Positions 1-64,000 of a stretch of DNA of 64,000 nt are shown piece by piece (positions within the stretch are counted from its first letter, which is position 1; the number at the start of each line of letters is the position of its first letter). The notes beneath the pieces were generated by a model. That model saw nothing but the letters and a program-made list of their open reading frames with translations. It was not told where the DNA came from and searched no databases. A program made the translations under genes and the position numbers. The stretch comes from Saccostrea cucullata (taxonomy: Eukaryota). The DNA lies in assembly GCF_032062105.1 (NCBI RefSeq), contig NW_026928727.1, forward strand, positions 124,001 to 188,000, read 5' to 3'.

Positions 1-3000
1 CCTGTACAACAAAGAAGATTCATAACTTAATATTTACATTTCCAATAAATTTCCCCTACGATTCTTTACAAAATAAAATGCAGTTCATTTTCTCATGAAC
101 TACATTACATTTGTACCACGAATAAGCATGAATATCTCTATTTTTACGTCATAATACCACATTTGGCGTCAAAAATATAGTGCACACTGTTTTGCATTAA
201 AAATGGCAGTTGAATGGCGTAAATTTATGACAAGTCATCAGAAAAATATTGTAAATATAAGAAATGAATTTGATTTTTAAAGATTCATGAGGTATCTGAA
301 CTACAACGCTTCACGCCGGCATATTTATCATGAAGCGCTAATGCACTTCATGAAATATGCCAGCGTGAAGCCTCGTAGTTCATATCCTCATGAATCTTCA
401 AAAATTAAATACATTTCTTAAATGTACATACCTCATGTTCATTTTCTTTTGAATGAAAACTGACATCCATATCATTATGAGGAATGTAAAATATCTACAT
501 GTATTATGAACTTTCAGTCTTAAGTGAATAATTTTTGCATATTAAGCTTTATTCTAGTAATGTAAAATCAGTACTTTTGGTGGGGGGTTAATTTTCGTTG
601 TTTTCCAGGTATGGAGAGACCCACAAATTCATGACCACCACGAAATATAAAATTTGATATGCATTATTACTCAACACTTCTCCAACCACAAAATCAAGTC
701 CCCACATATCAATATTTTTTTCTCAAACCTCAAAAATCTGGCCTCACAATAATATATTATTGTACAGTGTTTTACTGGACCAGTGTTTTAAAAATAATTT
801 ATAAATATAATTCAAGCTTAAGTAAACTTCAAACCCACAAATCATGTACAGGTAATCAATTATGTTAAAACAACAAAATTTTGAAATATCATGCGTATTA
901 TTACTTACCTTGTCTAGATTGGCACAGGTGTGAAAATCCTGGGAGGACAGGTAATTAATGAGGGACTGTCCCTGTAGGGGTTGTTTAAATGTTCCCTCCC
1001 CTGGTATATCTGTAAATGAATAAGCAGTTTGATGTATAAAAAAGTGATGATCAAATAAAGCTAATTTAAACATCATTTCTTAGTAATATCAAACATTCTA
1101 TTGTAAGGATTACAATAATAACCTTTAAGATATTTGCAGTACAACATGAAATAGTAAGAGTATCTTTATAATTATATTTCCATATGCCAATGTCAATTGT
1201 CATACTTTTGTGTTGGTTGATTTATATAGTTTCTTTTATATTCATATATAGATAAAAATTTGTTTACCTTTATTCTCATATATTACTACTCCTTTTCCTT
1301 CTGCTGAAACCTTATTCTCCTTTTGTGTCATTTTCTCCACCTTGACCCCTCCTTGATCTGACCTTGACCTCTTATGCCCTTTTGATTTCACTTTGGCCTT
1401 CTCCTTTTCTTCTCCCTTTGGAGGGCATTCAGAGTCTGAGAAAATGTCTTCAAGTCTACTCACAGACGCCGGAGTTTCACGGCTAAAGTCCTCGTTATCT
1501 TTGTATATATTTTTAATCACAGCCGAGGTTTTGGAAATTCCCATATCTGACTGGCTCCTGACGATGACCTTTTTGGACTTATGATTGACCAGCTGTGGAG
1601 TGGACATCACTTCCTTTAAGGAGGGATCCCTATGGTTCATTTCATCACTAAATTCTATATTTAGCAGAGGATCACTATTTAGATTGTCATAGAAACTAAA
1701 ATCTGGAGCATCCCCTGTTGGAGACTCGGAACCAGATTTACGTAGAACTGTCCTTAAAGATTCCCGGGCCAAACTCTTGGTTTCTTCTGGACTTGTGCTT
1801 TCTCCTGTTATATAAAGCACAGACTTACAAATAAGAAAAACAATTTAGCCTTCAAAGCACAGACTTCCATACATAGAAAAAAATTTGCCAATATAAGTTT
1901 TGTCTTTGAGATCAATATTTTCAGTTTAGACAGTGCTAATATTACAAATGTAACATGTTACTCAATTTGAGCCTATAAACAAATACCATAATATTACATT
2001 AAAATCAATATTTATATAATACAGGTATTATTCAGTCATCATATGCTTGTACATCCTGTGTACTGATATATGAATTGATCTATACATATGAACATACCGC
2101 ACAGCTGCTGAGTATCAGGTGTTTTTAAATGACATAAGATAATAAGGGTAATATGTTGTTTATTACACTGAAGTGATATTTGACTGGGATAGAATTATGA
2201 ATAATACTCCTATAATTTTAGGATTCAAGATTACAAATAAAGGGATTAGAAGGCAAATACAAATATGTCATACTGTAGAAAATCTACATCATCTATTACG
2301 AATCAAACTACTCTAAATATTCTAAGTGAGAGTAATATTTTCATACTTATGGAGGAGGGAACAGCATGCTCATCAGACATGCATAAGATGCTCTCCTGTT
2401 TTGGAGATGCAAAAGGTGGTGCAAGTGCCATAGCATCATGGGAACTTGACTTCCTGTCACCAACTGAGTTACGATGCTTTCTTTCTGGTACAGCCCAGGA
2501 TCTACTTCTGGTTCCCTTGATATCATGGTGGTCGTGACTTAGCTAAAAATAGATAAATTAAAATAAAATGCTAAGACAAGGCTGGAGTAATAAAATCTAT
2601 AAATGATCATGAAATACATTTAACTGATAAAGTTATTCATGTACTGTTGATCTCTTTGTACTTTGCCTTTTTCTCTTCATGGGATCAAAATAAATACAAA
2701 TGTACACAAAAATAATACACATTTTAATAAAATTCATTATCTCTCTCTCTCTCTTCATTCTTAAAAATGTTGTCTTTGATTTGATTTCTCTCCACTTTAA
2801 AAAAATATTATAATTAAAATGCACATGATATACCGGTAAGTATACCTTGTGGGGTTATATTCGAAAGAAATGGCTATCTAGCTTGATAGTTTTATAAAGG
2901 AATAATATTTACTGGTCACAGTAAGAGTTATCTTTCATTGATCAGAGGGTCAATGAACCTAAAGTTGTCCATTTCCTAACAAAAGTTGGCCAATGTCATA

Positions 3001-6000
3001 AAACTGCAGAAATTACCTACTACATATTGTCTGGAAATCAATTCAATTTCTGTGTATAATAGTTAAAACAGCTAAAACTAGCTATACTTATATGGATCAA
3101 ACTTTATAAAATAAATTTCCTTTACCAATTTTAGATCCAGCTCAGCTAACATGGAAATTCTGTTGAGCTCAATGGCTTTAAGACAGACACACAAAGCCTT
3201 GAAGTACTGTTCATCATTAAGGAAAGCAAACTCTGAAATGCCAGATATTCACAATAATCTTAATCTTAATCAATTCAAAACAATACAAGCGATACCACGT
3301 TATCAAAAATAATAAATTTTAACACACTGATACTTACCAAAGTAAAACTTGCTCATCAGTGCCTTGTTGGACACAAGGGTAGATAACTGGGAGGATAGGG
3401 TGTGGTCCCTTAAGCTCTCTCTAAGCCAGGTGGTTCCCTTGTTTCCTCCTGACCTATTGACCTTGTCCAGTGCGGGGGCCAGGACAGGGTTCAATGTCTT
3501 CAGACTGTACACAACTGGCCAGAAGTCAAGCTGTATGCCCAAGTCTCCCTGTTTAAATGAATTTTATTTTTATCATTACTGGATATTATAGTAAAACATG
3601 CTTAATACCATAATTGCAAGGGACAAAGAATTTTGCTCCATTACAAATGAAGTCCATTAAATTAAGTTCAAAATCTATTTTAAATCCCCTGGTTAAGAAA
3701 TCACTAAGCTGTAAGCATCAGTTCATAACAAGCATGCTCGCTATAAACATGTTTGACTGTATTATAATTCATAATCTCTCGTTTGAAGAATTCATGAAAA
3801 TCTGTGTTCCAAACCAAAAACATACTTTAAAACCACCAAAGAAAAGGAAGCCTACTTTAAAATGCTTTCAGTAAAACACAAGATAAAAAGAACCTACAGC
3901 TAAAATTTTAGAGAAAATGATGATTTGTCTAAATACTGAACCCCAATCGAGACATCTAATTAGACATAATTAAATCATCAGTAAATCTAAACCTTTTTTC
4001 CACTGACATCAAAAGTTGATATTAAAATAGGAGGGGGAGTATCCTTTGATCTTGATGCTCTTTACACATCCCCAGACCTACCTTAATGCTCTTCAGACCG
4101 TGGTACATGATATGCTACCCTGACCTACCTTAATGCTCTTCAGACCGTGGAACATGATATGCTCCAGTTCAGCACACATCCTGTTGAGGCCTCCGTGGAT
4201 GTTCCAGACATTACTGCTCTGTCCAGACAGCAGTCCCTCGGTCACTGTCTTCAATCCAAACAGCAGGCTCTTGTGTTCTGATCTGGAAAAGGGAGACAAA
4301 ATTGTCTCTTTCATGTTGAATTGTTAATAACACTATCAAACTGTTATAGTGCATGGCTATTATGTATAAATGATGCCATATGGATTTTATTTTCTAAATC
4401 TAAAATGTGCATGCTGTCAAATTATGAAATTTATGCACAAATTTCGAATATAAACACTGAAGTATATATACACATAATTTTCCATCTTCGCTAGCCAAGG
4501 GTTTCTGATACGCTACTCTCCTCATGATTATGAAGAGAGTAGTGTATCAGAGACCCTTAAATGGCTGGTGAAGATGGGTTTACTGTCCCTTATCTGTTTT
4601 GTACATGCTACAGTATTATATAATGACAGAGACACATATATTTTTAAATGTCTCTGGTCCTATGTTTATAAGACCAAGTACCGGTATAACATCTTGATCA
4701 GCTCCTCCATCATTTAGAAGTTCACAAAAAGTTATTTCTGTGGTTATGACAAGAACTCGAAAATCAACCATTTTGCACCAGTTATACTGTGACTTATTAG
4801 ATTGAACTCCAAATACTAAAATAGATCTCCTGTCTTGCAGGAAACGGGTGGGTTCGCCATGATTACATGTTCATGCCGAGTGGTATTACGCAGAGTGGTT
4901 TTGCCCCAATACAGATATGTTCTTCTCTTAAGTGATTTATTTTACACACAGCCGTAATTAGATCATTAAATATCATTTAATGCCTGATATAGAGTGAAAT
5001 TCTTTAAGAATTTAAAATTAATTAATGCAACATATATCGATTCATTTATTTAAATAAAACAAATAAATAGGATCTATATAAATAAAAAAATACATTTAAT
5101 ATTTTAGTTTAACAAAAAAAAATACATACATTTTCTTGATGGATACATCAACAGTGTTTCCGTTAACGCATATTTCTGTATTTTACGCATAAAAATTACC
5201 TTTTACCCCCAAAAACGTCACCTAGAGGGTCATCATGACGCAGAAGAAAATATGAAAACAAGTTTTTAAAAATCTAGTTCAATATTGATGTTTTCATAGA
5301 AAAAGATATTTTATATGTTTAATTTACATTCTGAACAACTTTCTAGGAATTAATCATTGCATTTAGTTTAATTTCAAAGTGGCAGTAATTGAAATCGGCA
5401 TTTCCACGTCAACAATCTATTAAATATTCTTTTGTAAGACCTAGCTATCTAATTCTTAACAAAACCGGAAGTGCAAGTAAAAATGGCACTTCAGCATGTT
5501 CAGCCTTACATCGGCATATTTATAACAGCTTGGCTTTGTCAAAAAGGCTAATTATGGTAATAAAAAGGTGAGGAAAGTTCAAATCCTTAATAAATAGTTT
5601 TGTAAAGCAATCAACAACTTTCAGTTGTTATCTTTTGATTGAGGTTTTCACGAAACCCTTTTGGTGTAATTTGTAAAAATGTAACTGTACCGTGACTGTG
5701 TACCGGTATAATAAAAGAAGTATACATGTATCAATTATATTTTACTTTCATTTTTTTTTTAATTTTTAAACATCAAATATATGATCTTAAATTAGAAGGC
5801 AGAGCTAATGTTAGAACCCAAATCAAACCAGAATATATTTTGACCCCCAAAAGTTTATATCAAAGGGTCATAATGACCCTTGGTTTTAAAAATTAGCAGA
5901 AACACTGCATCAATGTATATCAAATAAAACATTGGTATAGACAGATGTAAAAAAAAAACAAAAAAACACAAGGGCGGCCTTTTATCTTTAATTTTTATTA

Positions 6001-6574
6001 AGTTGCTCATCATAGGTCTACTAATCAAGGGGCGAAACCACTCAGAGCGAACAAGGATTCAGGGCGAAACCACCCGCATTTGTCTTGCATAAGGGAATCA
6101 GACCACTCCAGCATGCTAGAGACTCATGAGGAGATACACGTTCATTTGACGGTGCTGTGTAACCAAGGACATATAAGGAGTGTAGGGATGTTAAGCAAGG
6201 TTCATACTTGTAGGATTGGGATCAGATTATAAATTACATTATTCATATATTCTTTGCAAACTGAACAGAAAATAATTTTGTATCCAGTTCTAAGAATCAT
6301 CAAAAATATTCCAATGACCTTTGGAGATTGATCCCTTTAAAAAAAAATTGAGAAAATTTACTTAAATTTATAGACTTAACCTTTGTATTCTTGACTGGCT
6401 TACAATTAGCATGGTTGAATTGTCAAAAGTTATAGAAACACAAAATAATAAAAAGTTGTCTCCGCCCATCAATCGCATCATATATTTTTGTTGATTTTCA
6501 ATATTTACATTGATTATCTCTCAGAGACTTTTAATTAACCTGTAATTATGATCCGTGTGTACTTCATCTGACAT
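1..6574 (-). CDS. RUBCN: Rubicon (RUN and Cys-rich domain Beclin-1-interacting protein), 5' part; coding exons 6540-6574, 4129-4282, 3338-3548, 3126-3232, 2347-2542, 1268-1804, 909-1009; next exon starts at position 1
   Basis: Spliced translation [48 protein letters not shown]...[15 protein letters not shown]...[21 protein letters not shown]...GHKRSRSD...[31 protein letters not shown]. It matches human Rubicon motifs as recalled ([60 protein letters not shown]). GT-AG junctions are in phase. Confidence 0.93.
30..423. mobile_element. Non-autonomous split-hairpin (Crypton-like) element in a RUBCN intron
   Basis: Imperfect palindrome of about 170 bp at about 255-423. The complement of the outer left arm (ttgtaaatataagaaatg) is split between the element end (catttctt) and its start (atatttaca, about 30). 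Confidence 0.55.
4075..4163. repeat. Tandem duplication (about 47 bp) of the RUBCN exon 2 3' end plus splice donor
   Basis: gacctaccttaatgctcttcagaccgtgg(t/a)acatgatatgct occurs at about 4075-4116 and 4122-4163. Confidence 0.85.
4482..4576. repeat. Short palindromic (hairpin) element, probably a MITE remnant
   Basis: ccatcttcgctagcc-aagggtttctgatacgctactctc ... gagagtagtgtatcagagaccctt-ggctggtgaagatgg folds back on itself. Confidence 0.6.
4840..6080. mobile_element. MuDR/Mutator-like non-autonomous DNA transposon, 9-bp TSD
   Basis: TSD tgtcttgca at 4831-4839 and 6081-6089. Imperfect TIRs cgggtgggttcgccatga / tcagggcgaaaccacccg with internal gtggtt(t)tgcc repeats. Confidence 0.7.
5152..5907. 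mobile_element. hAT-like non-autonomous element with 6-bp TSD, nested in the MuDR-like element
   Basis: TIRs cagtgtttccgttaa / ttagcagaaacactg. TSD catcaa at 5146-5151 and 5908-5913. Subterminal agggtcat(c/a)atgac motif near both ends. Confidence 0.7.
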
Positions 6575-6841
6575 CTTCTTGCACTTCAAAAGTCTACGTC
6601 CTTGATGATATATTGAATCAAAAATCTCAATAAATTTGTTTACATTTTGACTGCTATGTCGGAATTGTCATGTGTCTATCCAAGTCATTTCAGTCTTCAA
6701 GTGAAATAAGTTTAACTTTCGTACGAGTAAAACGTTTTGGTGATCCCTACACGTGTCTTTCGGGTGTCCTCGAGAGTTAACCTTCGTAAACATTAACCTC
6801 TCAAAAGAAAAACAGGAATGTAGTCTTATGAAACCTTCAAA
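6575..6841. promoter_or_regulatory. Putative bidirectional promoter and 5' UTRs shared by RUBCN and PARL
   Basis: Inferred start codons at 6574 (minus) and 6842 (plus) diverge across 267 bp. Confidence 0.65.
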
Positions 6842-9800
6842 ATGCCAGGATCTTTGATACTTTTATGCAGATTTCCAGCAAAGCGATCACTGGAAAGGTG
6901 AGAGTTTTTTACGGAGGACATGTATATCCTCTTTTAAATTTGTTCACACTTTCTCTTGCAATTCGAATTTCCTCAGTTTCTGTAACCTCTTATGCAATAT
7001 TGTGGTATAATGCTTTTTACACTTGTAGTGGAAATGAATTTGTGGACCAATCTCTTCATGCCATTAAAAACAAGAAATATTAAATTACCACCAAAATCGA
7101 TGAACGATCATGTGGATATAAAATTAAAACAGTTGCTATTGCTACTGGCATGAGAAAATTCAAGAATGATTTCTTTTGTCAGTTTTGATAAGTTTAGCTG
7201 AGGAATGGAAAAAAACATTTAAAAAAATTATTCGACCTTGAACATTGAATCAAATTTAAAAAAGATAATTGGCGTCAACTTCACTCATAAAATAATTTTC
7301 AATTCATACATTCTGTTATACATTTATGTAATGTGTGTAATTGAATGTTGTGTACAATGCATGCACTTATGAACTCTAAAAAGAATTTTTGAATAAATTA
7401 TTGCTATTTTTGTCTCTGAAGTAATTCAAGTTATTTGGTTGCAGCATTATATTGTAAATTCATGCTATATTTTATGTTTCAGTTTAACATCTTTATGCAA
7501 ACACAGTCATGTTTTCAACGAAGCTTGTCAAGGAAGACTTCTCCTGCCAAAGGGAAACAACTGTTCTTTTATGCACAAACAGTTTATCAGAGGGGCTCGG
7601 GGCACAAAACTCGGTCCACATCAACCTTTTGAGAGTGACAGTTCTCTTCTCATGAAGCATTTCCTATTAACAGTCACAGTAAGGCTTAATTAAAATTGTA
7701 AATTTAATGGCATATTCTACAGACAGACAATTAAAGAAGAAAGGAATAGATATGATCTTTCTTCAGTGTTCATATCATAAGCATGATAAGCAATGTTCAT
7801 TCTTTCCTATTTGTTTCTATTTAATCTAATGTTATTTGATATTTTTCAATTCCTGAATCAGTTGAGTTATCAAATTAAATTTATTATACAAGACTTGCTA
7901 GTTGCTGGTGCTATATATTATGACAGTAGGATATCATTAGTTCAGTTACATTTTCTCCTCTTTCTCCTCCTCTGTGAAAATTGTCTTCCTTTCATTACAT
8001 TAAAAAAAATTTTCATATCTTCTCATACATTTTATGTTAGGTATGTGGTTGCAGTTTCACAGGTGCCATGATTTGGGAGTATGAAAACATAAAGAAAAAA
8101 ATTCAAGCAATGAAGCAACAATTGTACTTCAGCCATGGAGCATTCAAAAATCACTACATAGAAGTTGTAAGTAGCAGTAAACGTAATTGATTGTGTATCA
8201 TTTAATTTTTTTTTTCATTATACAAGTTAGAAAGAGATTTACCAGTAACTTATGAAATCCAAGTAAATCTAAGTGTAATTTAACATGTTCTTTTTTCTTG
8301 CAAAAAGTAATCTTGTAATCTTATGTCAGTTTGAGGAAAGTCATTGAATCATTATTTAAATGAATTAAGTAATTAATATAATAAGTCATCTAAGACTGGA
8401 TTATTTTTTTTACTTGCAGACAAACCTAGTGAGTGGCATTGTTGTGATCAATGCTTTTGTTTATGTTTTATGGAAGATTCCCAGGATTTATCCCTTTATG
8501 CAGAGATATTTTTTATGCTCTCCTTGTAAAGGTATATATAAAGGAAAACATTGATGCTTACAGTATTTTCTCACCATTGTCAATAAATATTAAATGCTTG
8601 TACTTTAGTATAACAAATTACATTTTTACTGTTGTATGATGTCAAAAATTACAATTTTTAGCTCACCTCAACGAAGTTGGGGGGAGCTTATGTGATACCC
8701 TCGGCATCGGCGTTCCAGGTTAAGGTTAAGTTTTTTGGAGCAGTTTTCTTTTTAAGTACTTCTATGTCCTATATTGATTAGACATGCATGGAAGATGTTT
8801 CTAATGTGTTTCATTGTACCAGTCAAAGTTTCAGATGCTGCAATTTCAGCAAAGGAATGATCAGGTTAATGTTTTTGGTGCAGGTTAACATTTTTGGTGC
8901 AGTTTTTGTTGTAGGTCTCATTTCCGAGTAACTATAAGCCCTATGTTGACCAAACTTACGTGGATGGTACATCTTAGGATGCATACTACCAGACTTGCTT
9001 TGGATGCTGAATCTGACCTACATTTTCCGGTTGAGTGAACAGGTTAAAGTTTTTGGTGCAGGTTTCATTTCCAAGTTTCTATGAGACATATAATGACCAA
9101 ACTTGCATGGATGGTACATCTTAGGATGCATTCTACTAGACTTGCTTCGGATGCTGAATCTGACCTACATTTTCCGGTTGAGTGAACAGGTTAAAGTTTT
9201 TGGTGCAGGTTTCATTTCCAAGTTTCTATGAGCCCTATAATGACCAAACTTGCATGGATGGTACATCTTAGGATGCATACTACCAGACTTGCTTCGGATG
9301 CTGAATCTGACCTACATTTTCCGGTTGAGTGAACAGGTTAAAGTTTTTGGTGCAGGTTTCATTTCCAAGTTTCTATGAGACATATAATGACCAAACTTGC
9401 ATGGATGGTACATCTTAGGATGCATATTACAAGACTTGCTTCGGATGCTGAATCTGACCTACATTTTCCGGTTGAGTGAACAGGTTAAAATTTTTGGTGC
9501 AGGTTTCATTTCCAAGGTACTATGAACCCTATAATGACTAAACTTGCCTGGATGGTACATCTTAGGATGCATACTACCAGACTTGCTTCGGATGCTGAAT
9601 CTGACCTACATTTTCTGGATGAGTAAACAGGTTAAAGTTTATGGTGCAGGATTCATTTCCAAGTAACTTTGAGCCCTATAATGACCAAACTTGCATGGAT
9701 GGTACATCTAAGTGTGCATTCTACTAGGCTGGCTTCAGAAGCTGAATCTGCCTACATTTTCTGGATTAGTGAAAAGGTTAGTTTTTTATCCAGGTTTCAT

Positions 9801-12800
9801 TTCCAAGTAACTTTGAGCTCTATGTTGAACAAACTTGCATGGATGATACATCTGAGGATGCACACTAATGGACTTTCTTCAGATGTTGAATTCGACATAC
9901 ATTTTCCAGATAATAGACCTCGTAAAAGTTATGAGTGCAGGTCTATCACCAAGAAACTATAAGGCTTATATAAACCAAAGTTGCACAAATGATGCTTCAA
10001 GGGATGAAAACTCTCAATCTTGCTTCAGATGCTGGATTTTAATTACATTTTCATGATGAAGAACTAGCTTTAAGTTTTTATATAGGTCTATTCCAAAGTA
10101 TCAAAATTGCATAAATTTTTTATTTTTGGATGTACACTTTTTGTTGGTTAATTGTGTGACTTAATTTGCCTTACTTAAAGACAACATTCGTTGAGGTGAG
10201 CTCTGTAATCTCTGATTACCTATGTTTATAATTCAAATCAGACTTGCTATTTTCTCACGGTTGTCAATAAATATTAAATGTTTGTACTATTTCAGAACAG
10301 TCCGTCTTGGGGAGCTTTTTTGCGGCCTTCAGCCATGAGAACTTCCTCCACTTGTTCTGTAATATGTATGTCCTGTTGAGTTTTTCTACTGTCACTCTTA
10401 GCATGTTTGGAAAGGAACAGTTTCTAGGAGTTTATCTGAGTGGTGGTTAGTGTTCTATTTTTATATATATAAATACTGCAGTTTGTTAAAAGAGAGGAGC
10501 CCATCCTTTGACTACTAGTAATGAATATTGTTTCCATTTAAAGCATAAAAATATCAATTTTATCTATCTCTGTAGAACGTGATGACAATCACTTTCATAT
10601 GAAAAAAAAGAATTATTAATGTGGGAAATATTTGAAGCTAAATAATGACCATAAACCTTTATGATATTATAGGGGCATAAGTCTGTTAAAAAGACTCTCA
10701 ATAAGGATAATGTCCTTTAAATACTATACTTTGTCATGTTTATGTGTATAATTCTTAAAGGGCAGATCTGTAATACATGTAATTATAATGCCTCTTCTTT
10801 GTGGCTTTGTGGGTTTATGAGTGCCTGTTATTTGCCAGTGAGTTTTTTTCAGAGGAGAATTTTTCTATTACATTTACTAATCTAATTTGTTTTTTGTTTT
10901 TTTGTTCTTCTTGTAGCTGCTGTGTCGTCTTTTGTGAGCATGTGTAACAAGGTTGCCTGGAAGATTCCAACCCCTTCTGTAGGAGCGGTGAGCTGATACT
11001 AAATCTTTACTAGGATATCATATTTTCATTTTTAGAAAAGCATACTTTGTCTTGTAGATTCTATCAGATTTTTTAGTTATTAAATTTGCTTTAAATAAGT
11101 TCTTACAATCATAATTTGAAATATTCAAGTTCCAGATTGCATTATCGTTAAAGGTCTGTGCAGATTGTCTGCATTCTTTTATTGTGTTGTTTAATGGTAT
11201 TTTTCTGTATTTTAGTCAGGTGCAATATGTGCCTTGATTGGAGCCACCTGTCTTACCTACCCAGATAGTCAACTCAGTATAGCATTTATAGACCAGATTA
11301 TCCCACACTCATTTACAGCTCAGTCAGTGAGTATAAACATTAAATCTACCCAGATAGTCAACTCAGTATAGCATTTATAGACCAGATTATCCCACACTCA
11401 TTTACAGCTCAGTCAGTGAGTATAAACATTAAATCTACCAAAATATTCAGAACAGTATAGCGTTTATAGATCAGATTATCCCACAGTCATTTACAGCTCA
11501 GTCAGTGAGTATAAACATTAAATCTACACTGATAGTCAACTCAGTATAGCGTTTATAGACCAGATTATCCCACACTCATTTACAGCTCAGTCAGTGAGTA
11601 TAAACATTAAATCTACACTGATAGTCAACTCAGTATAGCGTTTATAGACCAGATTATCCCACACTCATTTACAGCTCAGTCAGTGAGTATAGACATTAAA
11701 TCTACACTGATAGTCAACTCAGTATAGCGTTTATAGACCAGATTATCCCTCACTCATTTACAGCTCAGTCAGTGAGTATAAACATTAAATCTACCAAAAT
11801 ATTCAGAACAGTATAGCGTTTATAGACCAGATTATCCCACACTCATTTACAGCTCAGTCAGTGAGTATAAACATTAAATCTACCAAAATATTCAGAACAG
11901 TATAGCGTTTATAGACCAGATTATCCCTCACTCATTTACAGCTCAGTCAGTGAGTATAGACATTAAATCTACCCAAGTCAACTCAGTATAGCGTTTATAG
12001 ACCAGATTATCCCACACTCATTTACAGCTCAGTCAGTGAGTATAGACAGTAAATCTACCCAGATAGTCAACTCAGTATAGCGTTTATAGACCAGATTATC
12101 TCACACTCATTTACAGCTCAGTCCGTGAGTATAGACATTACATCTACCCAGATAGTCAACTGAGTATAGCATTTATAGTATACACTTATCCACTGGTTGT
12201 GAGTGGGATAGCTCTTTTATCAAACCTGCGACAGGGAACTATTCCCCGAGGGCTTGCCCGGGAGGAATAGTCCCTGTCAAGGGTTTGATAAAAGAGCTAT
12301 CCCACTCACAAACAGTGGATAAGTGTTTTATTATACTGATGTATCATATAATTTCTGAGGTTTGAATTATTTGGGAGTAAGATAATACTGCAAGAATAAT
12401 CTGAAATCCTGATGATGTCACAATGCTACTGAAGTCATTATGACATCATCAGTCAATAGATTTATCGCTGAAAATCAAAATTGGAGGCAATAATTGCATG
12501 AAAATTTTCCGAGGGTGGATAGCAAAAACTATACCCCGCGGTATAGCTTTGCTATGCGTGAACTATAAAAGATAGCAATTTTACCTTCTGAACTTTATAT
12601 AGTATCAGGGGTTTAAAAATACGGTGGTCCGAGGTCCGGGACCTAAAGTTCTTGGGGGCGGACTAGCTAATCCTTACCTATCAATAGTCCGTCGGACCAG
12701 TACTTTTGAGAATGAAAAATATTATTTTAATAGGAATATTAGAAAAAAATAAACAACAACCAAAAAAAAAACCTCGTTCGTGTGTACTTTCGTTTTCTTT

Positions 12801-15800
12801 TAAAGCGTTCGGCTCACCTTGCCTGACTACAATATACGACAATGGCCGAGGTGTGCCGAGCGTTGTGAAAGCACTTAAGTCGCATCACTATAACGTTTTA
12901 TTGCTGCTCTTAAATAAAAACTAATTTCAAGCGTCAGTTCGATTGCATCAGTTTGACAGCGTGGTGGGAAAGGCGCCATGAGTAAAAAGGGCCAACAAAC
13001 ATTGTTTGATTTAAAGTTCGTCAGTTCAGCTGCTGAAAACGGTAAAAGGAAAAGTTCTGATGAAAATAAAGATCAAAAATATGACAAAAACAAGCGAAAA
13101 AGAACATTTCAAGAAGGTTGGAAAGAACGATATCCGTGGGTTGATCAGGATGATGATGGACTTATGTTTTGTAAGTACTGTCGCAGTTTCCCTGAATTTG
13201 CCAACAAATCGAGCGCCCTGTATAAAGGAACAACAAATCTAAAGATAGATCCTTTGATTTCACATGATAAGACGAATGAACATTTAACAGTTAGTAAACA
13301 TTATTTAACCAAAAAAAATCCCATTTCCAATGACCAGAACAACAACGAGGCAGTCGCAGAATATCGGAACAAACTATTACCCGTGATTAAAGACACGGAG
13401 ATAGGCAAAGCTTTTTATAAATTGTCTGAAGAGGAGAAGAAAAAAATGACAGTCCTTTTCAATACTGCGTATGCAGTTGCACGAAATGGAAAACCATTTT
13501 CAGATTATTTGTACATTTATGAATTGAACAGCTTGAATGGATTAGATATAAACGGTCAATATAACAATATAATTGCCTGTGAAAATTTTATTGAGGCTAT
13601 TTCACAGACTTTAAGAGAAAGAATTTGTGATGAAGTTCTGATGACAAACTGTGTCAGTATACTTGCTGATGGATCTACAGATGCCGCAATATTGGAACAA
13701 GAAATTGTCTATCTGCGGTCAGTACTATATAACAAAATTGTAATTTAATGCATAAGATGACATAATATTTGGTAAAGTGCATCAATATTTTGCATTTTTT
13801 TCAAATAATATGTTATTTTAAGAAAAGAAAAAGCATTTTGTGTTTTAGAAAAAAAATTAAATGACAAGTTAAATTTGATAAAGTCATATTTATTTGAATT
13901 TTCTTGTTTGATATTTAGGTATGTGCATCCAATTTCTGGGATACCAGTGTGTAGACAGATTGACATTATAGCAGTAAAATCGTCGGATGCCTCTGGAGTC
14001 TTGGGTGCACTGAATGCAGCAGTGGAAAATGGTTTAAATCTGAAAATGACCGATTTTCATCCTGATAACAAAGGAACTCCATCTCTCATCATGGCGAACT
14101 TTGACGGTGCTTCTGTAAACTTTGGATCAAAGTCTGGTGTTGTTGCACAAATGAAAAAAGACTTTACCAATATTTTGGCTCTGCAGTGTGTAGCTCATAA
14201 GTTAGAACTATCTATTTTAGATGCTGTTAAGTGTTGGAAGTATCTAAGTGACACATTTGAAGACATCATTAAGGGTATTTTCAAATTTTATCACTACTCC
14301 CCAAAAAGGAGGAGGGAACTTAGGGCAATTGCTGAGATATTAGAAAAAGAACTTATTCACTTTTCAAATGTAAAACAAGTCAGGTGGCTTGCTAGCAAGG
14401 CTAGGGCTATTGATGCTGTGAAAAAAAATTTTGAGCAAGTTGTAACACATTTAGAACATAATAATTTGTCTAGCACATATACAGAGGGTGCAAGTAAAGC
14501 CCTAGGGTATGTCAAAAAAATAACAACTGTCAAGTTTGTAAAAGTTTTGCATTTCATGCTAGACTTTTTACCTGTAGTTGCAAATCTGTCCAAATCATTT
14601 CAGTCTGAAACTGTGTTGTTGTGTGAAGTTACCATTTTAGTAGATGGGGCCATTTTAGCCCTGGAGGGTTTGAAAACAAGCAATGGGGCTAATATGAAAG
14701 AATTTTTAGAAAATTTTGACACTGTGACCTCAAAATATGGCAATGTAAAATTGACAAACAAACCACAAACACTCAATTACTCAGATGATGCTGATGTTAA
14801 AAAGTTTTTGTCTGATGTCATTACTTATTTAATGAAGAGGTTTGATGCATTGTACAAACCCCCATTTTCTTTGTTCAGTGTTTTTAATGTCAAGAACTGG
14901 CCAGTGCTAGTACCAGAACTAGGCAAGTATGGTGTTGATGAGATAATGTCAATTGTCAGTCATGAATGTTTTTCATTTTTATTCAATGAAGCTGAAAAGG
15001 CTGTTGTTCTTTCACAGTGGTCACTTTTGAAAGCAAAAGTTAGGCATCTTAGGCATGTATCATTAGTTGATATTTATTCCTCAGTTATTGCTGAGGACAG
15101 ACAATCAAAGCATCTCCCTGTCATATGTAAGGTGATTGAAGTTATGATGACACTTTCCCCTAGCACTGCCAGTTGTGAAAGAGGATTTTCAACCCAGAAC
15201 ATTGTAAAAACAAATAGACGGACAAAACTTACTCAGAACAATTTGCGAAATCAATTACTCTTGATGTTAGAAGGTCCTGATTTGAAAGATTTTAGGGCAG
15301 AAAAAAGCATAGCACAGTGGTTGCTCTCTGCTAATAAAAGTAGACATGTACATGGTCACAAACTGCATGAGAAAGACTCTGAATATGATGATGAAACAAA
15401 TATGTCTTATGATGCCTCAAAAGTTAATTAAAACTAAGCATTACAGTGTTTGTTTTGTTTTTTATTTGGACTAGTAATTTAGTGATGCGGACTAGTGAAT
15501 TTCACCAGCTTAATAGTCCTTGGACCAGTGGATTTTCAGGGAAAATTTAAACCCCTGTATAGGAAACATTTTAACAGAAGTATAATAAACCAGATTATCC
15601 CACACTCATTTACAGCTCAGTCAGTGAGTATAAACATTAAATCTACACTGATAGTCAACTCAGTATAGCATTTATAGACCAGATTATCCCACACTCATTT
15701 ACAGCTCAGTCAGTGAGTATAAACATTAAATCTACACTGATAGTCAACTCAGTATAGCGTTTATAGACCAGATTATCCCACATTCATTTACAGCTCAGTC

Positions 15801-18800
15801 AGTGAGTATAGACATTAAATTTACCAGATAGTCAACTCAGTAGAGCGTTTATAGACCAGATTATCTCACACTCATTTACAGCTCAGTCAGTGAGTATAAA
15901 CATTAAATCTACACTGATAGTCAACTCAGTATAGCATTTATAGTCCAGATTATCCCACACTCATTTACAGCTCAGTCAGTGAGTATATAGACATTAAATC
16001 TACATTGATAGTCAACTCAGTATAGCGTTTATAGACCAGATTATCCCACACTCATTTACAGCTCAGTCAGTGAGTACAGACATTAAATCTACCAGATAGT
16101 CAACTCAGAAGAGCGTTTATAGACCAGATTATCTCACACTCATTTACAACTCAGTCAGTGAGTATAGACATTAAATCTACACTGATAGTCAACTCAGTAT
16201 AGCATTTATAGTCCAGATTATCCCACACTCATTTACAGCTCAGTCAGTGAGTATAGACATTAAATCTACACTGATAGTCAACTCAGTATAGCGTTTATAG
16301 ACCAGATTATCCCACACTCATTTACAGCTCAGTCAGTGAGTATAAACATTAAATCTACACTGAAAGTCACCTCAGTATAGCATTTATAGACCAGATTTTC
16401 TCGCATAATCACCAGTGTTAGATTGACTTGTCCGTTGTGAGACAGCAGAGTGAGATTTTTCTGTCTCACACTGTGAATTACTACGCCGCGAACGATAACG
16501 TAAACATTTCGTCTTTATATAAAGAATTTGTAATAATGTTAAAAAATATTACATATGCTTAAAAGCTTGTCATTTAATTTATTAAGATAAACTTTTTCAT
16601 TCAAAATATTGTCGTATTTTCACTTTTTGAAAGGCACTATTTTTTGATCACGGAAATTCATTCTTCTGAATGAAAGTTTACGGTATCGTATAGATAAGTT
16701 TTTTTTATTCCTAGTTTTTATCTATCTAATTAATTTACATGGACCAAAATTCATTTTATTAGTTTACACTACGTCAGTACGTGTAAACCATTTTCAGGTA
16801 CGTTCTATCCGATGGTGCATTTAGTTTTTTAATTAGATGGAAAATTAAAAGAACTTTCATTTTTATATTTTTAGCCCTATCATGGCGACATCATTGACAG
16901 GCCGTTATTTTGGAAATAATGCGAGAAAAATAATCATTCATTACATACTCGTGTGGGAATAGTGAAATTCCACCTCGGGGCCAAGATTCACGGTCTAGGA
17001 CTCGGCAAAGCCTCGTTCTAGACCGTGAATCTTAGTATCCCCTCGGTGGAATTTCACTATCCCACACTCATAGTAATGAATGATTCTATTAATCCCACAC
17101 TCATTTACAGCTCAGTCAGTGAGTATAAAAATTAAATCTACCTAGATAGTCAACTCAGTATAGCATTTATAGACCAGATTATACCACACTCATTTACAGC
17201 TCAATCAGTGAGTATAAACATTAAATTCTGTTGAAAATTATATCAAACACTTCATTCCTTTAAATTCTTGTTTGTACATGATAAGTTTTGCTTGGTGGAT
17301 TTAGAAGTGAATCATTTCTAGCTGTATCATTGTTGTACAAGTCATAAAATAATATCAGCTGTATGACACACAGACATATTACATGTACAATTACACTGTA
17401 ATTCATATTTTTTTCAAGGATTTTTAAAATGCCTCTAAGAAAAGCTGTTCTATACCTGTACTACACATTCTTTGCTCTCAATTAAACATACTTCATATAC
17501 AAAGTCATTTAAGTTCACCCTCCAATCAAAAATTCATATAATATTCAAATGCTTCTCTATTCTGATTCCCCATGAATACCAGGCTAATGTTATCAGGCGC
17601 GTAGCCAGGCGTACGTTTGTACGCACAAACGTCCACATCATTTTCCAAAGAAAAAAAAAGAAAAGAAAAGAAAAGAAAGAAAGAAAGAAAGGAGAGGAAA
17701 GCCATAAAAAATGAAAATCAATAGAATCAGTTTTATGGGAAAATACGATATTACATGCACCACTGAAATCAAAAGATTTTCCCGGATTTAGGTTTACTAT
17801 CGAATATTGCTGATTTTTTCCAAGTGTAATTACATTCTTCATTGGAGTTTCTCTATTGTAGATGTCACACAATAAAACCCCGCCCTGTCGATTCCCTTAA
17901 ACAGATTTATGCCAAAAAATTCAATTTCTATTAATCGAAATTAACTTTCAACCGCAATACTTAACTTCTGTAACGATAACCCCCCCCCCCCCCCCATTTT
18001 AACTAATATCGGATTCATGCAAGACTTCAAAGTTCAGAAATTTAAAATTGGTAAAATTTAGTTAAACCTTAAAAATAATAACCTGTTTAAGTACTGACAG
18101 TGTGCAACAAAATGCGTTTTAAAAGGATTCTTCTGTCTTTGTTATTTTCAATCTTTAGAGATGCATTTTTAATATTAATGTTAGCCTGACTATCAGTCAA
18201 TTACGTGGTCTGTCTAAACCAGTCAACCACTCTAACCAACTACTATATGTTACCATACGTATTTTGTCGAGCTTCAAAACTCTAAAATTGTTTTAGTGGA
18301 TTCACTTTTGCATGGACAGATCTTTTCTCATTTTTGAGTGACTGTCCGCAAGAACAGACCTTAAGTATGTGGCTGCGTAACAAACTGAAAAGGTGTAAGA
18401 AAATGCAAACAGAAGGGTCAAACATGCACATCGAAGTCGTCGTAAATTCATCAGCCTCCGGAGGCTTCGCCCCCTAGGCTCCCACCAGGACTTTGCCCTG
18501 GACTCATTGGGGACCTTAAATCCCCAGCCTATCCAGGCATCCACATCAAATGTACCCTGCCTACGCCCCTGGTTATACAGTACTGTAGATTCCTAATTAT
18601 ACGCGAGGAATTAATTTCCGCGTAATTTCACGAGAAGCATCGCTTGCGAAAAAATATTACTCACTTTTATTTTTATGGTGCTGAAGTCTATGTAAATTCT
18701 GTTGATCAACCGTTCATTCGTGAATTATAATTCTCGCGGTTTAACGTTAAAGACCCAGTTCGTGATTAAAAGTACTCACTGAAAATGTATTTTTATTTTA

Positions 18801-19097
18801 TTCCTACCCCCAGGGTTTACTAGGACTGATAACCTTTGACACCTTGGGAGTTATCTTTAGATGGAGGTTTTTTGATCATGCTGCACATTTAGGTGGAACC
18901 TTATTTGGCATGTAGGTATTTTTCTTTAATTGTACATGTACGTACCTTTCAATTCTATTTTTGGTGTTTTTACATGAATACTGAAATCAAGACTTTTGTC
19001 TTTCAGATGGTATATGAAATATGGACAGGATCTCATCTGGAAAAAGAGGGAAGCTGTGATTAAATGGTGGCATAACATGAGGAAGCCTTCAAAATGA
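6842..19097 (+). CDS. PARL: Presenilin-associated rhomboid-like protease, mitochondrial; exons 6842-6897, 7483-7678, 8041-8166, 8420-8531, 10296-10445, 10917-10987, 11216-11326, 18814-18911, 19007-19097
   Basis: Spliced protein contains GAMIWEYE, FSHENFLHLFCNMYVL, GKEQFLGVYLSG, catalytic SVGA|SGA and FFDHAAHLGG, and a C-terminus WYMKYGQDLIWKKRE..WW. All junctions are GT-AG and in phase. AATAAA at 19114-19119. Confidence 0.95.
8655..10227 (+). mobile_element. Helentron-associated (HINE/DINE-1-like) non-autonomous element carrying a 147-bp tandem array
   Basis: T-rich start with agctcacctcaacgaa and its inverted copy ttcgttgaggtgagct near the 3' end, followed by a small hairpin (gtaatc-tct-gattac). 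The internal unit recurs at 9021, 9168, 9315 and 9462 (period 147 bp), about 8 copies with degenerate edges. Confidence 0.8.
12606..15557 (+). mobile_element. Autonomous-looking hAT DNA transposon (2952 bp)
   Basis: TIRs caggggtttaaa / tttaaacccctg. Imperfect 8-bp TSD tatagtat / tataggaa. Subterminal ggacta/ggacca repeats at both ends. Encodes a transposase. Confidence 0.92.
12978..15431 (+). CDS. hAT transposase (ZNF862-like type), 2 exons 12978-13717 and 13919-15431, 750 aa
   Basis: N-terminal TTF-type Zn finger (FQEGWKERYPW...MFCKYC...H..TNEH), catalytic D (LADGSTD), D (NFDGAS), CxxH (QCVAH), RW, and E in the hATC dimerisation motif SPSTASCERGFS. One in-phase GT-AG intron and no stops. 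Confidence 0.92.
16398..17090. mobile_element. Split-hairpin (Crypton-like) non-autonomous element B, with its hairpin at the opposite end from A
   Basis: Palindrome at about 16930-17090. The complement of the outer arm atgcgagaaaa is found at the element start (ttttctcgcat). Inserted at accagatt | aatcccacac of the host repeat. Confidence 0.65.
17594..18571. mobile_element. Non-autonomous TIR element with 5-bp TSD
   Basis: TIRs caggcgcgtagccagg / cctgcctacgcccctg. TSD gttat at 17589-17593 and 18572-18576. Confidence 0.8.
18581..18780. mobile_element. Truncated TA-target (Tc1/mariner-type) MITE, same family as 55151-55368 in inverted orientation
   Basis: Begins tactgtagattcctaattatacgcgaggaattaatt, similar to the reverse complement of the right end of the 55151-55368 copy. 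Confidence 0.65.
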
Positions 19098-19544
19098 CTG
19101 CATTTTTTAAACTAATAAAATTGACATTATTTATAGCATTTTGAAAGTCGTGAGAAAAAATTTTTTGCATGTGTCTCTTAAACCTTTGCATCATAGTCTG
19201 AGGTTGTTAAATTAGAGAAAATCATATCAGGAATATGAGTACTGATTTGAAGTGGATGTGATCTTACTTCTAAATATCCCTACACTAAGTGATGCTCAAA
19301 AACAACAATGATCAAACATATTAAATTAATTGAAGATTTGTTGCAACACATACATTTATGAATATTAATGACCTTGGAACCAATAATTATCCATTCAGAG
19401 TCAGAGAACTACAAAAAATGGAACTGTGTAGAGAATATGCATCATATGTCAAAGAAATTGTTGTTAGATCTGTGTTATATTTTATATTAAATTTTGTAAA
19501 TCAGACATTAATACTGGGAATACTGATTTAATTTCTACCACAAT

Positions 19545-19830
19545 CACTTGTAGTGTCATTGTGCACCTCCTATACATAACATTTTGATCGATACATTTTG
19601 GTTTCCCCTAGCAAAACTTGGATACAACCATTCATCTATAATATTGACGGGTATCCATCTCTTAAGGATCCACAACTCCTCCTATACCACGGAATAAAAT
19701 TTAATGTGACTTTCACAAATTCTCTCTTACACTGTGCCATTGTGGCCTCCTATTTATACACTTTTTAAACCGACAATTATTTCTGGTTTCCCAGAGAAAA
19801 AAGTACTTTGCCATTATAATCATATGGGAG
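19545..19830 (+). repeat. Degenerate fragment of the Helentron-type repeat family also present at 26812-29015
   Basis: Shares cattgtgcacctcc...ttttgatc..cacat..tt..gtttcc.agagcaaaac and .acccatctctta motifs. Confidence 0.55.
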
Positions 19831-20094
19831 CCAGGAGTATCGTTTTGTTTGAACTCAATGCTCAAAGCATCTTTAGTTTCGTCAATGATTTGGAAACATT
19901 CGCCACTGAACTAAGTGTATAGAATGTAAAAATTATTTGCCACTTTTTTTGCGACAAAAAGAAGCATTTATATGATTTTGTTTTTTGAGGAATACTTATG
20001 TATTTTAATCCTAGGACAAGAGCAATCAAACACAGGCACCTGTGCAATCAAACTGATAAGAATATAGATCATCAGAGTATATTGGTGTCTTAAT

Positions 20095-21225
20095 ATGGTA
20101 ACAAGTAACATGTTTTATGTTCTTTTTGGTTTCCTTAATGCAATATGTGTTTTGGGACACCAAGGATTCGAAATTCACTCGGCAGATGTTGAAGGGGAAA
20201 AGTTGTGTTCCGATGAGAACGTTTTTCACATTCAGCAAGAACAAATTGACTTTCTTATGAGAAAAGTTTCTGAACTCTCAGCTGGTTTTCAACAACAGAA
20301 GACGGAAATAATTCAACTGAAAAACGAAAATCAAAATCTGATTCGTGCTTTGTCGGACATTGAGAAAATGTTTCAAAGTAGTCGACGCAAAGATGGCCAT
20401 TCAAAGTTAAAGTATGAAAACGGATTTAAAAAGAGTTCATTGCAACATGTGCAGGAAGATGGAGAGTCGGCAAAAGCTACAGAAAGGAAGGGTATCTCCA
20501 AAATCAGAAAAGGTATCGTTTATATTGACATTTTATTCAAACATAGGCGTTGAACCGAGGGTGGGTGGTTAGCTCTCCCCCTCCCAATATTTTGCAAAGA
20601 TAAACATTGTAAAGGCATTGAAAATTGCAATTGGGTCCTACTCCTCCCCTATCGATACTATTTTCTTGTATAAAATCAAATAAATTTAATTTCACTGAAT
20701 TTCAAAGTTGTTGATGGTCTTCAATGAATGGTACGCTGCAATCATGTTTGAAAGAAACTGGGTTTTTTTTTCACAGAAAGGCTATTATTACCACTTCCTA
20801 CAACCCGATCACCTCCTGCAAGTAAAGACGTCATAGCTTTTTATGCGTATATGACGGGTGACAGCATTGATCCTGGTGCCTCGCGCACTCTCATCTTTGA
20901 TAAAATAATCACCAATGCTGGAAACGGGTATCACAATGCCACTGGAGCTTTCATCGCGCCCCGAACTGGCATTTATGTTTTCTCATGGTCCATGCGTTTA
21001 GTTAACAGCGCTTATCACCAAGCGGAACTGGTGCACAACCACAACGTTATGGGCGTGGCATATCTCTACGCCCCCACCGGAGACCACACGGTCAGCGGTA
21101 CGGTAGTCATTCACGTTAACCAAGGGGATGACGTTTTCATCAGAACACAATCCGGGGCCAATTCTGGGAACATCGAAAGTGGGCCTGGTGGACGTACATC
21201 TTTCTCCGGGTGGAAACTAAGTTGA
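20095..21225 (+). CDS. Secreted C1q-domain-containing protein (C1qDC) copy 1; exons 20095-20512, 20777-21225
   Basis: Signal peptide, coiled coil (QQEQIDFLMRKVSEL...), then gC1q: IAFYAY..LIFDKIITNAGNGY..TGAFIAPRTGIYVFSW..VVIHVNQGDDVFI..TSFSGW. Phase-1 GT-AG intron. Confidence 0.92.
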
Positions 21226-21518
21226 ATTAAAAATTGACAACAACGATAATTTGCCGACTTTGATTGATTTATTCGATTTGAAAGAAACTATCTAATGTAT
21301 TTATATCTTTGTAAGCATTTGGCATTGATGTTAATGATGTATCTTCTTCGTCTACTCATTTTATATTGATCATGTTTCGGTATATTGTATTTTCAAGTGC
21401 ATATTGGCAACACCCATCAGCCACGCAATTCTAAATTTCTAGAACCCATATAGTAAACATTTAAAGACTGCGAAACAGTGAAAAAATGGTAGATGGAACA
21501 TTTCCAAGTTTATCAACA

Positions 21519-22081
21519 AAGGACAAGATAGGGTAAGACCCTTTTTTGGCCCCTGATTTTGGGCGTCTCTCAGAATGATGCAACAGTTAATCCATTAAAA
21601 CCTGTTGTCACCCCTGTCACAAAATAAGTATTGGTTCTAAGTTTTTGAATACACAGAGGTCACGGAGAGGTCAGAAAATAGGTTAATCTTCGAATTTTTC
21701 ATTTTTTGCAAATTTTCGATTTTACAGCACATTTTGTTTTGGAAAACATAGAGCACAAGCTTGTCTATCTCCCAAATTATATATGTTATACACAAGTATC
21801 AGGTGCATCTTCTGTGCAAAAATCTCAGATAGGCAAGTGTATGCTCTATGTTTTCCGAAGAGTAAAGTATCTAATGATCAATTATAATGAAATTCCATAA
21901 GAAAATGCCCTATTTCTGCACAAAAGTGGCTTCCATGTAAGCTTTGAATCCAAATTAGTGCTAGTTTTCAAGCATGCATCATTTTAAGTTCTTGTATCTA
22001 CAAACTATCACAATTCTACCAATGTTCTGATTTTTACATCAAATAAGGGGCCAGATTCGGCCCTTACCCTACCTTGTCCTC
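21519..22081. mobile_element. Non-autonomous TIR element between the C1qDC genes (superfamily unassigned)
   Basis: TIRs aggacaagatagggtaag...ggcccctgattt / aaataaggggcc...cttaccctaccttgtcct. TSD not clear. Confidence 0.65.
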
Positions 22082-23362
22082 TTACAATCTGTTTTGAAGT
22101 GAAGATTACACAATATTTTATTATGCATTATTATATCATTGTTTCGTTAATGATATTTGTCAAAGAATAGAATTGTGGATAAACCGAGGCTTAGGTTTAA
22201 AAAAAACTGCAGTTCATGTGGTTAGTTTTACGAAAACTAGGATATTTACAAGACCCAGGATTATGAAATAGATCATTTTAATTTAATACTTGTTAAATGA
22301 AACTCTTAAGGACAGATTATACAAACAAAAAATGGATGTCTGGACTGTTATATATTTTTTGACCCAATTTCATTGCAAATGATGCAAATAATAAATTTCT
22401 AGAATATAAAGAAATTGTAAACCTTCTTTGATGTTCGAAATTCTACCCTTCTGAAACTATCCTTATTATTCTATACAAACAAATATTTTCACTTCAAATT
22501 CCGTTTTTGTGCAATTTTGAATAAAAAAAATTAAAAACTACGCGGTGAGACGTATTCATTTCATTCATTAAAACATGACCCAAATTGTTATTCTCAAAAT
22601 TGTTGACAAAAGTTTGTTTGTCTGTCCTTAATTTGCACATAACAGCAGTTCGATAATGATGCATTTTTAAATTGGAACGCACTATCATCATTTTGGACTC
22701 CTTAACTTCTAAAGTACCACATACAAGTATATTTTGACTTAAAGATGCTTCATGATCTCGGGGGCCAGTATAGATAAGGGATATTCTGCTACCTTTGATA
22801 TTTTGCGATTAATTTTCTTTTTTTTTTCTACATTGCGGCATTCTGCTTTCTTAAAAATTGCAATCTTTATATAAATAAACAAAAATAACATACAAAAATT
22901 ATACAAAAAAAATAAAAGAAAGAAAGACAAAAAAGGAAGAAGAAAGTAACATGGACCTATCAATTTATGCTCCCTCAATATAGTGATTAGTGCAGTCATT
23001 AAGTATTTTACATCAAATAAAATAAAACTCTTATATAGCAACGTTCTATATTGCTGAAGAAGAAAACGACTCCTTTAATTTTAGCAAAATAATAAGCTAA
23101 AGGAAATTACAGTATTTTGAAATGGGAGCCAGGAGTATCGTTTTAGCTGTGAGCTAATCTCTAGTTTCGTCAATAATTCTGAAACATTCGCACTTACTGT
23201 ACAGAATGTAAAAATTATAAGCCACTTTTTTGCGAAAAAAGATCAATTCATATATTTTTCTTGAGGAAGACCTTTGTATTTTAATCTTACGGACTAGAGC
23301 AATCAAACTGATAAGAATATATAGATCATCAGAATATATTGTTAATCGGTCGGTGTCTTAAT

Positions 23363-24402
23363 ATGGAAACTAGTAGCATGATATGTGTTCTTTTTGGTTT
23401 CCTTAATGCGATTTGTGTTTTGGGAAACCCAGGATTGGAAACCCACTCGGCAGATGTTGAATGGAAAAAGTTATATTCCGATGAGAACATTTTTCACATT
23501 CAGCAAGAACAAATTGACTTTCTTATGAGAAAAGTGTCTGAACTCTCAGCTGATTTTCAACAACAGAAGACGGAAATAATTCAACTGAAAAACGAAAATA
23601 AAAATCTGATTGGTGCTTTGTCGGAAATTGAGAAAATATTTCAAAATAGTCGACGCAAGGACGGCCATTCAAAGTTAAAATATGAAAACGGATTTAAGAA
23701 GAGTTCATTGCAACAAGTGGAAGAAGACGAAGAGTCGACAAAAGCTACAGAAAGGAAAGGTATCTCCAAAATCAGAAAAGGTATTGTTAGTATTGAAATA
23801 TTACTCAAACATAGGCGTCGGAACTGAGGGCCCCCACCACATGTGCAAACACTTTTTTTTCAAAGATAGACATAATTAAGGCACTGAAAAAAATTGCATT
23901 TGCCCCTCCCTCTCCTTCCCTATTGATATGTTACATTATTTTTTTCTCTACAGAAAGGCTATTGCTACCACCTCATACCACCAAAGCCTCTCCTGCAAGT
24001 AAAGACGTGATAGCCTTTTATGCGTATATGACGGGTGACAGCATTGAACCTGGTGCCTCGCGTACTCTCATCTTTGATAAAATAATCACCAATGCTGGAA
24101 ACGGATATCGCAATACCACTGGAGCTTTCATCGCGCCCCGAACTGGATTTTATGTTTTTTCATGGTCCATGCGTTTATTCAACGGTTCTTACCACCGAGC
24201 GGAACTGGTGCACAACCACAAAGTTATGGGCGTGGCCTATCTCTACGCCCCCACCGGAGACCACACGGTTAGTCATACGGTAGTCATTCACGTTAACCAA
24301 GGGGATGACGTTTTCATCAGGACACAATCCGGGGCAAATTCTGGGAACATAGAAAGCGGGCCTGGTGGACGTACATCTTTCTCCGGGTGGAAACTAAGTT
24401 AG
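23363..24402 (+). CDS. Secreted C1qDC copy 2 (tandem paralog); exons 23363-23780, 23954-24402
   Basis: Same exon structure and high similarity to copy 1. The upstream region from atgggagccaggagtatcgtttt is also duplicated (about 19824 and 23122). Confidence 0.92.
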
Positions 24403-24844
24403 ATGTTATTGACCACAATATGACTTCATGTGCAAAATTTACATAAACTTCTTTTAAAAGAAGCGAAAGTTTTGGTTGTCAAATATCAGAATACGAGAAA
24501 TCAATAAATGACGAAGAATATTAATTATTCTGCTTTCTAATTTTTTTAACAACTTTGTACGCGTTGTCCAAATCAGTAAAAATCAATTACATGTAGTTAT
24601 CGACCACACGTGATGCATGGATGTTTATGGTAATATTTTTTTTCTACAAGCTTAAACCACAAGATAAAAGTGTAAATATCGACAGATCCCCCTCTTTAAC
24701 AGAAATCATCACCGTCCGTGTTGTCTGAAACATGTGCTGGTCACATATAAATCTCTATGTCCAAACAGAAAATGACGTCATGATCGAACAAACATCAGTT
24801 CAAGAGAGAAGGTGAGATTTCTAGTTTTTTTTTTTTTAAAGAGA

Positions 24845-27800
24845 ATGGAGCTTTTAAAATGTCTAGTCATGTGTACAATTTTATTTTGTATTTTTGGAAT
24901 TTCAGCTAATGCACAATTAAGTAAGTAAACAGTTTTTACTCTCATGTACTTCAGACTATTCTATGGTCATTCCTTGAGCATTAAAATATTTCAGATGTTA
25001 ACAAAATTTACGGTGACAAAGAAATTTCAGTGGATTTAGCTATACATGTACTTTGAGGCAGTTTGAAAATATTTTATAGTTTGGTAAGATAGAGGGAATG
25101 TTCATTTTATCATATTTTCCAAAAATCAACTGGATTGGTTACTTCTCTAAATTCTCCAAATATAATTTTTTTAGTGCATGCGTTCAACATATTTTTCACA
25201 ACAGTACACGTAGGTTTATTAAACAATTGTTTTTTTTTTATGTAAACCCTTTTGCAATAATATTTCATTTTTGATGTGACTACACAATTAGTACTTATAT
25301 AAATGTTAAATGCTTAAATTTTTGCCTTTTTATCGGAACATAGAGCATTAAGCTCTAGCTTATCGGAAAATATATTTCGAATTGATTCATCTATCAATTT
25401 CTTCAATTTTTTTAAAGATGAGAGTACATTTAGAGAGCTTGATTTTAGCAACCTTATCAGTAAACATGTTCTACCAAAAATGAAGGGTCACATTTTTACG
25501 CCAGAAAATGATACTACAGTCCAGAATGACACAGGTGAGTGTGGCAGATATGCTTTTATAAGATGTATATTATAAATGTTTAATTTTAATTATGTATAGC
25601 TATATAACACTTCTTGTTAAAAATTGAGTTTTAAGCAAACTTTAACATTATTTTTTGTACATGCATAGCATTCAAATCGGTACATGTATTTTCAGAGATA
25701 ATTACACCCACTACAAGGAAACTAGATTTTGGTAAGATATTCAATATGTTTTTGTTTAGCATCCTACGAATATATTTTTAAAATAAGTCCGACTATTTAT
25801 TTTATTTATTTATTTATTTTTTCTTTATTTGTTGATACTTATAATACAATAATACAGATGCTTAATATTGAATAAGTTTTACGCTCTTTCTTTCATTATC
25901 TTATTAGATCTCTTGAAATGTTAAAATGGTATTGATATATATTTTGATCACAAAATAAACGCCAATATGAATCCGAGACTTCAGAAGATACGAAAAACTT
26001 ATTATATCTTAGTTTGATTTAATAAACGAGTTACCTTTTCATACCTACAGACACACGTTGGATTATCTTTCTTTGAAGATCGCCGCATTAATACATGCCA
26101 TTAAAATAATGACCTACTTTTACAGTGTAAACGTGCTTTTAATGCTTATCCTTTAAGTTGATATAAAAGTTTATTAGACAATAATTGACATCATTAATTT
26201 GATGTTAAATCTAGTTATGCAGTATTAGAGTTAATACTGAAATGGAAAAGAAAATATTGAAGAAAATCTTTTCCATGTAAAACTCGATACTTTACCACTG
26301 TGGTGTATGCAATTAGTATATAATTGAACACTCATCCACGTGGCGTTAAGATCATACTCTTAGGGATCATTTCTATAGTATGTATCGCCGGGACACCAGG
26401 TAAAACTGTGTGAACCAGAAACCACGACGATGAGTCAGAGTGGCCCCTTCTGAGCGTGAAGCGGGCGAGGGCTGCTGGGCTTCACCGCCCAGCCCGGCCC
26501 TCGTCATTGATGACCGTTCCTCTCTCCCATAAGTGGTGAGTTGGAGGAAGGGGTCACATTCTGAGTGGTTTCAAACTTTTTAATAATTAAAATAGAAGGA
26601 ACTGTGAATTTTATCTACAGTTGGTTAATTGATTAATTAATACTTGTATCCCTCGGCAATACTAGTCTACAATGAGGATCAACTCTCAATAAAATTTGGA
26701 AATATATTTTGATATTTCGACATAAAAAAATTGTGTACAAATCATGTACATGATTACGTAAAAACTACATAATGATTAAAGTATACTGTAATGGTGGTGG
26801 TTACAACACTCAAACCTAGAGGTACTGGGAGCACTGAGCTCACTAAATGTTACCCCTCCCTTTTTTTTCCTGCCTCCTATATGAATATAGTGGCGAAATA
26901 CATGTTTTGCTCTGGGAGATTCTAAATAAGTGTGACAGATCATTAAGTAAAATAGGAGGTGCACCATGGCATTATGTAATAAAGAATATAAAAGTATCAT
27001 CAAATTTTATTCAGAGGTGTGGGAGGAATTGCGGATAAGAGATAGATACCTTTCAATATCATAGAAAGAATGACAGTGCCCATGGTTTGCTATGAGGAAC
27101 TCGAAATATGTTACGGATCAAAAAGTAAAATAGGAGGTGCACAATGAATATCTAAGAATGATTCTATGTGAAATGTAAGTTTCATTAAATTTCAATCAGT
27201 GGTATAAGAGGAGTTTCGGATAAGAGATGGGTTGACTGACGAGGTATCATTTAGTAAGTTAAAGCAATATGAGCTGTATCTTTGAAAATTTTATTTTCTT
27301 GGTAAAATGTGCTATATTATGCTTCATTGGTATGTAATTTAAACCCAAATGACCAATGAAGACCAAAATAAAGTTTAAAAAATTTTCATCAGAAATATTT
27401 TTGTACAAGCGAATATACAGTTTTATAAAAGAAATCATTATTGTACAGGACGACAATAATTCAATTTTGCTTCAATGAAAGCGAATAAAAAAAAAACAAC
27501 AGAAGTTTATAAATGATTCATTTTTCTGTCATTAAATTAGTTAATCACAAATCTGCAATAAAATTTTCCGATGTCTAACATGCAGCTCACAGTGCCTCTA
27601 TCTAATTATAACCCCCTCCCCCTTCTGCTTGAAAAGCGGGTATACATGAATATTGTGATCGGGATGTCCGTCCGTCTGTCACGCTTTGGGATACCCATCT
27701 CTTATCCGCAACTTTTCCTATACCACTGAATGATTTTAAGGTCAAGATCTAGTAAATAACTTGAGACTAATTTTTTGGTGCTAGATCCATTATAACGTCA

Positions 27801-30800
27801 TAATCAATTTCAACTTTCTTTTTCCCGTACTTTACGGCTTTAGCAGAATTATGTAAAAAAAAAAATGGGGTATTTTCATGTCATTCAATTTGAATTCATA
27901 TGAAAAGTAAACCGGATACCTATATTAAATTTGATATTGATTTAAAGAAGAGGCCATGAACATATTAATTACCGTTTTCGGAGTGACTGTAGGCAATCTG
28001 GATACATTTCCTTTGCCGAATACAAAAAAACTCCCATATTCATGACTGGTTTTCTAAATTTTTCATTGAAAATGACAGTTTAAAATACAGTTTTTCATCT
28101 TGTTTACCTATAAATTATGCCCCGAAACACCTTATTTGACCAAGCTAAAGTTGTAAAGCATCAATAAAGGAATATAGTTCTCAAGTTTGATAAATCTGTA
28201 GGCACCTTTCATTTACTAGATCTTGACCTTAATGAGACTTTCTCTTTGTTACGTAGTGCCATTGTGCACCTCCAATTTTACTTTTTGATCAGACACACAT
28301 TTTGAGTTTCCTAGAGCAAAACATGAACACGACTATTCTTTCTGTAATTTTGAGGGGTACCCATCTCTTATCCACAACTTCTCCTTTACAACTGAATAAA
28401 TTTTAATGATACGTTCACAGATTCCTTATTACATAATCCCATTGTGCACTTCTCATTTTACTTTTTGATCTGACACCTATTTCGGGTCTTCCAGAGCAAA
28501 ACATGGACTTACCATTATAACTACGAGGCAGGGATATCATTTAGTGAGCTCATCACTCGCAGTACCGCTAGTTGTATTTTACTCAATACAATCAATCACA
28601 CAAAAATCTTTCTTCATATAAAATGGTTAATAAGTTAAATATGGAACTAACACAACTATTTATTTATTATAGAACATATTTGTTATTGTGCGATTTGTTT
28701 GATAAAGACACAGAAGGTTTCAAATCATCTTGTTGATGTATTTTTTTTATACCAAGCATTCCAAATACGCTACTATTTCAGTAAATCAGTCTATTTGTGC
28801 TGTACATTCTTAAATATATCTCTTATCCACAACTCTTCCTTTACCTTTGAATAAAATTTCATGATAATTTCAGAGATTCTTACATAATGCCAGTGTGCAT
28901 CTGCTATTTTACTTTTTGATCTGACACTTTTTTCGAGTCTACCAGAGCAAAAAATGGACCAATTATAATCATATGGGAGACTGAGGGTAGCATTTAGGGA
29001 GCTCATCACTCACATTACTTGCCGAACCTTTTTAATAGGGTTGACATTTACATGATCAATTGAATAAAAAAAGTTATGAGCTATGAAATATCATAAAAGT
29101 GACAATTTTTTTTAAAAATAATTGTATGTTGTATTCACTACTGACCTGTGATCTACAACAGACGCCCAGCTGGCTTGTTTAATCCCCCACGTTCTAAACA
29201 GCACCAAAACAGATGAGAACGCATCACACGCCGACCTAAAAGACAAAATCAACTGTCTAAATCCACTGAGTAGTAAGAGGGCTTATCTTATGTCATACTG
29301 TTTCATTAGTTACATTTTTAATAACTGCATTTACTGAGTATCTTATAATGTGTACGACTTGAAAAAAAAAAACCTTAACTTTTGAAATATCAAACAATTA
29401 GTTCTCGCCACTTTTTTCGTATGGTGGAAGTTTATTTATGTTAATCATATTCTTTGGCTAAAACCGTAACCTGTAGTTTGTGGTATATTTTCAAACTATT
29501 CTTTTATAATTAGGTATATTCCAGCCCCCTTACCCTCCTGTCGTAGATGATCCACTGACCACCTATGGGTGTCTTCATCTAAATGGTAAGCTATCTACAA
29601 CGTGGAAAAGGTTTGTACTATCAAAATAATACTTTAAAACAAAGACCTCAATTAAACAAAACACAGATAAAAAGGGTATTAATAATTTAAGAAATTAATG
29701 ATATAGATCTTTGATTTTTTTGTGTTGTAGACCATTAACTTAGAGAAGGTGTTCTGCTATGTATGCAAAGCTTCCAAAATACATTTGAGCAGAATTAAAC
29801 TTAAAAAAAAAATCAATACTTAAATAACATGCTAGAACATTTAAGCAAAGTTTCTATTAAAAAAATAATCTCTGTATTTTACCGATGTCATTAGTTTCTC
29901 TTTGTTCACATATTACCGGTAATTTGGAATATTTTAGTTCAGTAGTATAAATTTTAATTCAAAATTTGAAGAACTAAGCTTTTCTCTTTTGTTATCATTT
30001 AACTTTCGCAGCTAAAAACATTGTCATGTTATTTTATATAAAATCGATATGACAAATAACTGATCAATTGCAGATTCTCCCAAAGTCGAGTTTCAGTGTT
30101 TTATGGACCACATGAAAAACAAAGAACCATTAGAATCGGCGAATTGTACAACACCACCACTTCCAATAAATAAAACAACCCTGGGTAGATACAATTGTAC
30201 AAATATCACAGGTGGGATTCTAAAAGAAATATTAAATTAAATAAAAAGATGACAATATTTTACATTTCTGAAAAAAGAGAACAGTTTTTGAAGGATTTGA
30301 TCAAAGTTTATTGAAATTTAGTATGAAATCGTTTTTATAAATAAAGGGTCTTTTTTCAGCATAAGATTTTTTTTTTAATTTGATCGAAAATAGTTTCAGA
30401 TTCAAATCTAATGTCCATAGTAATAAGTTGAATACTATTTCCAAAAGTGAACCTTAGAGAACATAGTACATTTTGATTATACAAGATTGATCCAAAAGCA
30501 ACATCACTTTTGAATCAACCTTCATAAAATCCTAAATTACAAAAAAGGTTAAAAACTCGTATTACGGAATATAATTAAGGTACTCCGATCTTCAGTCAGG
30601 AAGGATAACTCTTTAATCTATAATTTAACATAATTAAGATGAATGTACACATTTTCCACTGATATCTTACTTGTGTATCTTTCAGATATCGTGCATGCTA
30701 TTAATCTGTATTATGACGCGAAGGATGTGTTTGGAGGAATAAATATATCCGCCATTCCTCCCCTGCCGACACCCCCGGTCATCACGACCCAGACAACGAC

Positions 30801-33800
30801 TACAGGATCCTATATCACACGATCTTCTCGCGTTGATCTCGATACAGTAATTCACTGCCTTTTTGATTTTTTCACATCAGTATTATATTAAATATATTGC
30901 TAAACTTCTATAAAAAAAAAATGAACAAAAAATGAACAAAATTTGCAACTCGAATTAGTAAGTGACCACAAAAAAAAGCATTCATAGAATAAAATTAAAT
31001 TTTTTTTTTCATTTATTTGTGTTAAGTGACATATAGGTCCGATGGGCAGGGTGTTTGGATATTAATTGTATTAAATGTTTTTCATTGTACTGTATAACAC
31101 ATGTCACTATAATAAACAATTTACTTACTTACTTAATACGGGTATAAAGCCTACATTGTCGAAAGAATTTCGAGTATTTTCGTAGAACATGATCAATCGT
31201 AAAGAAAATTTTTGATTTATATTCAATGAAAATAGGCTGAAGAAAAACTAATAAATTTATTAATAATGGCCTCCATGCAAAAGAAAAGGACATGTTTGAA
31301 CAATTTTCCAATGTACGTATTCGCTAAATGTGCAGTTGCACCAAGCTTTCTCTTTTCTAAAAGGAAAGCAATTGCAAAAGACTTAGAATGGAATATAAAA
31401 GGAATTTAGACTTTTTTCAGTTAAGGTAATATCTTAGACATTAAAGTAAAATTGCAATACAAAAGCTGCATGTACTTTTGTACCTTTTACTTTAGAAAGT
31501 GAAAATAAATAATTTGAACAGTACTTTGGTGAAAGTTACTTTTCGGTTCTTAGATCAAGGAGCAATCCAATAGAACCCTTAATCCAAATATAACCTTAGA
31601 GGAAGTCAACGAATTAGCGACACAACTGGAGGTCGTTGTCAATAGCAGCGAAACTGACACCAAGGTCGTGACCCAGATCTTGTCCCACATGTCGGAAGTG
31701 GAGATCACCAACTCAGAAACTGTAGAGGTAACAGCCGATTATCTACACAACCTGTATCTCTTCTCAATCTGCAAATGAAACTGAACTTATTTACAAAGTA
31801 AACATTAAAAGATTTAATTTACTTTGCAGGTAACTCGCTCTATTGTTGTAAAATATAGTTTTAATTATACCGTACATCACTTTTTCATTTCAGACGTTTT
31901 CAAGGATTTCTACAACGGTTATTCATACATACAATGATACTGTGGCTAATGGTGACAACTCGAAGGTAAATGTATAGTTTGTAACTGAGTAAAATTCCAT
32001 TTTTTCAAATTACTAGTATATTTCTTTTGGAACAAGACGACAACAATTTTTAATAACTGAATTTTGTTTGAGACAGAGGAAAAGGTTACGCACTAATATG
32101 TGACTAAGAAGTCATCCTCACATACCGTATAAGTGGAAATTTTAGCGCGACGCAAATTTAGCGATTTGTCCTTAAAAACGGGTATTTTGGTATTTAATTT
32201 TAAGCGATAAGCAATTATAGCGATTTTAAAATGCACATTAAAGAAGCTATTACAAATAAAATGCAATTAATTTTTAGCGATATTCAATTTTAGCGATCTC
32301 AACACCCTCGCTAATAATGCCAAAATTAAATCCTCACTAAAAATTCTGCTTATACGGTATTCAAAATATTTCAATTATTTACATCTGGTTATTTTTAGAT
32401 GTGTATGATAACATTTTAAAAATTGCATTTTCTATTAACTAGATTATTATGCCAAACATATTGTATTCCATGGAAAATGTGTTATCATCAGCCTCACCGA
32501 ATGAAAATATTTCTATGGAAACCTCCGAGATGGGTATAAGTTTTATAATATTTACTTACGATACATTTTTGATGTTGAACAATTTATATAATGCTTTTTA
32601 TTTCCAAAGATACTATTATTAACTAAATTGTCAGATATTTCTGTATCATATGTGGAGCGAAATTTGAGTAACGGTGACGTCATCACAATAAGCTCAATAG
32701 TTGGAACTATCGTTATGCCCATTACGGTTTTCGACGGCGAAACTTGTGAGTATTAAATCATTTTTTTTTATTGCAAAACATGAAACCATACATTACTAAT
32801 TTGCAACTATTTAGGAAAATAACGTATCTATACAGGAAATTTAGAGTTCAAATATTTGATTACCACCAATCTTTTTTGCACTCTCTAGCTCGTGTCTCAA
32901 CCATAATCTACAAAACCATAAACCAGAAATGGAGCGTAAAGAAAGGTTATAACTATGCCAAAATCGGGAGTAATGTTATGTCAGTGTCAGTTCAAAACAT
33001 TGACAGAAACCAAACTGAGAAAATGGAAGTCAACGTCACGGGCGCCATCACCATTGTTCTTCCTACAAATGTCACAGGGGTAATAGTAATATTAAATATA
33101 ATAAAATTTACATGAAAATAGATTTGGGGAGCATATTTTTCAGTTATGTTATTGTTATAATCTTATAATTCGATTGATATACTAGTATACTGTTCATTTA
33201 AAATACAGGTGGAAAAGGAAAGGTTTTGCACTTTTTGGAATTTTCAGGAAAGGTATTTTCAATACTTAGTCTAATATATCCTTTTACAGCAAGATTGACA
33301 CTGAAATATTTGTAAAATAAAATTCTATTACTCACAGTTTATTTATCTATGATCAAACTTCTCAAGTCTTTATTCATGAGTCAAATTTTACCCCTCTTAA
33401 GATACTGGGACACTTATGGAGGGACAGTTGTAGAGAAGAATGATACTCACACCAAGTGTAGATACGACCATCTGACCAACCTAGCGGTCCTAGTCCTCTA
33501 CTACAAACCGGAGGAACCGGTAAAGAGTCGCAAGAATATTTTGCACTATAATATGTCTAATTAAATTATCCTAATTATAATTATTTTTCAAATGAAAAAA
33601 TTAATGATGAATGAACAATGACTGACCAGTTTTACATGTACAAAGGTAGTGATCATCTTATACGATTTACATATCGATTTTCTTTATTTTCTGTATTTTG
33701 TATAATTTTGCATAAAATTACATAGATTTTCCTCCATTTGCATATTTTGTTCCCTTCATTTGCATAAATTTGCATTAAATTGCCTTCCTTTGCATAAATT

Positions 33801-36800
33801 TACATCAATTTGCATAAAATTATCTTCATTTGCATAAATTTGCATAAATTTTTGTATAAATGCACTTTGTTTTTTGAGAAAAGATTGGTACCGTGACTCT
33901 ACTTTTGTCATTGTTACTTGTGCAATAAAGTCTGAGGCACAGTGTTAAAATGTTAAAAGTAAAATGGGATATTTGTTGTCCTAGCTGTAGAAGTAAGAAA
34001 TTCATAAAAAAAACTTTAGAGCTTAAACTTTATTTGAATGATGCAATTAATGCTTAACATTATGCATCATATTTTTTCAGATGACAAAGGAGCACCAAAA
34101 TGTGTTATACATAATGACAACTCTAGGTTGCAGCATCTCTATCGCCTGCTTAGCACTCACTCTGATTATATACGTGTATCTAAGGTATCAAGAGTCAATC
34201 ATGTTTTCTCTACCACAATAAGTATTTCAAATTATCTACTAATTGTTTACTGCATAATCTTAAAATCTTAATCCGACTTACTGGTGTATTGAAGAAAAAT
34301 GAGCAATTGCACATGGGTATTGGTGGGTATTTGCATTCCATATTTTGCGCGTAAGAAAGATTTTTCTAGGGTTACTTACCCAATTGGATTTCCGCATCTG
34401 TACACACAGACATATAAATTGTAGAATGTAACCTCACATTAATATATTACTTTTGTCTTCCAGGGTCCTGAGCAACGACACAGTGTTGATTCACGCCAAT
34501 CTGTCAGTAGCTTTGATGCTTGGTCAGTTGGTACTTGTTACATCAGATGGCGCTGCCAAATATATGGTACCTTCAATGATAAACTTATATTAAGCATCAA
34601 ACATAAGCCAATAAGTTATACTGTACAATCTTAAGATCTTATGGCATCAAACGATGTATTAGTATTTATAGAAAAAATTATATGCACTGTATTCTCTTAT
34701 ACACATTTAATTTTATAGTCGTTTAATAGTTGGTTGCATGATTTTACTTCAGGCCGCCTGTAAAATTGTGACAGCCCTTCTCCACTACTTGTTTATGTCC
34801 GCTTTTGCTTGGATGTTGGTAGAAGGCCTAGCATTATACCTATCCTGCACGCGACCAATCAGCGCGTATGGCGACATGCGCGTGATCTACTCTCTTATTG
34901 GCTGGGGACTTCCCGCCATTATCGTTTTGATTACGCTCGGCAGCAATTTCCAGGACTACGGAGAGGGAGAGTACAGCAGGTGATTCTTACAAGCAATATT
35001 AAAGAAAATTGATTTAGAAAACATATAATTTCCCGATTGTGAGCTTGAAATTTGTTACGACCTTTTTTCGACTGGGAAATTATTGGACTAACAGTGAAAT
35101 AAATAATTCGCAGCAAGAAATATTTGCGAAGAAAAGCAAGTCACGAAACTCGCGGAAATTTTTCGCAGGCGCCTCATCTTATGGTGTCTGCAAGTTGCTT
35201 TAAAGCATGTTTCGCTGATGATTGATTTTCATTTTAGTTAACTATGTGTGATAAAAGAATATTCAACTTAAAACAATTTTTGTTAATGAATTCATTTGCT
35301 CTTTCAGTTGTTGGTTGTCAATAGATGATGGACTAATATGGTCTTTTGTGGGGCCAATGATAGCAATCGTTGTGGTTAGTAGATGCTGTGCCAAAGTTGC
35401 TACGAAATAAAAACAACATTTATTTTAAATTTTAATTAATTGTGGATGCAATTTTAAAATACCAGTGCCTTTTTGTTTTGTGAATCTTCTCGATGATTTG
35501 GGATGTCAAAATCTGAACAGAATTCCTCTCCGAAAGAAAATATGTAAATTTAAGTTATACATGCATATATTCTAGTTTCAACTTTACTGTAGAAGACAAA
35601 GCAGAAAATGTGTCATACGTACATGAACAAAATTCATTCCATATTTTAGTAAACATGTATATTTTTTTAAAATTGTGGGATGGTCAGATATTCCTTAATG
35701 GATTTGCCATTTGATAGTCACTGGACAAATCAAAAGTTGATTGGATTGATTGATTGAACGTTTTAATTTACAAATAAAGGAAGAATTAAATGGCTGTGAG
35801 GATTTGCCAATGTCCTTTCCATCCTTGTATCAGTTTTATGAATTACATGTAGTAGTGCATTATTCAATCTTATACTGTATTTAATTGCTTTTCCCTAGAT
35901 GAATATTATCGTTCTTGGTTTGGTTCTGAAGGCTTTTCTTACCTTGCGAACAAATTCCAAGAAAACAGAGGCAGCTAGACTTTTGTAAGTCAAAAATTCA
36001 TGAAACCTCAAACACATTAACGTTGAATAAACTTTGATTAGTCAAGTCTTTCCTTTTCTCTATGACAGTGCCAGTTTTAAGGTGATGGTGACACTGTTAC
36101 CTATCCTTGGGGTGACCTGGTTACTAGGGATTCTCGTTCCTCTCAGTCACGTGTTTCACTACTTCTTCATTATGGGCACATCCATGCAGGTCTGTTCTTA
36201 AATTGAGTAGAGCTTTTCTGTAATGGGTAGAGCGTTTTAATATTCTAAACCGCATCTGCATTAATTTTTAAATCAGTAATTGGAAATGGTTATTAGTACA
36301 ATAAAAGACTTAGATGCTCAGAATCTTAAAAGTTAAATGTGGAGCTCACCAAAAGAATTCTTTTCTTTTCCAAGGGCACGATGATCTTTTTCCTGCATTG
36401 CTTGTGCAACAACGTTGTAAGTTAAACATTTAGTCAATCTTTCTATCAACATCAATTGACCTTGAAACCTATGAGGTGTTTCTTATAGAAGATTTGTTTC
36501 ATTTAATTATTTTTTGCAGGTGAGGAAGAAGTACAATGAACGTCGCCGTCGGAACACGTGCTCCTCCAGCGATGCTTGGTTTGGATCCTCGTCCGGTTGG
36601 ACAGAGCGCAGACATGTAATTTAACCCAAACTTTGTATTGCAGAACTTAAAAAAAATTGCATTTAAGTTAATCTTTTTTCAGAACACTACTGATTTATTG
36701 AATTCTCAATAAGCGTACTAAAACCATTATTCCCTTTTTGCATTCTCCGATACAAATTTTGTCAGCAAGGGTCATAAAAATCATTGAATAACGCAAACAC

Positions 36801-39800
36801 GCATAAGGCCACACCAACAGATTTTTTTCTATATATATAAGACACATAATGCAAAATGGAAAGTCATTATAATGGATAAAAGGTCAAATGAAAAGCAGGA
36901 ATTTGAATTTTAATGTTTGGTCAGAATTTGTTGACGCTCATTAAAGTCAAGATATTATCAGTTTGCCTGCTACAATGACCAAGGTGCATTTATTTTCATA
37001 ATGCCATCTTATGGTCTCTGACCTAACTCTGACTTAGGCATAAATTTTAAAAACTGGCAAAGGACTCATTTAAGCAAGATGTTTTGTGAAACACTGATGC
37101 CTCCGGTCCGTTTGGCAAAGGTTAAAGTTTCTCAAATGCAAGGCAAACTCCAAAGTTAGGCACAAAATATTAAAAATGCTATCATTACAAGAAAGGAGTT
37201 GTCTCAATTGATATTATCTGTGAAAATGATGTCCCAAACACAAACTGTTCAAAATTTATAGTTAAGGTGATCCAAACTCCATTGTCAAGGTCAGAGGGTC
37301 AAAATTCATGGTATCCAAGGGAAAGTCTTACATCACAAGGAATATACCTCTGAAATATAAAAGCCAACTGTTCAAAAATTATGGTCAATGTATAAGTTTT
37401 TTTCCAAAACTTGACTAAAGGTCAAAAATATTTATACCCATTGAAAGGTCTTGCCACAGAGAATATACTGATGTTCAAAAGTTATGTTTGGTAATTTTTG
37501 TAAAAGTAGGTCAAACTCCAAGGTCAAGAAGTTAAATTGGGGAATACTCAAAGAAAGCACAAGGAATACAACTGTTAAATGTAAAAGCCATAAAAACTTG
37601 AATCTTTATCTTGAGGGTTGAACCACTTTCTTAAAAACTTCAACCTTGGTCGTCTTTTGAATATTTGGTGCTTTGGCTTTCATATTTTACAGGGTTACTA
37701 ACTAAGACAAGGTCTTTCTTTTGGCAACATTTTTTATCTCTTGAACTTAGAGTTCGACTTGTATTTGAGAATTTTTGATTTTGACATTAAGCCTTCATAA
37801 GGGGGCATACACATCTTCTTGTGCAAAAGAAATATACATTGGTACCAATTGCGCCCCCTTATTAGCAGACCTATTTTTGTATTCATATGAAGCAGAATTT
37901 GTGCAAAATCTTGTACGTGTAAAGAAGAAAACACTTGCTGTGGCCTTCAACTTGACATTTAGATATATCGACGACGTATTGTCAATTAAAAATAGAATTT
38001 TCCATTCTTATGTGGATACGATATATCCTGGTGAGCTTGAGATAAAAGACACCACGAACTCTGAAAAATCTGTTTCATATTTGGATATTTTACTTGAAAA
38101 AGACGTTAATGGTAATTTAACAAGTGAACCAAGCTCCATGATAACCGTAATGACTTTAACGTTTCTATCGCCAACTTCCCTTACTTATGCAGCAATATAC
38201 CTTCATCACCTGCATACAGAGTTTATATATCTCAATTGATTCGATACGCTAGAGCATGCTCTACGAATGAACAATTTTTAAAACGAGGTAAGTTATTGAC
38301 AAACAAGTTGATGAAACAAGAATTTCAGCAGTCTCGTTTAAAGTCATCATTTTTAAGTTCTATGGTCAATACTCTGCTTCTATTTTGTATTGTTTTTTTT
38401 CTGGCTTTTGATCTTGAATATTGTTCGTTATCTCCACATATTTCATAACAACGCATTAATTTTATTCACTTTGTGATATAACATTTCACATGCCCTTGTA
38501 TTCAAAGATTCGGGGGACAATGACTTTTATATGCCCATTCATCTGTCTTTCTGGCTGGCTTGTCTGTTTCACCACAAAAACTTTAGTTTGAACCACATTT
38601 GCAAAATTATATTTATAATAATTTAAACCTTGGCCATAACTTGTGAATAGTTGTTGCTAGAGTCTTCCTGTTGCACAGGTCTTTCCTTGGGACACGATTT
38701 TCCTTTAGGTACCAACAGTATAATATTTCGACATTGACCTTGGATTTTGAGCTAATTTTGAAATAATTTTTTAATAGGTGCTAGAGCTTTTATATTTCAA
38801 ATGTACAGTTCTTGTGAAAAGACCTTTCATTGGGCATCTTTAATTTGACCGTTTGGCATTGACCTACTGTTGAAAACACTGTGGTCATCAATTTTGAACA
38901 GTTGGTGCTAAAGCTTTCATATTATACAGGTGTATTTCTTTTTTGACAAGACCTTTTGGGTACAAAACATTTTTGATATCTTGACCTTGAATTTTATGAC
39001 CTTGAATTTTAATTGCAATTAAGAAACTTAAGAAACCTTAAGTGAGTTGTCATACGGGGACATTATTGTTTTACAAATGCATCTTGTTAAAAGTTGTTAT
39101 AATGCCTTATCATTATGCATAACCTCTGGATAGACGTTATTCAATGCTTTATCGCGATTTTCTACATTTTTTACGCGTTTTTACGTTTTTGATAGGTGTC
39201 GTAACCATTTTTCAACAAAATACGCCTTTTGCGTGTTTTTACCTCTAATATTGTTTCTATGCTTGTCAAACATTTAGTACATTAACTTTTGTTAAACTGA
39301 AGAACTATTTTCCTTTCAGAGGCTGGAAGAACTCAAGGTGGTCCCAAAGCGATACAGAAGGCGTGAGTTCTCAGTCATTTATTATCATAATTTTTTTTTA
39401 CATTCCTATAAAACTTAAATTTGAAAAATCTAATATGTATGAATAATTTTTTTTAACCTTTATTTCAGAGGAGAGATATGCATGGATGTAGAAAAATTAC
39501 AATAATCTTGGTTTGTGCGAAAATATTCATTAAAATTTCCTGTTGTTTGTATTTCTTTAGTTATTTTTATACATGTGTTATAAGAAGGAATATAGACATG
39601 GTCTTGCACCTTGCTTTGCCCCCTTAACAGCTTACAGTAATTATAGTATTTTGTTTGTACGACTGTCGTTGATACATACTCATATACCAGGGTATATGGA
39701 ATGTCTGACTTATCCATATGTCACTTACGTAAACAAGTGATAATTTAATTTGTCAAATGCCACCTTCCTGACAATAACGGCACATATGCATAGTATTGTG

Positions 39801-40011
39801 CATTAAACAATTTTGTCATTTAACTTGCTTATAAGTTAAGATAATCAAAGAAACATCCTAGTCTTTAGAGGGTCAAAGACTACAACAAGTGCAAGTTAAA
39901 TTGGAGACAATTTTTAAAGCGTATCCTTTCCATATCATATTTGTAACAGACATGCTTGTGACCTGAAGAAGTAACTATTTGATTCCAGGGTCAACACAGG
40001 AAGGTCAATGA
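24845..40011 (+). CDS. Adhesion GPCR (GAIN/GPS plus secretin-type 7TM); exons 24845-24920, 25418-25534, 25696-25731, 29162-29272, 29514-29585, 30074-30211, 30686-30846, 31554-31727, 31894-31965, 32443-32533, 32635-32745, 32889-33079, 33209-33252, 33402-33519, 34081-34184, 34464-34566, 34753-34979, 35308-35374, 35899-35984, 36069-36189, 36375-36416, 36520-36615, 39320-39362; last exon 39469-39491 or 39989-40011
   Basis: Signal peptide MELLKCLVMCTILFCIFGISANA. GPS FCTFWNF..YWDTYGG..TKCRYDHLTNLAVLV. 7TM motifs GCSISIACL, IHANL, ACKIVTALLHYLFMSAFAWMLVEG, IGWGLP, CWLS..LIWSFVGP, LLPILGVTW, QGTMIFFLHCL. All listed junctions are in phase. Confidence 0.88.
26292..26323 (+). promoter_or_regulatory. 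Putative PSE-like element and TATA-like box of the U3 gene
   Basis: ttaccactgtggtgtatg at about -56 to -39 (the PSE position; resembles TCACC-type PSE starts) and tatataa at -31 to -25 relative to U3 +1. Confidence 0.45.
26348..26569 (+). ncRNA. U3: U3 small nucleolar RNA gene, in intron 25732-29161 of the adhesion GPCR
   Basis: 5' AAGATCATACTCTTAGGGATCATTTCTATAG (boxes A' and A), ACCACGACGATGA (box C'), CTGAGCGTGAAGC (box B), TTGATGACCG (box C), terminal TCTGAGTGGT (box D), length about 222 nt. All colinear with vertebrate U3. Confidence 0.95.
26812..27260 (-). mobile_element. Helentron-type non-autonomous element fragment
   Basis: Starts with the reverse complement of the 3' terminus seen at about 28530-28573 (ctagaggtactg..gagctcactaaatg). 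Carries repeated aataggaggtgcac units. Confidence 0.55.
27607..28574 (+). mobile_element. Helentron-type non-autonomous element interrupted by a Kolobok-like insertion; further partial copy at about 28820-29015
   Basis: 5' hairpin plus gtccgtccgtctgtc microsatellite, internal cattgtgcac repeats, 3' end catttagtgagctcatcactcgcagtaccgctagtt. Confidence 0.65.
27740..28228. mobile_element. Kolobok-like non-autonomous element (TTAA target)
   Basis: Perfect 18-bp TIR ggtcaagatctagtaaat / atttactagatcttgacc, TTAA on both sides, RR..YY termini. Confidence 0.8.
32125..32357. mobile_element. TA-target MITE (Tc1/mariner type)
   Basis: ta|ccgtataagtggaaattttag ... ctaaaaattctgcttatacgg|ta, with internal tttagcga repeats. 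Confidence 0.75.
33705..33865. repeat. Low-complexity minisatellite of tttgcataaa variants
   Basis: Repeated ttgcataaa(t) units. Confidence 0.7.
37072..37815. mobile_element. Degenerate Helentron-type repeat fragments in both orientations
   Basis: aagcaagatgttttgtgaaacact is the reverse complement of the family 3' end. Repeated caaactccaaggtcaagg units. Confidence 0.55.
37836..38370 (+). pseudogene. Truncated, frameshifted reverse transcriptase fragment of a Penelope-like retroelement
   Basis: IGTNCAPLLADLFLYSYE, FRYIDDVLSI and SYLDI. After a frameshift near 38125 it reads TKLHDNRNDFNVSIANFPYLCSNIPSSPAYRVYISQLIRYARAC. Confidence 0.8.
38460..39088 (+). mobile_element. Degenerate Helentron-type element
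   Basis: ctgtctttctggctggcttgtctg microsatellite, aaccttggccataact / ttgacctt repeat units, 3' end ttttacaaatgcatcttgtt. Confidence 0.55.
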
Positions 40012-40074
40012 GTGACAACATGTAATTGTCTACTTAATTATTAACACGGTTTCATATATAGAATATCAAATGAC

Positions 40075-40803
40075 TTTTTATGCGCCAGGATCGAAAGATC
40101 CGAGGCGTATATTGTTTTTGTCCTGTCTGTCTGTTTGTCTGCAAACTTTAACCTTCGCCATAACTTTTGAACCATGAATGATAGAGACTTCATATTTGGT
40201 ATGCCTACTCCACTAATGAAGCTCTTTCAAATGACACCAAGGTCAATGACCTTGTGACCTTGACTGTGACCTATATGCTAAAAATAGAGGTTTTTTTGCA
40301 AACTTTAACCTTTGCCATAACTTTTGAACTATAAAAGATAGAGACTTCATATTTGGTATACATACAACACTTATTAAGCTTTTTTAAAAGACACCATGGT
40401 CAATGACCTTGTGACTTGACTGTGGCCTATACGCTAAATATAGCTTTTTTGACGGCAAACTTTAACCTTCGCCATAACTTTTGAACGAAGAAAGATAGAG
40501 ACTTCATATTTAACATGCATACTCCACTAATGAAGCCCTTTCACATGACACCAAGGTCAACGACCTTGTGACCTTGACTGTGTCTTATATGCTAAAAATA
40601 GCTTTTTTGAACCTTCACCATAACTTTTGAACCATGAAAGATAGAGACTTGATATTTGGTATGCATACTTCACTAATCAAGCTCTTTCAAATGACACCAA
40701 GATCAATGACCTTGTGACCTTCAATGTGACCTTTATGCTAAAAATATCTTTTTTAAAATTTGTTGCCACCGGGCACATAGTGTTTCACAAACACATCTTG
40801 TTT
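40075..40803 (+). mobile_element. Helentron-type element with a 157-bp tandem array
   Basis: 5' hairpin ggatcgaaagatcc and (ctgt)n microsatellite. Unit start aaactttaacc at 40143, 40300 and 40457. 3' end gtgtttcacaaacacatcttgttt. Confidence 0.8.
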
Positions 40804-41339
40804 AGTTATATTTCTCACATAGATGTGCAAGACACAGTTAATCCCAGAGCTAATTTAACCAAGGTCAAGTACAGTGATGGGCGTATTCTGTTTATTGAAT
40901 GGTATGGTGCTGTTGTTAGGATGTGTTTGACTTTCCTTTTGAACAATACATCTGTATAGCTATCCAACCAATTATACTCAAAAATAAGAAAGATTTATGG
41001 TTGTTTTATTAGAAAAGAATAGAAAAATATAATTTTAAGAAAACTTCAACATGGCAGCAACAAAAAACATAGTATTTAACAGCGTTACCCTGACGTACAT
41101 AATTTTTTCTGAGTATACATGATAGAAGAAAATATATAACCTATGAATGAAAGGTTAAAAAAAAGACGGATGAATTGATATGATTAAAACTGTTGAAACT
41201 AAACATGAATTTGCATCAACAAATATTAAGTAACAAAAAGAAATGCACTTTATCTCATGAACCATTACATAATTTTAATGCAAGTAAATTGATTATATAT
41301 ATGAACAAAAGAAATAAACAGATATGATATATATATTTA

Positions 41340-44300
41340 TCACAGTGGAGTAGAAGAGGCACTCTCATTTTCAAAAGCAGCATTATCTTGGAATTTTCCG
41401 AATGTACTAAGGGTCGGGTCTTTTGTAGGTGGATCCTCTACAATAGGACCAGCACTATATACACTCTGTTTGGTGTAGGGTGTAAAACCTACATTGTCAT
41501 AGTCTTTTGGATCTTCAATACTACTAGATCCTGAGGATTTTCCATTACTACTCTTTGATGACCTACAAGTACAGAAACGTTTTTTGACAATCTGAACAAT
41601 TAAAAGCAAGTTCCTGAAAAAAAGACCTGACATTGATCATTTAATTCAAAATTTTAGCAATCTTTTCTACAGACAGAAAATTTCTAAAATTGTACAGCAT
41701 TACTGTTTTTTGGAAGTCAAAAACACAATAAATTTTTCACCCTAAATTTAGGAAACAAGCTGCAAATTTCAATGTAAGCAATATGAATAATTAGAGATAA
41801 CATAAATGTATGAAACACTGAGGAATCACTATTAACAAATGTTCAATGTTCTTGGATAATTGGGTTATCCTCAAACAAGAATGTACATCTCTATGAACGT
41901 CAAGTTTATTGAATCTTCTGTATGTATAAAAGATAACTGTATACAAGGAAATTTTCGCCTCCATTTTTATTTTTGCCCCTTTCGCCACAAGTAGGGGAAT
42001 TCAAAGAACACAGTATAAATTCTTATACAGAACTTGGACTGGGCGAATTCAAAATGAGGCAAATTTGTGAGCAAGTGTAAAAGGGCAAAAATAACACGGG
42101 GCAAAAATAACCCTGTACGCTGACCACAAACAATCAAATCTTTATCTCCACAAACATTGACCCCAAAAATTAAAAATGATTCCACAGTATATTTTATTTT
42201 ATTTTAAATAGTTTGCATGCTTTTCCATAATATATAAACAAAACCAGAGTCCAAAATTTCTATGTTATGTGCATGACTACACAGAGTTATCATTTCACCA
42301 TAATAAGTGTGACTAAAGTATTACTTTCTATATGTTAGTGATGGTCTTTAATTTTCGACTCCCTCTACATCGGGGTATAGACTGGTTGGGTCGCTTCCTT
42401 TAGCTTTAGGTTCAGTTTTAGTGGCTACAGCTCCGTAAACAAAGGAACTCTTTGGATCAACGACCACTTCCTTAATATTGTCATTGTAAGTTTCATTGAC
42501 AAAGGCCGAAGAATTTTTCTCTTCTATGGAGGACGCTGAATTTGAACTGAGCCTGGAACCTTTGTCATCAGACATGAGAGATTTGTGTTTTGTTCCCCTG
42601 CAAGGTCAGTATAAAACATAACACACAACTACCCAAATTGTAAAGAGAACACTTGGAAAGGAAAAATAGGGCTTTTAAACTTCTTTTGTATAATCTCTGA
42701 AATCTGATATTTAAAAATATGTGCATTTTTTATTTTTATCGCAATTTGAACAATACTGTTTCAAAATAAAAAATTTCATCAAATACAACTACTGAGAATA
42801 AGGAAAAAGAACTAATAGGTGCAGAGAATGGAACACACTCGTGTTAAGCGCTACATCTTTCTATTGAACTTAATTTGACGTGTATAAAACAAAACTTAGA
42901 TGCAGTAGCTAAGGGAAAATTAAAAGTGTAGAGGAAGCTATTAACAATATTGGGTAGTTCTCTCATCCCTGAACTTCCTTAAGATTTACAGCAGATCCTT
43001 TAAAGTCCAAAAAGCCATAATTTATCATCATCTCTGAATTTTGTTAAGACTCCCAGCACATTGAAGCATGAAGTCTAGATGAGTGTACAGTAAAGAAAGT
43101 CCATCATTCCTTTGATATCCTTTGTTTTTATCAATTCATTAAGAAGCACAGAGATTCTCAAAAGTCCAGAAAAGTGATTACAAAAATCTACACTGAATAT
43201 CGTTCAGATTAACAGCATACTAAAGCACAGATACTTGGTGTCTAGCAAGCATACAATTTAAGAAAAACCTATCTAAAGATCTACAAGGATAAATTAAAAC
43301 ATGAAGCCTTTCATTTCCTTTATCAGGTTGCATGTTCTACTGTGGGTAGAATTTATAAATTCCTCTGTCCAGTTCAATCTCTCTATCTGGAATCATGTTA
43401 ATCTTTATCCTCATCAAGAAATCTGTCTTGTAACCCACACACTTCATTTCATTCTCATCTTTTAGTCCTTTCTTCCATTGAAAACATTGTAAAATACTAG
43501 ATGATGTACAAATCATTCTTCGTGGATAGGGAATATCATTATATTTTGAATTTTCTTCAAATTGTGGGGCTGAGGTAGGCGTGGTCAAGAAAACTCATGT
43601 TTCAGTTCAAAAAGAAAGAAATGTGCATGTAGCATTTGTTATTCTGTGAAGTGAAGTCAACAAGCAGTGCTTTGGAAACTTGGTAGAAATATGCAGTGTA
43701 ATAAGTAAACGCACATTATACTCAGGAAAAAAGCATTCTGGGATTTAAGTGGCATAAAAAATGGTCAGATGTTAGTTGTGTAATTACTAACTACATGTAT
43801 AACAGTTACTAGTCTTTACATGCAAACTTGAAATCTACTATTGTTATCAAATTAATCACAGAGAGTTAAGTAAATATAGGATTTTTTTTATGATTTTTAA
43901 ACCTGTTGAAAAACAATTTTCAATATTGACGGTAAAGTCATTGATTCACTTCTCCCTAACATTCCATTTCACTTAAAACTAGAATTTTTTACTTCTTTTA
44001 CTTAAGCAAAAAAAATATTCTATAAAATTATAAGAGAAAAAAAGAGACTTGCTTGTACCATTTACTAAATTTAAGAACTCTAATGGCCATATCCTATAGA
44101 CTCTCTGTGATTAAAAGACACCACTAAGTAAGAGTGCGCTACAGTAAGCTACTGATCAGTACTTACCCTGATGTGCGGCAAGCCTTACAGCCCATGACCA
44201 CAGTGGTGAGGAAGAAGAGGGCGGCGAAGGCCCCCAGAATGATGGCTAGGGTCCTATCCTGCTCTACCACTGGGGCCGGGGTGGAGCACTGCCTGTCCTG

Positions 44301-47300
44301 ACCCTGACCCCCAGAACCATTAGGGTTACTAGGCGTGGTGGTCTTTGTAGTGGTGGTAGGGGTGGTGGTGGTTGTAGGGTTAGAATCTGATCCAGGACAT
44401 CCTGGCACTACAAATAGTAGAATAGAGATCAGTGATTAATAAGTATAGGAGCTAGTCTGAAGCCTGTTCAACAAAGCAACAAGAAGTTCAAGAGCACTCT
44501 CCAAAATTCTTTATACCTCCAATAGAAATGTTCGAGAGCGCTCGCTGTGTTGAACAGGCCTCTGGTGTGCATAATAATGCATGGTGTATTGTTGGTTGAA
44601 TTCAGATGGATTTATTTTAGGTGATATAATTTATTTTGTGAGAACCTCCTAGGATGTGGGAGGGTGAACAGGTATGCAATTTAGAAAGGAATGCATTTTT
44701 TATGTGTTTTATCAATAGTGCCCATATCAGTGTCTTTATTTCGAAATGAAAGTTTGTTTAATATTATAATACTTGTATATTGACTTTATTTCTTTCACTT
44801 ATACCTACCAATTTTCTTTGTCCAATCTGTAGTTACTGTGACAGGATCACAGAATTCACAAATAGTGCTGGGATTGACTTCATTGGCAACGTAGCATTTA
44901 CCACCTATAACGCATCCTGTTGTCTACACAAGAAGAAATGAAAAGATCAAAACTGTGAAATATTCTCAGCTGAAGGACTATTAGATTGAGTTCTCTAATT
45001 ATTCCTGATACAATGTGAAATAAAACAAGTATATGTTATTACAGAAATAATAAATTCAGTCAATTAATATTGATAACATTATAACTTACTGTAGTGTTAC
45101 ACTGCCCACTGCTTTCACAGACATAACACATTGGGTGGTAGGCGATAAAGAGTTTGGGTTGGCTGATGGCCTGCCCATTGTTACTGACAGACAGACTGAT
45201 AGCTGAGACAGCGGTACCAGCGGGGGCTGACAGGGAGTCGGGAACGGTACACACTAATAGGGTGGAGGTCATAAACTGGGCTGGGGAGTGGATGACATTG
45301 CCAGTTGCCGAGAAACCAGTAGTGGTCATCTAGAAAAGAATGATACATGTAAATATAAGCATCATCAGAGTATCAACCATTCCACTTTCTTAGCATTATG
45401 AGAGTATCATCTATTCCACTTTATAAGCATTATCCGAGAATCAACCATTCCACTTAAAGGGTACTTAAATTCAAATTTATTCCCCTTTTCAAAAATTGCT
45501 GGAAGCTCCCCCCTAAAACAACTGTGCCATGTAACACTGCAACAAAATATTGACCTTTTGGAAGTATTGAAATTTGTCATTTGATTTTAAAACAGTTTAT
45601 ACGAAAACACTACAAATAAATGTGAAAATTCAATATAAAATGTAATTTTTTTCTCATTTAAAAAACAAACAAATGGAGGTTTAACATGATGGTGTTGATA
45701 TTTAACCCTTATTATCACAGGCCTTTAGATCGCTTAGAAAAAAATTTGACGTGTAAAAAAAAAAAAAAATAAAGGTATGGAACTCTTTTCATAGGGTACC
45801 TACTTTCGCCAATAAAATTCTTTTAAATCAATGCTTTACAATTTTACTTTCTATCCATATCTATTCATATATAAACAATCTTCATGACTACTAAAGTTCA
45901 TTCCATATACTTCTCGAGATATTCTGAAATAAATCCCAAAATTGACCTTATTTTTTTTTACTCGACATCAGCTTGGGCCTTTGAAGGGCTACACTAATTG
46001 TTAAGCGGGAACGACAGGACAAATTTTTCCCGGATTTTACTTTATATACTCGATGCATATTTGCTCATTTGCATTCGAGCTTTACAAGATTTTCTCTAAT
46101 TTAATCATATGAACTAACTAAGTCACTAACAACATTTTAGCGGTCCAATTGTTTTTAAAAGTATATTATACATTGCGGGAAAAATTCGTTCAACCGTAGC
46201 TTCTTTTACATTCATAATAAACATGGCGGTGCAGTTGTTGATATAGACACTTTCAAATTAATTTCTCGTGCAAGGAATTACTATGGAGTTAACGTAACAA
46301 CCTGGAGTAAGAAATCAACTTTAAAATGTTGAAAGATATTGCAAATACTATGCAACTCTTCCCTGCACTTCAAACACCATCTGTTTACATGTGAATGACC
46401 AGGGCCCAAGCTAATGTCGAGTAAAAAAAAGTAGGTCATTTTTAGAATTGATATCAGAATATCTCGAGAAGTATTTGGAATTTCGGAATGAGCTTCGGTA
46501 GAAATGAAGATCGATTATCTATGAATAGATTTAAATAGAAAGTAAAATTTTAGAGCATTTGATTAAAAAATATTTTATTAGCGAAATTGGATACCAAGTG
46601 TAAGAGTGCCATACCTTTATCTTTTTTTACACACACAAATTTTTTAAGCAATCAAAAGGCCTGTGCTTATTATTAAAAGAAATTATACAGTCAAGTCTCC
46701 GTATGAGGGTCAGTAAGTCCTGCTAAGGGTCTACCTGAGTAGCCTGGTAGTGACATTTAGGAGACAGATCCTCAGAGAATGGTCCACCAGAGACTAGCAC
46801 TGTCCTACAGCCTCCATTCTGTAGAGAACACAGACCGTCAGCTTCCAGGCTAGTGATAGAGGGCGCTGCCGACTCCTGGATAGAGCAGTCAGCTCCAATG
46901 TAGTCACGGTAACACTTACACTGACCTGGAATAAAGCAAGTCCCAGTATATAGTGAAAAGATAAAAACTACTCATTTGCAAACACTTATCACAAGTATAG
47001 AATTTAAATTGGTAAAATACTCAGTTTAAGTAAAGATTTGCAAACACTACGCATAGAGAAATCAAATTGGTACAATACTATAAGTAAAGATTAATCAGTC
47101 TTTTAAACAGAAAAATATCTTAATACAGAATCGAATTTTAACATTTTTTTTTTTTTAAGTGTTTTATTACACAAAAACCATATACATCTTGACTGTTGAC
47201 ACAATCATGCTACTTTCACTTTACCTCCTTCACACTGCCCGTTGCCACTACAGTCATTAGGACACACCAGGGTCATGATCTCTGCTGACAGAGTCTGGAA

Positions 47301-50300
47301 GCTTGTGTCTGTACTCATGGTGGGGGCCATCTTAGTGAGCTGGGCTTCACACTGGACCTTTACAATGCTGTCTATAGATACACCACTGGTGCCATCGTTT
47401 GTCTGTTAAGTAATGAAGATAATCTGTTTTTAGAAAAATAAAATTCTCAAGATACATGTAATTGTGATATTTAGTCACAGTCTCATCAAAATATCAGATA
47501 TTTCAATGGTTAAATGCTGCAGTTCACAAAGCAATTAGGCATTTATGTACATCAGTCAACAGAGAAGAAAAGCTTTATCATATATCTCAACAAATGAGTC
47601 TCCAAAATATATAAATTCTAACTGGCTTTTAGATAAAAAAAAATTATTGAATTAATAATAGAAATACCTTAAAGAAATTTAATCATTATACAGGTGACAG
47701 ACTGACCAGTATGGTTTGGAATCACTTACCAGTATGGTTTGGACACAGATGTCTTGGATGGCCTCTGTGAAGCTGGAGCCCACCAGTGTCTGACACTTGT
47801 TCATTAGTGTACTGCTTCCCATCATACTGTCACAGTATTGACCCCCCGTTGTCAGATTCCAGTTACCTGAGGCAGACCTTGTCAATTCTGTGTCCTATTA
47901 AAAATGCAGGCAAACATGTTAAACTCTATTTCATTTCTCTCAAGCATATATCTTATTAACCTCTGAGAAAAATATTCTGACTTCATAATGGGATGAAAAA
48001 TCTTGCGAGAAAAAAAAATCTCAAATAGTAACCACAATTTAAAATCATGGCCACTTCAACTCATCTCCCTCTCATTGCTTTTAAATAATAATTTAAAGAT
48101 GAAAGTACCATTCTAAAATATTTGATTAGCTTAATTAACATTTTAATATTACCAACATTTAAATATTACCCAATTTAACATTTTACACATACCTGAGGAT
48201 CATAGTTGACATCAATACCAGACAGTCCTGCCCATGGACTCTCCACAGCCCTCTTGTTTCTCCTGTTACCCACAGAGTTAGACAGCTGTACCATCTCCGC
48301 AGTCACATCCTTGCCTTTAAGAAAATTATTCCTTCATAAGTCAGTATAGTTGATATTGTTAGCTCAGATGCATTTATCTTTTCTTTACAAACAGCCTATC
48401 GTAGTGATTATTTTTTTTTTTAGCTTAACCCTGCCAAATATTGAATAGATTTTCTTGTTAGAAGGAGGCAATCAAGAACCTTTCATAAAGAGCAAAATTA
48501 TACCTGATGTTGTGAGAGGACAGGTCTTTGATATCAGCATTGGTTCACACCGGTTCTGAATTAGAGTGTTATCTCCGGTACAGGTACAGTAAACTGGAGG
48601 TTGATAGGTAGGATCTGCAGGTGCTCCAATATACAGACTGTCACCAGCCTTATTCCTATTGAAAGAACAAACACAATCAACATCAGTATCACAAGATAAT
48701 ACAGATGTATTTATGTTGTAAAAAAGAAGAGAAAATGTTATCAAATATTTATCTATGGCCTTTTATCACCAACCTCCATCCCTTGATGAAGTGAGCCTTG
48801 TTGGTGGTCAGACTACCAGTTACAGGCATGGCCATGTCATTGTTCTTGTTGGCATCATACACACCACACAATCCTAAAGGAAGAAAAAATATTTGTTGAC
48901 ATTTAAACATTCATTCATTTTATAAACTTCAAACGTAAATTTATACAAGGAAGGTATTTAAGTCTCACAAAAAGTCTCACAAGTGCACGAGTAGGCAAAC
49001 CAAAATTAAGAGACAAACCTTCAGATCTGAGCCAGTCCAAAGATGAAGGCACCACAAAGACACCCAGTTTATTGCTGGACTCTCTCTGAATGACAACCAG
49101 GGCAGCTGTCGGTAACTCAACCTGAAAATGAAATGGAATCTCTCAAGCATAAGCAAAACTTGTTTCTTTTTCTTCTTTTAATCAGTCAAAATCATATAAA
49201 AAATGAAAAACATGGAATGTGTTTAAATATACAATGTACATCTAAGCTGTATAAAACACTCAGATCCCAGTCTTACCATGATGAGATTTCCGTCGTTGTC
49301 CTGGTAGATCTTAGTTCCTTGAGCCAGGTCTCCATTCTTGTACAACTTGACTGGAGATTCTAATGGAGAGCCCTGAGCCTTACTGCACACATCGACCACC
49401 AGAACATCATCCTGCGACTTCACCATAGCTGCACAAGTACAGGTCTTAGATCGAGACGTGCAGGCCTGATTCAGAATGTGGACCTAAAACAAAAGGAAAA
49501 AGTGATTATATCGGATGCTTTGACAATTAGGATTTATCAATAATTGAATTTATAAAGAAATTTGATGAGAAGAAGTACATCTTTTTTTTTTTTTACCTCA
49601 TATGGCATGGTAGCATGCTTGTACAATGTGAATTCTCCTCTGTATCTGTTCTTGACTGTCCTGAGAATAGACACACATAAAATGCATAATATGTGAAAAT
49701 CATATGGCAAAACTTTTAATTGAGCACTTCAAATACAGAGTAAATCTGTTCAGATGAGCTAATACATGTAGTTGCTTACTTTCCATCAAAACTAACAATG
49801 TAGGAGTCAGAAGATGAACAGAAAGCTGGCTGATCAGTGTCAGTTGCAACAACCTACAAAAAACAAAGAGAAAACATTTTAGCACATACTCACTAATCTT
49901 CACCTATTTTGATGTTGAAATGAAGTAAACTAGCTGTCAAAATTGCTTCGGCCCTAGGAGACATCTTGAACAGATTGTTCCTACATACATGTATTTCCTT
50001 TCGTATCTTTGAATGATATACCTTCATGTCTGGCATCTGTCTGGTGAGAACCAGCTGATTGTCTGTGTATTTCTCCACCACCATACTGAGGTTGACATCC
50101 TGGACTCTGTCATACAACATGTCACTGCTGGCCACCAGAGGGATCTGTGTGCCTTTCTCCCAGTTGTCAGAAGTGAAAGTAAAAGTACATGGATCTGCAA
50201 CACCCTCTCCTTTATACACAACTACTTGTGGTATTCTTTCTTGATTTTCGGTGCACCTATAATAATCAAAATTAAATGTCAAAAGTAGTAAAGGATTTAA

Positions 50301-53300
50301 GGGTATTCAGTGACTTAAAACTCAGTTACTGGCAGTTCACTTATGAAAAAATTAAATTTCTTTGTAGACAGTGGAGTAGAGACTATATTTATTCAGACCA
50401 CTTACATTGGTGTGGAGACAGGGTTGTTGCTAAGTTGGAGTTTGACCTTGACCTGGCAAGTTTTACCGGCCTCACACTTGTCACTGGGGGACTCAGAAAG
50501 CTTCAGACCCAGGGTCTCCTCTGTACCTCCCTCTATCAGCCGCAGGGTGGACTTGGTATTGATACTTGTCTGCAAATATTGAAGTAAACAATCCATGTTA
50601 TAAATGTCTAGTACAAAATGAATATCATATCCTAAGAATAGCCATACAATTTATATTTGTAACAATATGTTTAATAAATGTGTATAATTTTATGTCAAGT
50701 AGCTATCATTCATTTAATTAAGAATACTGAATATGCAGAATACAAGTTTTTAAATGTAAGAATGTGCATACTACAAGATTTGGCAGTGGTATACAGGTAG
50801 ATGCAATCTTGTCATAAGCAGCTTGTAGTTCTAATTCTGTACGACGGATTGTTTCTCCATCACAAGACTTAAGGTTGGCTGTCACACACTGCAGGGTACT
50901 CTCATAAGCACTGAAATTGGGAAAAACCACATCATGTATTTTATAATCCCTGTTAATCACTCAAAATTAATCATCTACAACAAGATGACAAAAATATGAC
51001 TGAATTCAACTTAAAATGCACTTAAATTTTTTTTAAATAAAAGTGTTATTTAGTACATATAACATTTAAACATATAATTAATTTCTACAAGCAATATCAT
51101 TTTGAAATTTATAAATAACTGTAAAACTGTTTTAACAAATCATTTAATTCAGCAATAACAAAAATGTACACAACTGACCTGCAGCTTGGGTTGGCCTGGA
51201 AGCTACTGATACATTTCTTGGCGGCATCCAGTTGACAGTCTGTCTGTGACCTACACATGGTGTCCTTGGCTGCCTTCATCTCAGACAAAGCACCGCGGAA
51301 GTGATAGCTCACCTCATCATCCTTACAGCTCTGGATCAGTGCTGTGACATTCTGTATGGTGCCAGGCAGCATACTTGTAAAAGAGAGCAAAACATAATTA
51401 ACTCAATAAATTTTGAGTCACAGGACCTTCAAAATGTAAATAACTGCTAGCTTGTAAAAAATGTGTATTTTTATTACATGATATGTCAAAGATAACATTA
51501 TTACGGAATCATTCATATAAATTAGTATACCAAGTGAAGTCATAACTTACTCGCAGAAAGCCTTCATGTCCATGATTGATCCAACCTGGTGCATGGCAAG
51601 TGTGGCTGCTGGGAGAATCTGACAGGTGTCTGGCTCTACAAAAAAATCCATTTTTTTTTTAAAATACTTGCTCATATTGCTTCATTCAAAATTTTCCCAA
51701 ATACAAAGAAATAAATCAAGCAAACTGAAAATTCATATCTCTGCTTGTAAATCTCACCCTCCATTAAATCACAGGACCTCTCCTTAGCACACATGTCATT
51801 GATGACCACATAAAGCTCTGATCCCACTCCTGCAATGAACCCTGCCACATCACTACGGAGACCCGATGTCGAGCTGCGGAGGTTATTTATGATACAACTA
51901 AAAGCCTGGGTGGCCCCCATGCATTGCATGGTTTTGACCTTCAGATACATGTCTTGGTGACTCTTCAGTCCTCGTGTCATGACATCCAAGACTTGAAGGT
52001 CATACACCATCATCCTCCCTTCACTGCTCCTGTCTTCCTTCATCATCTTCGCCACAGACTTCTCTATCTCCTTTGACATCATGTTGATGACAGAGGATGA
52101 GATGTTGTCCATTGACATCTTCCACTGACTCATCCTCATCATCGGGTCCTTACCATAAGTCATGTCCCACATCATCTGAAATAGATAGAAACATTAAAAC
52201 TATGGGAACAAACATCCTGCAATGTATAAATTAAATCACAACAAAGACTGAACTGTACATAAAAAATAGGACTTTTCAGGCCTTAAAAAAATCTGCAAAC
52301 AAAGAAATAGTAAATTTTGAAATAACATCAGATCTGCAAATTGTAAGAAGTACATAAATTCAATATATTCTATTCACATACAGTGCTTTTTTTTTTATTG
52401 TTAATAACACTTAAATGCATTAACATGGTAACAATTCTCTTTCCTATATATTTTCTATGTAAAACTTTGATACCCTATTGTGGCCCCGCCCTTCCCCCGG
52501 GGGTCATGATTTGGAATCTACACTATACCAGGATGCTTCCACATAAGTTTAGCTTTTCTGGCCCAGTGGTTTGAGAAGAAGATTTTCAAAGATTTCTCCT
52601 ATATATTTCTATGAAAAACTCTGATTCCCTATAATGGCCCCGCCCTTCCCCCGGGGGAATGATTCCTAGAAATAGAATTTACATTCAGAATGCTTCCACA
52701 TAAGCTTCACTTTTTCTGGCCCAGGGTTCTTGAGAATAAGATTTTCAAAGATTTTTCCTATATATTTCTATATAAAACTTTGATTCCCCATTGTGGCCCT
52801 GCCCTTCCCCCGGGGGTCATGATTTGAACAATTTAGAATCTACATTATACCAGGATGCTTCCACATAAGTTTAGCTTTACTGGCCCATGGTTCTGGAGAA
52901 GAAGATTTTCAAAGATTTTTCCTATATATTTCTATGTAAAACTTTGATTCCCCATTGTCTTCCCCCACACATGGAACAATTTAGAATCTACACTATACCA
53001 GGATGCTTCCACACAGTTTCAGCTTTTCTGCCCCAGTGGTTCTTGAGAAGAAGATTTTTTATATATATATATATATCCCCTTATATGCATTTTAACAATT
53101 TAAATTCCCCTTCACCCAAGGATGCTTTGTACCAAGTTTGGTCAAAATTGGCCCAGTGGTTCTTGAGAAGAATCAAAATGTGAAAAGTTTTCGGACGGAC
53201 GGACAGCTGGACAGACGGACGACGGACAAAATGTGATCAGAAAAGCTCACTTGAGCCTTTGGCTCAGGTGAGCTAAAAACATTAAAACTATGGGTACAAA

Positions 53301-56300
53301 CATCCTGCAATGTACAAATTAAATCTCAACAAGGACTGAACTGTACATAAAAACCAGATTTTTCAAGCCTTAAAAAAATCTACAAACAAAGCAATCGTTA
53401 CAGGGAATTTTGAAATAAATCTAACCTGCTAATTATGAAAAACTGAAAAATACACAGATTCAATCTATTCTATCCATAATGCTTATATAATTTTTTTTGG
53501 GGGGGAGGGGGGGGAATAACACATACTACTTCTATCATAGTAATAATTCTCTTTCACTGTATATGATTACCTGATTGGTAACTTGATTGCGTATCTTGGA
53601 TAAGTTGGTCATTATCATTTCTCCCTGAAGTACCCCGAGAGAAGAGTAATAGAACTTATTCATACAGAGGTCCAATGAGTTAGAGCAGTCCATTTTCCTG
53701 GCTTTGACTGCCTTGTCCTTGACTGCATTCAGGGCCATATCCAGGGCTCCCTTACTGAACATAGAGCAGCGACTTGTCTTGTCCTTTACACAGGCATGTG
53801 CCATCTCAACAGCCCTATTGAATTCAAGAAATATTTACAGTAAAACACGGATATAGCCATCACGCTTATAAAGAATTTACGCTTATAGCGCAGCACTTGT
53901 CATTCCCCGGCCGAATTTCTATAAATGTCTTACCAAAATTAACGTTTATTGCGATGTTGAATATAGCGAATTAACGGATATAACGAAGTAATTTTTAATC
54001 CCCTTTGGCTAAAACAACACTGAAATTCCAATGTTTATAGCGAATTCCTTGTTTTCACTCTTTAGGGTTTCACACATTTCCGCATGGACGCGCATTAAGG
54101 TAACAGCTAAACACGGGACCGGCTTGTGTTGTAAAAACAGAATATTTAACTCATTATTTTAAAAAATGTCAGAGGAAAACAAATGCAAGATTTGTTTTGT
54201 TTATTTTTAATTGGAAACGCGAGTTGAAAATTGACTCCGATTATTTAAAAATGGCATTCACTTAAGGCTAAGAATGCACTTATCTATAAATAGAATCTGT
54301 TATTCCCCACTAGCTTTAAATATCACCTATAGAGGCCCCAAGCGGGATAGTTTTGTTTCAAGTGAACTCTTTTCACGTAATAAAAAAGTCTGATTTAAAA
54401 TGAAATGTATTCATGTGGTGATTAAGGTTTTCTACCATTATTTTGTCAAGTACGGGTCGATAGACAGCTGATCATGTTGACTCGGAAAGTGATGATGACG
54501 TGCCTCTTGCAGAATTAATGCGAGCATGCGCATTCGATGGAAGTAGTGATGACTACGTGAATGTTGACAAAGATATCGTGTCTGTAGAAAGCATGAATGA
54601 TGACCAGATTATTGATGCCCTTATCAACAAAGAACTGTCGAGTGACGATGAAAATGAAACATCCGTTCAAGAAGATTTACCGACCGATGAAATCAATATT
54701 AAAGAAGCACATATTTACATGCAGAAAGTGCAGAATTGTGTTGAGCGTACGTCGGAAAATGTTCCTGACTCAGTGTTTAAAGCGTTCGCGGAGATTAACC
54801 ACCATTTGAAAAAACTTCAGCTAACTGGATTGAAACCATCAAAAATTGAGAAATTTTGTGCAAAACAAATAAATATTTAATGACTATAAATAATGTTTGA
54901 ATTAATAACGTGTTTTTTTTATTTTCTGCGAATTTTTTTTTGAAGTTTCACAATACATGTACCTCATTAAAATTAGTAGCGATTTTTTGCTTATAGCGAA
55001 TTTTGCTGTTAGTTTATTAAAATTCGTTATAAACAATATAACGAAGTATGCTTTTAGCGAAGTAAATCTAGAGGTCCCCAGCGCTTCGTTATATCCGTGT
55101 TTTACTGTATAAGCATAGTATCTTCAATGTCTCAATTCCAAGAAACAATACTGTAGATTCCTTGTTTTTCACGAGTACTTTTTATCGCGAATGGGCTCTT
55201 TAACGTCAACGCGCGAGAATAATAATTCGCGAACTGCTCTTTTGATCAAGAGCTTTTACATAGATTTCACAACCATTAAAATAAAAGCAAGTAATTTTAT
55301 TTCGCTATTGGTGCGTCTCGCGAAATTACGCGATAATTAATTCCACGCATATATTTAGGAATCTACAGTACTTCCATTACGAATTTGAAATAAAGCTGTT
55401 TAGCACACTATAAACTTTATTGACATATTAATTGAGCAAAGTTTAAAAACTCAAGTTCAATCATAAAACAGACTCCTACATGCACATGTGAGCATTCTCC
55501 ATGTTTCCACCTTCAGACAACAAACGATCCAGACTTTCCACGCAGTACATGGCCTGATCCGCCTCGCAGCTCATTGGCTCCTGGCAGGAGTTTCCGGGAA
55601 TCATGGGACAGACATTGTACACGGCTTTGTGTATCATACCCAGCATTGAATTGGCTATCATCATTTGTCCTGAGGAGCAGTTCCCTATGTTCTCCATGTA
55701 ACACTGCATTGAGGTTGTGTAGGTCCTAAAGAATGCATTTAATGTAATTGGTTATAATGTATACATTAAATATACAATAAAATTTACCATTTTATTATAT
55801 TTAAAAAATATAGGCAGTTATTTATTCAAAGCTTAAACTTAATTGTATCAAAATTTACACAGAAACTTTATAATTTTTTTCCTCAATTTAATCCAGCTAA
55901 ACCATGTTGTAACTGCTGCATCTCACTTACTCATGCATTGAGCTGCAATCCACGAATGGACTTTCCAATTCCCAGTACAGGTATTTCAAACAAGCATAGG
56001 CTGCTGTTGTGTTACAAGTAGCAGTCATATGGCCTTTCTTCATACATTTAGGTAACTCCATTTTGGGTTCTTCCATTTTGTCACAGGACTTGAGGAGGTC
56101 GCTGGCAATGCAATAGGCCTCTTCTGCTCCTTTTACAATCTCCATTTTGATCTCTTTGGAGCAGCCAAATGAGTTAGATCTCAAACAATTCATGGTTGCT
56201 CCAAAATGACTGGAAAATATAAAGTATTGTGCATTAAAAATATGTGTAGCATACTGTCACAAAAATTCACTTTCATCATTTTTCAAATTCTTAATGACTT

Positions 56301-59300
56301 TTCTGCATTTTTTTTTCTTGACAACTTATGAATGAAACGTTCCTATGTTCCATCCAGAACCTTCTCTTTTACCTTTTCAACAAAACAAACAACTAAAAAA
56401 TTTTGTAAGAAGAAAAAAATGACATGTAATACCTGCAGTAGGGATCATCGTCTTTGTTGTTTGTCATGTTTTTCCCTTCCGCCATCTTCTTCATCATTAA
56501 AGTGGTCTCCATGCCACAGGTCATAAGGTCATTTGGAGAACAGGTAGCAAAATGATCCTCACAGACACCTGAGAAGTCTCTGACGGTCTCCAGGAAGGTA
56601 TAGTAACCTCCCAGTTGTTCTACTTCAGCAGGACTACACTGACTCATTGAGGACTTGACAAGCATGAGACAGGACTGGAATGCTCCCTCACTAAAAAGAT
56701 TTGGATTAGATAAAAAATGAATTCCCCATCTAAACAAATCTTCTCTCATGTGAAGAAATTTAAAGATATACAGTTTAATTTTCTAAAAAACTTTCAGCAT
56801 TCAATCAGTGGGAGTTCAAAAGTTTTGACTACTGACCTACAGAATGCCTTCTTGTCTCCTCGGTTTAGATTGGCTGAGAACACAACAGGGAAAGTATAGG
56901 CAGCCAAACACTGAGCTGCCATTGTAGTGTCACATGACGTAGAGGACTGGTCACCTATTGATAACATAGCATCTATAAATTTTTTTTACAGTGAAATAAT
57001 ATTTTTCAACACTCACAATATGAATTCTAAAAACATATTGGTCAATAAGCAATTATGATTGAGTGTAAGTAAACTGATGCAGAAACCCATGATTTCTATC
57101 AAGGAAAACTGTATTGTCTTTAATTTTCTTCTAATCTTACTTGTTTTGGTTTCCATGGGTGTTTCTGCAGTATTAACTTGTTCACAGATCTGCCCTGTCA
57201 GCTCTGCAGTGATGCCGAAGGAATTTCCGTACATGGCGGTCAGGAACTTCCGGGCGTCCTCTGTCTGATTATACATCAGGCATTCATACATCATCTGTAA
57301 GCTTCTACAGATCCTCTCTACAGAACTGGTGCTGGTCTGGAGAGCTGCAGTCATGTTTCCAAGGAACATGTTTCCACACTGGTTAAGACCCTGTGCCTCG
57401 GCTGTTAGGGTTGATGGGATGAGGGAGCTGTCTAATGTGAAGGCGTTACAGGTCCCCACGTTCTGTCTGCCGAACCACAGCTGGGAGTCAAAGACCTGAA
57501 GCTGAATCAGGTTACAGCCTCGCAGATGACGTGCCGCACAGTTCTTTACTGAAAAGGCTTCTTGTTCACTGCAAATATAGCAAAAAGGCTGTGAATGAAG
57601 CTACTGGAAACAAACAATATTTCTTAAAACATATTAAATACAGTCATGTAAGTAACACACTTAAATCAGAAAAAAATCCATACAAGTCATAAAGCATGCC
57701 TTAACACTAATTAAAAGATAAAAATATACTGAGTCTACATACGTGCAAGATGACTTGGTCATCAGGGGAGTGTAACAATTTCCAGCCTCCTGTAGGGAGC
57801 ATGTGGGTGGGGGCTGACAGCTGCGATACAATGTGGCTGACACGTCCTGACTATAACAGTACGGCAGAACCTTGTATGCTGGCATCAAAACTTCTAAGTA
57901 GGAAGACACATCATACACGTCTGAGCCGGAGCACCCAGCAGTCTGGGTAGTGTAGCACTGCAACATCTGGGGGAGTTTACTGAAAAATACAAACAATCAA
58001 AATATTTATTAACACTTTCTTCTTCTACTGCAAAATTTTCCCTCATGTATTAAAGTATCTCTACCAAGATTCATGCTTTGGCAAATAACCACACTTACAA
58101 TGTATTCATGATCTCCATCAGAATATCCTTTGAATTCTTTTTTTATCAGCTTATAATTACCTGCAGGTATCTTTGGTGACTCCTTTGCTGTAGTCTCCGA
58201 GTACAGAGATGCACTCCTTGGCCTTCTTGACGTTACAGATGTAGTTAGTACTGGTGGTGCTGTAACACTGTCTGAGGGCCTGGACAAATGGACAGGTGTC
58301 CCCGATGACACTCTGTACATAATCCTGTATGTAGGACAGTCCCATCTTCTGATCTGCTGAGCAGGATACAGTGTGCTTCTCTATACAGGCTACAGCATAG
58401 TGGTATGCTCTACAATATAAAGTCAAATGTTTATAAGCTATGTATTTTTTTACAAAACTTTATTACATTAGTGTAAACCATTCATTCAAATCACTGGGGA
58501 CACACTGAATTAAAATCAAAACCAAAGGCAAAAAATCCTACCTGCAGAGTTTTTCCTGAGGAGCGGCATTGCTGCTGAGATAAGGGAAGACAGCCATGTA
58601 ACATCCGTAAGCTTCGTCCACTTTACAGAGAGGTGGAGGTGCCACTCTGTTATTGGCAGGCTGATCACAGATTGGCTTCGTCTGATTAACCATAGTACCC
58701 ATTACAGCCATGTACAACAACTGGTGAGCTGGTGAACACTTAGCTATCAGAGGGCGTAATTCTGGTATCACAGAGTTGTTCAACATACTGGAAAATAAGA
58801 TTTATTTCTCTGAACTTGCCTTCTAAATCATTGAATTTACAATTGACTAAGAGCAAAATCTGAATACATGCATCTTCATGATGAGAATTAAACTTTTATT
58901 TCACTCTGATGCCCCTACATCTGTACAAAAACACACATTTTGAATTAAACGTGGCTCATAAATCATGTGCATTTAATGTAACTCATAGCATTTTCCACAG
59001 TATTCCATTCCAGATATTTATATGTACAGTACACATGTAAAAAAAAAATATGAGGCTCTTCAGATTCATTTAATTAAAAGAATTAATAATAAAATACTTT
59101 ATCATTTTCTGAAACTTACTCGCACAAAACTGGATGCTGTGATTTAGGTACAAAAGGTCCAATCAGTTGTGCTGAGAATCCAGAGATGATTGTGGAAATC
59201 TTGTACACATCACAGGTATCATTTACTACAGAATACATGATTAGAGTGAACTTTTTATTCTAGTTATTAAACCCTCATACCTGTCCTTGGTGGACAAGAC

Positions 59301-62300
59301 CAAAGGAGGAAATATGTTGCATTGGTCAAGTAGGAAAGCATAATTTTTTTTCAACTAACATTCAATTGTTTAATACAAATTTTCTGAAACTAGATTAAAT
59401 TCCTCTCTATGGTTTCCCTTCAATAATCAATAATTTTTAATACACGTATTAAAAAGATTACAAGAAAATATCTCCTGACCATTACCTTGAAGCATATGGT
59501 CAACCACAGATCCTATGCTGGCATCAAGCATGCTGGCCACTTCCCTAGCAGTCAAGTTCATTTTGTCCTGAGTGCCATTAGCCATGTGTTTGGACAGCTC
59601 CTCAAGTCGAGTGCCATTAGCCAGGACAGGCAGTGTCATCTTAGACATTCCCTGGGTCAGGTTATACAACATCCAGCCCTTCCACATCACCTGCTCGGGA
59701 TACCCCTTACAGGCCTCTGTTGTGTAACCTGCCATCTCATTCATCATGGACATGACGCTGCTCTGGGCCACCGGTGAGAGATTCTGTCGGCTCAGACAAG
59801 ACGTCAGCTCGGCAAGAGCTTCACAGAAGACAGGGCCGAACCAGTCGGGGTACATCAGGGCTCTCTTGAAGCTGGCTATGTAGTCAAGGTTACAGACTGC
59901 GACACCCATTGTCTCATCTCCAAATAAGGCAAGTCTACAATAATGAACATTAGCATCATAATTGTAAAATTTGAGTTAATTAATTATTGTAATCAATTTA
60001 TCAAAGAAATCTCTTGTATAAAAACTGTCATAAATTCTATTCTACTTTGTGATAGACTTACTGTACAGCATTTTCCATTTCTGTTGTTACATTACGTAGT
60101 ACAGGTGACAAGCTAGCAAACACAACTTCTGCTGTCATGTTCTGGGTCTTCTGTGCGTACTTGGCCATCAACATGGAGTTGAGAATGCCTGACATTGGTT
60201 TGTTGTCTCTCTCATTGTCCATCTTCTGCATTATGTTGTACTCCAGTATCATCTTTGCAACCATTTCCTCTGTCATCTTGTACATGTTCTACAAACGAAA
60301 AGCTTGTTTTTTTTAATCTATCAAGTATTGAAAACCATTTTAAAAATTTTTAGAAATCTGTCACATCTTTCAATGGAATAGTTATACATGTAATCTCAAT
60401 GTCATTTCATTACATTTAAATCATTCAAAGTGTGACATCCATATAATGAAAGAACCTGTATTCAGATTTCTGGCAGAATACTATTTTTTTTGTAAATATT
60501 CATGTACTATGTCTCATTTTATGAAAAATGTTGAAGATGGTTCAAGCTAAGGAATAAAATGTTATGCTTTACCTGGTTATTCTGGAAAACTCTGCTGAGT
60601 GCACCACATCTCATGGTCACACTGGCCATGACATCAAATACCATTTTAAACACAGGTACACCCTGGGCTACTGCACATCCTGAGGTGTGGTTAGCAATGC
60701 AACCCAAAGTGGTCATAAGGTCTGACCTGTTTGCACTTTTGAAAAAAAAAGCAAAAATAATTGACTTTTTTACCTTGACACCAGTGAAATGGATATATAA
60801 TTCAATTGCTAATGCAGTAAAAATAGTGTCTCTTAATTTACTATATTATCGTCAATAGACTTTATAGCATTGATTATTACAAAAAGTGTGGAACTTAAAC
60901 ATCACTTACCTGCACATTTCACTTTCTGAGATAAACCTGCCAAAGCAAGCTGCTTTAGCATAAGGAATATCACAGACAGGCTCAGGCATGGGCAGAGGAC
61001 TACACATCTCATGCATCATGTTAGAGATAGGGCAGTGTCTGATGAAAAATCCCATCTTGTTTGTCATATTTCTCATTACTTGATGTTGAATAGTCTGACT
61101 GCATCCACTGACCTTGGAACTCATACAGCGTGATGCTAAAAATAGCTCCCTGAAAAAAGGAAATTACCTTTATATAACTACAATTTTTTATTTACAAATA
61201 CCAAGTCTCTAGCAAATACTACAAAAGTGTATATAAAATAATTATTTGAAATATTTCATCTGAGTTATTATTTAAAGTCTGACATTTAAGTAATAGTTAA
61301 TGAGAGAATTCTGAAAAGATATAATTCCACACAAAACATACATGCAGACTTGATCATAATCCCTTGGCCGGGCTTTCTTTGTGGCCTCCATCTTCTCCAT
61401 GTCAGACATCATGACCAGACTGTGTAGCAGCTTGTGTTCCTCCACACACTGGGAAAGCTCCTCCACTTCACACTTGGAGTCTTTGTTGTCGCCTAACATC
61501 ATTCGAGACATCATCTCACAGGTCGCGTTATCTCGAGCCATCATTCCAGGACAGTAGTCATGACCCAGAATCTGCATGATGGTTTTGAGTCCGTCGTACA
61601 CAGCTATAGAATCGTACTCGGAGCATTTGTTGTGAGCCTGGGCAGTCCTGATCATGGTCAAAGTGTTATTCAATTCACTGTAAATAGAAAACATCCACAG
61701 GACTTGATTGAGGACATCATTTAATAAATTGATACCTTAATTAATATGATAAAAGAGAAACACATTTAATCTATGTAAAAATATCTTCCTATTAATTGAA
61801 TGAAACAAAAAGCATGATTTTCTAAAAATAAAAAGAAGGGAGCCATTTTAGTACTCTGAGCTTTCAAAGTGCATTTACGTGTACAGAAATATTTTTGCTG
61901 GCTTCATAGGTGCAATCACTCACTAGCAGATAGCTGCCCTGGAAATGGCAGGTTTGTTGATGGCTGTAGCCAGTCCTATAACACTGCGAAGTCCACACTC
62001 GTACTGACTCGGGTCACCAGAACAAGCGCCCTCTAGAGCTGTACGCTTGATCATGAATCCTAGCTGACTGGCAGCCTGGTGGCTGCGATGAGCACAGCGA
62101 GAGGTGTGGTAGTCCATACACCACGAGGCCTTGTATACATCCCTGACAAAACAGATAAAATGTCATTAGAAATGTGTCCTGACTTCAGCTGTCCTTGTAC
62201 TGACATTACAATTACTCCAAGTTATTTCCAAAATATGCATGTTCAGTAATATACAGTCATGAAGAACCCAATAACAGAAAAGCAATTTTTATTCCTTGTA

Positions 62301-64000
62301 GTTTCTAAAATATATTGGAAGCTTAATGAACATAGAGAATTCCTGTATAACATGGTTTACTCTATTTTCTAAAAAAAAAGCACATAGATTTACCTCATGT
62401 TGGGTGTTCTGTTGAGGATAAGGCTTGGCACAAGGTCCATTCCACATTGTATAGCCATGTATGGCTGACACATTGGGTCTTTTTCTTACAAATAAAATGA
62501 TCATAGGTTAAAATAAAGAATTTACATAAAATACTACCCCAAAAAAATCTCTTCTAATTAAAATTGAACAAGTGAAGACAATAATAGAGGAGGTTATACA
62601 TGTAATTATATAACTTCTGTGCTGAATCTACCTTTGTGTGTAGTCATCAGTGGTTTGTTACACCAGCTTTCCATGCAAGTCATAAAGTGCATTCTGTCAT
62701 CTTTATATTCATCGACAGGATAAGAACAACCCTTGTAGATCTTTCCATCAGCAACTGTGGTTGTACAACCTTGACCTGGCTCACAGGTCATGACCCCTTG
62801 TAGGTTACATTGCTCATTATTTGTCATTCCATTGCACTGGAAGCACTTGGTAGCTGCAAAAAGATTCAGCACAATGAATTAAAAAAAATAGCTAAGACAT
62901 AGTTTTATTGTTTTTTTTTTCATTCAGATTTACTTACTTTTGATTTAATTAAAACAATATCAAAAGAAATACTAAGCAGAAACAATTTCAAGAAATCATT
63001 AAGCAATATGATTAGACAGATTCTTACGTTCACAAACTGCTCCTGCAACTGTAAATAGTGCATGCATGGTGACATTCAAAGTGGCTCGAGACTCAGCTGG
63101 GATCAGATGAGTATACATCTCCATACACCTTGCTGCCTCAGCAAGCTCAGAGCAAGAAGACCATTTCTTCATCTTCATAACCTCCATTGATTTTGACAGG
63201 TATTCAATAGGGTAGTCAGGTGAGGTCATCATTTTCGTCATATCGGGCATCATCTCGCGGACTTTGTCTGCTAGCTCATCAACCATCCACTTCTGCATCT
63301 CCTCCTCCATTTCTTCCTCTGCATCTTCATCCTCCTTCATCTTCATACCCATCCTCTCCATGGTCTTCATGATCATGCCCTTAGCCATCTTGGCATAAAA
63401 GAACTGCAGCATCTTGGTACTATCCCCCATCTGTACGATTTCTTTGACAGCGGTTCTTATCAGGTACGAGTGGTTCAGCCGCATGTTGTGTTCCACCAGT
63501 GTTTTATTTATAGCACCAATGGCCATAGACAACACACTATCCTTATCATCCATACTGATCATCATTTCTACCTGTTCAACAAAGTCCATCTCTGGATGAA
63601 CCAGCCCACTTTCCATCATGGTCAGTTTGATCAGTCCAGATACACTTGTCAGTACACCTTCCATTCCATGCATGTAATCATCTTTCTTCATACACTCTGG
63701 AGCTTTCCCAGTCAGTCTTCCCAGCCATCCAGCAAACATGGTCATGGCCTCACTTCTTGATCCATTCAGTTTATCTCCCATCTCTCTCCACATCTTCTCC
63801 TGTTGTGCGTCAGGTATGCTCATGTTCTGATCTCGGAAGAACTTCATGGTTTGAACCGCTGAGCCTACCTTGGCTAAATCTGCAGTGAGGAGAACAGAAG
63901 AGGCAGACTTCCAGAGGAAGGAAGTGACACAGCCCAGGGCGGGCATGGTTTGACAGATGTAGTCGAGGGACTGTATAGCAGGGCTTAATGTGTCATGGAA
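41340..64000 (-). CDS. Giant type-I membrane protein, 5' end outside the window: six-Cys helical repeats with Met-rich inserts, a Ly6/uPAR-like module, a VWD plus EGF-like (VWDE-like) region, a Thr-rich stalk, a TM helix and alternative tails
   Basis: More than 35 short minus-strand exons. VWD motifs (AFCSSSDSYIVSFDG, GEFTLYKH, CTCAAMV, GLCGVYDANKNND). EGF CPNDCSGNGQCEG|GQCKCYRDYIGADCS, followed by APSITSL..GLC. TM LAIILGAFAALFFLTTVVMG in exon about 44167-44408. Terminal exons 42348-42597 and 41340-41562. Confidence 0.85.
41937..42122. mobile_element. Degenerate TA-target MITE
   Basis: ctgtatacaaggaaattttcgcc ... gggcaaaaataaccctgtacgctg imperfect TIRs. Confidence 0.55.
45355..45455. repeat. 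Minisatellite of about 35 bp, 3 copies
   Basis: Variants of agcatcatcagagtatcaaccattccactt in tandem. Confidence 0.7.
45716..46665. mobile_element. Foldback element with TIRs of about 260 bp and an 8-bp TSD (P-element/Galileo-like or hAT-like)
   Basis: cacaggcc...cttgggcc (45716-45979) is inverted at about 46403-46665. Perfect TSD cttattat at 45708-45715 and 46666-46673. Confidence 0.8.
52432..53279 (-). mobile_element. Helentron-type element with satellite units of about 160 bp (Cg170-like by recognition), one end missing
   Basis: Units tttcctatatatttctatgtaaaactttgat.ccc.attgtggccccgccc, a (ggac)n microsatellite, and a terminal hairpin agctcacttgagcctttggctcaggtgagctaaaaa. Confidence 0.8.
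53838..55107 (+). mobile_element. Internally deleted pogo/Tigger-like DNA transposon
   Basis: ta|cagtaaaacacggatata ... tatatccgtgttttactg|ta. ORF 54500-54880 resembles the acidic C-terminal tail of pogo/Tigger transposases (DYVNVD...MNDDQII...KPSKIEKF). No DDE core seen. Confidence 0.75.
55151..55368. mobile_element. TA-target MITE, full length
   Basis: ta|ctgtagattcct ... aggaatctacag|ta. Confidence 0.8.

What the first reader, a model, noticed from the sequence alone, without database searches (positions are those of the whole stretch)
11257..17226. PARL intron 7 is an array of the gene's own exon end and acts as a repeated landing pad for split-hairpin (Crypton-like) elements
Seen: about 21 copies of an 89-bp unit whose first copy is PARL coding sequence. 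Two different hairpin elements, with hairpins at opposite ends, sit only about 8 bp apart in unit coordinates (atttatag|accagatt and accagatt|atcccac). Their own arms resemble that site. A has cacttatccac and ctatcccactca. B has ctatcccacactcat, sharing the 14 nt tatcccacactcat with the host unit, and its end ttttctcgca aligns with host ttatcccaca. Each element's outer palindrome arm is split between its two ends and would be restored by circularisation. Established: tyrosine-recombinase transposons (Crypton) are thought to move through circles and recombine at short sites similar to their ends, without ordinary TIR/TSD. Inference: the PARL exon contains a natural att-like site. Amplifying it in the intron created about 20 harmless decoy targets that absorb insertions which would otherwise break the exon carrying the catalytic serine.
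Basis: partly seen in the sequence, partly recalled or inferred. Interest (0 to 1): 0.8.

Follow-up and report, generated by a model that had tools for sequence, protein, structure and literature searches.

The report
Crypton insertions in exon-edge minisatellite
The end of an exon of an oyster-like PARL protease gene has been copied 21 times into the next intron, and two common hairpin transposons landed there because each copy holds a short target motif that also occurs at 100,000s of other places; it is an ordinary accident, not a protective decoy.

Summary
The anatomy is real: 21 copies of an 89-bp exon-end/splice-donor unit interrupted by two hairpin elements, A and B, inserted without target duplication 8 nt apart in unit coordinates. 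A and B are abundant non-autonomous families (912 and 286 candidates), here in opposite orientations. B ends lie beside DUF3504 (CryptonA recombinase) hits elsewhere (coordinates only). Both have real but short target motifs: A ATAD|N7-TAT (256/481 genome-wide), B WT|DTCYC (38/110). The PARL unit scores well for both, but equally good sites number about 0.3-1.4 million, and other copies sit in unrelated flanks. Twenty decoys would cut the exon's risk by under 0.01%. A second, probably allelic, contig has 4 units and no insertion; exon and array share variants within each haplotype. The array is a known 'mirage' minisatellite. The decoy reading is not supported. What remains of interest is mechanism: both families' circle junctions pair with an internal arm leaving a 2-nt excess, which fits a folded single-strand recombination site. 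The scan noted this hairpin architecture and exon-edge arrays before on other DNA of this genome.

The parts
10297..10446 (+). PARL-like rhomboid exon (HxxxN helix)
   Evidence: Pfam Rhomboid E 2.1e-8; boundaries read from sequence
10918..10988 (+). 71-nt exon ending in G-A of the GASG motif
   Evidence: joined to 11216 in RNA-type contigs
11216..11326 (+). Exon starting with the catalytic Ser codon; last 70 nt are part of unit 1
11288..11301 (+). Target site in the exon copy: ATA G|ACCAGAT TAT for A (cut after 11291); B cut after 11299
   Evidence: array units give the empty site; PWM scores 10.0 of 11.0 (A) and 7.3 of 8.9 (B)
11257..12178 (+). 89-bp exon-end/donor array, units 1 to 11 (part)
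12179..12605 (+). Element A, 5' part, with 145-nt terminal hairpin 12182-12326 and inner mirror arm to about 12342
12606..15557 (+). Nested hAT transposon: 12-bp TIR, degenerate 8-bp TSD (12598-12605 / 15558-15565, 6 of 8), transposase in two open frames (12978-13748, about 13920-15431) probably split by an intron
   Evidence: empty A junction seen in other copies and in run X1
15558..15588 (+). Element A, 3' end, carrying the split half of the outer arm
15589..16397 (+). 89-bp array, units 11 (rest) to 20 (part)
16398..17091 (-). Element B, 694 bp, same architecture as A in opposite orientation; hairpin about 16912-17091
17092..17226 (+). Rest of unit 20 and terminal unit 21
18814..18911 (+). 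Next PARL exon with catalytic His motif HLGG

Best explanation
Two independent, ordinary processes met. (1) The exon end plus donor was duplicated head to tail and changes length by unequal exchange or slippage (a 'mirage' minisatellite); splicing uses the first donor. Shown: structure, 21 versus 4 units, first-donor splicing. Inferred: the mutational mechanism. (2) A and B are non-autonomous Crypton-type elements with hundreds of copies that insert without duplication at short motifs resembling their own 3' end (A: ATAD then 7 nt then TAT; B: WT then DTCYC). Shown: logos and genome-wide counts. Inferred: tyrosine-recombinase catalysis through a circle. The unit happens to contain a good site for each family, so the array is a somewhat richer target than average DNA (about 9-fold per base for A, 1.3-fold for B), and intronic hits are tolerated while a hit in the exon copy would be purged. 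No selection for decoys is needed. A hAT element inserted into A separately.
For: A 912 and B 286 candidates. Unrelated flanks in 26 A and 17 B independent copies. Motif counts 256/481 against 18 expected and 38/110 against under 1 expected. Sites as good as PARL's: 13 (A) and 67 (B) in 58 kb of the same window. At least 2112 exact copies of the B-type hairpin apex genome-wide, control 8, and 3-8 similar long hairpins in 214 kb of sampled DNA. Contig C439 has 4 units and no insertion. Mirages are described as length-unstable and neutral for splicing (PMC3087553; PMC1557585). B ends lie 1.1-1.2 kb from same-strand DUF3504 hits on C14853 and C11811, each about 1% likely by chance.
Against: Two hits in 1.9 kb is still uncommon: P of at least two is 0.03-12% depending on density and weighting, acceptable only because many arrays and families exist. 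The unit scores in the top quarter (A) and above 16 of 17 (B) natural sites, and shares 12 nt with B's arm (3% by chance), so some added attraction cannot be excluded. Autonomous partners were not read. C439 being allelic rather than paralogous is inferred from 30 kb of collinearity at 82-95% identity.
Confidence: 0.8

Rival explanations
1. Selected decoy: the array was amplified or kept because it absorbs insertions that would hit the catalytic exon.
For: The exon holds the best A site among six PARL exons scored and a strong B site; two insertions lie in intronic copies and none in the exon.
Against: Twenty extra sites among 0.3-1.4 million lower the hazard by 0.001-0.008%. The exon is spared by chance 91% of the time. 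C439 has only 3 intronic copies. Exon and array exchange variants, including a Thr/Ser change shared by the C439 exon and its units 2-3, so the array is if anything a source of change for the exon.
Confidence: 0.03
2. Neutral hotspot: the unit mimics a longer protein-binding arm of these elements (TATCCCACACTC), so the array is a true insertion hotspot beyond the short motif, without benefit to the host.
For: 12-nt family-level identity next to the B site (p about 0.03); A and B share a CTATCCCAC 9-mer; two hits in 1.9 kb.
Against: No other copy shows extended likeness (identity to the PARL site 4-13 of 22); TATCC not enriched at A sites; the motif match was chosen after the fact; no insertion in C439.
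Confidence: 0.13
3. A and B are moved by a non-YR enzyme, such as an HUH/Y1 single-strand transposase (IS200/IS605- or Helentron-like), which also uses subterminal hairpins, short one-sided targets and no TSD.
For: Terminal hairpin, no TSD, target resembling the element's own end; no partner found for A.
Against: A's target is a two-sided palindrome (ATA-N8-TAT), typical of a dimeric recombinase; B ends are linked to DUF3504 hits twice; A and B share apex and layout.
Confidence: 0.07
4. The 21-unit length or the insertions are an assembly artefact.
For: Short-read contigs of run X1 cover the array only to about 11549; no long-read check.
Against: Units differ by 7.9% on average with shared variant blocks; junctions follow the family rules exactly; C439 confirms the array type.
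Confidence: 0.04

Closest known systems
Mirage minisatellites (amphioxus Adh3, globins; PMC3087553) and human F7 IVS7 VNTR (PMC1557585)
   Same: Tandem copies spanning an exon-intron boundary, each with a donor; copy number differs between haplotypes; concerted evolution; first donor used.
   Different: 89-bp unit in a bivalve rhomboid gene; interrupted by transposons; exon copy shares variants with the array.
Non-autonomous animal Cryptons (CryptonA, DUF3504; PMC3212892, PMC13465315)
   Same: No TIR or TSD; short microhomology to target; non-autonomous copies far outnumber autonomous ones; B ends near DUF3504 hits.
   Different: The 2011 paper found no terminal repeats in animal Cryptons. Here there is a terminal hairpin with an internal mirror of the joined ends and a defined target logo, which I did not find described in the papers searched.
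CryptonV (target-specific, microsatellites; cited in PMC8869645)
   Same: YR transposon with target preference, found in tandem DNA.
   Different: A and B are not confined to repeats: 2 of 43 sites lie in tandem arrays.
DIRS internal complementary region; integron attC and CTX-phi folded single-strand sites (the latter two from my own knowledge)
   Same: Internal sequence complementary to the joined ends; folded site with unpaired bases beside the crossover.
   Different: No reverse transcriptase or ITRs here; single-strand intermediate not shown.

Membership tests
Crypton (CryptonA) | Autonomous member encodes a tyrosine recombinase (DUF3504) between the same ends | tested here: inconclusive
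   Coordinates only: B left ends 1.16 kb upstream of DUF3504 hits on C14853 (a 4204-bp tandem, one event), a B right end 1.1 kb downstream of one on C11811. Not read. None for A.
Crypton (CryptonA) | No TIRs and no target site duplication | tested here: met
   Array units give the empty site; nothing is duplicated or lost; ends invariant over 26 A and 17 B copies.
Crypton (CryptonA) | Short microhomology between element end and target | tested here: met
   Host ATAD mirrors A's 3' ATAA; host DTCYC mirrors B's TTCTC.
Crypton (CryptonA) | Circular intermediate | not testable with these tools
   Only the folding of a joined junction was computed.
CryptonV (microsatellite-targeting) | Specific insertion into tandem repeats | tested here: not met
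   2 of 43 reconstructed sites lie within tandem repeats.
Mirage minisatellite | Unit spans an exon-intron boundary and is repeated head to tail | tested here: met
Mirage minisatellite | Length differs between haplotypes; homogenised within a cluster | tested here: met
   21 versus 4 units; haplotype-specific variants shared by exon and units. Allelism inferred.
Mirage minisatellite | Normal splicing at the authentic site | tested here: met
   Contigs of runs X2 and X7 join 11326 to the next exon; these runs are other individuals or relatives whose array length is unknown.
hAT transposon (nested) | Short TIRs, 8-bp TSD, transposase with C-terminal dimerisation domain | tested here: met
   12-bp TIR, TSD 6 of 8, PF05699 E 0.002 (below cut-off) and zf-C17orf113 E 3e-8.
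DIRS/Ngaro retrotransposon | Inverted or split direct terminal repeats, reverse transcriptase | tested here: not met
   No such terminal repeats or coding sequence in A or B.

The most novel reading that the evidence does not exclude
These animal Cryptons integrate from a folded single-stranded circle. The joined ends pair with the internal mirror arm, the junction strand is 2 nt longer than the arm beside the crossover in both families, and one strand exchange with a double-stranded target is resolved by replication, as at integron attC or CTX-phi. This would explain why A's donor spacer (9 nt) and target spacer (8 nt) differ and why each product keeps its own spacer.
Probability: 0.3. Interest if true: 0.7.

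Novelty: new member of a known kind. Interest (0 to 1): 0.3.

Why it matters
As a locus it matters little: a known repeat type hit by common transposons. Its use is technical. The array supplies 19 empty copies of the target, so it fixes the element ends to the base and yields target logos for two animal Crypton-type families, whose ends are reported as hard to define. Those ends make the folded-substrate model testable. If that model held it would be a eukaryotic counterpart of integron-style recombination.

Tried and rejected
Unit search in the genome: only this locus and C439. Rfam: no match. PDB searches of single exons: nothing useful. A-end patterns in metagenome and viral contigs gave only short chance matches, no autonomous partner. 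PF00589 hits (97 scored of 1184) are not near listed A or B ends. An automatic test for split arms in other hairpins of the sample was inconclusive, so the density estimate rests on apex and size only. Rejected: significance of the 8-nt spacing (19% by chance, and the two motifs overlap in one AT-rich stretch); the 14-nt match as a family feature; TTATCC as part of the A target.

Full report
Observation. Tandem Repeats Finder reports 89-bp arrays at 11257-12178 and 15585-16397, and an anchor search adds two more copies after 17092. Cutting out the two insertions leaves 1866 bp, exactly 21 units, 7.9% apart on average. Unit 1 is the last 70 nt of an exon plus 19 nt of intron including the GT donor. 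The exon, 11216-11326, begins with the Ser of a G-A-S-G motif split by the preceding intron. The exon two upstream hits Pfam Rhomboid at E 2e-8 and the one downstream at E 0.019. Contigs of public runs join 11216 to the upstream exon and 11326 to the next exon, so the first donor is used. The name PARL rests on motif similarity recalled from memory; the numbering as intron 7 fits the exons traced. Exons were searched separately and not joined.

The insertions. Because 19 units are empty, ends can be read exactly. A runs 12179-15588 and B 16398-17091, with no base duplicated or lost. Most of A here is a nested hAT transposon, 12606-15557, with a 12-bp TIR, an 8-bp TSD matching at 6 positions and a transposase with weak Pfam support. 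Other A copies are about 450 bp and lack it. A has 912 and B 286 first-look candidates in the 1.17-Gb assembly. Each has one long terminal hairpin whose inner arm continues into the mirror image of the far end. They share a hairpin apex of the form CGAGG(G)C-TT(T)-GCC(C)GAG, and oriented by it they have the same layout, so the opposite hairpin positions are opposite insertion orientations. An exact B-type apex pattern occurs 2112 times in the genome against 8 for its control.

Target preference. In 26 independent A copies the host reads ATA, one base other than C, the cut, seven free bases, then TAT. Genome-wide 256 of 481 exact A ends have TAT at that place against 18 expected. In 17 independent B copies the host reads WT, the cut, then DTCYC; 38 of 110 exact ends carry ADTCYC against under 1 expected. 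In both, the host flank imitates the element's own end. The PARL unit scores 10.0 of 11.0 bits for A and 7.3 of 8.9 for B. But 13 and 67 sites as good lie in the other 58 kb of this window, about 0.26 and 1.4 million in the genome. Beyond the motif the other sites do not resemble the unit (4-13 of 22 identical), and only 2 of 43 lie in tandem repeats. TATCC is not selected by A (11 of 256, 7 expected). The 14-nt match of B to the unit owes two bases to a change private to this copy; the family-level 12 nt is reached by 3% of random windows.

The decoy idea. Twenty further sites change the exon's share of targets by less than 0.01%, and two random hits among 21 equal units miss the exon copy 91% of the time. 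Contig C439 is collinear over 30 kb and has 4 units with no insertion. Its exon and units 2-3 share a variant that changes Thr to Ser and is absent from all 21 units here, so exon and array are homogenised within a haplotype, which exposes the exon rather than shielding it. Two hits in 1.9 kb have a probability of 0.03-12% under densities of one element per 27-71 kb and weights of 1-9. That density is rough and comes from a sample biased to transposon flanks. With many arrays and families, such cases are expected. B sits in the penultimate unit and is 8% from its nearest relative, so it may predate the expansion; this is inference.

What moves them. The genome has at least 151 DUF3504 and 97 phage-integrase matches. 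Two B left ends on C14853, 4204 bp apart, each lie 1.16 kb upstream of a same-strand DUF3504 hit, and a B right end on C11811 lies 1.1 kb downstream of another; each link is about 1% likely by chance. Three B copies have both ends about 3.78 kb apart (C296, C4524, C17080). DUF3504 marks CryptonA recombinases, and Cryptons are described as lacking TSDs and showing microhomology to their sites (PMC13465315; PMC3212892). No partner was found for A.

Mechanism. Shown: exact ends, no duplication, target logos, pairing of the joined ends with an inner arm. Inferred: a circle, recombinase catalysis. In both families the junction strand is 2 nt longer than the inner arm next to the crossover (A 9 versus 7 between ATA and TAT; B 7 versus 5). 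A's targets have 8, so donor and target spacers cannot be homologous, and each product keeps its own spacer. This fits one strand exchange from a folded single strand resolved by replication, as I recall for integron attC and CTX-phi, but a duplex circle with mismatch repair is not excluded.

Known kinds. The array meets the description of mirage minisatellites (PMC3087553) and of the F7 intron 7 repeat, where the first donor wins (PMC1557585). A and B work like non-autonomous Cryptons; membership is likely for B but unproven, and microsatellite-specific CryptonV (PMC8869645) is not met. Earlier notes of this scan report exon-edge arrays as common in this genome and the hairpin-mirror architecture in recombinase-coding elements; I used them as leads and checked only the cited papers and this locus.

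Verdict. Observation confirmed, Crypton-like nature supported, landing-pad and decoy function not supported. Interest 0.3.

Noticed in passing
window 11257-11326 versus C439 exon: Coding exon and intronic units share haplotype-specific variants (one Thr/Ser change), suggesting conversion or re-duplication between array and exon.
   Followed up: partly
window 12606-15557: Apparently intact hAT transposon (zf-C17orf113 plus dimerisation domain), at near single-copy depth and about 99% identical in run X1; possibly a low-copy active family.
   Followed up: partly
G000 C14853 336275-341982: Tandem pair (period 4204 bp) of B left end plus DUF3504 hit; could be a head-to-tail Crypton dimer preserving a circle junction.
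   Followed up: no
window 19900-21350 and 23250-24450: Two tandem C1q-domain-like genes (judged by eye from translations) inside or just after the PARL locus, also duplicated in C439.
   Followed up: no
window 250-428: Another 180-nt hairpin, sharing its apex with one in the L026 flank; probably a further family of hairpin elements.
   Followed up: partly
window 8901-9907, 40134-40754, 52440-53058: 147-164-bp tandem arrays typical of bivalve Helentron-like central repeats (from my own knowledge).
   Followed up: no
G000 C1168 and C14538: A second locus (in two copies) where an A and a B element lie within about 7 kb, so co-occurrence is not unique to PARL.
   Followed up: partly
window about 29000-36600: Open frames resembling an adhesion GPCR gene (GPS and 7TM-like stretches, by eye).
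   Followed up: no

Follow-up and report, generated by a model that had tools for sequence, protein, structure and literature searches.

The digestive gland of bivalves takes up food by endocytosis and is also where metals and algal toxins accumulate, but the receptors concerned are poorly defined. Known systems with which the protein considered here can be compared include Ctr1, whose three transmembrane (TM) helices build a trimeric pore, with rings of Met in TM2 (PMC6627586); the M domain of SRP54, a Met-rich helical domain that binds signal sequences (PMC2288941); the periplasmic protein MrpX, reported to scavenge hypochlorite by sacrificial Met oxidation (PMC4436054); and insoluble shell and ligament proteins of Pinctada, in which Met-rich regions recur and of which NU-5 aggregates with calcium (PMC7591529). 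Here, we analyze a 64,000-nucleotide stretch of the Saccostrea cucullata genome (contig NW_026928727.1, positions 124,001 to 188,000; hereafter the window), which carries the 3′ part of a gene coding for a 7,318-aa protein (P0003), predicted from its sequence to be a type I membrane protein.

Gene structure and domain architecture

The sequence-only reading of the window had singled out an open reading frame (ORF; 62999..63946, minus strand) with about 41 Met in 315 aa, a count that was reproduced exactly (13.0%), with the quoted peptide also being present. Against an assumed background of 2.4%, this count has a binomial p of 3 × 10–18; relative to the repeat arm of its own protein, where Met is 8.5%, p rises to 0.004. 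Nine other ORFs of the window have 1.3–2.7% Met. The ORF is not a gene itself but covers the 3′ portion of one internal exon of a larger gene, an exon that starts past the window end; translation does not begin with the Met at 63946, and the last nine residues (RKNLSNHIA) and the stop are intron sequence (Table 1). A chance ORF is ruled out by splicing and orthologs. A tandem-repeat artifact was rejected too, the only array being a 47-bp, 15-mer one at 63300–63346. RNA contigs of the spliced transcript span 44165–63679, the RNA evidence coming from 4 of 24 runs, with runs X1–X16 carrying only 0.05–0.14 of the words; expression is low in two raw-read RNA runs of unlabeled tissue, whose bins lie mostly at 0.2–4x outside repeats. 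Of the P0003 coding sequence, the 5′ 60% falls outside the window, past its end.

The protein (~800 kDa) shows the order signal peptide, ~47 Cys-rich helical repeats, two Ly6-like domains, VWD/EGF base, TM helix, and tail, with the Cys-repeat arm spanning ~6,400 aa and 93 N-glycosylation sequons in the whole. The repeat HMM finds 47 matches, and strict patterns recover 33 six-Cys and nine four-Cys repeats; the disulfide bonding of the arm Cys and the membrane topology are predicted. The Ly6-like domain of Table 1 is matched by PF00087 at E=0.0073 (17.5 bits, under the Pfam cut-off of 21.2), and the EGF-like domain by PF23106 at E=0.015 in the window protein and E=0.0014 in its Pinctada ortholog, both under the cut-off. 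PF00094 (VWD) matches the Pinctada ortholog at E=9.5 × 10–10 (39.4 bits vs. a cut-off of 22.9); PF00094 and PF26129 occur on orthologs, and a VWD is precomputed on the records P0004 and P0005, while the VWD of the window protein, Pfam-scanned as single exons only, gave no match. An RxKR motif stands at the equivalent place after the VWD in Ostrea, Pinctada, and Pecten, and there is no GDPH, which we take to be an autocleavage motif, at the VWD start in the protein. The sole hydrophobic segment of P0003, near its C-terminus, has a single Met. Pfam has no family for the exon bearing the ORF or for the record P0002; LDL-A and YWTD were absent from Pfam scans of P0002, P0005, and P0007, with the N-terminal 4,380 aa of P0003 outside the scan, and no CUB domains were found.

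Table 1. Coordinates of the gene, its domains, and its Met-rich segments in the window.
Feature	Position	Strand	Basis or remark
3′ 39 exons, aa 4397–7318 of the 7,318-aa P0003	42348..64000	-	exact exon chaining
Exon bearing the ORF, aa 4397–4720, 41 Met and 6 Cys in 324 aa	63028..64000	-	GT donor follows 63028; open at window end
C4420, Cys1 of the repeat that hosts insert A	63929..63931	-	sequence
Insert A, aa 4421–4678, 37 Met and 4 His in 258 aa, predicted to fold as a helical domain	63155..63928	-	sequence, model
Mets-like run MIMKTMERMGMKM, aa 4605–4617, then acidic EEEMEEEM	63338..63376	-	kept in oysters; absent in pearl oyster, scallop
C4679-x8-C4688-x30-C4719, remainder of the host four-Cys repeat of insert A	63032..63154	-	sequence
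Intron read-through inside the ORF, non-coding	62999..63027	-	RNA contigs, exon chaining
Ly6/three-finger-like beta domain, C4724–C4785	62660..62845	-	PF00087 weak; strands in model
Met-rich exon of ordinary repeats, 13 Met/112 aa, without large insert	61341..61676	-	sequence
Met-rich inter-repeat linker, aa 5134–5233, 12 Met/100, three exons	59895..60605	-	sequence
Met-rich linker, aa 5296–5373, 8 Met/78	59215..59708	-	sequence
Insert F, aa 6143–6257, 20 Met/115, same loop of another four-Cys repeat	51924..53663	-	sequence
VWD region, ~aa 6587–6768, Met-poor base	48773..49850	-	position via alignment
Furin-type site RNKR, aa 6837–6840	48250..48261	-	sequence motif
EGF-like domain, C6961–C6987, single unit	46885..47264	-	PF23106 weak
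Predicted single TM helix, ~aa 7208–7229, after Thr/Pro-rich (mucin-like) stalk	44186..44252	-	sequence
Cytoplasmic tail exon: SSIEEK, FVNETY (42486–42503), YGAV, YPDV (42366–42377)	42348..42596	-	sequence, orthologs
Possible alternative last exon, in frame	41340..41562	-	AG acceptor and phase; outside RNA coverage

Met-rich inserts and their predicted fold

Two four-Cys repeats host a Met-rich insert by enlargement of their usual x22 loop, with the configurations C4420-[258 aa, 37 Met]-C4679-x8-C4688-x30-C4719 (insert A) and C6142-[115 aa, 20 Met]-C6258-x8-C6267-x34-C6302 (insert F), where C6142 sits in the exon upstream of 51759–52177. The placement of a Met-rich block between an early Cys and the C-x8-C, as described in the sequence-only reading, is thus true for these two sites; the further stretches that it had added (59430–60290 and 61340–61680) are indeed Met-rich, but are linkers or repeats of ordinary length rather than inserts in a Cys loop. 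A comparison of inserts A and F gave no match (probability 0.1), and paralogy between them was rejected. The highest Met densities of the protein are reached beyond the window (aa 3928–4047, 17.5% Met; aa 4117–4245, 22.5%), and two of the richest stretches are acidic low-complexity linkers with 24–38% Asp/Glu.

The AlphaFold2 model of the exon bearing the ORF is a compact helical unit (pLDDT 67.7, pTM 0.69), in which the first and last helices of the insert exon build the host bundle; the pTM supports the earlier suggestion of helical inserts, and a helical fold is predicted for the repeats and the insert alike from models that were built on 10–12 sequences and have no residue over pLDDT 90. 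Insert A is without a fold or family match in Pfam, PDB, Foldseek, and VIA-align searches. A PDB sequence search with P0005 gave 0 matches at E=0.01, that with the exon profile returned 19 rows, all at E=0.45 or worse, Foldseek with both models gave 0 matches at E=0.001, and the matches of both models in VIA-align were all generic bundles, with best Z values of 9.1 and 6.2. The top match of the 875-aa model is a copper storage protein (Csp; Z 9.1, rmsd 3.8, 96 aligned residues), but pectin-methylesterase inhibitors and designed bundles score equally, and the match falls short of the bar that the tool sets for helical bundles. Neither an SRP54 M nor a DUF19-like fold is among the structural matches listed. 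Pfam detected no DUF19 in P0002, P0005, P0007, P0018, P0023, or P0025, and CPG4 (PF15481) scored E=0.04 (14.9 bits vs. a cut-off of 32.7). An Atlas feature score of 0.76 to a DUF19 (PF01579) cluster, with 136/256 features shared, is a lead only, and the Atlas features gave no usable match for the window-type repeat.

Conservation and residue context of the Met excess

The repeat arm has 8.5% Met vs. 2.8% in the base, with Met along the predicted outer arm at ~three to six times the usual level. Ostrea, Pinctada, and two scallops retain this excess (7.2–8.7%), with whole-protein values of 7.8, 7.9, 7.7, 8.7, 7.6, and 7.2% in six named orthologous records; three paralogs with the same repeats have 1.9, 3.8, and 4.0%. 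The positions behave otherwise: outside oysters 14–43% of Met positions are kept in the arrays vs. 92–98% of those of Cys. Loss of Met content in orthologs, which the sequence-only reading had named first among the findings that would speak against it, is hence not what we see: the content is conserved, and the individual positions mostly are not beyond oysters. The Met excess is a maintained property, its content being conserved from oysters to scallops and limited to the arm. Among 520 polarized changes, there are 36 Met gains and 50 losses (p=0.16; implied equilibrium 6.3%), the exchanges being mostly with Ile, Leu, Val, Thr, and Lys by single-base steps. CpG decay fails to explain the excess, with CpG o/e of 0.33 in the arm exons and 0.25 in the Met-poor base exons. 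These counts leave out P0006, P0016, P0017, P0019, and P0033–P0046 (C-to-T-converted; Ala+Pro+Thr 0–2%), as well as the near-duplicates P0004, P0008, and P0012 in the column test and P0004 and P0012 in the helical-wheel and polar-column counts.

Within insert A, Met makes up 43% of M+L+I+V+F (12% in the base), and across seven lineages its columns are shared with hydrophobics much like those of Leu (0.54 vs. 0.57; Lys 0.16). Ostrea, 74% identical in this insert, retains 33 of the 37 Met (p=0.025). By a crude helical-wheel count, the LIVFWYAC face holds only 6 of 20 Met of the insert, similar to charged residues. Relative to the paralogs, Met in the six-Cys repeats is most enriched, by fold, at polar columns (155/2468 vs. 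13/615, p=1 × 10–5), with core columns at 78/744 vs. 14/187 (p=0.27).

Cytoplasmic tail and expression

The tail combines an FxNxxY-type motif in oysters (NPxY in scallop) with YxxΦ: the former reads FVNETY in two Saccostrea, FVNQTY in Ostrea, and YPNPAY in Pecten, and SIEE and a terminal YPxΦ are also kept, though the ectodomains are only ~29% identical. The earlier suggestion of a cell-surface protein with an endocytic-looking tail is supported by this conservation of the tail motifs as far as scallop; NPxY tails serve adhesion receptors too. The possible alternative exon would encode a tail with SSIED, YDNVGF, and DNAAF, ending in STPL, which is presumably a class I PDZ-type end. A search of the literature by gene identifiers and topic found no description of the protein family in the text available, the only trace being a table row (PMC8150855): a transcript named after the Pecten ortholog LOC117338914 is present in the digestive gland (Table 4 of that paper) and is down 11.9-fold after domoic acid injection, a treatment that the paper links to oxidative stress. 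This sole stress data point is hence down-regulation rather than induction.

Functional interpretation

We propose, with a rough probability of 0.37, that the protein is a giant receptor that captures cargo for endocytosis on plastic hydrophobic surfaces lined by Met. The Met of the insert, whose helical fold is predicted, would likely form flexible hydrophobic binding surfaces, Met being unbranched and hence plastic in its contacts; the SRP54 M domain and calmodulin are precedents. The receptor would likely capture varied hydrophobic cargo, possibly hydrophobic proteins, lipids, or lipoproteins, at absorptive epithelia, of which the digestive gland is one, and carry it into the cell by endocytosis via clathrin/PTB adaptors engaged by the tail, while its surface Met would absorb oxidants too as a side effect. 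The 'lipid-binding surface' among the options of the sequence-only reading is close to this proposal and is likewise a candidate only. The tail motifs, the domain architecture, the digestive-gland transcript, the maintained Met, the Leu-like Met of insert A, and the compact helical model of its exon speak for it; against it are the oyster motif NETY/NQTY rather than the canonical NPxY, the acidic low-complexity linkers, which would make poor hydrophobic grooves, the conserved furin-type site, which could shed the whole arm, the LDL-A, YWTD, and CUB domains not found, the low expression in two RNA runs, the models without a residue over pLDDT 90, and the helical-wheel and polar-column counts of Met.

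These two counts would equally suit an oxidant sink, in which several hundred exposed Met would absorb H2O2, HOCl, and HOBr at the epithelial surface and shield the ~200 predicted disulfides and the cell, with endocytosis renewing the coat. This possible but doubtful role agrees with a Met content conserved without its positions and with a threefold excess at the polar columns of the repeats that extends to the low-complexity linkers, and has a precedent in MrpX (PMC4436054). In insert A, however, Met tracks hydrophobic columns, an 800-kDa receptor would be a costly, low-abundance sink, and domoic acid injection lowered the scallop transcript 11.9-fold (PMC8150855), whereas MrpX is induced (PMC4436054).

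An unlikely alternative in light of the single tissue datum, the digestive gland, and of the sorting motifs conserved in the tail is a structural or adhesive scaffold, with the arm shed at the furin-type site or tethered as glycocalyx and assembling via the VWD and sticky Met-rich regions like shell and ligament matrix proteins. The conserved RxKR after the VWD, the mucin-like stalk, and the 93 sequons would suit such a scaffold, and the acidic Met-rich linkers are alike in composition to the Met-rich Pinctada matrix proteins that form its precedent (PMC7591529); these, however, are 45–120 kDa and, as described, are without the same architecture, and NU-5 is mantle-expressed (PMC7591529). The missing GDPH likewise counts against the scaffold, as does Met-Lys adjacency, which varies among three orthologs (z=2.9, 1.7, and –2.0), an inconsistency for which the idea of a Met-Lys cross-link was dropped.

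The lead idea of the sequence-only reading, a scaffold capturing Cu(I)/Ag(I) and feeding endocytic metal uptake or detoxification, appears improbable. Met-only motifs bind Cu(I)/Ag(I), not divalent metals (PMC6627586), which together with the endocytic tail would favor it and on the same ground makes Zn(II), which is not a thioether ligand, an unlikely one. The single Mets-like run is kept in oysters but absent in Pinctada and scallops; triple-Met motifs exceed expectation in insert A (6 vs. 2.0, reached in 9/300 shuffles) and in the Pecten arm (20 vs. 9.9, reached in 3/300), but these are only 2 of 16 motif tests, and triples are not enriched in the Saccostrea (17 vs. 16.9) or Ostrea (17 vs. 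15.6) arms. Neither MxM, MxxM, and MMxM over local shuffles nor Met-His adjacency is enriched, His is scarce in insert A (4/258, none invariant), and Met positions are 14–43% kept outside oysters. The Csp match (Z 9.1) would be in its favor but is tied with unrelated bundles under the helical-bundle bar, and there is neither a Ctr-type pore nor an oxidase domain. A recycled surface catcher is likely, rather than a dedicated copper-uptake protein. As a long shot, the protein might represent a new bivalve uptake system, an 800-kDa endocytic receptor whose arm of helical disulfide repeats is unrelated to megalin/cubilin and whose several hundred Met would offer the digestive gland a high-avidity surface for hydrophobic cargo or soft-metal ions (Cu(I), Ag(I)), to which an oyster-specific Mets-like patch could add in oyster copper accumulation.

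That Met has no specific function, being a tolerated Leu/Ile/Val substitute in a weakly constrained helical array with inserts as spacers, would accord with the single-base exchanges with Ile, Leu, Val, Thr, and Lys, losses slightly above gains (50 vs. 36), positions not kept at depth, and unrelated inserts A and F, but is very improbable given a threefold excess that Ostreidae, Pteriidae, and Pectinidae all retain despite only 25–33% identity, confined to the arm, absent from the same-repeat paralogs, and unexplained by base composition; even so, it would leave a new giant protein family, if little more. The Met-rich orthologs and Met-poor same-repeat paralogs offer a natural comparison for the role of bulk extracellular Met, be it plastic binding, oxidant scavenging, or soft-metal capture.

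Comparison with known systems

The VWD/EGF base is, we assume, VWDE-like: VWDE-like proteins share the VWD, the RxKR-bearing linker that follows it, a candidate EGF-like domain scoring under the Pfam cut-off here, and further small domains, whereas the oyster protein adds the 6,400-aa helical Cys-repeat arm, a TM helix, and a sorting tail. The six-Cys spacing of DUF19/CPG4 is, as we take it, similar to that of the oyster repeats, which, however, have no match at curated cut-offs and are arrayed ~47 times with large inserts. The core of Csp is lined by free Cys thiols, whereas the oyster Cys belong to a secreted arm and are probably disulfide-bonded. Extracytoplasmic Met richness as a bulk property is shared with MrpX, NU-5, and LMP, which, as reported, are small soluble or matrix proteins rather than giant membrane proteins with disulfide-type repeats (PMC4436054, PMC7591529). 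With the Mets motifs of Ctr1 and the Met-rich insert of CueO, the oyster protein may have in common extracellular Met clusters, including one MxMxxMxxMxMxM run in oysters; unlike Ctr1 as described, it has one hydrophobic segment, no three-TM pore, and no His motifs, and where CueO hosts its insert in a cupredoxin beta-barrel, the host here is a predicted helical bundle, with no such Pfam match in P0002, P0005, or P0007. The SRP54 M domain is comparable in being helical and in having Met as its chief aliphatic residue but, as described, is cytosolic, small, and RNA-binding, with no sequence or fold match among those listed. Megalin/LRP share the giant single-pass Cys-rich ectodomain, furin-type site, tail with YxxΦ and what may be an FxNPxY-like motif, and expression in digestive tissue, but differ in their LDL-A, YWTD, and CUB domains, none of which was found here, the oyster repeats being predicted helical with Cys spacing of another kind. 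The likeness is in how the proteins would work only and not one of family membership; the oyster protein is a conserved, uncharacterized candidate receptor that resembles megalin in size but not in its arm, and its Met excess is selected.

A Met-rich exon of a gene for a giant predicted membrane protein

The minus-strand ORF at 62999–63946, singled out in the sequence-only reading for its Met content, has 41 Met in 315 residues (13.0%), and the peptide quoted there is found in its translation. The excess is extreme against an assumed background of 2.4% (p = 3e-18), but far weaker (p = 0.004) against the 8.5% Met of the Cys-repeat arm of its own protein; nine comparison ORFs elsewhere in the window have 1.3–2.7%, and the Met-rich exon holds a single tandem repeat, of 47 bp. 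The Met richness is genuine and one portion of a broader property of the protein. The ORF is coding, albeit as a piece of an exon rather than a gene: the exon ends at a donor at 63028, so that the last nine ORF residues are intron. A homologue search yielded Saccostrea cucullata XP_062579251.1 (875 aa, 99% identical), whose cluster includes P0003, a 7,318-aa predicted type I membrane protein given as the window's own, of which residues 4397–7318 map exactly to 39 minus-strand exons (64000 to 42351).

This gene model is backed by RNA contigs, with transcript evidence drawn from four of 24 runs, which carry no tissue label. One 6,723-nt contig of run X4, whose status as RNA is a guess, covers 51758–52175, 57139–57568, 59486–59934, 61341–61677, and 63028–63679, with computed gaps of 1,143 and 532 nt against 381 and 178 model codons, and a 4,292-nt contig of the RNA run X1 connects 44165 with 52175. 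Contigs and raw reads contain seven CT..AC joints in the base region. The run contigs are ~95% identical to the window, and read depth over the gene is low in two raw-read runs.

Domain anatomy

The predicted ectodomain arm alternates six-Cys repeats (C-x7-C-x(8-36)-C-x8-C-x7-C-x22-C; 33 strict matches) with a four-Cys variant (C-x22-C-x8-C-x(26-35)-C; nine strict matches); a repeat HMM made here from 85 repeats of seven proteins has 47 matches in P0003, which also carries 93 sequons. The proposal that Met-rich blocks are looped into the Cys repeats holds for inserts A and F, which occupy the x22 loop of four-Cys repeats and have no detectable relationship to each other; the remaining Met-rich stretches are inter-repeat linkers.

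Features of the window (nucleotides) and of P0003 (aa; folds and topology predicted)
Feature	Position	Observation
ORFs of zinc-finger (PF25431) and hAT-dimerisation-like type	12957–15431 (+)	likely DNA transposon remnant
Tandem pair of C1q-domain genes	20068–21225 and 23315–24402 (+)	first exon encodes a coiled coil; PF00386 at E 1.7e-21 and 9.1e-20
Candidate alternative last exon	41340–41562 (−)	in frame with TM exon; would encode second cytoplasmic tail with YDNVGF, DNAAF, and PDZ-type end STPL
Intronic insertions resembling mobile-element copies	53850–55360 and 45430–46700	parts with raised read depth
High-copy intronic repeat	52440–53280	period ~160 bp; very deep coverage in 4/4 runs
Signal-like segment	N-terminus	
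Arm of Cys-rich repeats	aa 58–6445	
Insert A	aa 4421–4678	258 aa, 37 Met
Insert F	aa 6143–6257	115 aa, 20 Met
Third, shorter insert	C2696–C2782	
Internal duplication	aa 2687–3087 versus 4412–4950	module of four-Cys repeat + insert, Ly6-like domain, six-Cys repeat
Acidic low-complexity linkers, upstream of window	aa 3928–4047 and 4117–4245	richest Met stretches (17.5% and 22.5%); Asp/Glu 37.5% and 24%; zero His
Two Ly6-like domains		PF00087 E 0.0073, under cut-off; three oysters retain another RxKR/RxRR site in a loop of the first
VWD domain, Met-poor base		PF00094 E 9.5e-10 on Pinctada orthologue
RNKR	aa 6837	
EGF-like unit, Thr/Pro stalk, one hydrophobic segment, 85-aa tail	C-terminal to RNKR, in order	

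Relatives and conservation of Met

Orthologues of P0003 occur in S. echinata (7,292 aa, 88% identical), Ostrea edulis (LOC125660324; 7,248 aa, arm 68% identical), Pecten maximus (LOC117338914; 6,864 aa, collinear), and, as partial records, Pinctada imbricata (3,036 aa) and Mizuhopecten (LOC110459004; 2,034 aa). A representative search had 28 matches at E 0.001; of the first ten looked up, six were named, all six bivalve. Exon-sized unnamed relatives contain 10.8–14.5% Met at 22–36% identity. Three paralogues, from Pecten (LOC117338893, 1.9% Met), Sinanodonta (3.8%), and Ruditapes (4.0%), have the repeats and Ly6-like domain in common with P0003 and lack the Met excess; such Met-poor paralogues suggest a broader bivalve family of helical Cys-repeat proteins. 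The first of these has extra SUEL lectin, WAP, and FAMeT domains beside the shared repeats, and another of the three, the record P0025, extra VWC and WAP domains. We excluded 18 records with a C-to-T conversion signature (P0006, P0016, P0017, P0019, P0033–P0046); such bisulfite-like contigs yield database proteins without Ala, Pro, and Thr that are misleading for composition studies. The N-terminus of the Mizuhopecten record (P0007, aa 38–155) is a flavin monooxygenase fragment, probably a gene-model fusion.

Conservation of Met among orthologues stands for content (7.2–8.7% in six of six records) and for positions within oysters, and mostly fails for positions beyond them. Within P0003, Met makes up 8.5% of the arm versus 2.8% of the base; eight relatives have 10.1–15.9% Met over the positions that align with insert A. 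S. echinata keeps all 37 insert A Met, but likewise 18/18 Leu and 16/16 Val; Ostrea keeps 33/37 at 74% identity (p 0.025). Outside oysters, 14–43% of these Met are kept, close to the overall identity of 23–34%; 92–98% of arm Cys are kept in three distant named orthologues. Eight of 258 insert A columns have Met in at least six of eight sequences, and two in all eight. Of 520 changes polarized with Ostrea along both Saccostrea branches, 36 gain a Met and 50 lose one (p 0.16), implying an equilibrium of ~6.3%: the Met content is still undergoing renewal. CpG decay was ruled out as the source of the excess.

Residue environment and the role of Met

From 12 sequences, AlphaFold2 predicts that the exon folds as a wholly helical unit (pLDDT 67.7, pTM 0.69), in line with the helical insert; the 875-aa model is poorer (56.2, 0.47). 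Most of the listed bundle matches to the exon model cover residues ~14–324 with ~90 aligned, and the model is consistent with the first and last helices belonging to the host repeat, from which the insert loops out. Foldseek returned no match at E 0.001 for either model, and no fold match was confident (best Z 6.2 and 9.1); the Z 9.1 match, a copper storage protein, ties with pectin-methylesterase inhibitors and designed bundles and was given zero weight.

Met accounts for 43% of M+L+I+V+F in insert A versus 12% in the base. Across seven lineages, it shares insert A columns with hydrophobic residues (0.54) much as Leu does (0.57; Lys 0.16), but a crude helical-wheel count, which places 6/20 insert A Met on the hydrophobic face, runs counter to this. 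In the six-Cys repeats, Met is elevated in all column classes, most strongly at polar columns (6.3% versus 2.1% in paralogues, p 1e-5; core columns 10.5% versus 7.5%, p 0.27). Together, these observations indicate that some Met are core-like and some likely exposed.

We propose, at a probability of about 0.37, that P0003 is a giant endocytic capture receptor, in which the Met-rich helical domains of the arm would supply plastic hydrophobic surfaces for cargo that would then be endocytosed; the SRP54 M domain offers a chemical precedent (PMC2288941). The gene, its splicing, the composition, the pattern of conservation, and the tail motifs are observed, and folds and topology predicted; endocytosis, the cargo, and what Met does are inferred. 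Exposed Met might alternatively act as an oxidant sink, for which MrpX is a precedent (PMC4436054); we consider this unlikely at about half the weight of the receptor. Slightly less likely still is a shed matrix scaffold (compare PMC7591529), to be weighed with the RNKR site on one side and the conserved cytoplasmic tail on the other. These readings, and the two that follow, can coexist.

Metal-binding motifs

Capture of Cu(I)/Ag(I), as the sequence-only reading envisaged, appears rather doubtful, with a secondary pattern at most. Met-Met spacings of 1–11 do not depart from local shuffles (max |z| 2.2, 55 tests), and MxM, MxxM, and MMxM are not enriched. Triple-Met motifs are enriched in two of four sequences: insert A (6 versus 2.0 expected; 9/300 shuffles) and the Pecten arm (20 versus 9.9; 3/300), but not the Saccostrea and Ostrea arms. 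The insert A signal comes mainly from a single Mets-like run, MIMKTMERMGMKM, retained in oysters and missing from Pinctada and scallops. In CTR1, Met/His and His motifs adjoin the Met motif (PMC6627586), whereas insert A has His at 4/258 positions, none invariant in the eight-sequence alignment. Zinc binding is unlikely, since the ligands of the CTR1 Met motif are Cu(I) and Ag(I) rather than divalent metals (same source). Least probable is a merely tolerated composition, which positional turnover would suit and the steady content would not.

Tail, expression, and known systems

Returning to the proposed receptor, its tail keeps, as far as scallop, SIEE, FVNETY/FVNQTY/YPNPAY, VDP..S..(Y/H)GAVA, DPT.L, and a terminal YPxΦ. 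All named family records are annotated 'uncharacterized' or 'hypothetical', and topic literature searches, with most subscription journals outside their coverage, found no description of the family among the entries listed. By gene identifiers, the sole trace in the text covered is a table row: in scallop digestive gland, a transcript named after the Pecten orthologue LOC117338914 is down 11.88-fold after domoic acid injection, and two transcripts named LOC117338873 drop alongside it (PMC8150855, Table 4). LOC117338873 is numbered near both LOC117338914 and LOC117338893. The portions covered of PMC7558416 and of the bioRxiv oyster atlas (10.64898/2026.05.15.723513) link nothing to the P0003 gene. 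As far as searched, the Met-rich family is real, conserved, and undescribed.

P0003 is neither a Ctr transporter nor a multicopper oxidase, and the similarity of its repeats to DUF19/CPG4 is a lead only. Its layout is like that of megalin-type receptors, but Pfam scans of the family's records found none of megalin's defining domains; its base is of the same type as that of VWD/EGF-type proteins.
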